From: Methanobacteriota archaeon | Lineage (GTDB): Archaea; Thermoplasmatota; Poseidoniia; Poseidoniales; Poseidoniaceae | Assembly (NCBI GenBank): GCA_002722615.1 | Contig: PBMQ01000035.1 | Coordinates: 2,460-66,459 of the forward strand | Length of the DNA stretch: 64,000 nucleotides | Reading direction: 5' to 3' | Part shown: positions 1-64,000 of the stretch, one piece after another | Position numbering within the stretch: position 1 is the stretch's first letter | Layout of the letters: the number at the start of each line of letters is the position of its first letter | Translations under genes and position numbers: made by a program | Notes under the pieces: model-generated | The model's database searches: none | Told to the model about the DNA's origin: nothing | Seen by the model: the letters and a program-made list of their open reading frames with translations, nothing else

Positions 1-3
1 ACA

Positions 4-1857
4 TCAATTTTCACCTCCCTGCTCTTTTGCACGCTCAGCAATCATGGATTTGACTTCCTTGATTGCATCTTGAAGATCATCACGCATCTCTTCTACAGGT
101 TCTTGTCGAATTTTGATTTCCCCATCTTCCATCCAGATGATGTTCAGTGTCTTGCCCCAGTATTCGTCTTCTGGAGTCGGCATATCGTCTCGTGTGTGGC
201 CACCACGACTCTCTTCACGAGTCAATGCTGCCAGAGCACAAGCGTGAGAGACATCGGCCATGTTGATGAGATCGAGGGCTTGGTGCCATCCTGAATTGTA
301 TCGTCTGCTTACACCAGGGAACGAAGCCATTGCCCGTTCTTTGAATGTGGTCAAGTCGTCCAAAGCTTCCTCAAGTTCGTGTTTGGTTCGAATGATTCCA
401 ACTTTGTTTTGCATCATCTCTCGCATTTCATCGTAGATGAGTCCTGGATTTTCTCCACCTTCTCGTGATAGCGGAGCGACCATATCGTTGAGCGCCTTGT
501 GAACTTGAGCATCATCGATGCTTGGCTGAGCTAAATTGGTTGCACGTTTCGCAGCGAATTCTCCTGCACGCTTTCCAAAAGTGATGAGATCGGACAAGGA
601 GTTGCCTCCCAATCGGTTTGCCCCATGGAGGCCCGAAGCGGCTTCACCGCAAGCGAAGAGCCCAGGAACAGTTGTTTCTTGAGATTCAGCATTAACTCGA
701 ATCCCTCCCATGATGTAGTGAGCAGTCGGCCCAACTTCCATGGCGTCTTTTGTGATGTCAACGCCCGCCAATTCCATGAATTGGTGGTACATGGATGGGA
801 GTTTCTTCTTGATGGCCTCTTCGCCACGATGGGAAATATCGAGGAAAGCTCCCCCGTGAGGTGAACCACGTCCTGCTTCAACTTCAGCTTTAATCGCCTT
901 AGCGACAACGTCACGAGTCAACAATTCTGGCGGGCGTCGTACCGTTGCAAGTTTTCCACTTACAACCTCTTCAACCCATTGATCGGATTCTGCAATGGTT
1001 TCTGCATGGTCGCCTTTGAACATATCAGGGACATAGTTAAACATAAATCGCTCATTCTCACTGTTGGTCAATCGGCCACCTTCACCACGAACACCTTCTG
1101 TGACGAGAATACCTCGCACCGATGGTGGCCAAACCATTCCAGTTGGATGGAATTGAACAAATTCCATATCGCGAAGTTCTGCACCTGCCCACAGGGCTAG
1201 CGCATGACCGTCTCCAGTGTATTCCCATGATCCAGAACAAACACTCCAGCAACGAGTGCTTCCACCTGTTGCAAGAACTATCGACTTTGCAGAGAAGGCA
1301 TGGAAGTCACCATCAACACGCGTGTAAGCAACACATCCAGTGACTCGATCGCCTTCTTTCAAAAGATGGCGTACGGTGTATTCCATGAAGATGTCAATAC
1401 CTTCGTGGATACCTCTCTCCTGGAGTGTACGAATGATTTCGAGTCCAGTAGCGTCACCAACGTGCGCAAGTCGTGGGAAGGTGTGGCCTCCAAAGTTGCG
1501 CTGATTGATGAGATGTTTTTGTGTTCGGTCAAAGACAGCACCCCACTGTTCGAGTTCACGAACCCGGTCAGGGGCTTCTTTTGCATGGAATTCAGCCATG
1601 CGCCAATCTGCGAGCCATTTGCTTCCCTTCATGGTGTCGTGGAAGTGAACCTTCCAATCGTCACGGGGGTCAGCGTTTTGAAGAGCAGCGGCGCAACCGC
1701 CTTCAGCCATAACCGTGTGCGCCTTACCGAGCAACGACTTGGTAATGATAGCAGTCTTAGCACCACTTCGTGCTGCCTCGATTGCGGCTCGAAGACCAGC
1801 TCCGCCTGCACCGATGACAACAACATCGTATTCGTGTTTGGTGTATGTTTCAGTCAT
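4..1857 (-). CDS. sdhA: Succinate dehydrogenase/fumarate reductase flavoprotein subunit
   Basis: ORF 4..1896 trimmed to internal Met (MTETYTKHEYDVVVIGAGGAGLRAA, FAD GxGxxG fold). KAHTVMAEGG (FAD-linking His context), FHPTGM and ANRLGGNSL motifs of SdhA/FrdA. sdhB would lie beyond the left window edge. Confidence 0.95.
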   Translation of the reverse strand: MTETYTKHEYDVVVIGAGGAGLRAAIEAARSGAKTAIITKSLLGKAHTVMAEGGCAAALQNADPRDDWKVHFHDTMKGSKWLADWRMAEFHAKEAPDRVRELEQWGAVFDRTQKHLINQRNFGGHTFPRLAHVGDATGLEIIRTLQERGIHEGIDIFMEYTVRHLLKEGDRVTGCVAYTRVDGDFHAFSAKSIVLATGGSTRCWSVCSGSWEYTGDGHALALWAGAELRDMEFVQFHPTGMVWPPSVRGILVTEGVRGEGGRLTNSENERFMFNYVPDMFKGDHAETIAESDQWVEEVVSGKLATVRRPPELLTRDVVAKAIKAEVEAGRGSPHGGAFLDISHRGEEAIKKKLPSMYHQFMELAGVDITKDAMEVGPTAHYIMGGIRVNAESQETTVPGLFACGEAASGLHGANRLGGNSLSDLITFGKRAGEFAAKRATNLAQPSIDDAQVHKALNDMVAPLSREGGENPGLIYDEMREMMQNKVGIIRTKHELEEALDDLTTFKERAMASFPGVSRRYNSGWHQALDLINMADVSHACALAALTREESRGGHTRDDMPTPEDEYWGKTLNIIWMEDGEIKIRQEPVEEMRDDLQDAIKEVKSMIAERAKEQGGEN

Positions 1858-1870
1858 TTTTTCCACCCTA

Positions 1871-2677
1871 TTAAAACAAAACAAACGCCATATCACTGAT
1901 GTGCTCTTCAGCTACGGCGATGGTCCATAGATCGCCGATGAAAACAAAACCAAGGCTTGCCCAGAACCAAAACCCGTGCGAGCGATTGAAGATGCTGATT
2001 CGCTTGAAGATACGACCACGTAAAGCAGAGATTCCGTTTACCCATCGGTCGAGGCTACCGCCTGCAAGATGTCGCAGTGCATGACATGATGTGACGTACA
2101 TTGTCAGAAGGAAGGCTTCAGTAGCCATGATGAATGTTCCAAAGGAAAAGCCCCACCCAGCATCGAAATGCAACGTGTGGGTAACATCCCACCACTTGAT
2201 GGCGATGATGATGATTGCAGCATAGAGGAAATAGCGGTGAAGGTTGTTGAAGATGAACAATCGCTTCTCTCCACCGTATCCAATCCTCTTGTTGATCTCA
2301 GGTTCATCTACCCAGCAACCTGTTGGAGACTGGAAGAAGGTTCGGTAGTACACTCGGCGCATGTAATAGCATGTGCCGCGGAATCCGAATGGAATCCATA
2401 GGACAAGGATAGCCGCGTTAACCCACCCAGGGTGATCCCATTCATTGAGCCCAAAGAGACTCCACTCGAGGATGTTTGGTGAGAAAATGGGTGAGACGAC
2501 GGTCGACCCTTCAAGTTTGTATGCAATACTTTCTGGGAAGATGATAAGTCGCCACGCAGTGTAGAACAGTGCAGCGGTAAGAGCAAGCCCCATCCAAAAT
2601 GGCTGAGCCCACCAATTATCGATACGGTCCGTACGTCCGAGCCCGTTTATCACGGGAAGTTTGATGCCTTCACCCAT
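1871..2677 (-). CDS. Polytopic His-rich membrane protein, putative SDH/FRD membrane anchor (cytochrome b-like)
   Basis: 268-aa ORF ending 13 nt upstream of the sdhA start, same strand. About five hydrophobic helices (PFWMGLALTAALFYTAWRLIIF, VNAAILVLWIPFGF, FLYAAIIIIAIKWW, FSFGTFIMATEAFLLTMYV, FWFWASLGFVFIGDLW) with His residues in or next to them (LHRYF, CHALRH, NRSHGF). GGAGGGTGA Shine-Dalgarno-like element upstream. Function assigned by position only. Confidence 0.45.
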   Translation of the reverse strand: MGEGIKLPVINGLGRTDRIDNWWAQPFWMGLALTAALFYTAWRLIIFPESIAYKLEGSTVVSPIFSPNILEWSLFGLNEWDHPGWVNAAILVLWIPFGFRGTCYYMRRVYYRTFFQSPTGCWVDEPEINKRIGYGGEKRLFIFNNLHRYFLYAAIIIIAIKWWDVTHTLHFDAGWGFSFGTFIMATEAFLLTMYVTSCHALRHLAGGSLDRWVNGISALRGRIFKRISIFNRSHGFWFWASLGFVFIGDLWTIAVAEEHISDMAFVLF

Positions 2678-2764
2678 AGCTTCTCACCCTCCCCAGAGAG
2701 GGGGTATACTTCAGCCAACAACTTGGGGTCTTTGAGGTTGGCCCTTGCGTCGTGTGCGACTTTT

Positions 2765-2778
2765 GAAAGAAAAAGAAA
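2765..2778 (-). terminator. Oligo-T tract (TTTCTTTTTCTTTC on minus strand), candidate archaeal terminator after the aldehyde dehydrogenase gene
   Basis: Lies 15-30 nt downstream of the TAA stop at 2793-2795. Archaeal termination commonly uses T-runs. No experimental support. Confidence 0.35.
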
Positions 2779-2792
2779 CACAATTTGAACGA

Positions 2793-4421
2793 TTAGACCA
2801 ATTCGTCCCATCGAACTTCAGCTTCAACCATCTCAATTTCTTCGACATCCATTTGAGCGAGTTGTAACTTTCCAGAGAGTTCATCGTTGACAGCGTGCCA
2901 GTACGAATATGCTTCAATAACCCAGATACCAGACTCTCGAGTTCCGTTACCGCTACCCTTGACTCCACCGAATGGCAAATGTGCTTCTGCACCGGTTGTT
3001 GAGTTGTTGATTCCAGTCATACCAGCCTTAATTCCAGTCTTGAAACGATAGGCTTCAAGACGGTCGTTGGTGTAAATTGCGGACGACAATCCATACGGAC
3101 TTGCATTGGCGAGGTGAAGGGCGTGATCAAAATCATCTGCCTTGACAAGCGTAATTGCAGGTCCAAACAACTCCTCGTGGAAACACTTCATGTCTTCAGT
3201 AACGCCATCATAGACATGCGGCCACATGAAAACGCCATCTTCTGGAATGCCTTTGAATCCCGACGGTTTGTTTTCAGAGGTAATACGTCCTTCTCCGTAG
3301 AGTTTGGTCGCACCGTCTTGTTCGCAGATTTGAATGACTTGAAGGAAGTCGTCAGCATACTTTTGTGACAGCATTGATCCGTAGAGGACATCGTCATATT
3401 CAAGCGAATCTCCGATTTGTGTTGAGTGCACCTTGTCCATCAGTCGAGCAACGAACTCGTCGTAAATGTCCTTGTGAATGATAAGGTTGCCTAGAGAAGT
3501 ACAACGTTGTCCAGCAGTACCGAATCCTGCCCAGTAAGCACCTTCAACTGCATTTTCGAGATTTGCAGAGGGCATGATGACCAATGGATTCTTTCCACCA
3601 AGTTCAAGCGAACACGAAACAAGATTGCGCCCACATACCTCTCCGATCATCTTTCCGACTGCGGTTGAACCGGTGAAGGAAATCTTGTTGACACGTCCTT
3701 CATCGACTGCATTGATCAGATGCTGACCAGCTCCGCTTCCTTTGCCGTGTACAAGGTTGATGACACCATCAGGTAAGCCAGCCTGGTGCATGATTCGAGC
3801 AAGAGCGAATGAGAGCAATGGTGAATCCTGAGGTGACTTCCAAACACAGGTGTTCCCGCACATGATGGCAGGAATCATCTTCCAGAATGGGACTGCGGAA
3901 GGGAAGTTGCATGCGTTAATGATTCCACAAACACCCAGTGCTCTTCGGTAAGTGAACAACTCTTTGTCAGGAAGTTCAGAGTTGACGGTTTGCCCATACA
4001 ATCGTCGTCCTTCGGATTGGAAAAACAAGCACGTGTCGATTGCTTCTTGAATTTCTCCGCCACATTCTTTCAGTGTTTTTCCAATTTCACGGGCTTGAAG
4101 TCGGACCAGATCATCTTTGTGTTCCATCAACAATCTGCCCATGTTTCCGATGATTTGACCACGAGTCGGAGCAGGCGTTGCCGACCATGCAGGGAATGCT
4201 GCATGAGCTGCGTCAAGTGCTGCATCGACATCGGTCTTAGTTGAGAGGGGAAATGATCCAAGAACGTCACTCAACAAGGCTGGGTTTTTGGATTCAAATG
4301 TGGTTCCATCACTCGATTCTGTGAGTTGTCCGTTGATGATGTTAAATCCCTTTACACTAGGACGATTCTTTGGATTGTTGGCTTCGATGAACGTTAGACC
4401 TGCTTCGAGTACGTGGACCAT
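2793..4421 (-). CDS. NAD(P)-dependent aldehyde dehydrogenase family protein
   Basis: ELGGKNP, catalytic-Cys motif GQRCTS and EELFGP motifs. The ORF opens at a TTG (4469); the first ATG at 4421 (MVHVLEAG...) is used here. Substrate not assignable from sequence alone. Confidence 0.85.
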   Translation of the reverse strand: MVHVLEAGLTFIEANNPKNRPSVKGFNIINGQLTESSDGTTFESKNPALLSDVLGSFPLSTKTDVDAALDAAHAAFPAWSATPAPTRGQIIGNMGRLLMEHKDDLVRLQAREIGKTLKECGGEIQEAIDTCLFFQSEGRRLYGQTVNSELPDKELFTYRRALGVCGIINACNFPSAVPFWKMIPAIMCGNTCVWKSPQDSPLLSFALARIMHQAGLPDGVINLVHGKGSGAGQHLINAVDEGRVNKISFTGSTAVGKMIGEVCGRNLVSCSLELGGKNPLVIMPSANLENAVEGAYWAGFGTAGQRCTSLGNLIIHKDIYDEFVARLMDKVHSTQIGDSLEYDDVLYGSMLSQKYADDFLQVIQICEQDGATKLYGEGRITSENKPSGFKGIPEDGVFMWPHVYDGVTEDMKCFHEELFGPAITLVKADDFDHALHLANASPYGLSSAIYTNDRLEAYRFKTGIKAGMTGINNSTTGAEAHLPFGGVKGSGNGTRESGIWVIEAYSYWHAVNDELSGKLQLAQMDVEEIEMVEAEVRWDELV

Positions 4422-4500
4422 GTGCCGTCGAGTTCGATACCCTCCATGAAGGCTGCGATTGAATCGCAAGGAAATTACAAGGGATTTTCGTAACTCATGG

Positions 4501-4508
4501 TTTTAGTA
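4501..4508 (+). promoter_or_regulatory. TATA-like box (TTTTAGTA) for cdc48, implying a leaderless mRNA
   Basis: Sits 22-29 nt upstream of the ATG at 4530. No SD between box and ATG. Lies in the divergent intergenic region. Confidence 0.45.
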
Positions 4509-4529
4509 CTCTCGGTACTTGCATAAGTT

Positions 4530-6755
4530 ATGTCCGGCGAAGATAACGAAGTTTCACTGCGTGTAGCAAAAGCAATACCTTCAGATGTAGGTCATGGCCG
4601 AGCCAGAATCTCTGGCGATCACGGTCTCGACCTCAAACCAGGGGACATTGTCGAAATCAAAGGCGAAAAACGCTCTACAGCAGCAATCTACTGGCGTAGC
4701 CGCCCAGAGGATGCAAAGATGGACATCATTCGAATTGACGGAATCATCCGAAAGAATGCTGGTGTCAGCCTTGGAGACCGTGTTACAATTTCCAAAGCAG
4801 AAGTGAAGGAATGCACAAAGCTCACCCTATCTCCTGTCATGGCCAACAAGCAGAAGGTCAAGTTTGGTCCGGGAATTGAAGGCTTTGCTCGCCGAGGTCT
4901 TTCCAAGCGACCGGTAATGGCCGGCGATCGTATCTTTATTCCAGGTATGACTCTGTTTGCAGAAGCATTGCCTTTCGCTGTTGTTCAAACAACACCAAAG
5001 GGTATCGTCAAGGTGACCAGCGACACGGACATTATCATCAAGGATGAGGCCATTGACGACGAAGACGTTGGTCAGTCTGAAGGCATCACTTACGAAGACG
5101 TTGGCGGTATAGGTCAACAACTCCAGAAGGTTCGTGAGATGATTGAGCTGCCACTTAAGCACCCCGAATTGTTTCGTCGTTTGGGCATCGACCCACCAAA
5201 AGGGGTTCTTCTCCATGGACCGCCCGGTACGGGAAAGACCATGATTGCGAAGGCAGTAGCAACAGAAGTGAACGCACACTTCAAGGCAATCAATGGCCCT
5301 GAAATCATTTCAAAGTACTACGGAGAATCTGAGAAACAACTCCGTGAGATTTTTGATGAAGCCAGTGAAAAGGCTCCTGCGATAATTTTCATCGATGAAA
5401 TCGATTCAATTTGTCCCAAGCGTGAAGATGTAAGCGGAGAGGTTGAACGACGTGTAGTTGCGCAAATGCTCACTCTCTTGGATGGAATGCAAGGAAGGGA
5501 CAATGTTGTCGTTATTGGTGCAACCAACCGACGTGATGCGCTCGACCCTGCACTTCGTCGTGGTGGACGTTTTGATCGAGAGATTGAGATTGGCGTTCCC
5601 GACCGAGAAGGTCGAAAGGAAATCATGGAAGTTCATACTCGTCAAATGCCAATCGCCGATGATTTTGAAGTGAACTGGGTTCTTGACAACACCTACGGAT
5701 TTGTTGGTGCTGATCTAGCCGCTCTCGTCCGAGAGGCAGCCATGAAGGCACTTCGAAGATACCTCCCAGAAATTGACCTCGAAGAGGAAACGATTCCTCC
5801 AGAAGTCCTCGAGAAAATGGAAGTTCGAATGGAAGATTTCCGAGACGCAATCAAGGACATTGAACCCTCTGCCTTGCGAGAAATTTACGTCGAAGTGCCA
5901 GAGATTGCATGGGACGAGGTCGGTGGACTTGATGAGGTCAAGGATCGCCTAAAAGAATCCGTTGAGTGGCCATTGACCAAGCCCGAAATTTTCGAGCACT
6001 TCAACATTAAGCCACCCCGAGGCATCGTTCTATTCGGCGCACCAGGTACCGGTAAAACGCTCCTTGCGAAAGCAATTGCAAACGAAGCTCAGGCGAATTT
6101 CATCTCCATCAAAGGTCCTGAAATGATTTCAAAATGGGTGGGTGAATCCGAACGTGGTATCCGAGAGATATTCAAGAAGGCGAAGCAATCCTCTCCATCA
6201 ATCATCTTCCTTGATGAGTTTGAATCCATTGCCAGCATGCGAAACGCTTCAAATGGCGAAGGCAGCGATGTAGGTAACCGCGTCGTTAACCAACTGCTTG
6301 CCAGCATGGACGGTGTTGAGTCCTTAGACGGAGTCATCGTTGTTGCAGCAACCAACCGTCCCGAGATGATTGACCCTGCTCTCTTGCGAAGCGGACGTTT
6401 TGAGCGTGTCTTGCACGTTCCACCTCCAGATGCACCAGCACGTGAAGCCATTTTCGAAATCCATTCAGAAGGAATGCCTCTTTCGAAATTCTCCATTAAA
6501 GATCTCCTTACACAAATGGAAGGATTTACTGGTGCAGATATCGAAGCTGTCTGCCGTGAAGCAGCCCTTATCGCAATGCGAGAAGACAAGAAGAAGGTCG
6601 CAAAGAAACACTTTGACGAGGCTGTCACACGTGTTCGTCCAACGGTGACTCCTGAGATGCTTGAATACTATCAGAAGATGGAAACACGGCTGACCTCAGG
6701 TTTGTCGAACATCAAGCGAACACGAGACTACGGTTTCGGTATGGAAACAATGTGA
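4530..6755 (+). CDS. cdc48: Cdc48/VCP/VAT-type double-ring AAA+ ATPase
   Basis: N-terminal double-psi barrel-like region ([16 protein letters not shown]...). Two AAA modules with Walker A GPPGTGKT and GAPGTGKT, and Walker [10 protein letters not shown] and IIFLDEFES. Confidence 0.95.
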
Positions 6756-6808
6756 GCACGGAAACGGTCAAGTCCTGCCGATGTCGACCACAATGTAAGG
6801 CGAATCGC

Positions 6809-7051
6809 ATGGCATCGAGTTTCGGACAGGAAATGCTTGGGCGAACTGTTCAAGATAAGAAAGGGAAGGAACTCGGCAAACTTGTCGACCTTGTTGTTGA
6901 TGTCTCCAACGGAGAAATCTCTGAACTTCTCGTAAAGTGCTCCGATAATATCGATACAACACGTCTACCCTTTCCTGTTAAAGAAGGAGCAGTAGCCATC
7001 CCTTCAACCGAAGTTTCCACATTCAGCCATGTGATTATGCTCAAAATTTGA
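6809..7051 (+). CDS. PRC-barrel domain protein (stand-alone, ~80 aa)
   Basis: MLGRTVQDKKGKELGKLVDLVVDVSNGEISELLV fits the PRC-barrel pattern (G..V.d..G..lG.v.d...d...g.i..l.v). The ORF is open from a GTG at 6752 that overlaps the cdc48 stop (GTGA). The ATG at 6809 is chosen. Confidence 0.7.
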   Translation: MASSFGQEMLGRTVQDKKGKELGKLVDLVVDVSNGEISELLVKCSDNIDTTRLPFPVKEGAVAIPSTEVSTFSHVIMLKI

Positions 7052-7137
7052 TGAGCATTATCGCAACAGGGCTGGACAACCTTCTAAACCGATGTGAAAC
7101 CGTGTATGTATGAACGGTGTACTAGGGAGGTGTTGAA

Positions 7138-8754
7138 ATGGCGGCCGAGCGAAGCAGAAATTTTAGGCGAATTGGTCTCCAATTGGCATTCTGGGCAGTT
7201 CTCGGAATTCTCCTTCTTACCATTCTTCAGAACTTTATCAACATCAGCCAGTCAACACAATTGTCGGCATATGATGATGACTGGGACGACATGTCAGCAT
7301 TCCGTGAAGACATTAATGACATGGGTGTCGAAACAAAATCATTGGTAAGTAGCCCACTTCTTTTGGCTGATATTGAAGATCCTCGCAACACGACATATAT
7401 TATCGCCGGCGTTGAACGAGATACACTCTCATTCCCTCAATTCGATGAAGATGGATTCATTACGATCGCTACAGAAGACGGTTATTCCCCATCAGAAGTT
7501 GATGCAATTGTAGAGTTTGTCGATAACGGTGGAACCGTCATCGTACTGGAAGACTTTGGCTATGCAGGAAGTATCGGCGAAGCCTACGGTGTTCGATATT
7601 CTGGTTACCAACTGTACGATACGAATTACGTTTCTGAACTTGATTACAACTACATTTGGATGTGTGTTCAAGCAAGTCCCTGTGGTATGAATGGTACCGT
7701 GCTTGACCCTTCAACAATTGAAGAACACGAGCGATGGTCCTCCGAAGTAGGTGCACACCCTTGTTCACAACTCGATGGACAATCAATGACAAAGAAAGAA
7801 GCAGGTGTTTGCTCGCATCACTGGGTCAAGAGCGCTGGTGACCTAGGAAGAATTGAATACAATGCGACCTACACAATGTTGCTTAACAATGTGACAGGCC
7901 TCGAAATCGTACCGGGGGTGCGTGGTGCTCTCAAAGATGTCAGCGTTCGAGCAGTGACCAGCAACCAAGCTACAGTTGACGTTAATGGTGATGGAAAGTT
8001 GTGGATTGGTAACGAACAAAATAGTGAAACTCCCGATCTGTGGGGTCAATTCAATCTCTCCATTGAAGCATGCGCCTCAACAAACTGTGACCCAGATGAA
8101 GGAGGGCGCGTTTTCTTCATTGCAGACGGTAGTTCTCTCATAAACGCGATTTACGACTATGAAGGATTCAACAATGGAGAATATGGTGCAACTGAGAAGT
8201 TGATTCCAGCAAACGACAACCGAAAGTGGGCGCTTGACGTCATTGCAGAAGCGTTGATGAGCACGATTGAAGGCGAGGATGGACAGCCTGCAGAGAATGC
8301 CTTGGTCATCTTTGACGAAAGTAGGCACCCACAGAATGCTCTCCTTGCAGATTCCTACAACACAGTTTACTTCCTTTTGGTTTATTTCACCGGAGAGGGC
8401 TTGGCAATGCTTGCTCTCTTTGTTGTCCTCTTCATTACCTTCGAAGCAGTTCTTCTCAAGAAGCGTGATCCAGAACCTTGGCGTCACGTTTTCAGCATCA
8501 TCTACTACGGATTTGGCGATGCAAATCGATACACGTACTATGCCAAAACGGAGAAAATACGGCAGGTGTTCCTTTCGAAAGTCCGCAACCAGAACGGTTT
8601 GACAGTCGAAGAATTCCACGCAATGTCTGCGAAAGAACTTGTAGGATTAATTCAAGATCCAGTGTTGGCAAAATTTGCGATTGAACCAGGAAAATACTCC
8701 TTGGAACAATCCGTGGCTTTAGTTAAACGAATCAAAGCATGGGGGCGTAGGTGA
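7138..8754 (+). CDS. DUF4350-like membrane-anchored protein
   Basis: GGAGGTG SD 5 nt before the ATG. N-terminal TM (LQLAFWAVLGILLLTILQNF). TYIIAGVERDTLSFPQF...VEFVDNGGTVIVLEDFGYAG resembles DUF4350/GldG-like domains. C-terminal TM (LAMLALFVVLFITF). Confidence 0.55.
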   Translation: MAAERSRNFRRIGLQLAFWAVLGILLLTILQNFINISQSTQLSAYDDDWDDMSAFREDINDMGVETKSLVSSPLLLADIEDPRNTTYIIAGVERDTLSFPQFDEDGFITIATEDGYSPSEVDAIVEFVDNGGTVIVLEDFGYAGSIGEAYGVRYSGYQLYDTNYVSELDYNYIWMCVQASPCGMNGTVLDPSTIEEHERWSSEVGAHPCSQLDGQSMTKKEAGVCSHHWVKSAGDLGRIEYNATYTMLLNNVTGLEIVPGVRGALKDVSVRAVTSNQATVDVNGDGKLWIGNEQNSETPDLWGQFNLSIEACASTNCDPDEGGRVFFIADGSSLINAIYDYEGFNNGEYGATEKLIPANDNRKWALDVIAEALMSTIEGEDGQPAENALVIFDESRHPQNALLADSYNTVYFLLVYFTGEGLAMLALFVVLFITFEAVLLKKRDPEPWRHVFSIIYYGFGDANRYTYYAKTEKIRQVFLSKVRNQNGLTVEEFHAMSAKELVGLIQDPVLAKFAIEPGKYSLEQSVALVKRIKAWGRR

Positions 8755-10013
8755 GTATCATGTGGACACGTAAGGCAGCCTTTACCTTCACAGGAGGTAT
8801 TGCACTCATTCTCATTGGGATGATGATTACCAACAACCAGATGATGATTCTAGGTTTGGCTCTCATTACGTTCATCGTGGTGAACTCATGGGTGTCGGGT
8901 CATGGTGATATTGAGGTCCAGCGAACCTTATCCGCAGACAATTTGTACAAAGGAGACGATCTTTACGTTGAGTTATTGGTGACCAACCGATCAAACCGTC
9001 GAACACAATTGTTGGATGTTTATGATAACATTCCTCACGAAATGAAACTCCGAAGTGGATTGAATCAAATGCGACTTAATCTCCGTCCAGGAGAAAGTGC
9101 ACGAATTCGATACGTCCTTCGATGTCCGCTCCGAGGGCACTATTCCATTGGACCTGTATCCTTGCGTGTTCGTAACACCTTCAACCTAGGAGTTGAGGAT
9201 ATGTACGTTGACCATCATTCCGACATTGTCATCTTCCCTCAAATCAAGGAAGTCGAGGAAGCATTTCTGCGCTCACGTACTCCAAAGATGTATACTGGTG
9301 CAACAACATTGCGAACTCCAGGACAAGGCTCAGAGTTTTACTCTTTGAGAGAATACGTGCCTGGGGATCCGTTCAAGAACATCAACTGGAAGGCATTTGC
9401 GCGAACAGGTGACCTCATGGTCAATGAAAAGTGTCGTGATGCAGTTACTGATTTGTACATTCTTCTCGATTCACGCGACGTATCTCGAATAGGCACGGTT
9501 CTGAAGAATCCACTTGAGATGGGAACCGTGAGTGCAGCAAGCCTTGCAGCGTTTTTCTTGAAGCGAAGAGACAGTGTTGCACTTGGAATATACGGTGACG
9601 GTCTGGCCTATTTACCTCCTGACACAGGAGACAAGCAGTATTTCAAAATCCTCAGTTCACTTGCTGGAGTGAAGCCTGAGGGTGCCATGCCATTGCAAGC
9701 TGTTACGAATTCTCTAAGTGGACGTTTCAGTCGCGGCAGCCCAGTTTTCGTCATTTCCTCTTGTGAAGGTGATGGAACCGTTCCTGCTGCAGTCCGAGAC
9801 CTAGTTGGTCGTGGTCACGAAGTAACCGTCCTATCTCCGTCAAGCATCGATTTCGAGCGCCTCGTTTCTCGTATACCACGTATGTCGTATGAAGTTCTCA
9901 AATTGGAGCGCCAGAACAGGCTGACGACTCTCGCAGGCTCAGGAGCACAAGTTATCGATTGGATGCCTGACATGGACCTATCGCAAGCAATCATGCAGGT
10001 AAGGGGGTATTAG
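8751..10013 (+). CDS. DUF58 domain protein (vWA-like, MoxR-associated family)
   Basis: Two N-terminal TM helices. Diagnostic DUF58 core GQGSEFYSLREYVPGDPFKNINWKAFARTGDLMVNEK. The GTG start overlaps the upstream stop (GTGA); alternative ATG at 8760. Confidence 0.85.
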   Translation: MSIMWTRKAAFTFTGGIALILIGMMITNNQMMILGLALITFIVVNSWVSGHGDIEVQRTLSADNLYKGDDLYVELLVTNRSNRRTQLLDVYDNIPHEMKLRSGLNQMRLNLRPGESARIRYVLRCPLRGHYSIGPVSLRVRNTFNLGVEDMYVDHHSDIVIFPQIKEVEEAFLRSRTPKMYTGATTLRTPGQGSEFYSLREYVPGDPFKNINWKAFARTGDLMVNEKCRDAVTDLYILLDSRDVSRIGTVLKNPLEMGTVSAASLAAFFLKRRDSVALGIYGDGLAYLPPDTGDKQYFKILSSLAGVKPEGAMPLQAVTNSLSGRFSRGSPVFVISSCEGDGTVPAAVRDLVGRGHEVTVLSPSSIDFERLVSRIPRMSYEVLKLERQNRLTTLAGSGAQVIDWMPDMDLSQAIMQVRGY

Positions 10014-11216
10014 ATGGCAGGTGAAGTAGACCCACAAAGTGACGTTTCCTTGATGGGAGGGCGTGCACGAACACTTCATCTCAAAGCCTTGCGTAAGCAG
10101 TGGCAAATCATTACATTGCAGGTTGTATCGACCATTGCTCTCGTTTGGATGTATCTCGAAGTTGTCTCCACATATGTCGTCAACAGCATCGATCACACCA
10201 TGCTGTTCGAATCACTTGAATCGCTTGTTGGAGAGGTACCAATCGGAGATTGGTTAATTGGTTCAGGGAGAACCGGTCTTGCTCGTTTCTATGTTCCTAT
10301 TGTACTGGGTTTGGGCCTCGGTGGCTCGATGGCGATCATGGCTTTCCAGTCGCCAAGAGTTCAGCAACGAATCAAATTGGGCTTCATCATTACACTCATG
10401 GTACTCCTTGTCGGTCGTCTGATTCTGACTTGGGTTCCTTCGATGCTTTTCTCCTTAGAATTCAGAGCACCTTACGAAAGCGAACTCAAGACACTCGAAT
10501 GGCCGTTGTTGATGATTCTATCCCTGATTATCCTCTTCATCTATCTCCTCCCTGTGATTATGGGGACGCGTGGAATATGGGGTCTTTCTCGACGATCGAT
10601 TGGATGGGCTATTGGATTCACGCTCCTGTTTCTCGCCATCCATGCCATCCTCACTTTCCCGTTGATTAAGTCCCAATTAGGTGATTGGGGGTCGAATTTG
10701 ATTTCGCTTGAATCTCAAGTAAGTGATCCAACGGTTGGGATATTTGGATATTATTTCGTTACCGAAGAGCAGTTTTCTCTCATTTCGATTGCAGTCCTGA
10801 TCATGGTCTTCCAAGAATCTGGATTTGGTGTCATCCGCTATCTTGAGTACGCATATCGTCTTCCAGAGTCTTGCAAGCGAGACCCAGAATATGTCCGACA
10901 AATGGACAATGTTTTGAACGGTCATCTTCGACACACAGCAGGATTCCTAACCGTTACAGGACTTGTTACCGTTGTAGCCTTGGGCTTTCACAGTGTCCTT
11001 TTGGAATTTGTACGGAATTCAACAGGAAGTCAATGGGCTGCACAAGTTTCGGAATCCATTGAATTATCCCTCACTTATGGTTTGGTCATCTCTGCTCTTC
11101 TCTTTTTGAGCCTCGTTGCAGTATTGCGATTCTTTGTTCCATGGCAACGTGTTTGGGGATTGATTGAGTCGATGACTAACAAAACGCCTGAACCAGTTAA
11201 AGAAAAAGAATTCTGA
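10014..11216 (+). CDS. Polytopic membrane protein, unknown function (third gene of the DUF4350-DUF58 operon)
   Basis: The ATG directly abuts the DUF58 stop (TAGATG). Eight or more hydrophobic segments. No motif recognised. Confidence 0.55.
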   Translation: MAGEVDPQSDVSLMGGRARTLHLKALRKQWQIITLQVVSTIALVWMYLEVVSTYVVNSIDHTMLFESLESLVGEVPIGDWLIGSGRTGLARFYVPIVLGLGLGGSMAIMAFQSPRVQQRIKLGFIITLMVLLVGRLILTWVPSMLFSLEFRAPYESELKTLEWPLLMILSLIILFIYLLPVIMGTRGIWGLSRRSIGWAIGFTLLFLAIHAILTFPLIKSQLGDWGSNLISLESQVSDPTVGIFGYYFVTEEQFSLISIAVLIMVFQESGFGVIRYLEYAYRLPESCKRDPEYVRQMDNVLNGHLRHTAGFLTVTGLVTVVALGFHSVLLEFVRNSTGSQWAAQVSESIELSLTYGLVISALLFLSLVAVLRFFVPWQRVWGLIESMTNKTPEPVKEKEF

Positions 11217-11453
11217 TCAATTCGTAGCACGAATCGACTGAATCAATCGTCCAACGATTTCCGTAAGAATCAACATTGACAGTGCTAATCCTATAGATGC
11301 AAGCCATTGATACCAGACAACGTCTATGCGTGACCATAGGATTTGATTGAGATAGATGAACCCAACAATGGCGATTAAAAAGACGAGCTTTTCGAGCATC
11401 ATTGGATACGATGAGCCCTTTGATTCATTCCGGAAGAGAAGGGTTTCAACCAT
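11217..11453 (-). CDS. Small two-TM membrane protein, unknown function
   Basis: 78-aa ORF starting 9 nt after the stop of the coiled-coil gene (TGAGGCGATAGCATG, with GAGG as a possible SD). Two hydrophobic helices (LVFLIAIVGFIYLNQILW, LASIGLALSMLILTEIVG). Confidence 0.5.
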   Translation of the reverse strand: MVETLLFRNESKGSSYPMMLEKLVFLIAIVGFIYLNQILWSRIDVVWYQWLASIGLALSMLILTEIVGRLIQSIRATN

Positions 11454-11462
11454 GCTATCGCC

Positions 11463-14400
11463 TCAGAAGTCCAATTCAGAGAGTTGATCATGCAAGGCTT
11501 CCAATCGAGGGTCTCTCTTAGGTTCCTCGGCAGGAGCGGGACGTAATCGGCGTTCTGAATCAAGTCGAGCAAGTTCAGCCTCGAGATCAGCACGATCTTC
11601 TTGCAAAGGAACAGTTGGAGTCTCTTCAACAGATGCAGTTTGAGGGGTAGAGTCCTCAGGTGCAGGCATTTCTTCCCATTCAGCAATTACTTCTACAACC
11701 GCAGGTTCAGCATCGAGAGAGACGCTTTCTTCAACAACCAAGGTGGGTTGAATGTGTTCCATCATATCATCCATTACAGGAGTTCGCTGACCAACCGGAA
11801 TTGATGTGCGTTCAAAGGGTAGGAATCCATCTCGTTGGAAATCCCACATTGCTCCTCGAGGAACGCCTTTTGTTAATCCAGATGCATCGATTTGAGTTAA
11901 TAATTCTTCAAGGACCTGTGCTGTTTGCTCAAGAGCAATCGCTTCACCAGCATCACGTTGATCTGCCTCTAGATAGATGTCGTCAAGGGCAACTCGAATC
12001 AATCGTCGAGTCTCAACAGCCACGCTCGGTAGAGCCTCAGGGCGCATGCAGTTCATGCGCAATGCATCAATCTCTTCAGGTGGAGCACCAAGAGTACCAA
12101 GTTGATCGAGTACATTTCTCATGCGACGAAGCATGGTTATCGAGCGATCATAATCTTCGAGAATTCCTTCCAAATCAAGGATCAGATGACCAACAGTTTC
12201 TCCGAGTTGATTTTCCAATCGTTGTTGAACTGACCAGCGAGCCAGGCCACGCACAGCACCTGCAGTTTGCGGAACTTGTCGCTCAAGAAGTGTCATCACC
12301 TCACTGCTGAGCAAATGACGTGGTGTAGCCGCTATGTGATCGACGGTCGACTGAACGATTTGTAGAGCACGCTCAACTGCTCGGTCGAGTAAAATCACCG
12401 AGTATCCGAGCGTGCGTGCGTGTTCAAGTCGGTCAAGAACAGGACCAAGGCCACGGAAGGTTGCATCATCATTGAGTAGTGCCTGTGCAAGTGGTTCTTC
12501 TGATAAGCGAGCGCGAAGTCGTTCCGCTTCTGCGATATCAGACACTGCCTCTTCATGTGCCTCTGTAAGTGCTTCTGCACGAGAAATCAATCCGGAAAGT
12601 TCGGTCTCAGCATTTCCTCGTCGTGCACCGAGATTTCCAAGTTCAGTCAACAATTCCTTTCGTTCACCCATCAATTCGCGCATCTCTGAATGCAATTGCA
12701 TTCGACGAGCTTCATCTTCAGCTAAGCGTTGCCGCTCTTCTTCAGCACGTCGACGACTTGAGAGTGTTTCTGCTTCAATTTGGTCCAATCGAGCCTGTGC
12801 TGCACGAATCTTTTCTTCAGAAGCATTGCTCTTAGTTTGAGCATCAGCTTGCCGTTCACGCAGTGATGACACCTGTTCTTCCATAGCACGTAGTCGGCGT
12901 TCCTCAAGTTCGATTTGCTCACGAATTGATGACAGTCGCTCAGCATTCGCAACCATGTCTGCACGGGTAGTCGCTTCTTGATTGGAGAGCGTCTCAAGTT
13001 CGTTTCGAAGCGCTTCACTGCTCTGCGTATCGCCGAGTGCTTTGGCCAATTCAGAGGCTCTTTCACTGAGTTGATGCTCAAGTTCGCTGACGCGGCGAAG
13101 AAGGCGATCTGCACGTTCTTCAGCTTGCTCCATTCGTGTTCTCGATTCTGATACGGTGACCTGTACACGATTGAGTTCATCGTTCTTTGATTGAATAGTT
13201 TCGACTTGTACACCTGTCGATTGTTTGATTTCATCGAGACGGACCATTGCCTCAGTTCGATCCTTCTCTGCATCTTGCAACTGACTGGTCAGCGTTGCGT
13301 TGGTACGCATCAGAGAATCTGCACGACGTTCGGATTCCTCTAAGCGACGGCGCAAACCTGAATCAACACCAGATAAAGGAGCGGCACTGGGAAGCGTTTG
13401 TGCTGTTTCTTGACCTCCTACATAGATGCTCAGTTTCGAACGAACAACTCGCACTTCGTCGAGTCCAATTTCGAAACCGTACATGTTGTTCAATCGTAAC
13501 ATCATTGATTCACGGCGCTTTTCAGAGCGTGTTCTCACGGTTGAAAGTGCTTCAACGAACTGTTGTAGCGTGAATTTCTCAACATCGCCAGTTGACGATG
13601 AAACCATCGTTCCTGAGGCAAGTCGATGGAGTTTCAGAACACGCTTGCTTTCGGTTAGTCCTTGCATTGCGTCCTCAAAGGACTGCCCATTCGCAGCCAT
13701 TCCAACCGGAAGGCCGTTGTTGAGAGCCAGTGAAACTGCTTTGTCGCTTGCTCCCGCTTTGAGATGCCCGGTAACTCGTTCTTCAAGCGCAGCCGTAAGC
13801 ATGGACATCACAGCATCTGCTCCGCCTTTGCCTTCCCGCAGAACAAATCCGTCCGGTAGAGTGGCAGATCCTTCTGCATATGTTCCAATTTCACCATCGA
13901 GTTTTGCTGTGACGTCGGTAAGTAGTCGGGCATGGTTTGCATCGAGTTCAGTCCAAATTGCGAGGACAATGGTGCTGCTTGAGGCAAGAAGTAAGGAGGT
14001 ATCTTCCATGTTCAATGAGGCATACCCGTATCCATCTCCTCCGAGCTTAATTTGTTGTTCATCCATCGCAATCGAAAGGGATGCAACAGTAGCAGAAAGA
14101 TCCTCAGGTTCTCCTGGAAGTTTGCCCATACTGTCGATTAGGATGCCTTGGTCTGCAGCCAAGGCGCCTCGGACGTGCTCGTACTCTGAGAGAGCCTGTA
14201 GTACTGCGGATATGTTTCGCGCAAACAAGCGATCCGTAACTGCGTTACCTGAACTAAGACCTTGTGTATCCGCCTGAAATTCGAATGCTTCTGGCAACAG
14301 GGTGGCAATTTCTGCAAGACCCTGCAGGGAACAAGAAGAAGCAACCAATCGGTGTTGATTCTTTTCTGCCTCTTCAAGAGCGTTACGAGCATCTGCTCCA

Positions 14401-14597
14401 CCGAGAAGTTTCGTAGCACTCGCTCCCTCACAAAGCCAACCTACAATACGGCCAGCACGGATCAATCGATGACCAAAGGGGGTTTTTCGCCGCCCAACCC
14501 ACGTTGTGATGAACCCATGTTCGAAGGGCTGAATGCTACCAGAGGAAACATCCAATTCATCATCAATTCGTTCAATGTGTGGTAAGTCAAACATCAT
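11463..14597 (-). CDS. Giant Roadblock/LC7-like + PATAN-like + long coiled-coil protein
   Basis: Residues ~150-250 (VLQALSEYEHVRGALAADQGILIDSMG...DLSATVASLSIAMDEQ...YASLNMEDTSLLLASSSTIVLAIWTELDANHARLL) fit the Roadblock layout. GHLKAGASDKAVSLALNNGLPVGMAANGQSFEDAMQGL is DUF4388/PATAN-like. About 300 residues are E/R/L/A/Q-rich coiled coil. No Walker A. Start ambiguous: the ATG at 14597 gives an ATGA overlap with the upstream stop; the longest ORF starts at 14624. Confidence 0.6.
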   Translation of the reverse strand: MMFDLPHIERIDDELDVSSGSIQPFEHGFITTWVGRRKTPFGHRLIRAGRIVGWLCEGASATKLLGGADARNALEEAEKNQHRLVASSCSLQGLAEIATLLPEAFEFQADTQGLSSGNAVTDRLFARNISAVLQALSEYEHVRGALAADQGILIDSMGKLPGEPEDLSATVASLSIAMDEQQIKLGGDGYGYASLNMEDTSLLLASSSTIVLAIWTELDANHARLLTDVTAKLDGEIGTYAEGSATLPDGFVLREGKGGADAVMSMLTAALEERVTGHLKAGASDKAVSLALNNGLPVGMAANGQSFEDAMQGLTESKRVLKLHRLASGTMVSSSTGDVEKFTLQQFVEALSTVRTRSEKRRESMMLRLNNMYGFEIGLDEVRVVRSKLSIYVGGQETAQTLPSAAPLSGVDSGLRRRLEESERRADSLMRTNATLTSQLQDAEKDRTEAMVRLDEIKQSTGVQVETIQSKNDELNRVQVTVSESRTRMEQAEERADRLLRRVSELEHQLSERASELAKALGDTQSSEALRNELETLSNQEATTRADMVANAERLSSIREQIELEERRLRAMEEQVSSLRERQADAQTKSNASEEKIRAAQARLDQIEAETLSSRRRAEEERQRLAEDEARRMQLHSEMRELMGERKELLTELGNLGARRGNAETELSGLISRAEALTEAHEEAVSDIAEAERLRARLSEEPLAQALLNDDATFRGLGPVLDRLEHARTLGYSVILLDRAVERALQIVQSTVDHIAATPRHLLSSEVMTLLERQVPQTAGAVRGLARWSVQQRLENQLGETVGHLILDLEGILEDYDRSITMLRRMRNVLDQLGTLGAPPEEIDALRMNCMRPEALPSVAVETRRLIRVALDDIYLEADQRDAGEAIALEQTAQVLEELLTQIDASGLTKGVPRGAMWDFQRDGFLPFERTSIPVGQRTPVMDDMMEHIQPTLVVEESVSLDAEPAVVEVIAEWEEMPAPEDSTPQTASVEETPTVPLQEDRADLEAELARLDSERRLRPAPAEEPKRDPRLEALHDQLSELDF

Positions 14598-14935
14598 ATC
14601 ACCTGGGGTTGCTGTGCGTTCCATTCTTTTCGAAGGCGTTCAAGTTCGTATCTCCAGACACCTTTCTTCCCGTCCTTCCCAGACAGGTAGACAAAGAGAT
14701 TGTTGCTAAATCGATCACAGAGAGTTAATCGTCGAGCTTCAATCCAGATCTCAAACAACTGGCCGATGCCGAGGTTGTCTGCAATCGATGAGCAAACTGC
14801 CCACTCTCGTTGTTGGTCTTCACTGGAATCGGGCCATTTTGTCGTGGTTTGTACGACGCTACCGAATTGATCCGACAAGCGAACATGATTTGCACCATCA
14901 AGTTCGCAAAGTTGGGAAAATAACCGGTTTAGCAT
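14594..14935 (-). CDS. Roadblock/LC7 (MglB-like) family small protein
   Basis: MLNRLFSQLCELDG / ANHVRLSDQFGSVVQTT / EDQQREWAVCSSIADNLG / QLFEIWIEARRLTLCDRFSNNLFVYLSGKD follows the alpha-beta-beta-alpha-beta-beta Roadblock pattern. Alternative upstream ATG at 14968. Assignment is by pattern, not by search. Confidence 0.5.
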   Translation of the reverse strand: MLNRLFSQLCELDGANHVRLSDQFGSVVQTTTKWPDSSEDQQREWAVCSSIADNLGIGQLFEIWIEARRLTLCDRFSNNLFVYLSGKDGKKGVWRYELERLRKEWNAQQPQVI

Positions 14936-14990
14936 GCTAGCCCAAACCCCTTGACAACAACGTGCCATTCAAGAACTTTCCCGAAACTCT

Positions 14991-15005
14991 TCCCCCGTAG
15001 GGGGA
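14991..15005. repeat. GC hairpin TCCCCC-GTA-GGGGGA in divergent intergenic region
   Basis: Perfect 6-bp stem with a 3-nt loop, read directly. Lies 23 nt upstream of the ATG at 14968 (minus-strand operon). Confidence 0.6.
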
Positions 15006-15053
15006 TTTGGCAACGAAAATCAAAATTCCAACTGCAAATATACAAAACATAGG

Positions 15054-15087
15054 GCGCGGATGCTGATTTGACCATCAATTTCCGCGC
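15054..15087. repeat. Inverted repeat GCGCGGA-N20-TCCGCGC with nested TGAT/ATCA pairing
   Basis: 7-bp GC-rich stem read directly. The loop TGCTGATTTGACCATCAATT can pair internally (TGAT..ATCA). Function unknown. Confidence 0.6.
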
Positions 15088-15216
15088 AAGCACCCTCTTC
15101 AAACCAGAGCTTAATAGGAAAAAAACCCAATTGAAAATCACAAAATCCAATTGTAATTTTAAACCAATAATTTCGTCCATCGGAGGCGTTTAATGGAGGT
15201 GATGTGACGAATCAAC

Positions 15217-16212
15217 ATGGCGGAGTCCACTCAGAGTCCATTCCAGGCACCACCCTGCGATGTCTGTGGAAAGGATGCTGTGATAGAGCAAGCCTACTCT
15301 GGGCGTATATTGTGCGGCCATCACCTCGAGAAGTCCATTCGTAAAAAAGTGGCAAAGGAACTGCGTAAGCAGTTGCACCTTGACAAATCAAAACCAACCA
15401 CAGTCTTTGTTGCAATATCTGGCGGAAAAGATTCAGCAGTCTTGTTGACACTGCTCGTCGAACTGATTGGGATGCGTCGAGATGTTCGGATTGTTGCTGG
15501 TTGTGTTGATGAAGGCATAGACGGCTATCGGCCACCTTCTCTGCAATGTGCGATTGATCTCTGCGAAACACTCGGTGTTGAATTCATTTCTACAAGCTAC
15601 GTCGATCTTGAATTCCATCAAATGGATGAAGTTGTGAAACGATTGCCAATGGTTTCGGAGTCCAACGAAGGTGTTTCTATGATGCCATGCTCGTATTGTG
15701 GTGTATTTCGTCGACAAGGAATCAATGCACTTGCGAAACAAGTTGATGCTGATGTAGTTGCACTCGGACATAATTTGGACGATATGGCCCAAACAGTGTT
15801 GATGAATATGACGAACGGTGACATTGACCGCACGTTACGACTTGCACCACATACCGATGCACCTGTTGATGGATTGCCTCCTCGAATTGTCCCATTGCGC
15901 TGGATTCCAGAACAAGAAATCCATCTGCTTGCAATGCATAAGGAACTGCCACTACATCATGAAGAATGCCCGTATGCCCAAGGTGCACTTCGGTGGCGAT
16001 ATCGAGACATTGTCGCTCAACTTGAGCAGGATGTCCCTGGTACACGTCACAGTTTGGTTCGAATGTCGGACAACATCAAACAAGTTGCTCGCCAAGAGAG
16101 GCCACCAGTTCAGTCTCATCCAATCAAATGCCAACGATGTGGTTCGCCGACATCGGGCTCAACATGCAAAGCATGCGATATGCGAGACTTACTTGATGTT
16201 GAGTTAGAGTAA
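15217..16212 (+). CDS. ncsA: tRNA 2-thiolation PP-loop ATPase, NcsA/TtuA (Ncs6/Ctu1) family
   Basis: N-terminal zinc finger CDVCG...CGHH. PP-loop SGGKDS. LGHNLDDMAQT. Fe-S Cys ligands PCSYCG and ECPY. C-terminal CQRCG...CKAC finger. GGAGGTGAT 13 nt upstream of the ATG. Confidence 0.8.
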   Translation: MAESTQSPFQAPPCDVCGKDAVIEQAYSGRILCGHHLEKSIRKKVAKELRKQLHLDKSKPTTVFVAISGGKDSAVLLTLLVELIGMRRDVRIVAGCVDEGIDGYRPPSLQCAIDLCETLGVEFISTSYVDLEFHQMDEVVKRLPMVSESNEGVSMMPCSYCGVFRRQGINALAKQVDADVVALGHNLDDMAQTVLMNMTNGDIDRTLRLAPHTDAPVDGLPPRIVPLRWIPEQEIHLLAMHKELPLHHEECPYAQGALRWRYRDIVAQLEQDVPGTRHSLVRMSDNIKQVARQERPPVQSHPIKCQRCGSPTSGSTCKACDMRDLLDVELE

Positions 16213-16680
16213 GTTTAGAATCAATTCGTCCATATTTTGTGGTCGCCCACAGTAATGGCAACGCAACGCTAACGGGTCGGTTCTTGTGACCTTCAATCGG
16301 TGCGCTAGAGGTTCACGTGGGTTTTGTGTGATACAGTTTGAGAACGTACATCGGACGACATTGCGGACTTCATCGCCCAAGTTAACGTTCAACTTCTCTG
16401 CAACAGAGTATGCTCGAATGATTGCAATACTCGATTCAGGAGCAACCAATGCCAATCGATCAAGCTCTGATTGTGTGAGTTCACGATCTTCAACTTTGAT
16501 GATGTCTTTTGCACCCATTTTCTTTGAAGGGACATTCATAACCAAGGACACTGGAACGGATGTATCTGTTGAAAGACTGAGTAATTCGAGTACCTTAAGG
16601 GCCTGTCCAGATGGAATGTGATCAATCACTGTCCCGTTTTTGATTGCCGTTACTCTTCGCATGTTGTGTTCTTCAGCCAT
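16204..16680 (-). CDS. pyrI: Aspartate carbamoyltransferase regulatory subunit
   Basis: RRVTAIKNGTVIDHIPSGQALKVLELL N-domain. C-terminal Zn domain (VRCTFSNC...CHYCG). The start overlaps the pyrB stop (TGATG). Confidence 0.9.
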   Translation of the reverse strand: MAEEHNMRRVTAIKNGTVIDHIPSGQALKVLELLSLSTDTSVPVSLVMNVPSKKMGAKDIIKVEDRELTQSELDRLALVAPESSIAIIRAYSVAEKLNVNLGDEVRNVVRCTFSNCITQNPREPLAHRLKVTRTDPLALRCHYCGRPQNMDELILNLL

Positions 16681-17624
16681 CAGGCCTCACCTCCTTGAAT
16701 TTCAGCAGGAACTTCAATTCCTAGCAGTCGACAAAGCAGTGCCATACGGGCTACAACGCCATTGAACGCTTGTTCGAAATAGCGTGCGTGACGGGTTGCA
16801 TCAACGCTTGGATGAATCTCATCAACACGTGGCAAAGGATGCATGATGATCATTTCCGACTTCACATTTCCAAGGTCACGTGCATGCAATTTGTATGCTC
16901 CAGCGACTTTGGCGTATTCGTCTTCATCAGCAAATCGTTCCTTCTGAATTCGAGTCATGTAAACGACATCTGCTTGATTGATGTTGCCAAGTAAATCATC
17001 TGTCTCGGTTACATCGGCGCCATGTTCACGGAGATCTTCCACAATCTCTGTAGGCATTTGCAACAGTTCTGGAGAAGCAAAAATCAGTCGGCAACCGAAT
17101 CGAACTAGGGCATGGGAGAGGCTGTGGACGGTACGGCCGTATCTCAAATCTCCTGCCAAGATAACAGTCAACCCTTCCAATGTACCATGGGATTGTTGGA
17201 TCGTAAACAAATCAAGCATGGTTTGAGTAGGGTGATGGCCAGCTCCATCTCCGCCGTTAAGGATCGGAACGCGAGCAGCATCTTGGGCGTAGCGAGCCGC
17301 ACCTTGGCGAGGATGACGCATGGCGATGATGTCGGTGTAGCCATCAACCATTTGGATGGTGTCAAACAGTGTTTCACCCTTGACAACCGATGAAGTCTTG
17401 ACATCACCAAGATTCACGACATCACCACCTAAACGTTTCATTGCAGTTTCGAATGACATCCTTGTGCGGGTACTTGGTTCGAAGAAGAGATTGCCAAGGA
17501 TTCGCCCTTGTAAGAGTGGTAGATAGGTTTCTCCTCGGGCTACTGGGAGAAGCCGTTGAGCATCAGCAAGGATGTTGTGTATGTCGTCGTTGGTCAAATC
17601 GTCCATCGTGATGAGTCCTTTCAT
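16680..17624 (-). CDS. pyrB: Aspartate carbamoyltransferase catalytic subunit
   Basis: FFEPSTRTRMSFE carbamoyl-phosphate motif, HPTQ, HPLPRVDEI. Confidence 0.95.
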   Translation of the reverse strand: MKGLITMDDLTNDDIHNILADAQRLLPVARGETYLPLLQGRILGNLFFEPSTRTRMSFETAMKRLGGDVVNLGDVKTSSVVKGETLFDTIQMVDGYTDIIAMRHPRQGAARYAQDAARVPILNGGDGAGHHPTQTMLDLFTIQQSHGTLEGLTVILAGDLRYGRTVHSLSHALVRFGCRLIFASPELLQMPTEIVEDLREHGADVTETDDLLGNINQADVVYMTRIQKERFADEDEYAKVAGAYKLHARDLGNVKSEMIIMHPLPRVDEIHPSVDATRHARYFEQAFNGVVARMALLCRLLGIEVPAEIQGGEA

Positions 17625-17684
17625 AGGATGTCCCCTTCTTCTTCAACCATCCAAGCATACCCTTGAACATTGTTGCCAAACAGT

Positions 17685-19496
17685 ATGCAAACAGTCGGTG
17701 GTTTCATGACGAAACCCCGGTCTGGTAGAAATATGCTCTGGGGCGATGTCGAGGAGGCCATTAAATCCGAGCGATTGCTACGTATACAGAGAATCGAGCG
17801 ATTGAGTACGATCTGTGCTTTGTTTTGTTTGACTGGTGCTATCTGGTTGGCTTGGCCAGTTCTCAAAGACGCGTTTGTTGGTGATGCAAGCCTATTAACA
17901 GGTCTTGGCATGCCGGTTCTCGTCTTATTATGGGGCATCGTTATTCAGGATTTGATTCTCGATGATCCTCGAGCTCGGACAAGAATTGGGGCTGCTTCCA
18001 GTGTTGTATGGCCCGTGTTGTTGATGTTTGCTTTACGAGCATATTCCTCCGATGTAACCGACATTGTTGCAACACTAATGTTTGCAGGATTGGGTGTTGC
18101 CATGTATCAATCTTCAGCCAACACCCTTCGAGGCGGAATCGATGTGATGCGCTTCCGAGCCATGATGACCGCAATAGGAGCATTAACCGTACTTGGAATG
18201 CTCGTTGGAGACAGGGCAGGAGAAACTTGGATTCAAGAGCCGGAGGATTGGGCTCATCCTATCCTTTCAGGCATCGTTCTCATCCATGTAGCATATCTCT
18301 GGATAGCAGGTGACGATATGCGTGAAGAACGCAAGGCATTCCGTCAAGAATTGGATGCAATTGAAAACCGTCTTCTCGTCCTTCGTTCACAAGGTGCTGC
18401 TGTCGATCAAGCCAGCAGTCTTGTCATGACTGCAAAGGAGGAAGGTCATATCGACCCGTCGTTTGGTATGCGACTTCTCAATGAAGCAACAGAAGATATC
18501 AACCGTTCACTCTCCCTAGCAACAGATGTTGATGTGGTCCGAAATGAGGCTCTCCTTGTTATTCAACACGCAGAAGACTTGGCTCCTCTTGTGAAGCGAC
18601 CTCGTAAATCCTACGAAATGGGAGAACGAGAAGTGTCGCTAGGTTCATTGCGAGAGGCAGAGGGTCTTTTCCGTCAAGCCAAACGTCGAGCGTCAGAAAT
18701 CGTAACCTGGTGGGCTCAAGCCGAGGAAGCCATCCAAAACGCCGAAGAATTGCTAACAGGTAAGTCTGGAGCGACCATTGAAAACCTACGTCAGATTATA
18801 CGAGATGCCAAGAAACAACTCGGCCGAGAAGCTCCCAAGAAGGCCTTTGAGTTGGCCATTGTTATTCCGATTCAATTGCAGGCAGATGGAGACGCACGTG
18901 AACGTGCTGTTGAAGTCCTCAGCGATGCGGCCAAAGCACTCAAAGCAGCAGATGGATTTGATACATCTGAACTGTCACATCGACTTGAGCAAGCGGAATC
19001 AGCCCTTGATGCAGGCGATACGGGCCAATCAATCGGCCTAGCAGAAGGCGTGATTCGAGTCATTCAAGTCGAACGTGAAGCGATGGAAAGTGTCCGACGA
19101 GCACTGCGTCAACGAAAGAAAATCACCGAACGTTTCGAAGCATTCGAAGATTCAGAATCATGGATGAACCGTTTCAAATTGGTACAAAAGGCAGCAGATG
19201 AACGACAATGGAGTCATGCTGCAACACTTCTTGAACGATTGACTATCGATCTCGATGCACTCGGTAACGAGCAGGATGAGACTCAAGCCCTCCTTGATTT
19301 CGTTCGTCAAGAGTGGTCTGTTTTGAGGAACCAATGCAACGCATCAAGCATCCCAGTCTCTGATGAGGACATGAAGCAAACTGAGGCATCCATTGCCCTC
19401 GCTGAAGGGCGACTCAAAGGTGGCCAGGTTGAAGCAGCGCTAGAACAACTCGGTCAAGCAGATGCTTCAATGGAACGACTACGAAGGCGTGTCTGA
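17685..19496 (+). CDS. Membrane protein with ~390-aa C-terminal helical-repeat domain, unknown function
   Basis: About six TM helices in the first ~215 aa. The rest is Ala/Glu/Leu-rich with a recurring E.A[LI]..AE..L..G-like unit (AEEAIQNAEELLTGK, LEQAESALDAGDTGQ, TEASIALAEGRLKGGQ). The ORF opens at a TTG (17670); first ATG at 17685. Confidence 0.5.
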   Translation: MQTVGGFMTKPRSGRNMLWGDVEEAIKSERLLRIQRIERLSTICALFCLTGAIWLAWPVLKDAFVGDASLLTGLGMPVLVLLWGIVIQDLILDDPRARTRIGAASSVVWPVLLMFALRAYSSDVTDIVATLMFAGLGVAMYQSSANTLRGGIDVMRFRAMMTAIGALTVLGMLVGDRAGETWIQEPEDWAHPILSGIVLIHVAYLWIAGDDMREERKAFRQELDAIENRLLVLRSQGAAVDQASSLVMTAKEEGHIDPSFGMRLLNEATEDINRSLSLATDVDVVRNEALLVIQHAEDLAPLVKRPRKSYEMGEREVSLGSLREAEGLFRQAKRRASEIVTWWAQAEEAIQNAEELLTGKSGATIENLRQIIRDAKKQLGREAPKKAFELAIVIPIQLQADGDARERAVEVLSDAAKALKAADGFDTSELSHRLEQAESALDAGDTGQSIGLAEGVIRVIQVEREAMESVRRALRQRKKITERFEAFEDSESWMNRFKLVQKAADERQWSHAATLLERLTIDLDALGNEQDETQALLDFVRQEWSVLRNQCNASSIPVSDEDMKQTEASIALAEGRLKGGQVEAALEQLGQADASMERLRRRV

Positions 19497-22055
19497 TTAC
19501 ACCAGTTTTCTTCGAATCAAATCGTCAATGTTGATTCCACTAGGTAAACCAAGATCGACTGGCATACCAGCAATGGTCGTTATCACTCCATAGAGATGCA
19601 AATAGAGTCCGAGAGGTGCCTGATGTTCTCCATTGTATGGAATTTTCTTCCACAGGTTGGATTTGCTGAAGTATTTCGAAACAGACTGATTCTGTGAGTG
19701 AACAATCCATGCATTCGCACGTCCTGCATGCCTCCTGGATTGTGTTGATCCAAGTCGAGGAGAGATGTGAACGGTGTGAAGAATCGGCCATTCACGCATC
19801 CAATCCCCTTCAGAATCAATGAGCATGGTCATCTTTGTTGGTTCCGTTGCCATAGCGTCCAAGAGGCCTAGTTCGTTGAGAATTCGTATTAATGATCGTA
19901 CGTGTGGGTGACGTGGTTCTTTCACACGCAAGTCTCGGCCAATCCGGACAGCGGTATTTGGCCGATTTGCATCTAGATGCAACAATGCAGTCACAACTCG
20001 TCCTTGCGTCCATGTCGAAGTCGGTAAGTCGTCATTGGTTTCATGTTGTTTTATGAATCCTTCAAGCATCGAGAGTGCCTCTTCGCTTCGACCATCCAAT
20101 CGCATGCGTGCACAATCTCCAAGCAACATGAGACGGTCAGCAGGTTTGTTCCGATATTTTGTGCTGCTCTGAGGTTCTCCTTTTGCAGTTCGGCGAATGA
20201 GGTCGATGTTTCTGCGTGTGATTGGATCAATACTCAAAACAGGTTGTGAGGTCTCTGGAACGATTCTCTTCGAATCGAGAACTGCCGAAAACCATTGCAG
20301 ACGAGCAGCTTCAACATCGCTCTTATTCAAAAGAGCAAGCCGAGGAGCTGCTTCGGGTAGATCACGTTGGCAAAGACTTGCAGCGGCAAGAATCAATCGA
20401 GCCACTTGAGCATCACGTCCAGTTTGCAGAGCCAGTAAAGAAACTGCATTTTCTTCAGCCTCCTCCCAGCGGTTTAATCCAGCAAACAACTGCATTTTTG
20501 CTCCAGTTTGACGAAGCAAATCCAGTCCTTGGGTCGATTCTTCAGTTGGATTCAAGATATCATCGTAGTGTTCAATCGCTCGAGTCCACAGGTCTTTGCC
20601 GATAAGTTCTGTAATAGGACGTTGTTTGAGATAAATCATGTCCTCCATCTGTGTTAGCATCTGGCGTTGCTCGCTGATGCTTGCATCAAAGGAGATGTCG
20701 TCGAGTTTTGAGCCAACTTGAAGCGATGTCAACCAAATCAGCAAGAAACAGATTTGTCCTCCAGATGCCAACATCCATGTCAGTTCTTCCATAGCATCTT
20801 TTTCGACGTAGGAGCACAATGTATTCTCCCAGTCGCCACAGGCTGCTCCTTGAGGAAGGAAACTTGAATCCCAGAATGTGATCATTGCCAAGGCAAGTAG
20901 AAGCATGGATTGCCCTGCAAAACCAGTGAAACAAAAGTTCAGAACTTTGGCTTGTTGACTACGCTCCGCCCGTAGCAATCGACTATCTGCGAGACGAATA
21001 CCACCTCGGCCTGATACATCCTGAACGTCCAAGAAAAGAATCCGGGCAACTTCATAAACGAACAGGAAACCAACCAAAGCAACGTTGAGAAGAAGGAACA
21101 AGAGAATCGACGTAACCAATGGGACTCGCAACCCAGGGTCAGGGATGTTTGAGAACAATTCAATGAGGAAGAATCCAAGAATACCACCCTCTTCCATGAT
21201 GGTTGCTTGTTCTCGATATTCCTCAAGGCCAATCACTTGGTCGGAATGTGTGAACAATTCTGGAGAAACAACGATGGCAATCAGGGATAACAGCGTATTG
21301 ATCGCAACAACTGGCATTGCAAGCGTATTCAGATGAACAATTCGTGCAATGACCTGTTGCCGTGCATTGGGTGAATGATTGTGAAACGGTGAAGCCTTAC
21401 CCTGCGCAATTTGCGCAGAAGACTGACGCAGAGCTTGCCATGACGTTCCCATCACACGTCCGTAGGCCACAATCGAAGGTGAGAATGCAAGCAGAAGTGT
21501 AGCACTCAATCGATGCGTAAAGGCGACATCCCAAGTTCCTAGGGCGGAGTAGAAAAATGCGACACCGATGAACCAAAAAACGGTCAGTGCAATGTATGCG
21601 GTGTTTCTTGCACTACTCGATTCCTGCAACTTTGCTTTCCCTTGCCCAATTGGTTTGATGATTTGTGCTCCAAGCGAGGAACCCGAAGAAATCACTGCAG
21701 GAAGAATGATCAGGATGAGTGCCAGTGCAATGTTTGGTGCATGGAATCCATCACTCCAACCCTGTGCATAGATAGTGTATTCAAAGAACAACAAAAGCGC
21801 TCCAGTAAGTGCAAAAAGATAGGTTGCAACACCAAAACGCATCCCTCGACTGCGAAGTAGGTCGCGTGCTTCACCGAATGATTCGGTTACCGTATGGACC
21901 TCATATCGCTTGGGTCCTGTTTCGAATGCGACCTGTAAACCTCGCAATTGGCGAGGGACAACAGTTCTCCAGAACAAAAGAGCAATGACTGCTGCAAGAA
22001 TCAATGGAAGGACAGCAATTGAGGCAAAACCCTCAACAATCACTGGTCCAGTCAT
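19497..22055 (-). CDS. Large polytopic membrane protein with C-terminal TPR-like helical domain, unknown function
   Basis: 852 aa. At least 10 hydrophobic helices in the first ~440 aa, then a helical-repeat-like region (NRWEEAEENAVSLLALQTGRDAQVARLILAAASL...). ATAAAA box 23-28 nt upstream of the ATG. No AglB WWDYG motif. Confidence 0.5.
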   Translation of the reverse strand: MTGPVIVEGFASIAVLPLILAAVIALLFWRTVVPRQLRGLQVAFETGPKRYEVHTVTESFGEARDLLRSRGMRFGVATYLFALTGALLLFFEYTIYAQGWSDGFHAPNIALALILIILPAVISSGSSLGAQIIKPIGQGKAKLQESSSARNTAYIALTVFWFIGVAFFYSALGTWDVAFTHRLSATLLLAFSPSIVAYGRVMGTSWQALRQSSAQIAQGKASPFHNHSPNARQQVIARIVHLNTLAMPVVAINTLLSLIAIVVSPELFTHSDQVIGLEEYREQATIMEEGGILGFFLIELFSNIPDPGLRVPLVTSILLFLLLNVALVGFLFVYEVARILFLDVQDVSGRGGIRLADSRLLRAERSQQAKVLNFCFTGFAGQSMLLLALAMITFWDSSFLPQGAACGDWENTLCSYVEKDAMEELTWMLASGGQICFLLIWLTSLQVGSKLDDISFDASISEQRQMLTQMEDMIYLKQRPITELIGKDLWTRAIEHYDDILNPTEESTQGLDLLRQTGAKMQLFAGLNRWEEAEENAVSLLALQTGRDAQVARLILAAASLCQRDLPEAAPRLALLNKSDVEAARLQWFSAVLDSKRIVPETSQPVLSIDPITRRNIDLIRRTAKGEPQSSTKYRNKPADRLMLLGDCARMRLDGRSEEALSMLEGFIKQHETNDDLPTSTWTQGRVVTALLHLDANRPNTAVRIGRDLRVKEPRHPHVRSLIRILNELGLLDAMATEPTKMTMLIDSEGDWMREWPILHTVHISPRLGSTQSRRHAGRANAWIVHSQNQSVSKYFSKSNLWKKIPYNGEHQAPLGLYLHLYGVITTIAGMPVDLGLPSGINIDDLIRRKLV

Positions 22056-22111
22056 ACTTTTCCCACGTGTTGCTTCCTTTTATGAGATGCGAATGGATAC
22101 TGCAAAGGAAC

Positions 22112-24139
22112 TCAGTTTTCCTGAGGTTCTGGTACCAACCCGGGCTCTGCAATCTTGTCATCGATTTCCTTGGTAAGTTCGTTGATGAATTGTTCGAGTG
22201 GAATGTCAGACACTTGGGCTCCTGTTCTCGAACGAAGAGAGACACAATTGCTGTTCATTTCACCATCACCAAGAATCATCAGGTATGCGGGACGCATCTT
22301 CCGATGTGTTCGAATCTTCTTTCCGATGGTATCGTCACCATCGTCAATTTTCACGCGTACACCTCTGTCCTTTAATTGCTCAGCAACATTCGATGCATAC
22401 TGTTTATGCTTTTCAGAAATGGTCAAAATGTGTACTTGCGTTGGCGACAACCATGTCGGGAATTTCCCTGCAAAGTGCTCGATGAGAACTCCACAAAATC
22501 GTTCCATAGAACCGAATGGCGCGCGATGAATCATGACAGGGCGATGGTTCTCTCCATCGCTCCCTTTGTACCAAAGGTCGAAACGCTCGGGGAGATTGTA
22601 GTCTACTTGGACAGTTCCAAGTTGCCATTCGCGACCTATCACGTCCTTGACAACAAAGTCAATTTTTGGCCCATAAAATGCGGCTTCTCCTTCTTCTTCT
22701 GACCAATTAACTCCAAGTTTGGCTGCAGCTGAGCGACATGCTTCTTCAGCCCGATCCCATCGATCCGATTCGCCCACGTACTTGTCGCTGTTTGGGTCAC
22801 GCAATCCAACACGTACGCGATAATCGTGCATGCCTAAGACATCAAAGATGGTTTGAACCAATTCGATGCAACCCATGACTTCATCGCCAATTTGGTCTTC
22901 GGTGACGAACAAATGGGCATCGTCCTGTGTGAATCCTCGCACACGAGTCATTCCAGATATCTCACCGGACTGTTCCCACCTGTATACGGTTCCAAATTCT
23001 GCCAATCGTAGGGGAAGGTCTCGATAGGATCGTGCTTGAGAGGCATAGATCTTAACGTGGTGCGGGCAGTTCATTGGTTTGAGCATGTATCCGTCGATAT
23101 CTCCAGTGCTCATCATGTTCGATAATTCAGAACAGGAACATCCCTCATCAGCGAGCTTCTTCATCAAATCGCGTTCAACCAGCGGTGGATATTGACTGTC
23201 TTGATAGTAAGGGAAGTGTCCCGAGGTACGGTACAAATCCAATTTCCCGATGTGTGGAGTAAAGACCTGGTCGTAACCCTGTCGTCGCAAGTGGTGTGAA
23301 ATAAAATCCTGTAATTGCTGTCGTACAATGGCTCCACGAGGTGTCCAGAGGATGAGTCCTTGACCGACTTCTTCATCCACATGGAAAAGTTGCAAATCTT
23401 TGCCAAGTTTTCGATGGTCGCGAAGTTTTGCTTGTTCCATACGATGTAGGGTTGCCTTCAGTGCTTCCTTTGTCGGCTCAACGATGCCATAGATGCGAAC
23501 CAATTGTTCTCGAGATTGATCTCCTCGCCAGTATGCTGAGGAGACGGACGTGAGCCGACTGAACATTAATTTTGCAGTGCTCGAAACGTGCGGTCCAAGA
23601 CAAAGGTCGTACCATTCACCTTGCTTGTAAATGGTTGAACCATCCCCATCCTCCAACTTGTCTTCTATGATTTCAATCTTATACGGATTTGATGTGAAAT
23701 GGTCGCGAAGTTCTTGATCATCCAATTCAACACGTTCAACCTTGAGATTTCGTCGAGCAATTTCATGCATCTTCTTCTCGATAGGTTTGAGGTCGCTCTC
23801 ACCGATCGGTTCCATTGCAAAATCGTAGTAGAATCCACGGTCGATAGGAGGGCCGATGGTTGGCTTCGCATCGGGATATAACTCTATGACGGCCTGTGCT
23901 AGAAGGTGTGCCGCACTATGGCGAAGGATGTACATCCCTTCATCACTTTCTGCTCGAATGCCCTCAACATTGCAATCATTGGTGAGCGGTGTGGAGAGGT
24001 CTTTCTCAACATCGTTGATTCGTGCGGCTAGACAGCCATGCTTCTTACCAAGTGCATCAACCACGACTTCACCAGCAGTAACGCCTGCGGCATATTCGTT
24101 GATTGTTCCATCAGGAAGGGTAACGTGGACCATTGTCAT
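22112..24139 (-). CDS. thrS: Threonine--tRNA ligase (bacterial-type N-terminal TGS + second additional domain)
   Basis: MVHVTLPDGT TGS start. HSAAHLLAQA editing-domain HxxxH. Class II core including HRPVMIHRAPFGSMERF. Anticodon-binding tail. Confidence 0.95.
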   Translation of the reverse strand: MTMVHVTLPDGTINEYAAGVTAGEVVVDALGKKHGCLAARINDVEKDLSTPLTNDCNVEGIRAESDEGMYILRHSAAHLLAQAVIELYPDAKPTIGPPIDRGFYYDFAMEPIGESDLKPIEKKMHEIARRNLKVERVELDDQELRDHFTSNPYKIEIIEDKLEDGDGSTIYKQGEWYDLCLGPHVSSTAKLMFSRLTSVSSAYWRGDQSREQLVRIYGIVEPTKEALKATLHRMEQAKLRDHRKLGKDLQLFHVDEEVGQGLILWTPRGAIVRQQLQDFISHHLRRQGYDQVFTPHIGKLDLYRTSGHFPYYQDSQYPPLVERDLMKKLADEGCSCSELSNMMSTGDIDGYMLKPMNCPHHVKIYASQARSYRDLPLRLAEFGTVYRWEQSGEISGMTRVRGFTQDDAHLFVTEDQIGDEVMGCIELVQTIFDVLGMHDYRVRVGLRDPNSDKYVGESDRWDRAEEACRSAAAKLGVNWSEEEGEAAFYGPKIDFVVKDVIGREWQLGTVQVDYNLPERFDLWYKGSDGENHRPVMIHRAPFGSMERFCGVLIEHFAGKFPTWLSPTQVHILTISEKHKQYASNVAEQLKDRGVRVKIDDGDDTIGKKIRTHRKMRPAYLMILGDGEMNSNCVSLRSRTGAQVSDIPLEQFINELTKEIDDKIAEPGLVPEPQEN

Positions 24140-24195
24140 AGGGACGCCTCTTACCTACGCCTCGACGGTCCTGTTCATGAATGCGACGCTTGAAA

Positions 24196-24492
24196 TTACC
24201 AGTCAACGCTGATGTCATCATCTAAACCTTGACTCGGTTTGTCGAGAATGACTTGCTTCTTCGCGACTTCTTCAGGTTCTTTTTTCTTCGATTTTACAAC
24301 AAAGGTTTCAGGCGTTTTCACTTCTCCGAGTTTGAATCCAAATTGTGGTTTCGGTGGTTCAGATGTGGGTGTTTCAGGAGTGGGTTGTTCAGTGATGGGT
24401 TCAGATACTGTTTCGCCTTTCCCCATCTCCTTCAGACTTGCTTGCATGATTTCATCGAGATCAATCTCGTCAGGTTCTGATCGCTTGACCAT
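24196..24492 (-). CDS. Small acidic/Lys-Pro-rich protein, probably disordered, unknown function
   Basis: 98-aa ORF with an ATG start. PE/PT/K-rich low-complexity centre. C-terminus LDDDISVDW. Confidence 0.4.
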   Translation of the reverse strand: MVKRSEPDEIDLDEIMQASLKEMGKGETVSEPITEQPTPETPTSEPPKPQFGFKLGEVKTPETFVVKSKKKEPEEVAKKQVILDKPSQGLDDDISVDW

Positions 24493-24588
24493 GATTCTCC
24501 ATTGACAGCAACCACATCAAAACATCGGTGAACTGATTCCACAAGGTCGTGTGCAATCCTTGAAATGAAATCGGAGCCAGGTGAAACC

Positions 24589-25725
24589 ATGCGAATTGGT
24601 ATCATCGTCAATCCCGATGCAGGACTTGGTGGCCGGTTGGGCTTCAAGGGAAGTGACGGTCGGGCCAAAGAAGCAAGGGAAGCTGGTGCAGTTGACCGTT
24701 CAGGCCCTCGTATGCAACAATGCATTACAAAATTCATTGACTTACAACAGTCCAGTCTGAATCGAATGGGCGTCATGCCCACCTTTGTTGCATGGACAGG
24801 CCGTATGGGTGGTGACTGGTTGGATGGTATCGACTACGAGCAACGTCAACCCTCTCCATCAGAATCAACTGCTGACGATACTGCTGCACTTGTGCACGAT
24901 TTAATTTCAGCCAAAGTGGATGCAATTCTCTATGCTGGAGGGGATGGAACCACCCGAGACGTTGTTCATGCTCTCGGTGAGAATGAAACTCCACTTATTG
25001 GGGTTCCTGCAGGTGTAAAAATGCATTCAGGTTGTTTTGCAACAACTCCAAATGCGGCCGCAGAAGTCCTCCTTGCATTCCTTCAAGGCGATTTGATGGT
25101 CGCAATCACCGAGGTAATGGATCTTGATGAGGAGATTTACCAACGGGGTGAGTGGAAAGTTCGAATGTATGGCGAAGCATGGACTCCTTCGAGTCCTCGA
25201 TACATGCAAGGGGCAAAGGAGCAAGTTGAACGAGCCAGCGAATCTGAAACCATTGAAGGGCTCGCCAATCACATTGGAAACCTCATTGAAGATGATCCCG
25301 AACTGATGGTGATTTGGGGGAGTGGAGGAACACTACGTCGAATGGGGGAGCATCTCGATGTGGAATTAACACTTCTTGGCATTGACATCCAGCACAAGGG
25401 AGAAGTTCACGCTGACTTGAATGAAGCCGATTTACTCAAGCATCTTGTCAACTATGAGGGACGGCGCTTGTTGCTTCTTTCCCCAATGGGTGGCCAGGGA
25501 TTCCTCATCGGGCGCGGTAACCTTCAACTCTCTCCAGATGTGTTGCGGACAATCGGACTTGATTCGATTCTTGGTGTTGCAACACCATCAAAATTGCTTG
25601 GACTATCGAGTGTTCGAATCGATACAGGTGATGTTTCTTTGGACGAAGAGTTTCAACAGCGTCGTTTCGTCAAACTGTTGCAAGGATATCGGACGACCCG
25701 GGTCATTCGGGTCCTCGAATCTTAA
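24589..25725 (+). CDS. ATP-NAD kinase-like protein (COG3199-type, DAGK/NAD kinase fold)
   Basis: [15 protein letters not shown] start and [11 protein letters not shown] motif. AGGTGA SD 4 nt before the ATG at 24589 (ORF open from 24565). Confidence 0.6.
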
Positions 25726-27350
25726 GGCAATTCTTGTCCACTTGAAGCGAGAAGTAAACCAAGGAAAGGCGGACTAGGGCGGCCAGGTCTTGACTTGAAT
25801 TCAGGGTGATACTGGACGCCGACATAGTATGGATGCCCGTCCAATTCGAAGATTTCACAACGCTGCCCGCTCTCGTCTTTTCCAACGAATTTCAACCCAG
25901 CAGCTTCGATTTGATCCACGAGGTCTGGATTGATTTCATATCGGTGACGATGACGTTCATTGATGGAATCATGGCCACCATAGAGTCGCTTTGTAATGCA
26001 ATCATCAACTTGGAAGATGGTTGGACGTGAACCCAATCGCATCGTTCCTCCAAGATGTGTTTTCGAGATTTCTGGCATGAAGATGACCGCTGGATTGGCG
26101 GCATCTGCATCAAACTCGGTTGACGTTGCATCTTGAATTCCGAGAACGTTGCGACAGAATTCGATGGTTGCAACTTGAAGTCCAAGGCATATTCCAAGGT
26201 AAGGGACATTGTTTTCTCGAGCGTATTGTGCTGCCAAAACTTTGCCTTCGATACCTCGATCCCCGAAACCTCCTGGGACCAGAACGCCGTCGGCATTTCG
26301 GAGGTGTCCCCATGCAGTAGAGTTTGAAGCATCCTCTAGATCACTTGCTTCAATCCAATCGATGGTCAATTTGCGATCGACAGCAAGTGCAGCATGTTGA
26401 AGGGACTTAATGACAGAAAGGTAGGCATCCGAGAGGTCGGTGTACTTTCCAACCATGGCAATGTGAACGTCTTGCGTTAACTCATCGAGACGATGTGCCA
26501 TTGCTCTCCATTCTTCCAGAAGACCTGTTTTGTTGCAATCAATGTCGAGTATGTTGCAGAAACCTTGTTCTTCAAGCATGAGTGGAACGTGATAGATGTT
26601 CGGAACATCATGCGTCGAAAAGACTGCGTTTGGATGGACGTGGCAGAAAGCAGAAAGTTTCTCCCGGGTTTCATCGTTGAGCGGTTGACTAGATCTGCAA
26701 ACCAAGACATCGGGTGTAATTCCAAGTCCCATCAATTCCTTTACTGTGTGTTGTGTTGGTTTGGTCTTTTGTTCGCCAACAGGCCCCATAACTGGGACAA
26801 GCGATACGTGAACAAACGTAACATGTTCTCGACCGACACGGAACTGGAATTGGCGAAGTGCTTCAAGATAAGGTGCGCTTTCGATATCGCCAACAGTGCC
26901 ACCAAGTTCAATGATGCAAACTTCAGGCGTTTCTTCACTACCGTCAGCAGGCCTGTGAGCGACATCAATGATCCAATCTTGTACTGCATCGGTGATGTGT
27001 GGAATGACTTGAACGGTCTTGCCGAGATAGTCGCCACGTCGTTCTGCTTCGAGGACCTTCGAGAAGACTTTTCCAGTCGTAAGGTTGTTATCTCGAGCGA
27101 GATTGAGATCGAGGAAACGTTCGTAATTGCCAAGGTCCAAGTCGACTTCGCCACCGTCATCAAGAACGAAAACTTCTCCGTGTTCGAATGGACTCATTGT
27201 TCCAGCATCGCTGTTGAGATACGGGTCAATTTTGATGGAAGTGACTCGCAGCCCAGCACTCTTGAGGAGAACGCCGATGCTACTTGCAGTAACACCTTTG
27301 CCCAGTCCACTGAGCACTCCCCCGCTGACAATTACGTACTTCAAACCCAT
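25722..27350 (-). CDS. pyrG: CTP synthase
   Basis: [16 protein letters not shown]. GATase catalytic GICLGLQ. HRHRYE. The ORF extends to 27386; start set at MGLKYV. Confidence 0.95.
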
Positions 27351-27452
27351 CAACGGGATTTCAAGCCGTCGCGCATACCATATCAATATTGGCTATGACG
27401 ATTGACTATGGTTGTGCTTTAATTTCAAGTAGCGTCAGAATTAGCCCAGTCT

Positions 27453-28409
27453 ATGTCGGAACCTACCGGGGACAGGATTTTGGTCACCGGAGCATTAGGA
27501 CAGATAGGAACAGAATTGGTTGAAGCGTTGAGGGAAAAACACGGTTCTTCCAGTGTAATAGCTTCAGACATCCGCAGCGAAGGTGACCACAAGTCAACCA
27601 GTCAAGGTCCATATGTTTCGCTTGATGTCTTGGATACCGATTCAATCATCGACGTTTGCATCGAAGAAAACATCGGTACTGTCTATCATTTAGCGGCATT
27701 ACTCTCTGCAACAGGTGAAAAGAACCCAGAACTCTGTCGTAAAGTGAATATTGGCGGAACAGAATCCGTTCTTGAGGCTGCAAAAATGTGTTCTTTACGT
27801 GTGTTCTCACCATCATCGATTGCAGTTTTTGGCCCAGATGCTCCGAAACATGCTCCGCAACTTGCAGAGCTTAACCCAACAACTGTCTATGGAGAGACAA
27901 AGGTGGTTGGTGAATCGTTAGCAAAAGACTACTGGAATAACCACGGTGTCGATGTTAGAGGTATTCGATATCCTGGTCTCATTTCATACAAAGCGCCTGC
28001 GGGTGGGGGTACGACGGATTATGCTGTTGAGATCTTTGATGCTGCATTGAACGAAGGCTACTACGAATGCTTCGTTCGACCGGACACCCGTTTGCCCATG
28101 CTGTACATGGATGATGCAATACGGGCGACATTGATGTTGATGGATGCACCGAGCAACACACTCGGGCCATCAAGAGGTGGATACAACATTGCTTGTCATT
28201 CCTTTACTGCCCAAGAATTGGTGGATGCTATAGCGATTGAAGTGGACGGTTTCAAATGCGATTTTGTTCCTGATGTGCGTCAGAAGTACGCTGATTCATG
28301 GCCAAATTCCATCGACGGATCTGTTGCTGAGGAAGAGTGGAACTGGGCACCAAAGTTTGGACTTAAGGAGACGGTGAAGGCAATGCTGAGTGGCCTTTCT
28401 AATCAATGA
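27453..28409 (+). CDS. tdh: SDR/epimerase-fold L-threonine 3-dehydrogenase-like protein
   Basis: ILVTGALGQIGTELVEALREKHG...VIASDI Rossmann start and overall resemblance to UDP-galactose-4-epimerase-like TDH. Substrate is an inference. Confidence 0.6.
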   Translation: MSEPTGDRILVTGALGQIGTELVEALREKHGSSSVIASDIRSEGDHKSTSQGPYVSLDVLDTDSIIDVCIEENIGTVYHLAALLSATGEKNPELCRKVNIGGTESVLEAAKMCSLRVFSPSSIAVFGPDAPKHAPQLAELNPTTVYGETKVVGESLAKDYWNNHGVDVRGIRYPGLISYKAPAGGGTTDYAVEIFDAALNEGYYECFVRPDTRLPMLYMDDAIRATLMLMDAPSNTLGPSRGGYNIACHSFTAQELVDAIAIEVDGFKCDFVPDVRQKYADSWPNSIDGSVAEEEWNWAPKFGLKETVKAMLSGLSNQ

Positions 28410-28438
28410 ACGTATCTTCCAACACCAAAGGTTTGGAG

Positions 28439-29995
28439 TTATTGCGAAATCCACTTGTAGGTTCGAGCACCTTCGTTGGTTCCATTTTCACCGATTTCAA
28501 CGAGTGCGAATTCGCCTCGAGGGGATACGACACTCTCTTCCTGCAATCCCTTGTGGAGATTTTCATAGGTGACTTGGTCGATGGCGACACGTCCAGCGAG
28601 GCGTTCAAACAATTGCCAACCTGCGACAACTTCTCGCCATCTTGGGGCAACCTTTCCTTCAAACACCTTCGCTTTGGCACCGGATCCATAACCACATAGG
28701 CCAAACAACTCTCCCTCAAGTTTGGAATTTTCTTCAAGATCGGACTCGAAGGTCGACATTAATGCAAGGAAGATTGAACCAGTGTATTGATTACCAATCA
28801 AACTCGAAGCACGTTGACCTTTCTCAATGCACTCTTTATGGAATTGAAGATATTCAGGAGTCTTCGAGATTGCACGTCGATAGCCGTCCATTTCCTTTTC
28901 CCATGCCATGATTTCCTCAGGGTCTTCGGTGTCGGGTTTAACAGGCTGTTCTCCAATTTGTTCAACAACTCCTGGCCACATATCTGTGTTCATTCGGTCA
29001 TGACGAAATACGTCAGGGAACATACGCTTTGCTTGGAATGCGTAAGGAAGATGCATAATGATACGAGACCATTGTTCGGTAAATTGAGTATCAAGTTCAG
29101 GATCCCATCGATTCTGCTTGATGGCACGTTGACTGAAGTTGTGGAAGGCTTGACGTACGGCTTGTTGGTAGCACCGATTGGAGAATTGACCATCAAAGAC
29201 GGGTTCGTCTCGATGCACACTGACGCTTTCCTCACCATGTGCAAAGATTCCAAGGCGTCGGACAGTAGATTCAGGAAGGTGCTTGACCATACGTTCAACA
29301 ATTCCTTTCTTGAGCGATTGGCCGGTCTCTTGGGCGAGTGTCATAACATTGGAAATCACAGAGCGGAGGCTGACATTTCGACGTGGCTTGAAGAAATCGT
29401 GGACAGGTGTCGTCGAAACACCCCAACAGTCAGGGACTTCGAGCAGACGTGGGTTTCGTCGAATCAACAACGCACCACCACCTGCTCCTTGCGTGTACTC
29501 TCCGCTCGATTCCAGAGCATACTTCGCATTGTCCGAAAAGATGACTACTCCGATACGATCGTCTTCATTGCTTGATCGAGCAGCCCAATCAAGCGTAGTA
29601 TGAAGGGCATCAACTGCTCCAATGCAGGCAAAGGTCATGTCGACAACGTCACAGTTTCGGAAGCAATCAACGCCAAAACGATCCTGATAGCGTTGTGTAA
29701 GCATATCGAGAATGTAGGTAGCTGTTGGTTTTGCTCCATCAAGAGCAGATTCAGTACCGAGGTACATTCTTCCGATATCTCTTGGATCGATTCCATTACG
29801 GTCGATGAGGCGCATGACGGCCATCGCTCCCATAGTTGCGGTATCTTCGTGGACGTCAGGAATGGCCATAGCTTTCAGACCAAGGCCCTTGTTGAGTTTA
29901 CCGTAGTCTGCGCCTCGCATTTCAGCAAAATCACGCATGTCCATGTACAGACGAGGAAAATGTATCGCAACATCATCAATTCCAACGTTGACCAT
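28439..29995 (-). CDS. Hydroxymethylglutaryl-CoA synthase (long, bacterial/eukaryote-like form)
   Basis: LGTESALDGAKP (catalytic Glu region), FACIGAVDAL (catalytic Cys), HLPYAFQAKR (His), GNQYTGSIFLAL. 518 aa. Confidence 0.8.
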   Translation of the reverse strand: MVNVGIDDVAIHFPRLYMDMRDFAEMRGADYGKLNKGLGLKAMAIPDVHEDTATMGAMAVMRLIDRNGIDPRDIGRMYLGTESALDGAKPTATYILDMLTQRYQDRFGVDCFRNCDVVDMTFACIGAVDALHTTLDWAARSSNEDDRIGVVIFSDNAKYALESSGEYTQGAGGGALLIRRNPRLLEVPDCWGVSTTPVHDFFKPRRNVSLRSVISNVMTLAQETGQSLKKGIVERMVKHLPESTVRRLGIFAHGEESVSVHRDEPVFDGQFSNRCYQQAVRQAFHNFSQRAIKQNRWDPELDTQFTEQWSRIIMHLPYAFQAKRMFPDVFRHDRMNTDMWPGVVEQIGEQPVKPDTEDPEEIMAWEKEMDGYRRAISKTPEYLQFHKECIEKGQRASSLIGNQYTGSIFLALMSTFESDLEENSKLEGELFGLCGYGSGAKAKVFEGKVAPRWREVVAGWQLFERLAGRVAIDQVTYENLHKGLQEESVVSPRGEFALVEIGENGTNEGARTYKWISQ

Positions 29996-30014
29996 GTACT
30001 TGCGCCGATTTTGG

Positions 30015-30025
30015 TATATTTATAA
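30015..30025 (-). promoter_or_regulatory. TATA box (TTATAAATATA on minus strand) for the HMG-CoA synthase gene, leaderless
   Basis: 20-30 nt upstream of the ATG at 29995. No SD in between. Confidence 0.5.
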
Positions 30026-30057
30026 GGTGGTTCTGAACAGGGCTATCCCCATCGAAC

Positions 30058-31668
30058 TTATCTACGGTCTGGGGCAGTACCGTCAAGTTTCGCTTGAACA
30101 TCACCCGGAACACTGATTTCTTGCTTAGCCCACAAGACATCGTCGATACGCAGCACGGCGATTGTAGCTTCACTTGCACCCGAGATGGCTTGTTCAAGAA
30201 CTCGAGATGGTTCTATGACGTTTGAAGTGCGCATGTTCTCAGGCTGTCGTGTGATCACATTCAATCCAATTGAATCATCATCATCAGTGGTTTGAATGGA
30301 AACGATTTGCAAGAGTGTGTCGATAGGGTCCATTCCAGCATTTTCAGCTAGTACACGAGGAATGGTCTCAAGTCCATCAGCAAAGGCTTCGATGGCGAGT
30401 TGCTCACGTCCTGGCACTGTCTCCGCGTATCGCCTCAAACGTCGTGCTAAGGCAATGTATGTTGCTCCCCCACCGGGGACCAATCGTGGATTTTCCTTCA
30501 GTCGACAGGCAACGCCCAAGGCATCAGCAAAACAACGCTCGACCTCGCCAACAACTGTATCGGTACTTCCAGTTGCAACAAAGGTTGCTCCGCCTTCATC
30601 AGTCTCAAGAATCCAGTGGTCAACATCGCCCCAGCGTTCACATCGACTCGAAATGAAAACCCCAACATCCTCGGACTTCGCTTGATGAATGGAAGGAACA
30701 AGACGAGAACCACAACCTCGAGCAAGAAGTTCAAGGTCACTCTTGGCTACACGACGGAATGCTTTGATTCCCGCTTCAGCAAGATGCGCATGCATACTAT
30801 CATCGATACCTTCGCGACAAGCAAGGAGAGTGATGTCAAGCTCAACGAGCATCTTGACTTGTTCCAGAAGTCGCTCTTGCTCAGCATCTCTGAATGATTG
30901 CAGTACACTCGTTGATGTTACGTTCAACTGAACATCTGTTGACAACGAGCGAAGTTCAAGCCCACCATCAACAAGGAGAATCGATCCCGCTCCAAGGGAA
31001 GACGGCATCTCAACATGAGCACGCTTTTTTGGAAGTGCAAGCCCAGTAATTAGTTTCGATTCTTCCAGTGCAGGGCCACTTCGGGTGATGACTTTGACAC
31101 GCGTAGGGTCTGCAACAATCTTGCCATCGGATTGCATGATGATGGCATCAGCAGCCTCGACTGCGCATGCTGAAATCGTGGACTGCATTTTCTGGTGAAG
31201 TTTTCCTGCAAGCGAGGTCATTGTTGCCGATTGAATATCGTCTCGACTGGCATCAAAACTCAATGCATTCAGATGCTCCTTACAGTAGGATTCCGCCATG
31301 CGGTATCCTCGAGCAATGGTGGCAGGATGGACGCCTTGGACGACAAGATGCCAAGCATTCTGGAGCCATTCTGCGGCGAGGAGAACCGTCGTTGTCGTCC
31401 CATCTCGCACCGTTTGATCCTGAGTGGCACTCGCTGCAATCAACATGTGAGCAATGGGGTGTTCAACCTTTGCAGATTCAAGGACGGTGATTCCATCATT
31501 CGTGACCATGCTCCGCCCTTCATCATCAACAAGTAACTTGTCTAGGCCCTTTGGACCGAGCGTGGAACGTACCGCTCCAGCAAGGGCCATAGCAGCCTGA
31601 ATGTTCTTGCGAAGAGCGTCTCGACCGGTTGTACGGTCGGTCGCTTCGAGAATCGGAGCATCGCTCAT
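30058..31668 (-). CDS. ths: Thermosome subunit (group II chaperonin)
   Basis: [37 protein letters not shown]. The nucleotide loop reads VRDGTTT instead of the usual VGDGTTT. The ORF opens at a GTG (31692); ATG at 31668 (MSDAPIL) chosen. Confidence 0.9.
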
Positions 31669-31706
31669 GGCCACACCAACGGTGACTTGCACATAAGTGC
31701 GATGTT

Positions 31707-33593
31707 TCAGTCTTCTTCGTCGACGACTTCGAAGTCTGCATCGACGACATCATCGCTCTCGACGTTAATGTCCCCGTCCCCTTCGTTGTTCTCAGCTTCT
31801 GCCATTTCAGCAGCCGCTGCTTCATACAACTTGGATGAAATTGCGTGCATCGATTCCTCAACTTCTTTGACCTTGGCTTGGATAGCAGCCTCGTCCATAG
31901 CATCATCATCGATTGGTTTTCCATCACCATCTTGGACAAGGGCTTCGAGTTCGGTGAGTTTCTCACGGACAGGTTCGAGGTCGGAAGCATCGAGTTTGTC
32001 CTCGTTTTCATCTAGGGTACGGCGGGTTTGGTAGACAATTTGATCAGCCATATTTCGGAGTTCAATCTTAGCTTTCCGACGCTTGTCTTCTTCTGCGAAG
32101 GATTCAGCTTCTGCAATCTTTGCTTGGATTTCATCCTCTGAGAGGGAAGTTTGTGATTCAATCTTGATCGATTGTTCCTTTCCTGTCCCCATGTCTTTCG
32201 CACTGACGTTGACAATACCGTTTGCATCGATATCAAAGGTGACTTCGACCTGAGGAACGCCACGTGGTGCTGGCGGGATATCGGTGAGGTGGAACTGTCC
32301 TAATGTGACGTTATCCTTTGCAAATTCGCGCTCTCCTTGGAGAACATGAATTTCCACAGCAGGTTGATTGTCGCTTGCAGTTGAGAAGATTTCACTGCGG
32401 CGAGCAGGAATTGTTGTGTTGCGCTCGATCATGGTCGTTGTTACGCCTCCGAGAGTTTCGATACCGAGCGTCAACGGTGTGACGTCAAGAAGGAGAATAT
32501 CGGATACTTCATCGTCACCTGCAATGATACCAGCCTGGAGTGCAGCACCCATTGCTACAGCTTCGTCAGGGTTGATTCCTTTGTATGGAGCCTTCCCAGT
32601 TTCCTTTTCGATGGCTGTTTGTACAGCAGGGACTCGAGTTGAACCCCCAACAAGAATGACTTTGTCAACATCGCCTTTCTTGACACCAGCGTCTTTCATG
32701 GCTTGACGTGTTGGAGCCATCGTATTCTCGATGTGTTTTGCAATGAGATCTTCAAAACGAGCACGAGACAATGTGATGTCCAAGTGTTCGGGGTTACCGT
32801 CCTTCATGGTGATGAATGGAAGGTTGATTTGAGACGATTGTGTTCCAGAAAGTTCGATCTTAGCCTTCTCAGCAGCTTCCTTGAGTCGACTCATTGCTTG
32901 TGTATCCTTAGAGAGGTCGATTCCTGTTTCTCGCTTGAATTCACTGACAAGCCAATCAATGATTTGCTCGTCGAAATCGTCGCCGCCGAGTTTGTTGTTA
33001 CCCGCAGTAGCCTTAACTTCGATTTGCGGTTGCCCATCAACGTCGTAAATTTCGAGGATGGAGACGTCGAATGTCCCGCCACCAAGGTCGTAAACGAGGA
33101 TGGTTTGATCTTCGCCCTTGTCTGCTCCGTACGCAAGTGCAGCAGCGGTTGGCTCGTTGATGATTCGAAGAACATCCATTCCAGCAATACGGCCAGCATC
33201 CTTTGTTGCCTTTCGTTGTGCATCGGTGAAGTATGCAGGACATGTAATGACAGCCTGCTTGACTTCATGTCCAAGGTAGGCTTCAGCATCTGCTTTCAAC
33301 TTCTGGAGAATAAATGCAGAGATTTCTTGAGGGGTGTAGTTGGTTCCATCGATGTCAGTCTTCCAATCGGTTCCCATGTGTCTCTTGACAGAAATCATGG
33401 TACGCTCTGGGTTGGTTACGGCTTGTCGCTTGGCAGTAATACCGATCAAACGTTCTCCGTCTTTGTTGAATGCGACAACGGAGGGTGTGGTTCGTGCACC
33501 CTCTGCATTGGCGATAACAACGGGTTCACCGTTTTCGATGGTTGCTACACAGCTGTTGGTTGTTCCTAGGTCAATTCCGATTACTTTACTCAT
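31707..33593 (-). CDS. dnaK: Hsp70 chaperone DnaK
   Basis: [22 protein letters not shown], bacterial-type tail [21 protein letters not shown] lies 9 nt before the ATG at 33593; the ORF-track ATG at 33602 abuts the SD. Confidence 0.95.
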
Positions 33594-33608
33594 TTTATTC
33601 ATCTCCTT

Positions 33609-34310
33609 TCACAGAATGGGGATTCCTCCGTCATCGTCGTCATCGTCGTCATCGTCGGCTAGGTCGATGGCGATGTCGCCGCTCAGGGGAATGGTGTCGT
33701 CACCATCTTCGGACGGTGGAAGGGCTGCGAGGGCATCCTCAGGAGGAATCAATCGCAATGTAATATCGAGGATGCCGTTGTTGAGCGTAAAGTCAACAAC
33801 GTCTTCACAAGCATGAGGAAGCTCAATGCGTGCAACAGGTGCAAGTTGTGTTGTTCGGTGGACTTCTACCAGAGTTCCACCGTCAATGAGGTTCAATTCA
33901 ACTTGATCTTGTTCAAGTTCACCTTTTTTAGCGAAGTCAACAGTTACGGTCATGTTCCATCCTTCGAGATAGATGTCATCTGCGGGAAGCACCATGTTGT
34001 CCTCTTCTTCTCCTTCTGGAGTGTCGATTTCAACTGGGGCTGCATCGACTCGAACATCAACACCCATGTTCTTGAACAACTCATTGAAGTCCATGCCTGG
34101 TTTGAACAAATCACGAAGGTTGCTCAAGTCAAAATTGAAGTTCACATCGCCTTTTGCGATGCGTTCTTCGTCGATACCCATCTTTTCAAATTGGCCTCGA
34201 AATTGTTGCAGTAGGGATCGCAGTTGGTCTCTGGACATGTTCATTCCCATGTTGGAAAGCAGGCGTTCGAGTTGATCCAACATCTTCTCTTCCCAATCGT
34301 CTCCGGCCAT
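33609..34310 (-). CDS. Atypical small heat-shock protein-like (alpha-crystallin domain) protein with poly-Asp tail
   Basis: DIYLEGWNMTVTVDFAKKGELEQDQVELNLIDGGTLVEVHRTT...ARIELPHACEDVVDFTLNNGILDITLRL fits the ACD pattern. Met-rich N-region. D9 run, then GGIPIL (an IXI-type C-terminal motif). Not GrpE-like. Confidence 0.55.
   Translation of the reverse strand: MAGDDWEEKMLDQLERLLSNMGMNMSRDQLRSLLQQFRGQFEKMGIDEERIAKGDVNFNFDLSNLRDLFKPGMDFNELFKNMGVDVRVDAAPVEIDTPEGEEEDNMVLPADDIYLEGWNMTVTVDFAKKGELEQDQVELNLIDGGTLVEVHRTTQLAPVARIELPHACEDVVDFTLNNGILDITLRLIPPEDALAALPPSEDGDDTIPLSGDIAIDLADDDDDDDDDGGIPIL
33630..33656 (-). repeat. Perfect tandem repeat (GTCATCGTC)x3 encoding nine Asp
   Basis: Read directly. 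In frame within the sHSP-like gene (GAC GAT GAC x3 on the coding strand). Confidence 0.9.
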
Positions 34311-34430
34311 CGAATCCACCACTACTTAACCTTAGGTTACATAGTCCCGAGTGCAACGAGGTATATGAATCTGACTTTCAGTGCGTTGTAAAAATCACCA
34401 CAGCGTATATGCAGGGAATGAATTTATTAT

Positions 34431-35675
34431 ATGAATAACAGAACAATCCTCGTGCAGAACGACGAGGAGGTTACGAAGCAAAGGCCGGTCAAGCCTGAAG
34501 CAGTGGTCATCAACCTCCCGCAAAGTGAGAATCTTCTCGCTGATGCACCAGCTACAAGTCTAGCAGATAAACCCAATATTCAAAACATCGTTGTCTCTTC
34601 AATTGATCAGACAAAAAGAATACAGTTTGCATCAATCGCTCTTTTGGTGTCAATGTTCTTTCAATGGGGATATCAGTACTGGTTGAATTGGACGATAAGT
34701 TTGGTGTCAAGCAGAGATGGTGAAGGGTGGGATGATGGCTACCACAACGCTCTTTGGGAATATCTCGTACATGGAGAATTTGCATGGGAGGGCGGAATTG
34801 GTTTTGTTGAAATCTTGAACTTCTTCTTCCGATTTCAGATTTGGGGCGATGTAGCAGATTTGGTGGGTCCTGTCTTTGCTTTGTTCATCATGCGCGACTT
34901 GATGCCGTTCGTCTTTATTGGAACGATTGCTTTTTCTTGGATGAACAGAGACAAGGGTGACGATTTTTTCCGAAAGGTAGCCCTGTTTTACGGAGGATAC
35001 TTCGCAATCATGGCCGTCCAGCTTGTGTACATCAATATCGAACTCAACGGTTCGTATTATTGGGAGTTCAATGTTCTGTTCGATTGTTTCGGATTCTGGG
35101 TTGCGGGATTCGCAGGATTGCTTCTCGATCCCAAACTCATTCGTATTCCTGAAACCATTGGTTCTCACAAGGATACATTCACTCCGCACCTCAATGGACC
35201 AGAATTGTCACAGAACTCACATGGCATCATACATGCGCCACAACAAGAAATCGAACCTGCTAAGGTTGCTTTGTTTTATTTTCCCGTAGTTTACTTCCTT
35301 ATCGTGGTTAATTCAGTGATGGAGGGAGGCGAAGATGATGCATTGTTCCTTGGAATAATGCTGCCAATTGTTGGTTTTGTGGTTGGTATCGGCCTTTATG
35401 GTCTTGAATTCTTGAAAGGATTTGGACTTCATCTACTTTTTTCCATTGGCTACGGATTGATTGGGTATTTCTTAGTGATCATCGGCTTTTTTGGCGATTT
35501 AGACGACGGTCCTCCGATTTCTTTTATTGTCATGATTTCCCTTATACTTACGATTAGGTACCATTTGAAAAATAAACATCATCGAGCCATCGGAGCAATG
35601 TATGCCATTCCGTTAACGATTTGGATTATTCTCTTCGGGATACTCATTGGTTGGTTTCAAGTTGATGGGTTCTGA
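34431..35675 (+). CDS. Polytopic membrane protein, aromatic-rich, unknown function
   Basis: 414-aa ORF with a ~60-aa polar N-terminus, then at least 8 hydrophobic helices rich in W/F/Y/G. No motif recognised. Confidence 0.5.
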   Translation: MNNRTILVQNDEEVTKQRPVKPEAVVINLPQSENLLADAPATSLADKPNIQNIVVSSIDQTKRIQFASIALLVSMFFQWGYQYWLNWTISLVSSRDGEGWDDGYHNALWEYLVHGEFAWEGGIGFVEILNFFFRFQIWGDVADLVGPVFALFIMRDLMPFVFIGTIAFSWMNRDKGDDFFRKVALFYGGYFAIMAVQLVYINIELNGSYYWEFNVLFDCFGFWVAGFAGLLLDPKLIRIPETIGSHKDTFTPHLNGPELSQNSHGIIHAPQQEIEPAKVALFYFPVVYFLIVVNSVMEGGEDDALFLGIMLPIVGFVVGIGLYGLEFLKGFGLHLLFSIGYGLIGYFLVIIGFFGDLDDGPPISFIVMISLILTIRYHLKNKHHRAIGAMYAIPLTIWIILFGILIGWFQVDGF

Positions 35676-35734
35676 TGATGCTTAGATTATGATGACGGCA
35701 AAAAGTGTCCCTGTCAAGCAATGGAGTCGAGCCA

Positions 35735-36202
35735 ATGAGCAGTGAGTCAAGCAATGAAGCCAATCGAATTGCTTCGGCGATGCGTGAAAAAGCACTCTCG
35801 AACATGCGCAAAAATGGATTGAAATTGAGCGAGGATGGTTCAAGTTGGGTTCCACTTGAGGAAGAAAACAACACGAAGCGAATCAACCTACCAGATGCGG
35901 AGGATCATATCGGACCCCTGGATGTGCTTGCGCCACTATCGATTATTACTGCTTTCTTTTTCTTGTTAGCTGGGTTCGACACGGTCAGTGAGGGGCCTAT
36001 TGCAGCCTGTTGTTTTTTCCTCTCGATGGGATGTCTTGCCATGTTGGCAAACAGCAAAGGTAGGGTTGGAGTAACTATTCTGAGAATCGTGGGCATTCTC
36101 ATTTTCTTTGGTATCGTGTTCTCCTTCGTTCTTGACTCTTTTATGAGTGGTGGATGGGGAGGAATGGGCGTAGGAGGTTTGTCAGGTTGGGGTGGGCCTT
36201 GA
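35735..36202 (+). CDS. Small membrane protein with Gly/Trp-rich C-terminal tail, unknown function
   Basis: GGAG 8 nt upstream of the ATG at 35735 (ORF open from a GTG at 35705). Three hydrophobic helices. Tail SGGWGGMGVGGLSGWGGP. Confidence 0.45.
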   Translation: MSSESSNEANRIASAMREKALSNMRKNGLKLSEDGSSWVPLEEENNTKRINLPDAEDHIGPLDVLAPLSIITAFFFLLAGFDTVSEGPIAACCFFLSMGCLAMLANSKGRVGVTILRIVGILIFFGIVFSFVLDSFMSGGWGGMGVGGLSGWGGP

Positions 36203-36242
36203 TGGGTATTGTTGGCATACAAATTGATGATTGCAGACAACT

Positions 36243-36851
36243 TCATTCCTTGTTTTCAGTTGGAATGAGGGCATCAATTTTATCATAAATAGTGTGTTCA
36301 AATTGAATGATTTTCTCCACGATCGGGTTCGTTGTAGGGCCATCCTCTTTCAAAATTGGAACCATCGATGACCACACACCCTCGCCTTTGATTCGTGAAT
36401 AAATTGCCGCTGCGATATGAAGGAAGATCAACATGTAGCTGAGGTCAGCAACGGCCCCATGCAAATCCAAAACTACATCCATGATGGTTTGCTCCTCGTC
36501 TGGTGTAGCGTTCACGGTGTATCCTTGACTGTATAATCCAGCAATAATGAGGCCCGTAAGTGGAAGGAGAATGAAGCAAGCATACATGGCTCGATGAACG
36601 ATTCTTGCGAAGTAATAGTGGACAATATGGACTGGTTCTGTTGCTCCCTGGAATGTTTTGAAACGTCTCATGTAGGAATATCTCAAGATGACGATGATGA
36701 GAAACACAGTCGCAAATGCAATCTCAAAAAGAAGAAGTTGATTGTCTTCAAGATCTCCTAATTCATTCACTTGCTTAACAATACCATAGAGATACAGGAG
36801 TATGAAGGTCCAATGAATGAACTTCGCAAGTTTGGTGTGCGAAGTCGGCAT
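36243..36851 (-). CDS. Cytochrome b561 / Ni-hydrogenase b-type cytochrome family membrane protein
   Basis: Four TM helices with conserved-position His (KFIHWTF, IVHYYFARIVHRAMY, LHGAVADLSYMLIFLHIAAAIYSRI), typical of the CybB-like family. Confidence 0.55.
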   Translation of the reverse strand: MPTSHTKLAKFIHWTFILLYLYGIVKQVNELGDLEDNQLLLFEIAFATVFLIIVILRYSYMRRFKTFQGATEPVHIVHYYFARIVHRAMYACFILLPLTGLIIAGLYSQGYTVNATPDEEQTIMDVVLDLHGAVADLSYMLIFLHIAAAIYSRIKGEGVWSSMVPILKEDGPTTNPIVEKIIQFEHTIYDKIDALIPTENKE

Positions 36852-36903
36852 GAGGTTCCCTTGGGATAATCCTGTTTAGAAGTGCCTACAGAGGAGAGGT
36901 GCT

Positions 36904-37365
36904 TCAAGCAGATGCAGGTAGCGATGAATGATGAAGCACGATGCGAAGATTGCTAGCTTTGTCGAGTATGTATCCAAACGTGTATTCGACTTTGGTCTCG
37001 TTTCCATCAGCACCTGTGAAGAAGTAGTTGCCCATTGCGATAGCATTGGCTTCATTCATGATAATACCTGAGTTCTCGAACCGCACAGATGTCCAGCCCT
37101 TGATTGCAAAACCACTATCCTCGTTGCAAGCACCATTTGATGCAACAAAATAGGACAATGCACCTTCAAACGTTGGACGAAATTGTTCAATCGAAGCCAT
37201 CGTCGGCTTGAAGAGAACTTCACTACAATCGTAGGCATAAAGGTCCTCGACATGCTTCGTAGCAATTCCAGTATAATCGCCACCATCCTCGTGTGCTGTT
37301 GCGATCCTTACGATTCCATCTCCCCACTTACGCTGAGCATCTTCGACATTTGCAACTGTAATCAC
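36904..37365 (-). CDS. NTF2-like/SnoaL-like fold protein, unknown function
   Basis: 153 aa. VEDAQRKWGDGIVRIA start typical of NTF2-like proteins. GTG start preceded by AAGGTGA. Weak assignment. Confidence 0.35.
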   Translation of the reverse strand: MITVANVEDAQRKWGDGIVRIATAHEDGGDYTGIATKHVEDLYAYDCSEVLFKPTMASIEQFRPTFEGALSYFVASNGACNEDSGFAIKGWTSVRFENSGIIMNEANAIAMGNYFFTGADGNETKVEYTFGYILDKASNLRIVLHHSSLPASA

Positions 37366-37455
37366 AATCTCACCTTATCCGAACTTAGAAAATGGCGATA
37401 CAAAGTCTTTCTCGGCTTGTCCTCGACACTGCAGTTTCGCTAGAAACCATAGGAG

Positions 37456-38193
37456 TTACTCGGTATATCGCAATTCGATTCGGTGGTCTACGTTCACAGA
37501 ATCCTGGCCTTCGTGAATGGTAAGTTCGACCTCATGCATTTCGATCGGAGCGAAATGAAGTGTATTCCATGTGACTGAATCACCATTTTCGATGATTTCT
37601 CGGTGACCTAAGCATTGACCATCAACGTTGATTACGGCCCACTCAACATCAACATCACGTCCATTGAGTTCAAGTAACGAAGTCGGATTGCTCACGGTCG
37701 AATTGAGAATAAAATACGATGGAGAAGGCCCATCATTACCAGGTGTTGTTTCAAAAAATACTGATTCCGGATTCCCGGTATCCTCTTCTGTCCAAGTAAT
37801 GATTTGTTCAACGACCAAGGTTTGTGTTTGTTGCAGTTTCAAACCGTTGGAGTCGATGACGTAAACAGAGATGCTGTAGGTTCCATGATGCTCAAAGTCC
37901 AGTGAGATGCTCTTTTCCTTGCTTGCATCTATGGTAAAAGAACGCCCATCATCTGTTGTGATTCCAAACGTTTCAATCGAAACATCTGAGGTTGTTTGGG
38001 AGAAATCAACAACGAATGTTGCAGTCGAAGAAGAGATGAGTTCACGTTGTTCATAGAACGTCTCGATTGTCAAACGCTCTTGGTCGACCGATACGATGAG
38101 ATTGGTTTCAATCTCTTCATCCGAGACAAGTCCAAGGCAACCCGAACAGAGGATGAGACAGACCAATCCCGGAAAGAGAAGTGGCCAATGCAT
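37456..38193 (-). CDS. Secreted/lipoprotein-like protein with Ig-like beta-rich domains
   Basis: MHWPLLFPGLVCLILCSGCLG signal with a lipobox-like LCSGC. Thr/Ser/Asp-rich beta-type sequence. Confidence 0.5.
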   Translation of the reverse strand: MHWPLLFPGLVCLILCSGCLGLVSDEEIETNLIVSVDQERLTIETFYEQRELISSSTATFVVDFSQTTSDVSIETFGITTDDGRSFTIDASKEKSISLDFEHHGTYSISVYVIDSNGLKLQQTQTLVVEQIITWTEEDTGNPESVFFETTPGNDGPSPSYFILNSTVSNPTSLLELNGRDVDVEWAVINVDGQCLGHREIIENGDSVTWNTLHFAPIEMHEVELTIHEGQDSVNVDHRIELRYTE

Positions 38194-38203
38194 GCCATCA
38201 CGT

Positions 38204-39715
38204 TCAGTTATTCCAATTGGTGATCAGATGGTACATGGTACGGACGTGAATTCCTGTGGCTCCATTACCGACCATGGTGTTGGTCTTGGCTCCCCAGTAC
38301 GTACCTGCAATGTCCATGTGAGCCCAAGTGATTTGTTCTCCATCTTCATCGTAATTTCGGTTTGGTACGAACTGCTTGAGGAATGCAGCCGCAGTGTTTG
38401 CTCCACCATAGCGTCCTGCACCGAGGTTTCGAGTGTCAGCAATCTTTGAATCGGTCATTTCCTTTTCGAAGGCAGGTAGAAGAGGCATTGGCCAAGCCAA
38501 TTCATCAACTGCATTTCCAGCGTCGTGAATCTTGGAGCGGAAGTCATCATCATTGGACCATAGTCCAGTTGCCTCGTGACCTAGAGCGACAACACACGCA
38601 CCGGTGAGTGTGGCGAAATCGATGATGAATTCAGGATCGAATTCACCAGCCTTCCAGAGTCCATCTGAGAGTACGAGTCGACCTTCTGCGTCTGTGTTGA
38701 GGACTTCGATGGTCTTTCCAGAGAGTGTGGTAATGACATCGCCTGGACGTTGTGCATTTGCTGCAGGCATGTTTTCTGCCATACAGGTGATTGCAACGAC
38801 CTTGCCCTCATATCCAGTCGATGCAAGAGCTTGCATGGTTCCAAAGACGGTAGCAGAACCGCCCATGTCGTATTTCATTTCGTCCATGTTTGCACCTGGC
38901 TTGAGAGAGATACCACCTGTGTCGAATGTGATACCCTTTCCAACAAGGAGCGGGCAACGGCCTGGAAGTTCTTTGTTCATCTCAAAGATAACCATGCAAG
39001 GCTTTCGAGAAGAACCCATTCCGACTGCAACAAGTCCACCCATGCCAGCCTTGATGGCGTGCTCGTAGTTGATGATGGTAACTTCGACGTTTTCGTATTG
39101 CTTTGCCCATTCCCATGCCATGTCCGAGAATGCTTCTGGATACATGTCATTTGGAGGGCAGTTTCCAAGGTCACGAGAGAGATGGACTCCGGAAGCAACG
39201 CCAGCGTAGATGCTTACGAGTGCTTCGAGTTCTTCCTCTTGGCCTTCATCGCAAGTAATTCGAACATTTCGTTCTGCTTCTTTGTCCTCTTCTTTTTGCA
39301 TCTTGTACTCATCGTACGAGTAATCACGAAGAAGCATTCCTTCAGCAAAAGCGCCCATGGATTCAACATCTGCACCAGCAAAGCGAACGGTGAGATCAGT
39401 GCCGTGCGTCTTCTTGCGAGCCGCAACGACTGCAGCCCCTGCCTTTCTGTAAGCGTGAGCATCTGCGTCATCTTCCTTGCCGAGGCCAACGAGCATTGCC
39501 TTTCCGCCTTCACTACCAACAAGGGTCATAGTGGACTTTGCCTTTCCTTTGAAATCTCCATCGGCAAGAACACGGTTGATTTGGGCCTTAAGTGCAACAT
39601 GCAAGCCTGTAGCATGGGCTTCTGGTACGAGATCTGTCCCTTCAAAGAGGGGGAGAATAAGGGTTCCATCGATGTTGTGGCTTGGACTTACGCTGATTTG
39701 CATGGTCATTGCCAA
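38204..39715 (-). CDS. pepA: Leucyl aminopeptidase (M17)
   Basis: MKYDMGGSA and VLNTDAEGRLVLSD metal-site motifs. 503 aa. Confidence 0.9.
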   Translation of the reverse strand: MAMTMQISVSPSHNIDGTLILPLFEGTDLVPEAHATGLHVALKAQINRVLADGDFKGKAKSTMTLVGSEGGKAMLVGLGKEDDADAHAYRKAGAAVVAARKKTHGTDLTVRFAGADVESMGAFAEGMLLRDYSYDEYKMQKEEDKEAERNVRITCDEGQEEELEALVSIYAGVASGVHLSRDLGNCPPNDMYPEAFSDMAWEWAKQYENVEVTIINYEHAIKAGMGGLVAVGMGSSRKPCMVIFEMNKELPGRCPLLVGKGITFDTGGISLKPGANMDEMKYDMGGSATVFGTMQALASTGYEGKVVAITCMAENMPAANAQRPGDVITTLSGKTIEVLNTDAEGRLVLSDGLWKAGEFDPEFIIDFATLTGACVVALGHEATGLWSNDDDFRSKIHDAGNAVDELAWPMPLLPAFEKEMTDSKIADTRNLGAGRYGGANTAAAFLKQFVPNRNYDEDGEQITWAHMDIAGTYWGAKTNTMVGNGATGIHVRTMYHLITNWNN

Positions 39716-39757
39716 CCTCTTGAAGGTCTTGAAACCTTGCGAATAGATTTCAGCAAA

Positions 39758-41122
39758 TTAGGCCGTTTCTTCGTCCTCATTTCGGAGTAATGAGATAACA
39801 GCCAAACCAGCGAGGATCGTTGTTGGGCTGAACAATCCATAGCCGATGAGGAAACTGGACTCATCAGGAATTCTTACAACAATGGTACTGATATTGAGAG
39901 GCTCAGACACCCACTTGGAGGCATCAATGACGCGCTTTTGATAGTACAATTGCCACGATCCTGAAGTGGAGTATGTGAGATTCGTAGCATCGAGTGTAGC
40001 AACGGTAGAATTGCTTGCATTAACGGAGAATAACGAAGATGTCCATGCCACTTGACCACTCGAATCGACATATTGTAGACTTGCGTTCGTCGTGGAGGCA
40101 TGTCCAAGATTATCCACATCGATGATGACCTCGTTGTCATCAATTTGAATCGACTGAACATCGAGACGTGCTCTCCAATACCATACATTGGTGATGAGGT
40201 AGCGCATGACATCCATCTCTTCACCTAATCGTTCGTTGAGCGCTTCAACAGATCCAGGTACGAATTGTTCGTCGTCAGTTTCGAAGGTAAAGGTAGGGAA
40301 GCCCATCACGCCGTATCCATAGTCTCTGCTCGTCCCACAGTTCGGGTACAATCCTTGATTGGCGTTTTGAATTGGAATCTCAGAGATATTGGCTTGGACC
40401 TCTTCTCGGATGCCGTGGAACAATTCCCAATCAGCGGGTTGATGTGCCCACTTGCCCCAAGGATAGAGCATAATCCATACACCGGTATGCATCGTGACAT
40501 AGAGATCTGCATCCGAAACAACATCGTTCATGTATTGAGAATTTGCTGCAGTCTCGGATTCACTGAATGCTGCGCTTCCTGGTTGGGTTGTGGGGCAGGT
40601 GTTCCAGTAATGATCGTAATTTCGATTCAAATCAACTTGGTTAATGTTCCAACGTGTGTCGAAGTCGTTACCATCTGGATTGAGCATGATAAGAACGTGG
40701 ATTTCTGTATTTTGAAGTGCATCAATCGCTTCCTGATTGCCTTCATTCCATCCATCAATGTACCACTTTGCTGATAACCAAGCAAGTGCTGTGCCAAGGT
40801 ACTCATTGCCGTGGTGGCCTCCATCGATGTAAACGATCTCCTTCTTGCTTCCGTCGGCTTTTGTTTCCATTGACCAATCAGAAAGTTGGACAACCCACAA
40901 CGTCTTACCGAGTTCCGAGTTACCAACATCCACCAATTGAACCACATCGGGATTGTTATCTGCCCAGTCGTTAACCTCCATGGTCAAAGCCGCCCAAGTC
41001 ATGTGGACGTGGTTGTCGATGGGTTCACCTGGCCACGCCTCTTCTGAATCTGAGGAAGCGCTAGCCAGCGGCGAAAGGCCCGCAAGAAGGAAACAAAGAA
41101 CGAGACCAACTGCGACACGCAT
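39758..41122 (-). CDS. Secreted M14 zinc carboxypeptidase with C-terminal membrane anchor
   Basis: Signal MRVAVGLVLCFLLAGLSPLASA. GGHHGNEYLG (HxxE), MLNPDGNDF, VTMHTG third ligand region. C-terminal ILAGLAVISLL plus acidic tail. Confidence 0.8.
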   Translation of the reverse strand: MRVAVGLVLCFLLAGLSPLASASSDSEEAWPGEPIDNHVHMTWAALTMEVNDWADNNPDVVQLVDVGNSELGKTLWVVQLSDWSMETKADGSKKEIVYIDGGHHGNEYLGTALAWLSAKWYIDGWNEGNQEAIDALQNTEIHVLIMLNPDGNDFDTRWNINQVDLNRNYDHYWNTCPTTQPGSAAFSESETAANSQYMNDVVSDADLYVTMHTGVWIMLYPWGKWAHQPADWELFHGIREEVQANISEIPIQNANQGLYPNCGTSRDYGYGVMGFPTFTFETDDEQFVPGSVEALNERLGEEMDVMRYLITNVWYWRARLDVQSIQIDDNEVIIDVDNLGHASTTNASLQYVDSSGQVAWTSSLFSVNASNSTVATLDATNLTYSTSGSWQLYYQKRVIDASKWVSEPLNISTIVVRIPDESSFLIGYGLFSPTTILAGLAVISLLRNEDEETA

Positions 41123-41167
41123 GGTAGGGCCTCTCAGCGGTGAATCAAAAACGCTTGCTTAGGCAGT

Positions 41168-41587
41168 TCACCAATCGCTGGTGAAGGCGTTTGGGTTCTG
41201 AACCTTCTCAGATTCACGAGTCCAAATCGAATGACCATCAGTCCCGTATACATCCGCAAAGGGATCGATGTCCTCTGGCTTGCGCTGTCGTTGCATGTAG
41301 GATTCGACACGCTCCTTGAGATCAGGCTTGAACTTCCAGTAATGGATTCGCCATTCACGTCCGTCCCATAGGGTGGTTTCTTCGGATTCGGTCGTCAAAA
41401 GATCGTAATCTTGGAACATGTAAAACAAGTTTCGATCTGTTGGCTCGAGTGCATTGTCGATAATGCGATTGTAAAAGCCAAAGAATCCTAATGCGTGTTC
41501 TGCCATGCCTGCAGCAACCTCTGCATCCATTTCAGTATCGATATGTTGTTGTATTGCTTGCGTCAACGATTGTAGTGTCATTCCCAT
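41168..41587 (-). CDS. Hypothetical cytoplasmic protein (~139 aa)
   Basis: GAGGTGAT SD 6 nt before the ATG at 41587 (ORF open to 41659). No motif recognised. Ends ...NAFTSDW. Confidence 0.5.
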   Translation of the reverse strand: MGMTLQSLTQAIQQHIDTEMDAEVAAGMAEHALGFFGFYNRIIDNALEPTDRNLFYMFQDYDLLTTESEETTLWDGREWRIHYWKFKPDLKERVESYMQRQRKPEDIDPFADVYGTDGHSIWTRESEKVQNPNAFTSDW

Positions 41588-41749
41588 CTCTCCATCACCT
41601 CGCCTCGGTATTTCCCCCGAGTACACTAATGTATATTGGTTGCCGAAGTATATTAACACATCGGCCGTTTTTCTTGTAAATCAGGTTTAGAGCGCGATTT
41701 TTGGCTTGATTTTGGGAATACTTAGAAGCAAACAAGAGACGCGGACATC

Positions 41750-42748
41750 ATGGAGGACGAGGGTATGCCAACCTTCCTTGGACTTGACCAAGGTAAAGGC
41801 GATGTCGATATCGCCATCCTTTCCCTTCCTTACGAATTGACAACATCATACGGGCAAGGCACTGCTCAAGGCCCAATGGCATGCATTGAAGCATCGGCAC
41901 AGGTGGAATTGTACGATGAACAAATCGGAGATGATTTACCATCTGGATATTCCATTCACACCATTCCAGAATGGGTTGGGGAAGAACCTACGCTTCTGCA
42001 ACAACTGGATTCGATGAGCGGTTATCTCATTCCTTGGTTTAAGGGCGATTGCTTCCCACTTTGTCTGGGCGGTGAACACGGCATACTACCTCCTATCATG
42101 GAAGCTGTGCGTCATCATCCTGCAGTGGACGATGATCTATCGAACCTCACCATCGTCCAAATCGATGCGCATGGAGACCTACGTCATGAACTGGATGGAG
42201 AGATTTATTCTCACGCGTGCGCGGCTGCACGAGCACTCGATGCTGGAGTAGGCGCCCTTCTACAAGTTGGCATTCGCGCGTTCAGTAAAGAGGAACATCA
42301 TCTCATGCTGAACGACGAGCGCATTACGACCTTCTTCGCTAAAGACACTCAATCTCCTTACAACGGAGCAAAACACTGGGAAGACTGGTTGAAAACCCTC
42401 CGATCGATTGAGGGACCAGTCCACCTCACCATCGACATCGATGGTCTTGATGGAGCCTTGGTTCCAACAACAGGAACCCCAGTTCCTGGTGGGCTGACCT
42501 TCTGGCAGGTACATGAAACGATTCAGACCTTGTTCAATGCACCAAATGCTCTGATTGTAAGTGCTGATGTTAACGAAATTGGGGTCCAAGAGGAATCTCC
42601 TCTTACCCAATTCACAGCAGCAATGCTGGCAACAAAAGTCATTGCAAGTCATATTTTGGCTCGTAAAGAAGGAAGGTGGGAGGCGTTAGCACCTCCATTT
42701 GATGCGTTTCGGTCAAGCGTTTCATATCAACACTTTTCGAAAACATGA
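41750..42748 (+). CDS. speB: Agmatinase / ureohydrolase family protein
   Basis: Mn-site motifs GGEHGI, QIDAHGDLR, TIDIDGLDGALVP. Confidence 0.85.
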   Translation: MEDEGMPTFLGLDQGKGDVDIAILSLPYELTTSYGQGTAQGPMACIEASAQVELYDEQIGDDLPSGYSIHTIPEWVGEEPTLLQQLDSMSGYLIPWFKGDCFPLCLGGEHGILPPIMEAVRHHPAVDDDLSNLTIVQIDAHGDLRHELDGEIYSHACAAARALDAGVGALLQVGIRAFSKEEHHLMLNDERITTFFAKDTQSPYNGAKHWEDWLKTLRSIEGPVHLTIDIDGLDGALVPTTGTPVPGGLTFWQVHETIQTLFNAPNALIVSADVNEIGVQEESPLTQFTAAMLATKVIASHILARKEGRWEALAPPFDAFRSSVSYQHFSKT

Positions 42749-42889
42749 CCAAAGAAGGGGATAAATACTTGATTTGGTTGCTTGGCAAAGAAGTCATTCG
42801 ATTCTCAAAGGCGACCCCCCAATGCGGAGAAACACCGAACAAACCACGTGCTAAGAAGCAGATTGAACACAAAACAAGGAGTGGTTACG

Positions 42890-43276
42890 TTGAATAAAAC
42901 ATCTCAAGGGAAACATATTTTTCTCGATTATACAGAATTTTTCCCATCGTCAATGTTCGATGGAGATCAAATGCTTGATCTGATGAAAGAAGCCGTATCA
43001 AGAAGTGGAGCCAGAGAAGTGCACGCACATGTCGAGAATTTTGATGGCTCTGTATCTCCACCAGGCTTTGCGGCAGCAGTTCTTATTGACGAAAGCCATG
43101 TAAGTGCTCATTGTTATTCTGAACGAGGGCTACTCGCCATCGATGCATTCACTTGCGGAACGACAAATCCGGAAACAATCATTTCTCAATTGAAGGATGC
43201 ACTCTCTGAGTGTTGTCCAACGTTGGTTTTGATGCAAGAGAAGTGCGTCGAACGCTTCCTTTTACCTGAGGTGTGA
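42890..43276 (+). CDS. speH: Pyruvoyl-dependent S-adenosylmethionine decarboxylase proenzyme (class 1)
   Basis: LIDESHVSAHCYSE with the Glu-Ser self-cleavage site. AAGGAG SD 8 nt before the TTG at 42890 gives a ~128-aa protein of the usual size. The ORF is open from a TTG at 42782. Confidence 0.8.
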   Translation: MNKTSQGKHIFLDYTEFFPSSMFDGDQMLDLMKEAVSRSGAREVHAHVENFDGSVSPPGFAAAVLIDESHVSAHCYSERGLLAIDAFTCGTTNPETIISQLKDALSECCPTLVLMQEKCVERFLLPEV

Positions 43277-43278
43277 AG

Positions 43279-44235
43279 ATGACGATCCGTTCGACCATTG
43301 AATCGTACTTTCACCACTTCAACGCTGGTGAATTGTCAAAGATGTCCGCATCTTTGTTGAAGCATCTTGAATCTGGTGGAAGGTTGTTCATCACCTTGGC
43401 AGGTGCAATGAGTACTGCAGGGATTGGGAAAATACTCGCCCCAATGATTCACAAAGGGTACGTTGCCGGAATCAGTTGCACGGGAGCAAATTTGGAAGAA
43501 GATGTATTTCGAATGATGGCTTTTCCTCACTACACCTCAATTGAAAATTGGAGGGGATTATCACCCCGAGATGATGAGCAATTGTTCAATAACAACATGA
43601 ATCGAGTTACGGATGTCTGTATTCCTGAACAGGAAGCAATTCGAGCATTGGAGTCGCCCCTCCTTGATGCTTGGCAAGTTGCTTCATCAGCAGGAGTTCG
43701 TCAACTTCCTCACCGTTATTTCTATGACATACTTCGAAATGAGACATTGTTGAATACGGCAAAGGGGGACCCAGATGCATCGTGGGTCTTTGCTGCGACA
43801 GAAACCAATCTCCCTGTCTTCGTACCAGGATGGGAGGATTCGACGATGGGGAATATTTTCGCAGCTCGATCGATGGAAGGTGAAGTAGATTCAGACTGTG
43901 TTTTGTCTGGAATTGAATACATGAAAGACCTCGCTACTTGGTACGAAGAGCAAGAATCTGCACTAGCTTTCTTGCAAATTGGTGGAGGAATTGCTGGCGA
44001 TTTCCCTATTTGTGTCGTTCCTATGCTCAATCAGGACCTTGAACGAAACGTTCCACTATGGTCATGGTTTGGCCAAATTTCAGAGTCACGACCGTCCTAT
44101 GGGGGATATTCAGGTGCGCCACCGAGTGAGAAAATCACATGGGGTAAAATCGATGCATCAACGCCAACGTTTGTCGTTGAGAGCGATGCGACGATTGTCG
44201 CCCCGCTGTTGTTTGCTTACATCTTGAACCTATGA
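43279..44235 (+). CDS. dys: Deoxyhypusine synthase
   Basis: LFITLAGAMSTAGIGKILAPMIHKGYVAGISCTGANLEEDVF and the WGK/ESDATIV-region resemble DHS. GAGGTG 5 nt before the ATG. Alternative GTG at 43273 overlaps the speH stop. Confidence 0.8.
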   Translation: MTIRSTIESYFHHFNAGELSKMSASLLKHLESGGRLFITLAGAMSTAGIGKILAPMIHKGYVAGISCTGANLEEDVFRMMAFPHYTSIENWRGLSPRDDEQLFNNNMNRVTDVCIPEQEAIRALESPLLDAWQVASSAGVRQLPHRYFYDILRNETLLNTAKGDPDASWVFAATETNLPVFVPGWEDSTMGNIFAARSMEGEVDSDCVLSGIEYMKDLATWYEEQESALAFLQIGGGIAGDFPICVVPMLNQDLERNVPLWSWFGQISESRPSYGGYSGAPPSEKITWGKIDASTPTFVVESDATIVAPLLFAYILNL

Positions 44236-44289
44236 TTGTTGAAACAACGCCCCCAAACCCTTAGAGATGAGCGGGTCTAAGTTCTCGAT

Positions 44290-47200
44290 ATGGGATGGCA
44301 CCGAAGTCTTCTGCTTGTGTGTATGTTGCTGCTTGCGCCAATGTCGTTCTTGGCTTCTGCTCAAGATACGCCAACCGTTTCAATTACAACCGATTGGACA
44401 AGTGATTCGGCCCTGTCAAATGAACATGCATACATCCTAACATTCGGAGATGCATCTGCTCACGATTATGATGTTACGATTGAACATATCCGTGATTCTG
44501 CAGACCTTGGCCCATCAATACAGACGACATTTCTTGAAAACACTCCCGTGTTGACTGCACGAATTGTTCTCGATACTGATCTCGCTTGGAACGATTCGGT
44601 TTCGATATCGATTGCCATTAACGGTCATGATGGCAACCCTCTTCCTGCTCCAATCATCATTGAGAGAATGTTCACCGTAGGTTCATGGAATCAACCGATG
44701 GCCGATCATGAAGTGACGACGACAACAGCATGGTCACTTGAACAAAATTATGAGACTGAAGATGGAAACCAGTCCTTCGTCCTCTTCTTTGAGGGCAACG
44801 GTTGGCAACAACGCATCGGTGAGGTGTTGAATTCCTATGAACTCGGGGACGGGACACTCACAACTTCTGAAAACACGGATAATTCGACAACGATCTTTGA
44901 TCTGGATTTTGAATCGTTTTGGAAGAATGAAACAGTAACCTCCGGAGTCCTCACTTCGCAAGTCATTCAGGCTCGTGGAACCGGTGACATCATCCTACAA
45001 CTCGAAGAAGACGGACTGGTGACAACGGTCAACGGTACAGTTGTTGACGCCCTCCTGAACCGTTCCAACATCGACAATGTCGTAACAGAACGCCTTCGTT
45101 TGGAGGCCTTTGGCTCCCTTCTTGTGAACGGTGAAGACGACGGTGCTCAATTCGATGTTGATGGTGATATCAGCCTTCTTTTGTTGGAGACAATCGATAT
45201 TGATGGAGTACGTGTTCTCGAGCATACCCAAATTGAAGCAACTGCAGACATGCTGCTAACCGATGATGGCTCAGAGTTCAACCTTCAGTTGGACCAATTT
45301 GAGACGCTCGAGCGTTGGGAAAACGGTGTCCGAGTCGACCATCTGGAGTTGACTCGAGGTGATGGGACCTTTGGATTTGAGGACGAGGAAGAAAACTCTT
45401 CAATGGTCGTCAATGGAACAGTCCACACGTTCCACAGTCTCGTTGAGGACGGAATTACACTGATTGATGACGTTCATGTGGATGGTACATTATCGGGCGA
45501 TGTCCAAGGTACGTTTGGTGCCCTACAAACCATAGAAGAAACAGGTACACAACGCAATCACACCCTTGTCGAACACGATGTAAACGTTATTCATAGTGAG
45601 ACTTGGTTCAACGTGACTGGTATTGGTGGAAGCAATTTCTTTGGTGGAAGTGGAGCGGGTTCCTACTACAACAATTCCTACATCTACCAAGCAACTAATG
45701 CGGATTGGGACAATCGAACGGTTCGTCTCGTATGGACCGAAACAGGGCCTGATCCTTCAAATGGAGATGAACGTCCTGAACGCAGTCCAATCGAACAAAA
45801 CCCCACACCCCCACAAGTGGAAGAAGCTCTTGGTAACATCTCTGTTGGACGAGAGGCCGGATTTGCACCAGTTCCTATGGAAACTGGCGATGTCGTCCGC
45901 CTCCTTGCCCAAGATGGTATTGTTCTGACAGTAACAGCTGGCCAAGAAACAGTTGAGCCCAGGGACGCAAAGAACCTCAGTGTAATTGAGTGGACTGGGG
46001 TATACAGCGACGGTGTTTCAGGAACCGCTTTCGGTTCAATCGTTCACAAGGGACCACTGATGGGCCTTCTCGCAAGCACAACACGTTCCTTTGAGATTGA
46101 ATTTGGTGACAATGGCGAACTTGCCCTCCTCAATGAATCGCAGGCAGTTGATGCCATTCTTTCTCCAAGCATTGTTTCAGCAGACGATAATACTGCGCCT
46201 CAGATTCTTGATCTATCATTAACCGAAGGTCTTGTCTTTGGGGAAGGGGCATCACCTTCTCGTTTGGTTGCTGCTGTAGATGATATAGATTGGAATGTTG
46301 TCAGCGTAATTGTTGATCTTTCCTCAGTTGGACTAGGAACCGTTTCTATGAATGATCGTGGTCTTAATGGTGATCAGACAATTGGTGACAATGAATGGAC
46401 AGCTATGGTCTCAGTTCAGGGACTGGAAGTTGGAGATGTCTCAATTAGCGTGGAAGTGATTGATGAATGGGGTGAAACCGATACCCTCACAACAACCATG
46501 ACGGTTGAAAATCAAGCGCCGCGCATCCTCAGCACTTCGATTACTCCAGAAACTGTTGTACGTGGAGGAGCTACGCTTCTGTCACTCGATGTTCTTGATT
46601 ATCATGGTGTCGCTTCTGTTGTGGTGGATTTGCGTCAGTACGGTGGTGATGAAATCCCATGCATGAAACTCGATGTCTGGACATGTGAGCTGGTTATTCC
46701 TGATGGAATGACGCCGGGAGTTCAATTACTCAAGGTTCGATTAACTGATGATCTTGGGGCTACGATTTTGGTGTCAAGAACCCAAGCATCCGAGCATCAC
46801 TTCCAACCCAGTTCAACCGACGTTGATTTGGCAGTAACAGTTGAAAATACACCCCCTACACTTACTCTGATCACAAGCGAAGCATTGGAGCGCGGGGATT
46901 CCAATTCTGAACAAGCCATTGAGATTCGAGTCGCAGATGCCGATGGAATTCTTCTGGTCCGAGCAGACCTTGGTGTCCTCAAACCTCTTGGTCAAACTGC
47001 ACGATGGGTTACATTGTACGACAACGGACAAGGCTTGGACAATGAAGCTAATGACGGAATTTATACCGCTTCGGCTTCGATTCGCACCTCAACTCCGATC
47101 AGCACTCATGAAATTTTCATCCAAGCCTCGGATTCCTTTGGAGATGCCACACCTCCAATTTCCTACATCGTATTCGTAGAAAAAGCCGATGAAGGCGGGC

Positions 47201-47340
47201 TCGGTTCGACTGGGGATGAATCTTCACTAACACTCATTGCAATTCTCGTTGGTGTTGCCGCTCTTGTTGCAGGTTTGCTCGTCTATTTCCGACAACGTCA
47301 GCCCCCAAAGGAAGGACAGGATCGTTTCGGTTTCCAATGA
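44290..47340 (+). CDS. Large surface protein (signal peptide, tandem Ig-like repeats, C-terminal TM anchor)
   Basis: MGWHRSLLLVCMLLLAPMSFLASAQD signal. Acidic Thr/Asp/Val-rich body. Three ~107-115-aa repeats (46183..47184). TM LTLIAILVGVAALVAGLLVYF plus a basic tail. Confidence 0.7.
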   Translation: MGWHRSLLLVCMLLLAPMSFLASAQDTPTVSITTDWTSDSALSNEHAYILTFGDASAHDYDVTIEHIRDSADLGPSIQTTFLENTPVLTARIVLDTDLAWNDSVSISIAINGHDGNPLPAPIIIERMFTVGSWNQPMADHEVTTTTAWSLEQNYETEDGNQSFVLFFEGNGWQQRIGEVLNSYELGDGTLTTSENTDNSTTIFDLDFESFWKNETVTSGVLTSQVIQARGTGDIILQLEEDGLVTTVNGTVVDALLNRSNIDNVVTERLRLEAFGSLLVNGEDDGAQFDVDGDISLLLLETIDIDGVRVLEHTQIEATADMLLTDDGSEFNLQLDQFETLERWENGVRVDHLELTRGDGTFGFEDEEENSSMVVNGTVHTFHSLVEDGITLIDDVHVDGTLSGDVQGTFGALQTIEETGTQRNHTLVEHDVNVIHSETWFNVTGIGGSNFFGGSGAGSYYNNSYIYQATNADWDNRTVRLVWTETGPDPSNGDERPERSPIEQNPTPPQVEEALGNISVGREAGFAPVPMETGDVVRLLAQDGIVLTVTAGQETVEPRDAKNLSVIEWTGVYSDGVSGTAFGSIVHKGPLMGLLASTTRSFEIEFGDNGELALLNESQAVDAILSPSIVSADDNTAPQILDLSLTEGLVFGEGASPSRLVAAVDDIDWNVVSVIVDLSSVGLGTVSMNDRGLNGDQTIGDNEWTAMVSVQGLEVGDVSISVEVIDEWGETDTLTTTMTVENQAPRILSTSITPETVVRGGATLLSLDVLDYHGVASVVVDLRQYGGDEIPCMKLDVWTCELVIPDGMTPGVQLLKVRLTDDLGATILVSRTQASEHHFQPSSTDVDLAVTVENTPPTLTLITSEALERGDSNSEQAIEIRVADADGILLVRADLGVLKPLGQTARWVTLYDNGQGLDNEANDGIYTASASIRTSTPISTHEIFIQASDSFGDATPPISYIVFVEKADEGGLGSTGDESSLTLIAILVGVAALVAGLLVYFRQRQPPKEGQDRFGFQ

Positions 47341-47363
47341 GCACAGAATTCCTCCGACAATCG

Positions 47364-47369
47364 TTTATA
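47364..47369 (+). promoter_or_regulatory. TATA box (TTTATA) for tRNA-Gly
   Basis: 29-34 nt upstream of the mature 5' end at 47398. Confidence 0.5.
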
Positions 47370-47397
47370 CCCCTGCTCAGTGGGTTGGTTACTACCT

Positions 47398-47472
47398 GCG
47401 AGCGTAGTGTAGTGGTTATCACCGGGCGTTGCCAACGCCTGAACCCGGGTTCGAGTCCCGGCGCTCGCACCA
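47398..47472 (+). tRNA. tRNA-Gly (anticodon GCC), CCA encoded
   Basis: Cloverleaf folded by hand. Acceptor GCGAGCG/CGCTCGC. Anticodon stem GGGCG/CGCCT with loop TTGCCAA. T arm CCGGG-TTCGAGT-CCCGG. Discriminator A73 (as I recall, the archaeal/eukaryal state for tRNA-Gly). Genomic CCA. Confidence 0.9.
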
Positions 47473-47490
47473 AAATCCAATGAAAGAGTC

Positions 47491-47498
47491 TTTACATA
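47491..47498 (+). promoter_or_regulatory. TATA-like box (TTTACATA) for alba, leaderless
   Basis: 22-29 nt upstream of the ATG at 47520. Confidence 0.45.
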
Positions 47499-47519
47499 CT
47501 GCTTGTGCAATGGCAGTAC

Positions 47520-47837
47520 ATGACTGAAGCTCGCATCGTTTACGTCGGAAAAAAACCCTCATTCTCCTATGTCAAAGCCGTGTTGATGGCGATGAAAGAG
47601 GGTGAGCGTCTCGTACGCCTACAAGCCCGAGGGCAAGCCATCAGCAGGGCAGTAGATGTTGCTGAAATCTGTCGCAGACGGAACGGCGTTCTTGCTTCGA
47701 TGTTACCGGAATCGGTCTCAATTGTGAATATCGAAACAAGTTCGGTCGAACTTCAAGATGAAGACGGTCGAGCCAAGACGGTGAGTAGTATGTTCATCGA
47801 TCTTCTCGGCGAAGGCGATATGGCTGAAGAGGAATAA
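47520..47837 (+). CDS. albA: Alba DNA/RNA-binding protein
   Basis: RIVYVGKKPSFSYVKAVLMAMKEGERLVRLQARGQAISRAVDVAEI is typical Alba. The ORF opens at a GTG (47505). Confidence 0.85.
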   Translation: MTEARIVYVGKKPSFSYVKAVLMAMKEGERLVRLQARGQAISRAVDVAEICRRRNGVLASMLPESVSIVNIETSSVELQDEDGRAKTVSSMFIDLLGEGDMAEEE

Positions 47838-48194
47838 TCACAGCAACGCCATTCGACGTTCAATTTCTTGAGCAGTCGCTTCAAAGACCGCAAGTGACTG
47901 TCCTACAGGATCATCCAGTTCCCAATCTTGGTCGATCCTCATCATGGGGCAGGAAACTCCGCAACCCATTGAGATGACCATATCAAAATCTTCTGCGTTA
48001 AACAAATCAACTGATTTTGGCTCCAATCCATCGGTTGCGATTCCTTTGGATTCAAGGACCTTGAGTGCGTGTTCAGAAACTTGGCTTGCAGGGTGTGTTC
48101 CCGCACTCGCTGCTTCGTGACCTAGGTCGCGAGCAATGCCTTCAGCCATTTGGGAGCGGCACGAATTTCCAACACAAACAAACAACAATCGCAT
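47838..48194 (-). CDS. Low-molecular-weight phosphatase family protein (arsenate reductase/PTP type)
   Basis: CX5R(S) P-loop LFVCVGNSCRSQMAEG. Second Cys pair MGCGVSCP as in thioredoxin-coupled ArsC. DDP acid loop. Confidence 0.8.
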   Translation of the reverse strand: MRLLFVCVGNSCRSQMAEGIARDLGHEAASAGTHPASQVSEHALKVLESKGIATDGLEPKSVDLFNAEDFDMVISMGCGVSCPMMRIDQDWELDDPVGQSLAVFEATAQEIERRMALL

Positions 48195-48258
48195 GAATCG
48201 ATGACTGTGATGTATCTTATCAAGGTTGACTCATTAGAACAATTAGGAAGGAATTGAA

Positions 48259-48597
48259 ATGAGGCCGTTACTCGTATTCTCGGGCTCGTATGTTATTCTG
48301 TTTGTTCTTCACATCCTCTTTGCTGCAAACGATTTGGACGTACTCTTCCGAATCGTTGCGATGATGTTGGTTTGCATGACGTTTCTGTGCGGTCCTCTTC
48401 TTTGGTTTCTCGATCGAGACACTTCTTCGTCGTCTCTTTACAATTCAAAACTCGGATACGCAGTCAGTTTACCTCTCTCTCTCGGAATCGCTTATGCATT
48501 CACTGGGATGGAATTCGCACTCAATGCTAGTATCATCGCCTTGCTGCTAACCTCATTTACGCATGGTGGATGGTTCTTGTTCTTGAAGGGAAAATAA
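48259..48597 (+). CDS. Small membrane protein (4 TM), unknown function
   Basis: 112-aa hydrophobic ORF. AGGAAGG upstream of the ATG. Confidence 0.45.
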
Positions 48598-48631
48598 ACG
48601 CATTGAAGTAGGCAGAACACGTGGTAAGGAC

Positions 48632-49648
48632 ATGTCCGATTCCCCAGTTTCGATGCATACTCCAGGAAATGATGATGTTGATAAAGCACCAGAAGCACCT
48701 GATCCTGCCGCACAAAAACAAATGGAACAAGCCTACGCTCAAATGAGGCGAAAGATGGCAATGGCCGAAATCGGAAAGAAAATCAAGCACAAAATCATGG
48801 TTCTTTCAGGTAAAGGTGGGGTCGGCAAGTCGACGGTTTCAACAGGACTTGCACTCGCTCTTGCTCAGCAAGGTCACAAGGTTGGTATTCTTGACATCGA
48901 CATCACGGGTCCAAACGTTCCGAAGATGATGGGTCTCGATGGAAGAAAGTTACACGTTGAAGCAGGGCGAATCCATCCTGCTCAAGGTCACCTCGGTGTC
49001 AAGGTCATCTCCATGGCGTTCCTTCTTGAAGACGAAGATACTCCGGTCGTTTGGCGTGGTCCAATCAAACTCGGTGCAATCCAGCAATTCATCGGCGATG
49101 TTGAGTGGGGCAACCTCGATTATCTGATTATCGACTTCCCGCCAGGGACATCCGATGAACCACTTACAGTTGCCCAATCGTTGCCAGACATTGATGGAAT
49201 GGTCATTGTTACAACACCACAAGACGTTGCTCTTCTGGACAGTCGTAAATCAATCTCGTTCGCCTCATCGTTGAAAGTACCTGTTCTCGGCGTAGTTGAG
49301 AACATGAGTGGCTATACCATTCAAGGCAAAGGGATGCCAGGTTCTGAGGTTGAAATTGCAGCCCCTGCAGGTCGTACCCTACGTGCCACCTGTGACGATG
49401 AAGGTCGATTTAGCGTCACTCTCGACATCTTCAAAGAAGGTGGAGGAAAGTCAACAGCTGAGGAATTTGGGGTGCCGTTTTTGGGAGCATTACCGTTCGA
49501 TCCTGGCTTCGTTCGCGGTGGAGATGACGGAGTACATCGAATTGTGAGTGAACCTGAGGGTGCATCCGCATCTGCATTTTCACATGTAGTTGCTTCGATT
49601 CAATCCCAATTGGATGGTTCCACTTCCTCCAGTTTGGAAATCATTTGA
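48632..49648 (+). CDS. Mrp/NBP35/ApbC-family P-loop ATPase lacking the CXXC motif
   Basis: Deviant Walker [30 protein letters not shown]. The usual CxxC after ENMS is replaced by a ~40-aa insert. Only one Cys in the whole protein. Confidence 0.8.
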
Positions 49649-49657
49649 GGTCTACGT

Positions 49658-50011
49658 ATGGCTGATAAACCCCTTGAATTGCGACGCCTCGAGCGTCGAG
49701 ATACAGACATGGAATTGACCTATGAAGACGGGACAACGTTCACTGTTGCATACGATGACCTCCGTCATGCATGCCCATGTGCAAAGTGTGCACCACTTCG
49801 CAACGAAGAAGAGACGAGCATGCAACTTCGACGCACGGTCGAGGCCCTTCCAAAACAAAAGCCGTTGGTGCGTACAGTCGGTAATTATGCCGTTTCTTTT
49901 GAATGGGAATCAGGATGTTCAAGCGGAATTTATCGATATGAACGAATTTGGGATCTTGCACATCGCCGTGATCCTGACCGTGGACGTCCTTACGTTCACG
50001 GCGCTTGGTGA
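49658..50011 (+). CDS. DUF971 domain protein
   Basis: LRHACPCAKCAPL Cys cluster and YAVSFEWESGCSSGIYRYERIWDL are typical of DUF971 (gamma-butyrobetaine hydroxylase N-terminal-like). Confidence 0.7.
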   Translation: MADKPLELRRLERRDTDMELTYEDGTTFTVAYDDLRHACPCAKCAPLRNEEETSMQLRRTVEALPKQKPLVRTVGNYAVSFEWESGCSSGIYRYERIWDLAHRRDPDRGRPYVHGAW

Positions 50012-50087
50012 TTCACGTCCTTCAGCCCGAAATCATGTGCTGGTTTCTTGAGCACAAGCCATCACCCTGCATTTAGGAGGCATTAGG

Positions 50088-52184
50088 ATGGATGGCGTCT
50101 ATCTCACTTGGCTCATCTCGGCATTAGCCGTTGGTGTCATCCTTATGCCGTACTTCAAACCACCTTGGGCGAGGTTGACACTGACTGGGTTTGTCGATTT
50201 CATCCGTCGTTACTGGTTGCACTTGTTAATCGCCCTCTCGATATACAACGCAAAGGATTTCCTTGACCAAATCGATCGAATCTTGATGGCTCGAACAGGC
50301 TTGGATATGACTCCTTACATTTATGCCATTGAAGGGGACCTCGTTGTTTGGTTCCAAGACACCTTCCGGGCAACGTGGCTTGATATCTTCATGACTCATT
50401 TCTACATTGCAGGATTCATGTTTATCACGTATGCATCTATCTTCTATGTGACCTACTTCGATGATCGCTGGATGGCTGATCGCATCTCATTGTGCATTGC
50501 TTGGGTTTATCTTCTCGCAATTCCGTTCTACTTGTTTTTCAACGTGAGAGTTACTGGATTTTACATCGAAGATATGGATGCAATCGCCTACACGCTTAAT
50601 CCAGAGATTGAGGATTGGTTCCGTCGTATTGATGCGTTTACAAATTGCATGCCTTCCCTACACATTGCAGTTCCATTTGCCATTTGGCTGACATTCCGGA
50701 GATACGATCATGACGGTCGTTGGCATCGATATCAAAACATGGTTTTGATTTACATCATCCTTACATCATTTGCAATTATCTATCTCGGTATCCATTGGTT
50801 TGTTGATATCATTGGTGGAATGATCCTTGCAACATTCGCAGTTCACTTGACGGACAAAACCACCAAACCTGTTTGGACACTCTTCGATGAACGTACCATC
50901 AATAGTCGTCTAGCAACCGTTTTGACTCGTCCTGGTCATTCACTGTCCTTCGTATTCAGTCGAGTAAAAGCATACTTTGCGAAGCTAATGAAACCAAGCA
51001 GTACGGAGACTGGAACATTCATTGTAGTGATTCTTATCTTGACAGGTGCAGTCATTACTTGGGATTTAACCCACAATGAACTTCCAGCAGAAGGTGTACA
51101 ATCTGCTCAAGGTGCTGTTGCATCTGAAGGTTGGTTGGCAACCATGGATAATCAATCTGGCGAGGCAATTGTACTGATTCACGATGTATCGGATCCATTG
51201 AGTGAACCCAATACTGTCGATCAACCCTTGATGCAACTCGATTCTCCGTACGCCTTGTATGAGAATTATCTTGCAGTTGCCAATGATACTGAACTGCGTC
51301 TTATCGATGTCGAAAAGCCAAACAATGCTCTTCTTTACCAGCAGCATGAAGGAATCCAGTCGTTACAAATGACAGCTCTACAAGGCAAGCCAGTGGTTCT
51401 ATTCATTGCAGGAGATGTCCTTCATGCCGTTGACCTTGATGGTGATACGGTGCTCACTCCAACCCTACCCAACGGTGAAACAGTCAAACTGATGTCCGTA
51501 TCCGGTATTGAACTCCTCTTGGTTTCAAATCAACAGCCAACAGTACTGCGACTTGGATCCATTGGAACCTCAGGTTCTCAAAATATTGTAGTGAACGCAT
51601 CAACGACAACTGAGCAAAATCGTGTTCTCGAAGAATGGGGACAAACCGTTGATGAACTTAATTCAAGCATTGAGCAAATTTCTTTTGATTCACAACACAT
51701 TGCTGTTCGAGTCAATGTATCTGCCCTAGATCGATTGGTATTGTACGATCGCTCAACTGGTGAACAATGGCTTGGCTTTGACCCAATTTTCCCCGTTGGA
51801 AACATTTCTCTTGGTTACGGCTATGTTGTATGGGAAGCGAAAGACCATTACAATCCATTGAGTTTCGCAGACAAGTATGGTGATTGGGAGATTCATCAAT
51901 TGTATCTCCTCACGAATTATTCAGAACAGTTGACGTCGGATACAATCGATCAAATCAATCCAATTGCACTTGATGGTGGTCTTGCCTACATCGAAGTCGA
52001 AACCGATGGAGAAGTGACAATCAATGTCCTGAATCGAGGGACTGAACTTGCAACATACTCGAGTGTCGTTCTTCAATGGTCGGTCATCTTACTGATCGTG
52101 TTGACGTTTATCTTCATCTTGCAACGACAGAACGAAGAGCAAACGAGTCGAATCATCCATGATAGCGTACTCGAGTCCGAATAA
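50088..52184 (+). CDS. PAP2_3-like membrane phosphatase/transferase domain fused to a large extracytoplasmic domain
   Basis: TAGGAGG SD 7 nt before the ATG. Motifs CMPSLHIAVPF and GIHWFVDIIGGMIL (PAP2 C2/C3-like). ~330-aa beta-rich region. Final TM VVLQWSVILLIVLTFIFIL. Confidence 0.55.
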   Translation: MDGVYLTWLISALAVGVILMPYFKPPWARLTLTGFVDFIRRYWLHLLIALSIYNAKDFLDQIDRILMARTGLDMTPYIYAIEGDLVVWFQDTFRATWLDIFMTHFYIAGFMFITYASIFYVTYFDDRWMADRISLCIAWVYLLAIPFYLFFNVRVTGFYIEDMDAIAYTLNPEIEDWFRRIDAFTNCMPSLHIAVPFAIWLTFRRYDHDGRWHRYQNMVLIYIILTSFAIIYLGIHWFVDIIGGMILATFAVHLTDKTTKPVWTLFDERTINSRLATVLTRPGHSLSFVFSRVKAYFAKLMKPSSTETGTFIVVILILTGAVITWDLTHNELPAEGVQSAQGAVASEGWLATMDNQSGEAIVLIHDVSDPLSEPNTVDQPLMQLDSPYALYENYLAVANDTELRLIDVEKPNNALLYQQHEGIQSLQMTALQGKPVVLFIAGDVLHAVDLDGDTVLTPTLPNGETVKLMSVSGIELLLVSNQQPTVLRLGSIGTSGSQNIVVNASTTTEQNRVLEEWGQTVDELNSSIEQISFDSQHIAVRVNVSALDRLVLYDRSTGEQWLGFDPIFPVGNISLGYGYVVWEAKDHYNPLSFADKYGDWEIHQLYLLTNYSEQLTSDTIDQINPIALDGGLAYIEVETDGEVTINVLNRGTELATYSSVVLQWSVILLIVLTFIFILQRQNEEQTSRIIHDSVLESE

Positions 52185-52836
52185 GCTCGAATCGTTCTAT
52201 CACATCGTCCATCGAAACAGGGTCTCCGCCAGGGGTTGTTTCTGCAGGGCCAAGGGTGCGTTCACATTCTGCATATCCTTCGAGGACTGCTTCAATCGCT
52301 CCTCCTCGATGTGGGTGGGATGCACCAAGAATCTCGAAAAGAACGTGTAAATCAATCCCATACAATTCCGTTTCAAACTCTATCTTGGCGAGGCCAAAAT
52401 CGATCAAGACTGCATCGTTTTCTGGCGTAATGATGATGTTGTTTGTTGAAAGGTCACCATGCACGATGGCTTGTCGATGAAGCATTCGAATGCTTTTGCC
52501 CGCTGTTTTGAGATGTTCAATGACAGTGGTATCTCCAATAGAATCATCGTTCAGAATATCAATGAGCGGTCTGCCTGGGATGTTGCTCATGACCAATTGT
52601 TGCTCTTGGATGTCACAATCGTAGAGAATTGGAATGTTAAGTCCACTCTTGTATAGACGTACCATGAGGCGAGCTTCAGCAATCATTCGTCGACGACCCA
52701 GTCGGTCGTCCAAATCGGGGTGTCGCCAAGAACGAAGACGTCGTTGCTTCCGTACTGCAGGCAGGCCCATCCATGAACCACGCCATACTTCTGCTTCTGC
52801 GCCAAGGTACAGTCGCTCATCAGCAATGAATGCCAT
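52153..52836 (-). CDS. bud32: Bud32/Kae1-associated serine/threonine kinase (KEOPS subunit)
   Basis: GAEAEVWRG, VRKQR, catalytic IVHGDLSTNNIII, LIDFGLA. 227 aa, the typical size. Confidence 0.85.
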   Translation of the reverse strand: MAFIADERLYLGAEAEVWRGSWMGLPAVRKQRRLRSWRHPDLDDRLGRRRMIAEARLMVRLYKSGLNIPILYDCDIQEQQLVMSNIPGRPLIDILNDDSIGDTTVIEHLKTAGKSIRMLHRQAIVHGDLSTNNIIITPENDAVLIDFGLAKIEFETELYGIDLHVLFEILGASHPHRGGAIEAVLEGYAECERTLGPAETTPGGDPVSMDDVIERFELIRTRVRYHG

Positions 52837-52970
52837 TGTGACCTTGGAATTCTTCCCTTTTCATAAGGTCAACGCTTGGCAATGGGTTGAAATTAGAAGG
52901 CGGTTTGGAAGTATTGATACGCATGTCTATTTCACTTGCTATGTGTGCTGTCGATTTTTCCTCGACATCC

Positions 52971-54077
52971 ATGTCTCCTGAGGACATGGCGATTGCTGAG
53001 AGAATTGCTGAATTGAAGCAAAAACTTGGTGACGACCTCTTGATTCTCGGTCATCATTACCAACGAGATAGCATTGTCATGCATGCTGATTTCCTCGGCG
53101 ACTCCTTCATGTTGAGCCAAAAAGCAGCAGAATCAGATGCCAAATACATCGTATTCTGTGGAGTGCATTTCATGGCTGAATCAGCGGATATCCTTACTTC
53201 AGAAGACCAAGTGGTCATGCTTCCTAATCTTCGAGCCGGATGTTCCATGGCAGACATGGCAACACTTGTCGATGTAGAGGAGGCATGGTCTGAGATGATT
53301 TCATCGACGGACCTTCTCGATCCAATCAACAAAGAGGACCCCATTTCTCCTGCAATGGAAGGTGAATCCTATCTTGTGCCGGTCACATACATGAACAGCA
53401 GTGCTGATCTGAAGGATTTCGTTGGACGCCATGGTGGTATCGTATGCACGTCCTCCAATGCAGAAGGTGTCTTGCAATGGGCGTTTGAACGAGCAGGGCC
53501 AAAAGGAGCAGTACTTTTCTTCCCAGACCAACACTTAGGAAGAAACACCGGTCTCCGAATGGGAATTGCCGAGGAACAAATGCCAACCTGGGCGCCCGAT
53601 ATAGGTGCCAGCTCTGACCTCAATGATGCTCGAATCATCCTTTGGCACGGTTTCTGTTCAGTCCACAAGAGGTTCAAACCAAGTCAAATTGCTGATTTCA
53701 GACAGCGCCATCCTGATGGTGTCGTTGTTGTTCATCCTGAATGCCCCAAGGAGACGGTTGAAGTTGCAGACGCCAACGGTTCGACACAATACATCATCAA
53801 TTTCGTCAACGATCTTCCAGAAGGTTCCACCGTTGCAATTGGGACGGAAATCAACATGGTCGCTCGTTTAGCTGACGACCATCCGGACAAGCATATCGAA
53901 TGCCTCGACCCAGAAGTTTGCCCATGTTCAACAATGTACATGATTCATCCAGCATACTTGATGGATCTCCTTGAAAAACTTGAAGATGGACAAATCCACA
54001 ACCAAATAACCGTTACAAATGAGGTGCAGGAAGGTTCCTTGCTCGCATTGGAGCGCATGCTTAGCATTCGTGCTTGA
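52971..54077 (+). CDS. nadA: Quinolinate synthase
   Basis: IAELKQKLGDDLLILGHHYQRD, FCGVHFMAESA, WHGFCSVH, VVVHPEC. Start set at MSPEDM (ORF open from 52887). Confidence 0.85.
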   Translation: MSPEDMAIAERIAELKQKLGDDLLILGHHYQRDSIVMHADFLGDSFMLSQKAAESDAKYIVFCGVHFMAESADILTSEDQVVMLPNLRAGCSMADMATLVDVEEAWSEMISSTDLLDPINKEDPISPAMEGESYLVPVTYMNSSADLKDFVGRHGGIVCTSSNAEGVLQWAFERAGPKGAVLFFPDQHLGRNTGLRMGIAEEQMPTWAPDIGASSDLNDARIILWHGFCSVHKRFKPSQIADFRQRHPDGVVVVHPECPKETVEVADANGSTQYIINFVNDLPEGSTVAIGTEINMVARLADDHPDKHIECLDPEVCPCSTMYMIHPAYLMDLLEKLEDGQIHNQITVTNEVQEGSLLALERMLSIRA

Positions 54078-54497
54078 TTACTCTGCAAGTCTTCGGAGTT
54101 CTTCCACGCTACGAACTTCTGCAAGATAAATTTGTTCGATAGCGTCGTGCAAGTCAGCCTCACCTGCTTCTTCGATCATTGGAATTAGTTCACCGTAAAC
54201 TTCAGCAGCCTTTGTTTCTGTTTTCAATGACTCTGCGAGCATGTCAAGGTAAGAAGAAACGTGTTCAATCGGCATTTGGTTTCGTTCTGTAACAGCCACG
54301 CCGCCAAGTTTGACGATGGCGGATCGAACGATGTTGGAATGAACCATCGATTCGTTGGCCTCAGCAGTAAAGTGAGGTTCAAGCTGAAGCCGATGAATGC
54401 CTCGTATGTATGCCGCATAGTGGGCATACATATTGATAGCACGAAGTTCCCATCCGAGTGCTTCGTTCAATTTTGCAATCAAGTGTTCGTTTGTCAT
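54078..54497 (-). CDS. Ferritin-like/Dps-like di-iron protein
   Basis: LIAKLNEALGWELRAINMYAHYA...FTAEANESMVHSNIVRSAIVKLGG shows the ferritin-like E...ExxH pattern. Confidence 0.6.
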   Translation of the reverse strand: MTNEHLIAKLNEALGWELRAINMYAHYAAYIRGIHRLQLEPHFTAEANESMVHSNIVRSAIVKLGGVAVTERNQMPIEHVSSYLDMLAESLKTETKAAEVYGELIPMIEEAGEADLHDAIEQIYLAEVRSVEELRRLAE

Positions 54498-54529
54498 CGT
54501 CTTCCCCTCATTGTGCTTCCACTTAAAGT

Positions 54530-54907
54530 TCAGGTTGAACTCAGAACGCTTTCAGAAAGCTTCCAGCCGAGCAATGCGACCAGTGGACAAAGAAGCAACG
54601 TAGTGCCAACATAGCCTAGAGCAAGGGTGGTTTGTTGATTCTCAATCATCTGAATTGTTTCTAGGGAAAACGCAGACATGGTGGTTAGCCCACCAAGAAG
54701 CCCAGTACCTAAGAGGAGGGCTAAATCCTTGGAAATGACCTGTTCAGCAAGTCCGATTGCAACAGCACCCATCAAAAATGATCCAACAATGTTGACGGCT
54801 AACGTCGCCCACGGAAAACCATCATTGGAAACCCACTCAGAAGTCAAATATCGTACGGCTGCACCGATTCCACCACCCAACGCAACCATCGCAACCTGTT
54901 GGAGCAT
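54530..54907 (-). CDS. crcB: Fluoride ion channel CrcB/FEX
   Basis: VALGGGIGAAVRYL, NIVGSFLMG, GLLGGLTTMSAFSLE. Start set at the internal Met (ORF open to 54982). Confidence 0.85.
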   Translation of the reverse strand: MLQQVAMVALGGGIGAAVRYLTSEWVSNDGFPWATLAVNIVGSFLMGAVAIGLAEQVISKDLALLLGTGLLGGLTTMSAFSLETIQMIENQQTTLALGYVGTTLLLCPLVALLGWKLSESVLSST

Positions 54908-54991
54908 GCAGCTTGCTCTGCAACAAAGGCCTTGAAGTTCGTGTCGAAATTGAACCGAAAATCCATCAATAAGGGCCTCCAAGCCAAACCC

Positions 54992-55612
54992 ATGCGAACG
55001 GTCTGGTTTATGACAGGAAATTCAGGAAAGGTCCGAGAAGCAAAGCATGCATTGGAACCTTTGGGATTTGATGTGCGGCAACTTGTCATAGATGGTGTTG
55101 AAGTCAGTGAGCCACAATGCGATGACTTGGAGGATGTTGCCCGTTCCAAACTGGACCAAGCTCAACAGTATCTTCCCAACTCAAGCGATGCGCTTATGGT
55201 CGAAGATGCAGGATTGTTCGTTGATGCTTTGCAAGGGTTCCCAGGTGTTTACTCAGCGTATGTTCTCAACACCATAGGCTGCAAGGGCATGCTGCGATTA
55301 ATGGTTGGAGAAGCAAGTAGAGGGGCACAATTTGAGGCCGTTGCAGCATTCCTTCTCGATGGAGAAGTTCATGTCTCAAGAGGAATATGTCGTGGTCAAC
55401 TTTCATTTGAAGCAAGCGGGAACGAAGGGTTCGGATTTGATCCAATTTTTATACCAGATGCGATCGAAGTCGATGGAGATTTCAGTTCAACATCGGGGTT
55501 GACATTTGCCGACGTTGACCTTTCTGTCAAGGAACAATTTAGTCATCGACGCAAAGCATTGAACGGTCTTATCGAACTACTCTTGACAACCGAGGCGGCA
55601 TCATCGTCATAA
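54992..55612 (+). CDS. rdgB: Non-canonical NTP pyrophosphatase (ITPase, RdgB/HAM1 family)
   Basis: FMTGNSGKVREA, VEDAGLFVDAL, GFGFDPIF, FSHRRKA. Start set at MRTVWF. Confidence 0.85.
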   Translation: MRTVWFMTGNSGKVREAKHALEPLGFDVRQLVIDGVEVSEPQCDDLEDVARSKLDQAQQYLPNSSDALMVEDAGLFVDALQGFPGVYSAYVLNTIGCKGMLRLMVGEASRGAQFEAVAAFLLDGEVHVSRGICRGQLSFEASGNEGFGFDPIFIPDAIEVDGDFSSTSGLTFADVDLSVKEQFSHRRKALNGLIELLLTTEAASSS

Positions 55613-55641
55613 GCAGGGAGTTCTTGGAGGGAATGATAGGC

Positions 55642-56550
55642 ATGGGGTTCTTACGCAATACAATCGCAATGGCGTTTGTTGCTACCTTGTTGTTCTATTT
55701 TGTATCCGTTGGTGAAATGGAAGAGGCTCAACAATGGATCACCATCGGTGTGATGGTGACACTTGGTCTTGGATACATTCTTTCTGGCTCTCCATCGTTT
55801 GAACTTCCTGTTCAGCCCAAGGCAGCAGCATCCCCCTCTGCGAACGTTGTTGCAAAAGAGCCTCAGTCTGAGGTGGCCTCTGAAGAATCCGTTACTCCTG
55901 AGTCCAAACCTGTCCAGACAATGTCTCTCAAGGAACGTAAAGCCGCTAAGATTCAAGCCGCACAGGAAGCACAACGTGCTGCAATGGCAGCCGCCAATGG
56001 CGATGACGAGGTTGTCATGGAAGTCTTACCTATCGTTGAAGTTGAAGCGGTCCACGTTGCAGACGAGTACGTGGTCGAAGTCAGTCCTGAGTCAGTAGAG
56101 GAGGCTGACATTCAAGCAACGGTCAAAGAACGTGCTTCCCGACATGAGGAAATTCGAGCGAGAATCGAAGCACGTCGACGCTCTCAGATGGCTGATATTC
56201 GCGCATCGACCTCTCGCATGTGGGAAGAGAATGTTGTTCGAGAAGATCTTGTGGCGTTGCTCCAAAACGAAGGCCACGGTATGACAGTTCTCGATGAACC
56301 TCTGCAACCTGACCCTGGTCACATTTACGGTGCAACCTTCATCAGAATCGATGATCAAAGAGTCCTCAAATACCGTTCTCAACTCGATGCAGGATTTGAA
56401 GCGGTTGATTCTCCAAAAGCAGAGCCTGAGCCATCACTCTCCGACCTTCCTCCATTAATCGGTCCTGACGGAAACCCACTTCCATTACCTGATTTACCGA
56501 GCCCCTCTGGAGCTCTTGCAGCATTGAAGATGGAAATGGATGAAGATTGA
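55642..56550 (+). CDS. Two-TM protein with Ala/Glu-rich and Pro-rich regions, unknown function
   Basis: GGAGGG 10 nt before the ATG at 55642 (ORF opens at a TTG, 55624). AAKIQAAQEAQRAAMAAANG. Tail PPLIGPDGNPLPLPDLPSPSG...MEMDED. Confidence 0.45.
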   Translation: MGFLRNTIAMAFVATLLFYFVSVGEMEEAQQWITIGVMVTLGLGYILSGSPSFELPVQPKAAASPSANVVAKEPQSEVASEESVTPESKPVQTMSLKERKAAKIQAAQEAQRAAMAAANGDDEVVMEVLPIVEVEAVHVADEYVVEVSPESVEEADIQATVKERASRHEEIRARIEARRRSQMADIRASTSRMWEENVVREDLVALLQNEGHGMTVLDEPLQPDPGHIYGATFIRIDDQRVLKYRSQLDAGFEAVDSPKAEPEPSLSDLPPLIGPDGNPLPLPDLPSPSGALAALKMEMDED

Positions 56551-56559
56551 GGACTGCTG

Positions 56560-57270
56560 ATGGAAACTGCAGACCAAACCTTCTCATTCAACAAACGACG
56601 TGCATTGGTGGGCTTGACACTTGTTGGCATTGCTCCGACCGTATCAGTCGTTACAGGATTTGGATTGAACGCAGGCCTCCTTGGATCATTGGTATTCATT
56701 TTCACCAAATTGTGGATGTTCGGATTACCCGCATTCTGGTACCTCAAGGTCGAAGGTGGTGTACGTTCCTCATCACTACCAAGTAATGGAGGTTGGATGG
56801 TCTCCACATACCTTGGATTGGGCATGGCATTTGTCATCTGTATAGCTTACTTCCTCTTGGGCGATCTTGTCTTACGTGCAGAAGATTTAGCTGAAATTCT
56901 TGAACCGTTCGGGCTTACTGTGCCATGGAAATTAGCAGTTGGAATTGTGTTTTGGATTTTCATAAATTCAGTACTGGAGGAGTATGTTTTTCGATGGTTT
57001 ATCACATCAAAACTTGAAGAGGTCGTTGGAGGTACATGGCTGCCAATATTCCTCTCGGCTGGAATTTTTACACTCCATCACACCATCGCATTAGCCTTCT
57101 TCATTGATCCACTCGGCAATGCATTAGCATCTCTTGGAGTATTCACTGGTGGCGTTATATTCTCCTGGATTTACGTGCAATATCGTAGCGTTTGGGTTGT
57201 ATGGGTCGCCCATGCCATTGCCGATGTTGCGATTTTTGCAATCGCTTGGCACCTTATTGTTGGCTTCTGA
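56560..57270 (+). CDS. CPBP (CAAX/Abi) family intramembrane metalloprotease
   Basis: Motifs SVLEEYVFRW (EExxxR), FTLHH (FxxxH) and HAIADV (HxxxD/N) in successive TM helices. Confidence 0.8.
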   Translation: METADQTFSFNKRRALVGLTLVGIAPTVSVVTGFGLNAGLLGSLVFIFTKLWMFGLPAFWYLKVEGGVRSSSLPSNGGWMVSTYLGLGMAFVICIAYFLLGDLVLRAEDLAEILEPFGLTVPWKLAVGIVFWIFINSVLEEYVFRWFITSKLEEVVGGTWLPIFLSAGIFTLHHTIALAFFIDPLGNALASLGVFTGGVIFSWIYVQYRSVWVVWVAHAIADVAIFAIAWHLIVGF

Positions 57271-58113
57271 TTACTCGTGTTTCCATTTTGGCTGCTCTCG
57301 GTTGAGATATGCCTTGACTCCGATTTCTTTATCCTCAGAATTGAATAAGTTCGCAAAGGCTTTTGCTTCTGTAGCAACACCTTCTGTCAAGCCTTCATCG
57401 AGAGCGGAACGGAGTGTTTCTTTGGCAACCCTGAGCGTATTGCTGGATTTCGTGGCAATCAAACAGGCCATGTCTAATGCCCTTTGCTTCAATTCCTCTG
57501 CATCAACAACATGGTTCACTAAACCGATGCGTTGTGCTTCCTCAGCTCCAATCATTTCTCCTGTATAGACCATTTCGAGGGCCTTGCCGTAGCCTAAAAG
57601 AGAAACGAGACGTTGGGTGCCACCGTATCCAGGGATAAGTCCGAGGTTGATCTCAGGAGTGCCGAATTTCGATCGAGTACTTGCGATACGGATGTCGCAG
57701 GAACAAGCGACTTCAAGACCACCGCCAAGTGCAAATCCATCGACCATTGCAATCGTTGGTTTACTTATGTTCCACAATGCTTCAATCGCATTATCTGTGA
57801 ATTTCACCGTGATTTCTTCACTGCCTGCACCAAGAAATTCGGTAATGTCTGCACCTGCAGCGAATGCATTTGGTTTTGCTCGCCTACCTTCCTCTGGCTC
57901 GAGAGGTTGAGCCCCGGTAATGATGATGCAGCGAACCAAATCCTCTGCCTCCCCCCAAGCGACCATTTCCTTCATCGCTGACGTAACATCTGCATTCAGT
58001 GCATTCAACTTGTTCGGGCGATTGATGGTAACTAAGGCAACAACGGTCCCATCTTCACAATCGTCAACGGTTAGGGTTTCGATGGTCAGAACATCAGATT
58101 GAGGTGGCGTCAT
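57271..58113 (-). CDS. Enoyl-CoA hydratase/isomerase (crotonase) family protein
   Basis: INRPNKLNAL, FAAGADITEF, GFALGGGLEVACSCD, PEINLGLIPGYGGTQRL. Confidence 0.9.
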   Translation of the reverse strand: MTPPQSDVLTIETLTVDDCEDGTVVALVTINRPNKLNALNADVTSAMKEMVAWGEAEDLVRCIIITGAQPLEPEEGRRAKPNAFAAGADITEFLGAGSEEITVKFTDNAIEALWNISKPTIAMVDGFALGGGLEVACSCDIRIASTRSKFGTPEINLGLIPGYGGTQRLVSLLGYGKALEMVYTGEMIGAEEAQRIGLVNHVVDAEELKQRALDMACLIATKSSNTLRVAKETLRSALDEGLTEGVATEAKAFANLFNSEDKEIGVKAYLNREQPKWKHE

Positions 58114-58207
58114 ACAAGTCGCTGGTGAAGGAAGTTCAAGAGTTCACCGATGCTTCACTTACCTGGTTCAAGCAAGCAATGAAAACCCGAAGTAAGTTCG
58201 TTGAGCC

Positions 58208-58990
58208 ATGGGCGAAGACTCGCAACCACTTGTGCGCGCAGTCGACATGGGTAAGAGGTATGGCGAATTTATCGCACTTCACCCACTCAACGTCGAGGTT
58301 TATTCCGGTGAGTTTTTTGGCGTATTTGGTCCCAACGGCGCAGGAAAGTCAACCTTCATCAAACTCTTGACTGGACAACTCCAACCATCGATTGGACAAA
58401 TCGAAGTGTTGGGCGTTGATGCAAAGCAATCCCCTCAGAAACTCAAGGCGAACATTGGGATTGTTCCCGAATCTGAATCGCCTCCGTCCTTTTTGACGCC
58501 TACGGAGTTTCTCCAATTCGTTGCACGGTTACGCGGTCTTGCCAATCTCGATGAACAGGTTGAGTATTGGCTGGATTGGTTTGGCTTGCAAGAGAAGCGC
58601 GATACAATGTGCAAGGATCTCTCCAAAGGGCAGCGACAGAAAGTTATGCTCGCTTCCGCATTTATCCACAAACCCAAACTGTTGTTTTTGGACGAACCGT
58701 TTGCAAATCTCGATCCAATCTATCAACGGAAATGCAGGGAATGGTTGCTTGATCACGTAGCAAAAGGAGGCACAATTTTCCTCTGTTCTCACGTTCTTGA
58801 GATGGCAGAACGCATGTGCAATCGTATGGCGATCATCAATCACGGTCGTGTTCTTGCTGCTGGAACGGTATCAGGGCTCAAAGAATCTGAGCAGGAAACC
58901 TTGGAAGACGTCTTCATTCGACTTGTTGGACATTCCATCGAAGAGGTTGAACGTCACACTGAGGAAGGAATTGGCACAGAGGAGGAGTGA
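58208..58990 (+). CDS. ABC transporter ATP-binding protein
   Basis: Walker A GPNGAGKST, signature LSKGQRQKV, Walker B LLFLDEP, H-loop CSHV. Confidence 0.9.
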   Translation: MGEDSQPLVRAVDMGKRYGEFIALHPLNVEVYSGEFFGVFGPNGAGKSTFIKLLTGQLQPSIGQIEVLGVDAKQSPQKLKANIGIVPESESPPSFLTPTEFLQFVARLRGLANLDEQVEYWLDWFGLQEKRDTMCKDLSKGQRQKVMLASAFIHKPKLLFLDEPFANLDPIYQRKCREWLLDHVAKGGTIFLCSHVLEMAERMCNRMAIINHGRVLAAGTVSGLKESEQETLEDVFIRLVGHSIEEVERHTEEGIGTEEE

Positions 58991-58992
58991 AC

Positions 58993-60696
58993 ATGTCCAC
59001 TTCAAGCATCATCTCACGAGATTGGGATGAGGTTATCGAGACGTATGACAACAATTCCACGCCTTCTTTGGGAACATCAGCAGGAGGCGTTCGTTTGCTT
59101 GAACCTCAGCGAGGATTTGCGGCATTTGCAACGACGTTTCGTTTCATGTTCCGAGAAGAATGGCGAGAAAACATAGATTTTGCAAAGAAGCGACAGGTCG
59201 TCTTGTTTCCTTTATTGTTAACACTGGTCACCATGGTAACAACAATTGGATTACAATTTCTTGTTGGAGATTCGGCAGCACAATCCTCGGATATGGACGC
59301 CAAATCGTTCACATGGGATCAACTGCGATTCGGATTGCATCTCCCGTTACTGTTCTTCAGTTTGGGAATGGGTACGTTCGCCTTCCGAGGGCGAGAAGCG
59401 ATTTCTCAACGAGATGGAAACAAGAACCATCTCATCGCAGCTCCTGCAATCCAACCCCTTCCAAATTCAATGGCGCATTACGCATTCTTTGCCAAGGAAC
59501 TGGTCTATTACGCTCTCCTTATCCTAACACCAATCGTTTTCGGAATGTCCCTTGGAATCGTGTTGGGTGAATTCGGTTCAGTTACAACTCCGCTTAAGTG
59601 GTCATCCCTGCCTTGGACATGGTTAGCGATGTTCACGACTATTGCCCAGGGTCTTGCCATCTCGTTTCTTGGCTCCTCCCTTTGGATGCGAGGCCGGCCG
59701 TTTACGATTTTTGGACCAATTCTCATCGTGTTTTTGGGTATTGCAGTCGGAATAGGCCTCATCGATCTAGAGCTTGGCCTTTGGGGACTTGCAATTCAAC
59801 GTGAACAAGCATTGTGGATTGCGATTGCCTCCCTTATTGGATGTGCACTGATAGGATTGGTTTCAGCGGCCCTTATTCTCGATGATTTTGAAGCAAAAGT
59901 CATTGAGCATGCTGATTTGTTTGAACCGTATTATGGCCGGATGAATTTCCTTGGTCGTGGCGAAGTACGTTTGTTGGTTGCTAAAGAATTCGTAGACTTG
60001 CGTAGGTCAGGAGCCTTGAAGAAAATGACGGTTTCGTATTCAATTCCACTTCTCGTTCTTCTTGGAATGGCTTGGCTGGTCGATTTCGCAGAGGCTCCAA
60101 TCCCCATCAATCTGCTATCCTATGCCCCGTTTCTTGGATTCTTTGGATTCAATTTTTATTCATGGTTGACAGCTCTCGACTCACCAGATTTCATGAACGG
60201 ACTTCCCTTGAGCGTCCCACAATTGATTCGAGCAAAGGTCGTGGTTTATTTCCTAGCAACCTCGTGGATTTCGCTCATTTTCCTTGTTGTTATGGCATGG
60301 CGTTTGGATGAATGGGGGGCTCTTCCGATCGGCATTATCATCATGTTTGCAAACTCGATCTACATCGTTGCCCTCACGGCGTTTTTGATGGGATTGAGAC
60401 CCAACAAGGCCATCTTCGATGGTGCAATCATGACCAAGTTTTGGATTGGAACAGTGTTCCCTCTCCTCATGCTGTTTCTTCTTTCCTTCACACAAGGAGA
60501 TACTGAATTCTACCAGAATTGGTTTTCACAAGTTCGGGAGAGCGGCCTTGATGCTGAATCGGTTACCTTCGATAGTGAACAGATGCAACAAGGGTTCTGG
60601 GGGATGCTTGGCGTTTCATTGGCCTTGATTGGTGCAAGTGGTCTTCTGTGGAAGTTGATGGACCGACGTTGGGGCAAATCGCCCTTTGATAACTAA
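58993..60696 (+). CDS. Polytopic membrane protein, putative permease partner of the ABC ATPase
   Basis: Starts 2 nt after (ATG) or overlapping (GTG 58987) the ATPase stop. At least 10 TM helices. No family motif recognised. Confidence 0.55.
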   Translation: MSTSSIISRDWDEVIETYDNNSTPSLGTSAGGVRLLEPQRGFAAFATTFRFMFREEWRENIDFAKKRQVVLFPLLLTLVTMVTTIGLQFLVGDSAAQSSDMDAKSFTWDQLRFGLHLPLLFFSLGMGTFAFRGREAISQRDGNKNHLIAAPAIQPLPNSMAHYAFFAKELVYYALLILTPIVFGMSLGIVLGEFGSVTTPLKWSSLPWTWLAMFTTIAQGLAISFLGSSLWMRGRPFTIFGPILIVFLGIAVGIGLIDLELGLWGLAIQREQALWIAIASLIGCALIGLVSAALILDDFEAKVIEHADLFEPYYGRMNFLGRGEVRLLVAKEFVDLRRSGALKKMTVSYSIPLLVLLGMAWLVDFAEAPIPINLLSYAPFLGFFGFNFYSWLTALDSPDFMNGLPLSVPQLIRAKVVVYFLATSWISLIFLVVMAWRLDEWGALPIGIIIMFANSIYIVALTAFLMGLRPNKAIFDGAIMTKFWIGTVFPLLMLFLLSFTQGDTEFYQNWFSQVRESGLDAESVTFDSEQMQQGFWGMLGVSLALIGASGLLWKLMDRRWGKSPFDN

Positions 60697-60731
60697 CAAC
60701 ATTGATGAGTCCTCGCCTCAGCGTTTCAAGC

Positions 60732-61280
60732 ATGAGTCGGGTTTTCGCTGTCTGTGGCATGCCGGGTTCAGGCAAGGGCGAATTCGCTCAAATCTTCACC
60801 AATGCAGGGATTCCAGTTCGTTCAATGGGAGACATGGTTCGCGAAGAAGTCGCTCGCCGAGAGCTCGAAGTCGTTCCAGAAGTGTTTGGTCAAGTTGCGG
60901 CCGATCTTCGACGCGAATTTGGGGAAGATGTTCTCGCAGTTCGCTTGACGGCGGCAGTGGATGATTTGCTTCAAACACATCCGTTGGTCTTGATCGATGG
61001 TCTTCGGGGTACGGCAGAATACAGTGTCTTCAAATCAACATGGGGCGAACGATTCCAATCGGTTGCTATTCATACGGACAAGGAGATTCGCTTCTCAAGA
61101 ATGATGGCCAGAGGTCGCAGTGAAGACGGTGGGACTGCCACCTTTGAGGCTCGAGACGAGCGTGAGAAAGGTTGGGGATTGGAAGAACTCATCAGCCAAG
61201 CAGATGTGCTGGTTGAGAACAACGACGATTTAATGCAATTTCAGAACCAAATTCGGTCCTGGCTGGCTACGCTCATCTGA
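60732..61280 (+). CDS. UPF0200-type P-loop nucleotide kinase (dephospho-CoA kinase/adenylate kinase-like)
   Basis: FAVCGMPGSGKGEFAQIFTNAGIPVRSMGDMVREEV resembles the archaeal UPF0200 family. Confidence 0.6.
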   Translation: MSRVFAVCGMPGSGKGEFAQIFTNAGIPVRSMGDMVREEVARRELEVVPEVFGQVAADLRREFGEDVLAVRLTAAVDDLLQTHPLVLIDGLRGTAEYSVFKSTWGERFQSVAIHTDKEIRFSRMMARGRSEDGGTATFEARDEREKGWGLEELISQADVLVENNDDLMQFQNQIRSWLATLI

Positions 61281-61357
61281 GCCTCTCGTCCTCGTTTGGC
61301 AACCAAAGGTTATAGTCGGGCGCAACCTCTCAAGGAACGTCTCGGCGGTGTTTTGTT

Positions 61358-62884
61358 ATGGCTAGGAAAAAAGGTGGGGGCGGACGAGGCCGACAAAGAG
61401 CACAACAACGTGCACAATATGACGAGCTTGACAAGTACCCTGTCATGCCTCCCCATGCCTTTGCGCGTATCGTTCGTGACAAGCGAACTCTCAACATCAT
61501 TTACCAAATCATTGAACCACCAATGACCAAGAAAGAGCAAGAACAACGTGAAGAGATTATGGACATCTTCATCCGTTCACTTACGGCCAACATCGAAGAG
61601 ATTGACGGCAACCCTGAGGCTTACCTTCGTACTGCGATGGACAAGGTCATCAAATCGTACGGAATGAAAATCACTAAGAAGTCGAAGTCCAAACTGTTCT
61701 ATTACATTCGACGTGACCTCATTGGCTACGGTCAAATGGATGTTCTGATGAATGACGCGAACGTTGAGGATATTTCCCTCGACGGAACAGGCGTGCCGAT
61801 TTTCGCATATCACCGAAAGTTCGAATCTGTTGAGACCACCTGTGTGTGGGATACGGACGATGCACTCGAATCGTACGTTATCAAACTCGCACAACGTTGT
61901 GGTAAGCACATCTCTGTTGCGGATCCGCTGCTTGACGCTACGCTGATGGACGGTTCTCGTATCGTTATGAAACTCGGTCGAGAAGTCTCGACTCGTGGTT
62001 CAGCGTTCTGTATTCGTCGGTTCAAGGATGACCCGTTCTCACCAGCGGATATTGTTGCATTCCGAACCATGTCCTCGTTGATGGTCGCATATCTTTGGAT
62101 TGCCTTCCAGAATGAAGTTCCTATGCTTTTTGTCGGTGGTACTGCTTCTGGAAAGACAACAACCCTCAATGCAATGTGTATCTTTATTCCTTGGCAAATG
62201 AAGATTGTTTCAATCGAATCCACTCGTGAAGTTAACATTCCACAACCAAACTGGGTTCCGGGTCTCACAAGACAAGGGTTCGGTGGGGAATCGAGTGAAG
62301 GTGAAATCGGGGAGTTCGAGTTGCTCAAGGCCGCGTTACGTGAGCGGCCGGAATACATTATTGTGGGTGAGATTCGTGGTGCTGAAGCATATGTTCTGTT
62401 CCAAGCAATGGCGACCGGTCACTGCGCATATTCGACAGTTCACGCAGACTCCGTTCCATCGCTCGTTCACCGATTGGAGAACAAACCGATTGACATTCCA
62501 CGAGTTCTGCTACCTGCGCTTGAAGCATGCGCAATTCAGATTCAAACTCGTATCAATGGACGACGTGTTCGACGAACAAAGCAAATTGTCGAAATTGTTG
62601 GTATCGATCCAAACTCGATGGAAGTTATCACCAACGAAGTGTTCCGTTGGGATGTCTCTTCCGACGACTTCATCTTTAGTGGAAAATCCTACGTTCTTGA
62701 GAAAATTATGGTCAAGATTAACTTCTCACAAGATGAGATGCGCCGTGAGTTGAGAACTCGTAAGCGTATTCTTGAGTGGCTTGTTCTCAACGACATTCGA
62801 AAGGCGGACCAAGTATCGCAAATCGTTACCGAATACTACGTTCGTCCAAATGAAGTTCTTGCACGTGTTGATGGTCTACGCTGA
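61358..62884 (+). CDS. Archaeal type IV pilus/archaellum assembly ATPase (FlaI/ArlI-PilB/GspE superfamily)
   Basis: IIYQIIEPP N-domain. Walker A VGGTASGKTTTLNA. Walker B RERPEYIIVGEIRG. Basic Gly/Arg N-tail MARKKGGGGRGRQRAQQRAQ. Confidence 0.9.
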   Translation: MARKKGGGGRGRQRAQQRAQYDELDKYPVMPPHAFARIVRDKRTLNIIYQIIEPPMTKKEQEQREEIMDIFIRSLTANIEEIDGNPEAYLRTAMDKVIKSYGMKITKKSKSKLFYYIRRDLIGYGQMDVLMNDANVEDISLDGTGVPIFAYHRKFESVETTCVWDTDDALESYVIKLAQRCGKHISVADPLLDATLMDGSRIVMKLGREVSTRGSAFCIRRFKDDPFSPADIVAFRTMSSLMVAYLWIAFQNEVPMLFVGGTASGKTTTLNAMCIFIPWQMKIVSIESTREVNIPQPNWVPGLTRQGFGGESSEGEIGEFELLKAALRERPEYIIVGEIRGAEAYVLFQAMATGHCAYSTVHADSVPSLVHRLENKPIDIPRVLLPALEACAIQIQTRINGRRVRRTKQIVEIVGIDPNSMEVITNEVFRWDVSSDDFIFSGKSYVLEKIMVKINFSQDEMRRELRTRKRILEWLVLNDIRKADQVSQIVTEYYVRPNEVLARVDGLR

Positions 62885-62893
62885 GGTGAATCA

Positions 62894-63913
62894 ATGGATC
62901 TAACCGCCTGGCAACGCATCTGTCATCGCCTCCTCGGTGGTGTGTTCAAGAAGCGTGCTCGTGCTGACAAGGAACTATCAGATAACCTTGTCAAAGCATC
63001 GATGCCGATGATGCCTGAGGTTTACATGGCTACAGTCTTCGTGACAACATTCGTCATTACTGCCTTAGGCATTGGATTCGTAGCCCTGTTCTTCGTTCCT
63101 GAAATCGGAGTTATCGATCTCTGGGAGAGCCAGCAAGACCCCACTACAGAAGCACCTTGCTTCGAATGGGAATATTGGTTCCCTGATCAAATTGATGAAT
63201 CGAAACCAGGAAACGGCTGTCCAGACTACAAGACCCAAGTTTTCCCACCGGTTCTCAAGGTCCTCCTCGTCACTATAGGTGGAGTGATTGTTCCGTTTGC
63301 AGCTTGGAAATTCAACAAGGGTGGAGCTCAACGTGAGGCCAAGCGTCGAGGTGACATGATTGAGAAGTATCTCCCGTACGCTGCTTCCTATACTGCTGCT
63401 ATGTCTGCAGCAAATGCAACTCCTGCCAAGATTTTCCGTTCTCTTGCTATGAACAAGGACATCTACGGTGACGTTGCAGATGATGCTGCGATGGTCTATC
63501 GTGACGTTACATTACTCGGGTACGACTTGATCACCGCGATGAAACTCAGTGTTGATCGTGCTGCTTCGGTCTGGCTTACCGAATTCTTCCAAGGAATGGT
63601 TGGTACCCTCACTGCTGGTGGCCAATTGAAACTCTACTTCTTGAACCGTGCAGAGCACTACATGCGTGAGAACAGGACACGCCTTGGGCAGTTCCTCGAA
63701 TCGATTGCTTTGCTGGCAGAATCCTACATTGTCGTCGCTGTTGCAATGCCTTTGTTCCTGATTGTTATGCTAGTCATTATGTTCTGGGTATCCGGTTCAG
63801 GTGCAGAGATGTCTGAAGGAATGCTGTACGGAATCGTCCTTGGTTTCGTTCCAATGATTCACGTTGCTTACGCTGTACTCGTGTACACCTCAAGCAAAGA
63901 ACAGGATATGTAG
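62894..63913 (+). CDS. FlaJ/TadC-like platform membrane protein (single T2SSF domain)
   Basis: 9 nt after the ATPase gene. YLPYAASYTAAMSAANATPAKIFRSLA...GYDLITAMKLSVDRAAS...GGQLKLYF fits one T2SSF domain flanked by TM helices. Only 339 aa. Confidence 0.7.
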   Translation: MDLTAWQRICHRLLGGVFKKRARADKELSDNLVKASMPMMPEVYMATVFVTTFVITALGIGFVALFFVPEIGVIDLWESQQDPTTEAPCFEWEYWFPDQIDESKPGNGCPDYKTQVFPPVLKVLLVTIGGVIVPFAAWKFNKGGAQREAKRRGDMIEKYLPYAASYTAAMSAANATPAKIFRSLAMNKDIYGDVADDAAMVYRDVTLLGYDLITAMKLSVDRAASVWLTEFFQGMVGTLTAGGQLKLYFLNRAEHYMRENRTRLGQFLESIALLAESYIVVAVAMPLFLIVMLVIMFWVSGSGAEMSEGMLYGIVLGFVPMIHVAYAVLVYTSSKEQDM

Positions 63914-63926
63914 GGGGTGACAAAAC

Positions 63927-64000
63927 TTGGCTCGAAAGAAGAAGAACAAGATTGTCGTCAACCTCGACTTGCCGAAAGACGACTCAACCATGACCAAGTT
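63927..64000 (+). CDS. Partial ORF at window edge, unknown (LARKKKNKIVVNLDLPKDDSTMTK...)
   Basis: GGGGGTGA SD 6 nt before the TTG at 63927. A second frame from the GTG at 63917 is also open, so frame and reality are uncertain. Confidence 0.25.
   Translation, partial: MARKKKNKIVVNLDLPKDDSTMTK

Follow-up and report, generated by a model that had tools for sequence, protein, structure and literature searches.

A Poseidoniales operon with two Roadblock/LC7 modules, a long coiled coil, and a two-TM micro-protein

Genes and junctions of the operon

Three tightly coupled ORFs lie on the minus strand of the 64-kb window (the whole stretch of DNA analyzed here), at the coordinates given in the initial annotation, and encode a small protein, a giant protein, and a micro-protein (Table 1). 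The small ORF has an in-frame upstream ATG at 14968, which would give an alternative product of 124 aa; most homologues of the small protein use the start at the 113-aa Met. Its TGA overlaps the start of the giant gene, as had been described, in the string gtgatATGATGttt, where a first ATG occupies 14597–14595, the TGA 14596–14594, and a second ATG 14594–14592, and a Shine-Dalgarno-like GGTGAT sits just upstream of the giant's start. As the consensus N terminus of the giant family reads MF(D/N)LP, translation probably begins at the second ATG, for a product of 1,043 aa; residue numbers used here refer to the 1,044-aa product counted from 14597. The giant's stop is followed by TGAGGCGATAGCATG, in which a spacer of 9 nt leads into the 78-aa ORF, again in agreement with the earlier description.

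Judged from the sequence, the three genes are translationally coupled. It is the overlaps and tiny spacers alone that argue for coupling, as the whole chromosomal region, including pyrBI, ttuA, and thrS, is syntenic across the order Poseidoniales and adjacency therefore says little.

Table 1. Coordinates of the three genes and of the giant's domains
Feature	Position	Strand	Basis
Small Roadblock/LC7 protein, single domain, 113 aa	14594..14935	-	ORF list, AF2, Foldseek, Pfam of orthologue
Giant residues 1–125, β-rich N-terminal domain, weakly PATAN-like	14223..14597	-	AF2, profile alignment
Giant residues 126–240, Roadblock/LC7 domain	13878..14222	-	AF2, Foldseek, Pfam in relatives, hhalign
Giant residues 246–345, small α/β domain, PATAN-like (unproven)	13563..13862	-	AF2, profile alignment
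Giant residues 346–412, conserved helix (RTRSExR...GFE.G motif), then low-confidence linker	13362..13562	-	AF2, alignment
Giant residues 413–701, ~290-residue coiled coil	12495..13361	-	Heptad scan, composition, alignment
Giant residues 702–945, helical, most conserved part	11763..12494	-	Family alignment
Giant residues 946–1044 and stop, acidic proline-rich variable tail	11463..11762	-	Alignment
78-aa micro-protein, two hydrophobic helices	11217..11453	-	ORF list, hydrophobicity, homologues

Two Roadblock modules and their surroundings

The small protein, which the initial annotation had assigned to the Roadblock/LC7 fold, has an AF2 model of low confidence (pLDDT 64) with the layout α-β-β-α-β-β-α. 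All 50 Foldseek matches listed against the PDB are Roadblock-superfamily chains (E ~1e-3, TM 0.5–0.6), with LAMTOR chains at the top and MglB, MglC, LC7, and Asgard Roadblock chains also among them. The protein is a full-length homologue (E 4e-12) of its positional orthologues in two related loci, L001 and L003, and the L003 orthologue scores above the Pfam Robl_LC7 gathering score (24.3 bits vs 23). The family profile aligns with the Roadblock half of bacterial fusion proteins at an hhalign probability of 47% (P 2e-4). The small protein is a divergent Roadblock fold.

A second such module, previously placed at residues ~150–250 of the giant, is confirmed as to its fold; its borders are corrected to 126–240 (135–249 in the earlier numbering). 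Its AF2 model (pLDDT 80) has the layout α-β-β-α-β-β-β-α, with values of mostly 80–91 across the domain, and Foldseek returns 90 PDB matches at E ≤ 1e-3, the best 50 of which are all Roadblock proteins; the best match among those listed is 7yh1 (E 3.7e-6, TMt 0.75, rmsd 2.7 Å). Alignment with Pfam-annotated bacterial Roadblock domains gives an hhalign probability of 84% (P 8e-6), and Pfam Robl_LC7 matches the region below threshold in five of nine divergent relatives of the giant (best E 2e-4, 21.5 bits). Residues 126–240 are a Roadblock/LC7 fold. Pfam gives no Roadblock match to either window protein, and the two modules compared with each other (hhalign P 0.02–0.04) reveal no detectably closer kinship than to other Roadblocks.

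A small α/β domain lies on each side of the giant's Roadblock domain. The first, a folded N-terminal domain that the earlier description had missed, is modeled with the layout β-β-β-β-α-β-α at a pLDDT of 80–92, and it precedes the Roadblock domain as PATAN does in bacterial PATAN-Roadblock fusions, with which the giant aligns collinearly over 194 columns. The second, modeled as β-α-β-β-β-α-β (pLDDT 86–93), lies in the region that had been called PATAN/DUF4388-like. Pfam PF14332 (PATAN) matches no member of the giant family; a profile of 110 bona fide PF14332 proteins, tested by hhalign against column shuffles, does align weakly with residues 246–345 over 43 columns and in the expected register (P 0.0018, z 5.6), a score that none of 150 shuffles reaches and that compares with z 3.2 for the Roadblock control. 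Against residues 1–125 the same profile aligns a G-R-I-V/GG..A..L segment (P 0.004, z 3.7 vs shuffles). These alignments lend weak support to a PATAN identity of both domains. Beyond them, AF2 places a helix at 359–386, R355, G374, and F375 are invariant, and from residue 395 onward the pLDDT is <50.

The heptad scan is positive throughout the coiled coil, which is rich in E, R, A, and L, contains no proline between 408 and 701, and carries conserved Gly-containing breaks near 519–527 and 652–664. The predicted span of ~420–720 agrees with this segment, as the earlier numbering is offset by 9 residues. The helical domain and acidic tail that had been proposed to follow are both present. Family identity is 47–78% in the helical C-terminal domain vs 19–55% in the N-terminal domains; no significant Pfam or PDB sequence match was found for it (best FliS, E 0.03), and its conservation fits a conserved binding partner. 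At the C terminus of the tail lies a conserved peptide of acidic and hydrophobic residues, L..x L x (D/E/N)(L/I/F)(D/E)(L/F/I)-COOH, which is kept in all lineages down to 34% identity.

The micro-protein has hydrophobic stretches at about 22–41 and 46–70, in line with the two TM segments ascribed to it. Homologues of 82–83 aa occupy the same position in L001, L003, and L006 (pairwise E values 2e-6 to 6e-13) and share the patterns YP..LE+L and (A/T)E(I/M)(I/V)GR(L/M/V)(I/L)Q. In L004/L005 an FG-GAP gene has been inserted, and the micro-protein gene persists downstream of it (tblastn E 4e-5).

Distribution and possible function

The giant has 329 database homologues at 52–99% identity and, in total, 73 cluster representatives down to 34% identity that are collinear over the full length; the NCBI names seen are all "hypothetical". 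The family is confined to Poseidoniales, the abundant marine Group II archaea, and present in both families, Poseidoniaceae and Thalassarchaeaceae. The small and micro-protein genes hold the same positions in other lineages, so that the trio, whose co-conservation was in question, is kept across the order down to 34% identity. HMMER among 1.84 billion cluster representatives detected no sequence link between the giant family and MglB families.

At three independent bacterial loci, a PATAN-Roadblock fusion of 231–247 aa has an Arf/MglA-like GTPase and a protein of 120–135 aa as neighbors. This small neighbor is demonstrably a Roadblock at two of the loci, L008 and L011; Pfam gives no match for the 131-aa gene of L012. 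The small gene is directly upstream of the fusion gene, as in Poseidoniales, in two of the three (L008–L010 and L012). The collinear alignment of the fusion family with the giant spans giant residues 27–236 (hhalign probability 78%), and the Roadblock half of the fusion matches the giant's Roadblock domain at a probability of 84%. MglB homologues frequently have a PATAN protein encoded nearby (PMC4316618), and Roadblock domains are known as dimeric platforms for GTPases (PMC3747258).

Our preferred reading, held tentatively and drawn from sequence and analogy, is that this Poseidoniales-specific operon on two Roadblock/LC7 modules most likely derives from a bacterial-type small-GTPase polarity/signaling module and would form a membrane-tethered Roadblock platform. 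The ancestral module would have combined a PATAN-Roadblock fusion with a small Roadblock of MglB type and a GTPase resembling MglA. The small Roadblock would pair with the giant's Roadblock domain into a two-Roadblock platform of the usual kind, known from the MglB dimer, from MglB/MglC, and from LAMTOR2/3; the coiled coil would dimerize or extend the giant, the micro-protein would hold the assembly at the membrane, and a conserved partner in the cell would be recognized by the C-terminal domain and terminal peptide. From gene order and analogy we infer the heterodimer, the membrane anchoring, and the C-terminal partner. The platform may place or regulate an NTPase encoded elsewhere, for which a small GTPase is one candidate. 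Another is a type-IV-pilus-type ATPase, of the kind with which PATAN proteins are reported to associate; PilB1, the ATPase of the pilus motor, is bound by response regulators with PATAN domains (bioRxiv 10.1101/2021.06.11.447907). The original suggestion of a membrane-tethered cytoskeletal or polarity scaffold is plausible.

The absence of a GTPase partner, also claimed initially, holds for the operon, the 64-kb window, and the ±10 kb examined in four related lineages, in none of which a small GTPase was found. It is not unusual in itself, as 328 of 749 surveyed MglB homologues lack a coupled MglA gene (PMC4316618). Together with the weak PATAN signal, the lack of closer kinship between the two Roadblock modules, the order-wide synteny of the region, and the low pLDDT of the small protein, the missing partner counts against the preferred reading.

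The missing GTPase also favors a rather unlikely alternative, that the giant is a GTPase-independent structural coiled-coil protein, cytoskeletal or envelope-associated (crescentin-type or AglZ/FrzS-type), in which the Roadblocks serve dimerization or assembly alone, in the manner of LC7 in dynein, without regulating any NTPase. Both window Roadblocks are too divergent for Pfam, which fits release from GTPase-binding constraint; the coiled coil dominates the giant; the C-terminal domain, not the Roadblock module, is best conserved; and orphan MglB homologues are common and uncharacterized (PMC4316618). However, the order of small Roadblock and PATAN-like-Roadblock genes mirrors that of bacterial operons that do carry a GTPase, the retention of two separate Roadblock modules order-wide fits a platform function, and the sequence reveals no filament-forming property. 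The coiled coil's only database similarity, to the arms of SMC/Rad50 proteins, could point to a chromosome organizer with a lost or replaced ATPase head, which we regard as highly improbable: NCBIfam models for SMC and Rad50 proteins match residues 430–711 (E 2e-12 to 2e-9), but with 36–46 bits vs cut-offs of 567–1087 bits (46 vs 567 at best) and over coiled-coil arm positions alone. The giant contains neither a Walker A motif, as stated in the initial annotation, nor a GK[ST] motif at any position, which contradicts this view on its defining ATPase feature; the N-terminal 415 residues fold as Roadblock and small α/β domains rather than an ABC head, and no hinge domain was detected in the giant.

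It is also improbable, if less so, that the operon works with its convergent neighbors, identified by Pfam matches as CDC48, PRC barrel, DUF4350, and DUF58 genes and a 400-aa membrane protein, the giant being an adaptor or substrate-recruiting scaffold whose C-terminal peptide would dock onto the AAA+ machine or a DUF58/DUF4350 membrane complex. Block and operon meet directly, their stop codons lying at 11216 and 11217; all lineages examined, down to 34% identity, have the block beside the giant gene; and the giant ends in the conserved acidic/hydrophobic peptide described above. Yet the convergent orientation implies separate transcripts, the unrelated housekeeping genes pyrB, pyrI, ttuA, and thrS are equally syntenic, so that the adjacency may be simple inheritance, and no domain of the giant is known to bind CDC48.

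Comparison with known systems

The Roadblock/LC7 fold is shared with MglB and MglC of Myxococcus xanthus and MglB of Thermus thermophilus (PDB 6hjm, 6h5b, 3t12, 1j3w, and 7ct3), whose chains give a Foldseek TM of 0.6–0.74 to the giant's domain and 0.46–0.59 to the small protein, and MglB/MglC is likewise a pair of paralogous Roadblock proteins in one system. With ~160 aa, MglB is a stand-alone protein acting on MglA, next to which it is usually encoded, whereas the Poseidoniales operon lacks MglA and embeds one Roadblock in a 1,044-aa protein. LAMTOR chains of eukaryotic Ragulator (PDB 5y3a, 5yk3, and 6ehr) are among the giant's matches as well as the small protein's. The analogy would be functional: in Ragulator, membrane-held Roadblock heterodimers with a small dedicated anchor subunit, the lipid-anchored LAMTOR1 that wraps the Roadblock dimers, serve as a platform that binds Rag GTPases via their own Roadblock domains. 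The candidate anchor here is instead a two-TM protein unrelated in sequence to LAMTOR1, and no such Rag-type GTPase was seen.

The best structural matches listed for the giant's Roadblock domain are archaeal, namely Asgard Roadblock proteins (PDB 7yh1, 9jue, 9jq8, and 7f8m), which have been examined alongside Asgard small GTPases (PMC10933270). These are single-domain proteins, without coiled-coil fusion or micro-protein partner. CvnB of the Streptomyces conservon (Roadblock/LC7, PDB 3kye) is also among the giant's top structural matches (E 3.7e-6). The conservon further includes the GTPase CvnD, the histidine kinase CvnA, and CvnC, counterparts of which are absent from the Poseidoniales operon. 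CvnB is a Roadblock protein within a membrane-associated multi-protein signaling complex (PMC4316618).

The closest relatives are the bacterial MglA-like GTPase/small Roadblock/PATAN-Roadblock operons (e.g., Anaerolineae P0246 in L008–L010, and L011 and L012), where a small gene likewise adjoins one for a protein with PATAN ahead of Roadblock. The bacterial loci always include the GTPase and two-component or CheW genes, which the Poseidoniales operon lacks, and the archaeal N-terminal domain falls below significance against PF14332. The initial annotation had found no match to any described archaeal system; the bacterial operons are clear relatives of the giant's N-terminal half. The giant exceeds the ~240-aa bacterial fusion by ~800 residues, adding a second small α/β domain, the ~290-residue coiled coil, the 245-residue conserved domain, and the acidic tail, and the operon has gained the two-TM micro-protein.

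Gene layout and conservation of the operon

The three minus-strand ORFs described in the initial annotation, which encode a small Roadblock protein, a giant protein and a two-TM micro-protein, were all found exactly where it had placed them (see the table). Inside gtgatATGATGttt, the TGA of the small ORF and the start of the giant ORF overlap, and the three genes are shown to be translationally coupled. The second ATG is likely to be the start of the giant, as its relatives begin with MF(D/N)LP; a Shine-Dalgarno-like GGTGAT lies immediately upstream of this start. The small ORF has an alternative in-frame ATG upstream, at 14968. The resulting N-terminal extension is kept as MxRCCxxVWA in several homologues, whereas more distant orthologues begin at the downstream Met, so the true start in this clade is uncertain. 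Further upstream, in the intergenic region shared with a divergent ttuA-like gene, is a perfect hairpin that may be a leader or regulatory element.

Features of the operon and its surroundings (window positions, except where residues of the giant are given)
Feature	Position	Strand	Length	Remark
CDC48 AAA+ protein	4530-6755	+		convergent block
PRC-barrel protein	6752-7051	+		convergent block
DUF4350-like protein	7138-8754	+		convergent block
DUF58 protein	8751-10013	+		convergent block
Multi-TM protein	10014-11216	+	400 aa	convergent block; no Pfam match
Micro-protein ORF	11217-11453	-	78 aa	begins 9 nt after the giant stop
Giant C-terminal peptide	11466-11510	-		
Giant ORF	14597 to stop at 11463	-	1,044 aa	length counted from 14597
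Small Roadblock ORF	14594-14935	-	113 aa	
N-terminal extension of small ORF	14936-14968	-		MARCCQGVWAS
Hairpin	14992-15004	-		CCCCC-TAC-GGGGG; 24 nt upstream of ATG 14968
Two large proteins	17670-22055	+ and -	608 aa (+), 852 aa (-)	no Pfam family
T2SSE, then T2SSF	61358-63913	+		~47 kb from the operon
Roadblock elements of the giant (AF2)	residues H129-137, E142-149, E152-158, H164-184, E191-196, E200-207, E210-217, H222-233			

The giant has 329 database homologues at 52-99% identity, and an NCBI entry with 97% identity comes from a Poseidoniaceae MAG, which assigns the window to Poseidoniaceae. When 1.84 billion cluster representatives were searched exhaustively by HMMER with a profile of the giant N-terminus, 73 matches were obtained, about 12 of them full length; this search reached only the giant's own family and gave no link to any other Roadblock or PATAN family. 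The full-length homologues are all 1,020-1,089 aa and remain collinear to as low as 34% identity. These homologues and the full-length, collinear family show that the ORFs are real genes. By source names, the family occurs in Poseidoniaceae and Thalassarchaeaceae, both families of Poseidoniales. Every NCBI name seen for it is 'hypothetical protein', names derived from COGs, mostly 'Roadblock/LC7/MglB family', appear in a few JGI records, and our search of the Poseidoniales/MGII literature found no report of the giant protein.

The grouping of the three genes into one operon, as first proposed, holds in related genomes: the trio is kept in all the lineages sampled (loci L001, L003 and L006). 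In the most divergent lineage (L004/L005, the P0160 lineage), a 448-aa FG-GAP gene is inserted into the trio, and a micro-protein homologue still lies downstream of the insert, which rules out loss of the micro-protein there. Co-conservation of the trio is shown to be order-wide across Poseidoniales. The gene of the inserted FG-GAP-repeat protein (13221-14721 in L004/L005) follows the giant gene and precedes the micro-protein homologue; the protein has a signal-like segment at its N-terminus and a TM segment at its C-terminus, and its gene overlaps the giant 3' end by ~50 nt.

Domain architecture of the encoded proteins

In terms of fold, the Roadblock module that the initial annotation had proposed within the giant is borne out at residues 126-240. 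An AF2 model of residues 1-415 (24-sequence alignment, down to 21% identity; mean pLDDT 80) gives residues 129-233 an alpha-beta-beta-alpha-beta-beta-beta(-alpha) layout. A Foldseek search of the model against the PDB returned 90 matches at E<=1e-3, and the 50 matches listed are all Roadblock proteins; the best is the Asgard Roadblock 7yh1 (E 3.7e-6, TMt 0.75, rmsd 2.7 Å), and those listed also include MglB, CvnB-like 3kye and LAMTOR subunits. Pfam gave no direct match to Robl_LC7 (PF03259) in the giant of the window or its close relatives. Among nine divergent family members, five match Robl_LC7 in the corresponding region; the highest of their scores, 21.5 bits (E 2e-4), falls slightly short of the gathering score of 23 bits. 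The domain aligns to a profile of Pfam-annotated bacterial Roadblock domains with an hhalign probability of 84%, and the family profile of the N-terminal 415 residues found only LAMTOR5 (E 1.1) among PDB sequences. On strong evidence, we regard residues 126-240 as established to be a Roadblock/LC7 domain.

The small protein of the window likewise has no direct Robl_LC7 match in Pfam, and its family profile has no match among PDB sequences. Its AF2 model, which has an a-b-b-a-b-b-a layout and leaves residues 51-68 unmodelled, reaches only low confidence (pLDDT 64), and the 50 Foldseek matches listed are all Roadblock-superfamily chains. Two other Poseidoniaceae lineages have, in the same place, 113-aa genes that encode full-length homologues (E 4e-12), and the L003 orthologue scores 24.3 bits against Robl_LC7, over the gathering score. 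The earlier assignment of this protein to the Roadblock family is thereby upheld on moderate evidence, and we take it as established. A duplication within the operon or within the giant was considered and rejected, as hhalign comparisons of the small family with the giant Roadblock domain, and of domain 1 with domain 3, were weak (P 0.02-0.12).

On either side of its Roadblock domain the giant carries a further small domain. Residues 1-125, which the initial annotation did not mention, form a confidently modelled beta-rich domain in AF2, and residues 246-345 are modelled as a beta-alpha-beta-beta-beta-alpha-beta domain. The latter region had been called PATAN-like. No match to the PATAN family (PF14332, PatA_N/DUF4388) was found by hmmscan at E<=10 in the window giant, 14 close relatives or nine divergent relatives. 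For a profile comparison, 110 PATAN proteins were retrieved with a consensus query; the set is valid regardless of the quality of the query, as all 110 carry a precomputed PF14332 label. The PATAN profile aligned to residues 246-345 in the expected register (P 0.0018; 0/150 column shuffles reached the score; z 5.6) and to residues 1-125 (P 0.0043; 1/150 shuffles; z 3.7), against P 0.011, 2/150 shuffles and z 3.2 for the Roadblock control. The comparison centres on the core tG.L...G.iyf.dG.iv.A...GeeA, with hhalign probabilities of only 8-15%. A PATAN identity of residues 246-345 and 1-125 is accordingly suggestive but unproven. We know of no solved PATAN structure.

Residues 413-701 form a proline-free coiled coil with a heptad pattern, rich in E/R/A/L, with conserved, glycine-containing breaks near 519-527 and 652-664. 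The following region, residues 702-945, is the best conserved of the protein (47-78% identity, compared with 19-55% in the N-terminal domains), and neither Pfam nor the PDB sequences gave it a significant match. Across 14 family members this domain gave scattered sub-threshold Pfam matches with no consistent family; FliS (E 0.03), the sole PDB match of its profile, was dismissed as helical-bundle noise. The tail is acidic and proline-rich and ends in an acidic/hydrophobic peptide kept in every lineage. In most Poseidoniaceae this peptide reads LxxRLxxLD-hydrophobic, with Gln for Arg in the window protein, a pattern that we take to resemble the ESCRT-III MIM1 motif LxxRLxxL. The micro-protein has two hydrophobic stretches, in agreement with its earlier description as a two-TM protein placed directly after the giant; a weak Cation_ATPase_C match in the direct Pfam scan was set aside.

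Chromosomal neighborhood and possible roles

The last stop of the convergent block (11216) abuts the stop of the micro-protein (11217). Every Poseidoniales locus that was examined has this block, comprising CDC48, PRC-barrel, DUF4350-like, DUF58 and membrane protein genes, beside the giant gene. The usual partners of DUF58 and DUF4350 are MoxR-type ATPases; in the window their AAA+ neighbor is CDC48. For the two large proteins without a Pfam family, L001 and L004 have genes of comparable size in the equivalent location (586 and 801 aa in L001, 581 and 1001 aa in L004), again with no Pfam family; the comparison is one of size. The entire neighborhood (thrS, pyrBI, ttuA and the convergent CDC48 block) is syntenic across the order, so adjacency beyond the overlapping trio carries little weight.

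The claim that no GTPase lies in the operon or its flanks is confirmed. No Walker-A-bearing small ORF occurs in the window, a phmmer search with one MglA-like GTPase, run in all six frames on the window and on four related loci (L001, L003, L004 and L006), gave a best E of 0.76, and the gene tables of the related Poseidoniales loci list no GTPase family. MglB-type coupling to an MglA-family GTPase within a few genes is not seen at the trio locus. To our knowledge, MglB has no defining catalytic residue motif. In one survey 328 of 749 MglB homologues were orphans, MglA coupling being typical and not universal (PMC4316618); the lack of a neighboring GTPase is accordingly notable, not exceptional.

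The small Roadblock protein and the Roadblock domain of the giant could form a canonical two-Roadblock platform, in which the coiled coil would dimerise or space the giant, the micro-protein would anchor it in the membrane, and the C-terminal domain and terminal peptide would bind a conserved partner. The reading we favor, held tentatively and at a little under even confidence, is that this platform positions or regulates an NTPase encoded elsewhere. The window contains a T2SSE ATPase of the type-IV-pilus/archaellum type (PilB3-like C-terminus) followed by T2SSF, and this pair is a candidate target, as PATAN proteins are reported to bind such secretion ATPases (bioRxiv 10.1101/2021.06.11.447907). 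The main rival, possible but on balance unlikely, is a structural scaffold independent of any GTPase; the negative GTPase searches are compatible with it. A functional link with the adjacent CDC48/DUF58 block would draw on its constant position beside the giant gene, and the order-wide synteny makes us consider it improbable.

An SMC-like role would be suggested by the coiled coil, whose only database matches are to arm positions of NCBIfam SMC/Rad50 models. However, these matches are restricted to the coiled-coil arms and reach 36-46 bits against cut-offs of 567-1087, and in direct Pfam/NCBIfam scans of the window proteins such SMC/Rad50 matches, like those to CreS_N, are coiled-coil noise. 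The motif scan found no Walker A or GK[ST] anywhere in the giant, in line with the original description of a long coiled coil without Walker A, and the N-terminus folds as a Roadblock and small domains. For want of an ATPase motif, and with a Roadblock fold at the N-terminus, the SMC/Rad50-like reading is rejected as highly improbable.

A broader and speculative extension, which we think unlikely as a whole, is that in Poseidoniales the MglB/PATAN polarity module became a GTPase-free, membrane-anchored Roadblock heterodimer on a coiled-coil stalk of ~40 nm. Such an apparatus, cytoskeletal or for positioning, would be particular to the lineage and loosely 'Ragulator-like', and would use its near-invariant C-terminal domain to organise a core machine (the division apparatus, a pilus/archaellum motor, or a CDC48/DUF58 complex).

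Comparison with known Roadblock systems

Roadblock/LC7 proteins are an ancient platform of small-GTPase regulation, from MglA/MglB in bacterial polarity to the eukaryotic Ragulator and dynein, and Poseidoniales are among the most abundant planktonic archaea. The operon is universal in this ecologically dominant, uncultivated order and has no characterised counterpart. What distinguishes it is that a whole archaeal order keeps two Roadblock modules per operon, followed by a membrane micro-protein gene and with no GTPase nearby, and that one of the modules is part of a protein that also contains a long coiled coil and a domain of unusually high conservation. Should the complex turn out to act without a GTPase, it would reveal what Roadblock platforms can do alone and give a starting point for the study of cell organisation in Marine Group II archaea, which are uncultivated; should a GTPase partner be encoded at a distance, the two would make up a new GTPase-regulator pair in archaea other than the Asgard lineage. 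In both cases, a core 'hypothetical protein' of Poseidoniales now has a domain map and testable partners.

Of the elements of a Ragulator-like platform (two Roadblock subunits, a dedicated membrane anchor and a bound GTPase), the operon encodes a pair of Roadblock modules and, next to them, a two-TM protein that may serve as the anchor; the searches of the window and of related loci found no GTPase. A closer likeness is found in bacteria, where the architecture of a GTPase, a small protein and a PATAN-Roadblock fusion is recurrent. Several proteins of the retrieved PATAN set are such fusions (~240 aa), and at three independent bacterial loci the neighbors of the fusion gene encode a protein of 120-135 aa and an Arf/MglA-like small GTPase. 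The small protein is a Roadblock at two of these loci (23.2 bits in L008; a recorded Robl_LC7 match in L011), and the 131-aa gene of L012 has no Pfam match. Two-component or CheW genes lie near these operons, which were found in bacterial metagenome and MAG loci (L008-L012); those nearby encode a histidine kinase, a response regulator, CheW or a protoglobin. We know of no experimental characterisation of this bacterial module. The loci fit the link between PATAN genes and those for MglA and MglB described in the literature (PMC4316618). At two of the loci the fusion is immediately preceded by the small gene, the same order as in the window, and the fusion family is collinear with giant residues 27-236, nearly all of the hhalign score coming from the Roadblock half. 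From this shared order and alignment, the archaeal operon looks like the bacterial module minus its GTPase. It elaborates the MglB/PATAN module in a lineage-specific way, the additions being the micro-protein and, within the giant, a second small domain, the coiled coil and the conserved C-terminal domain.
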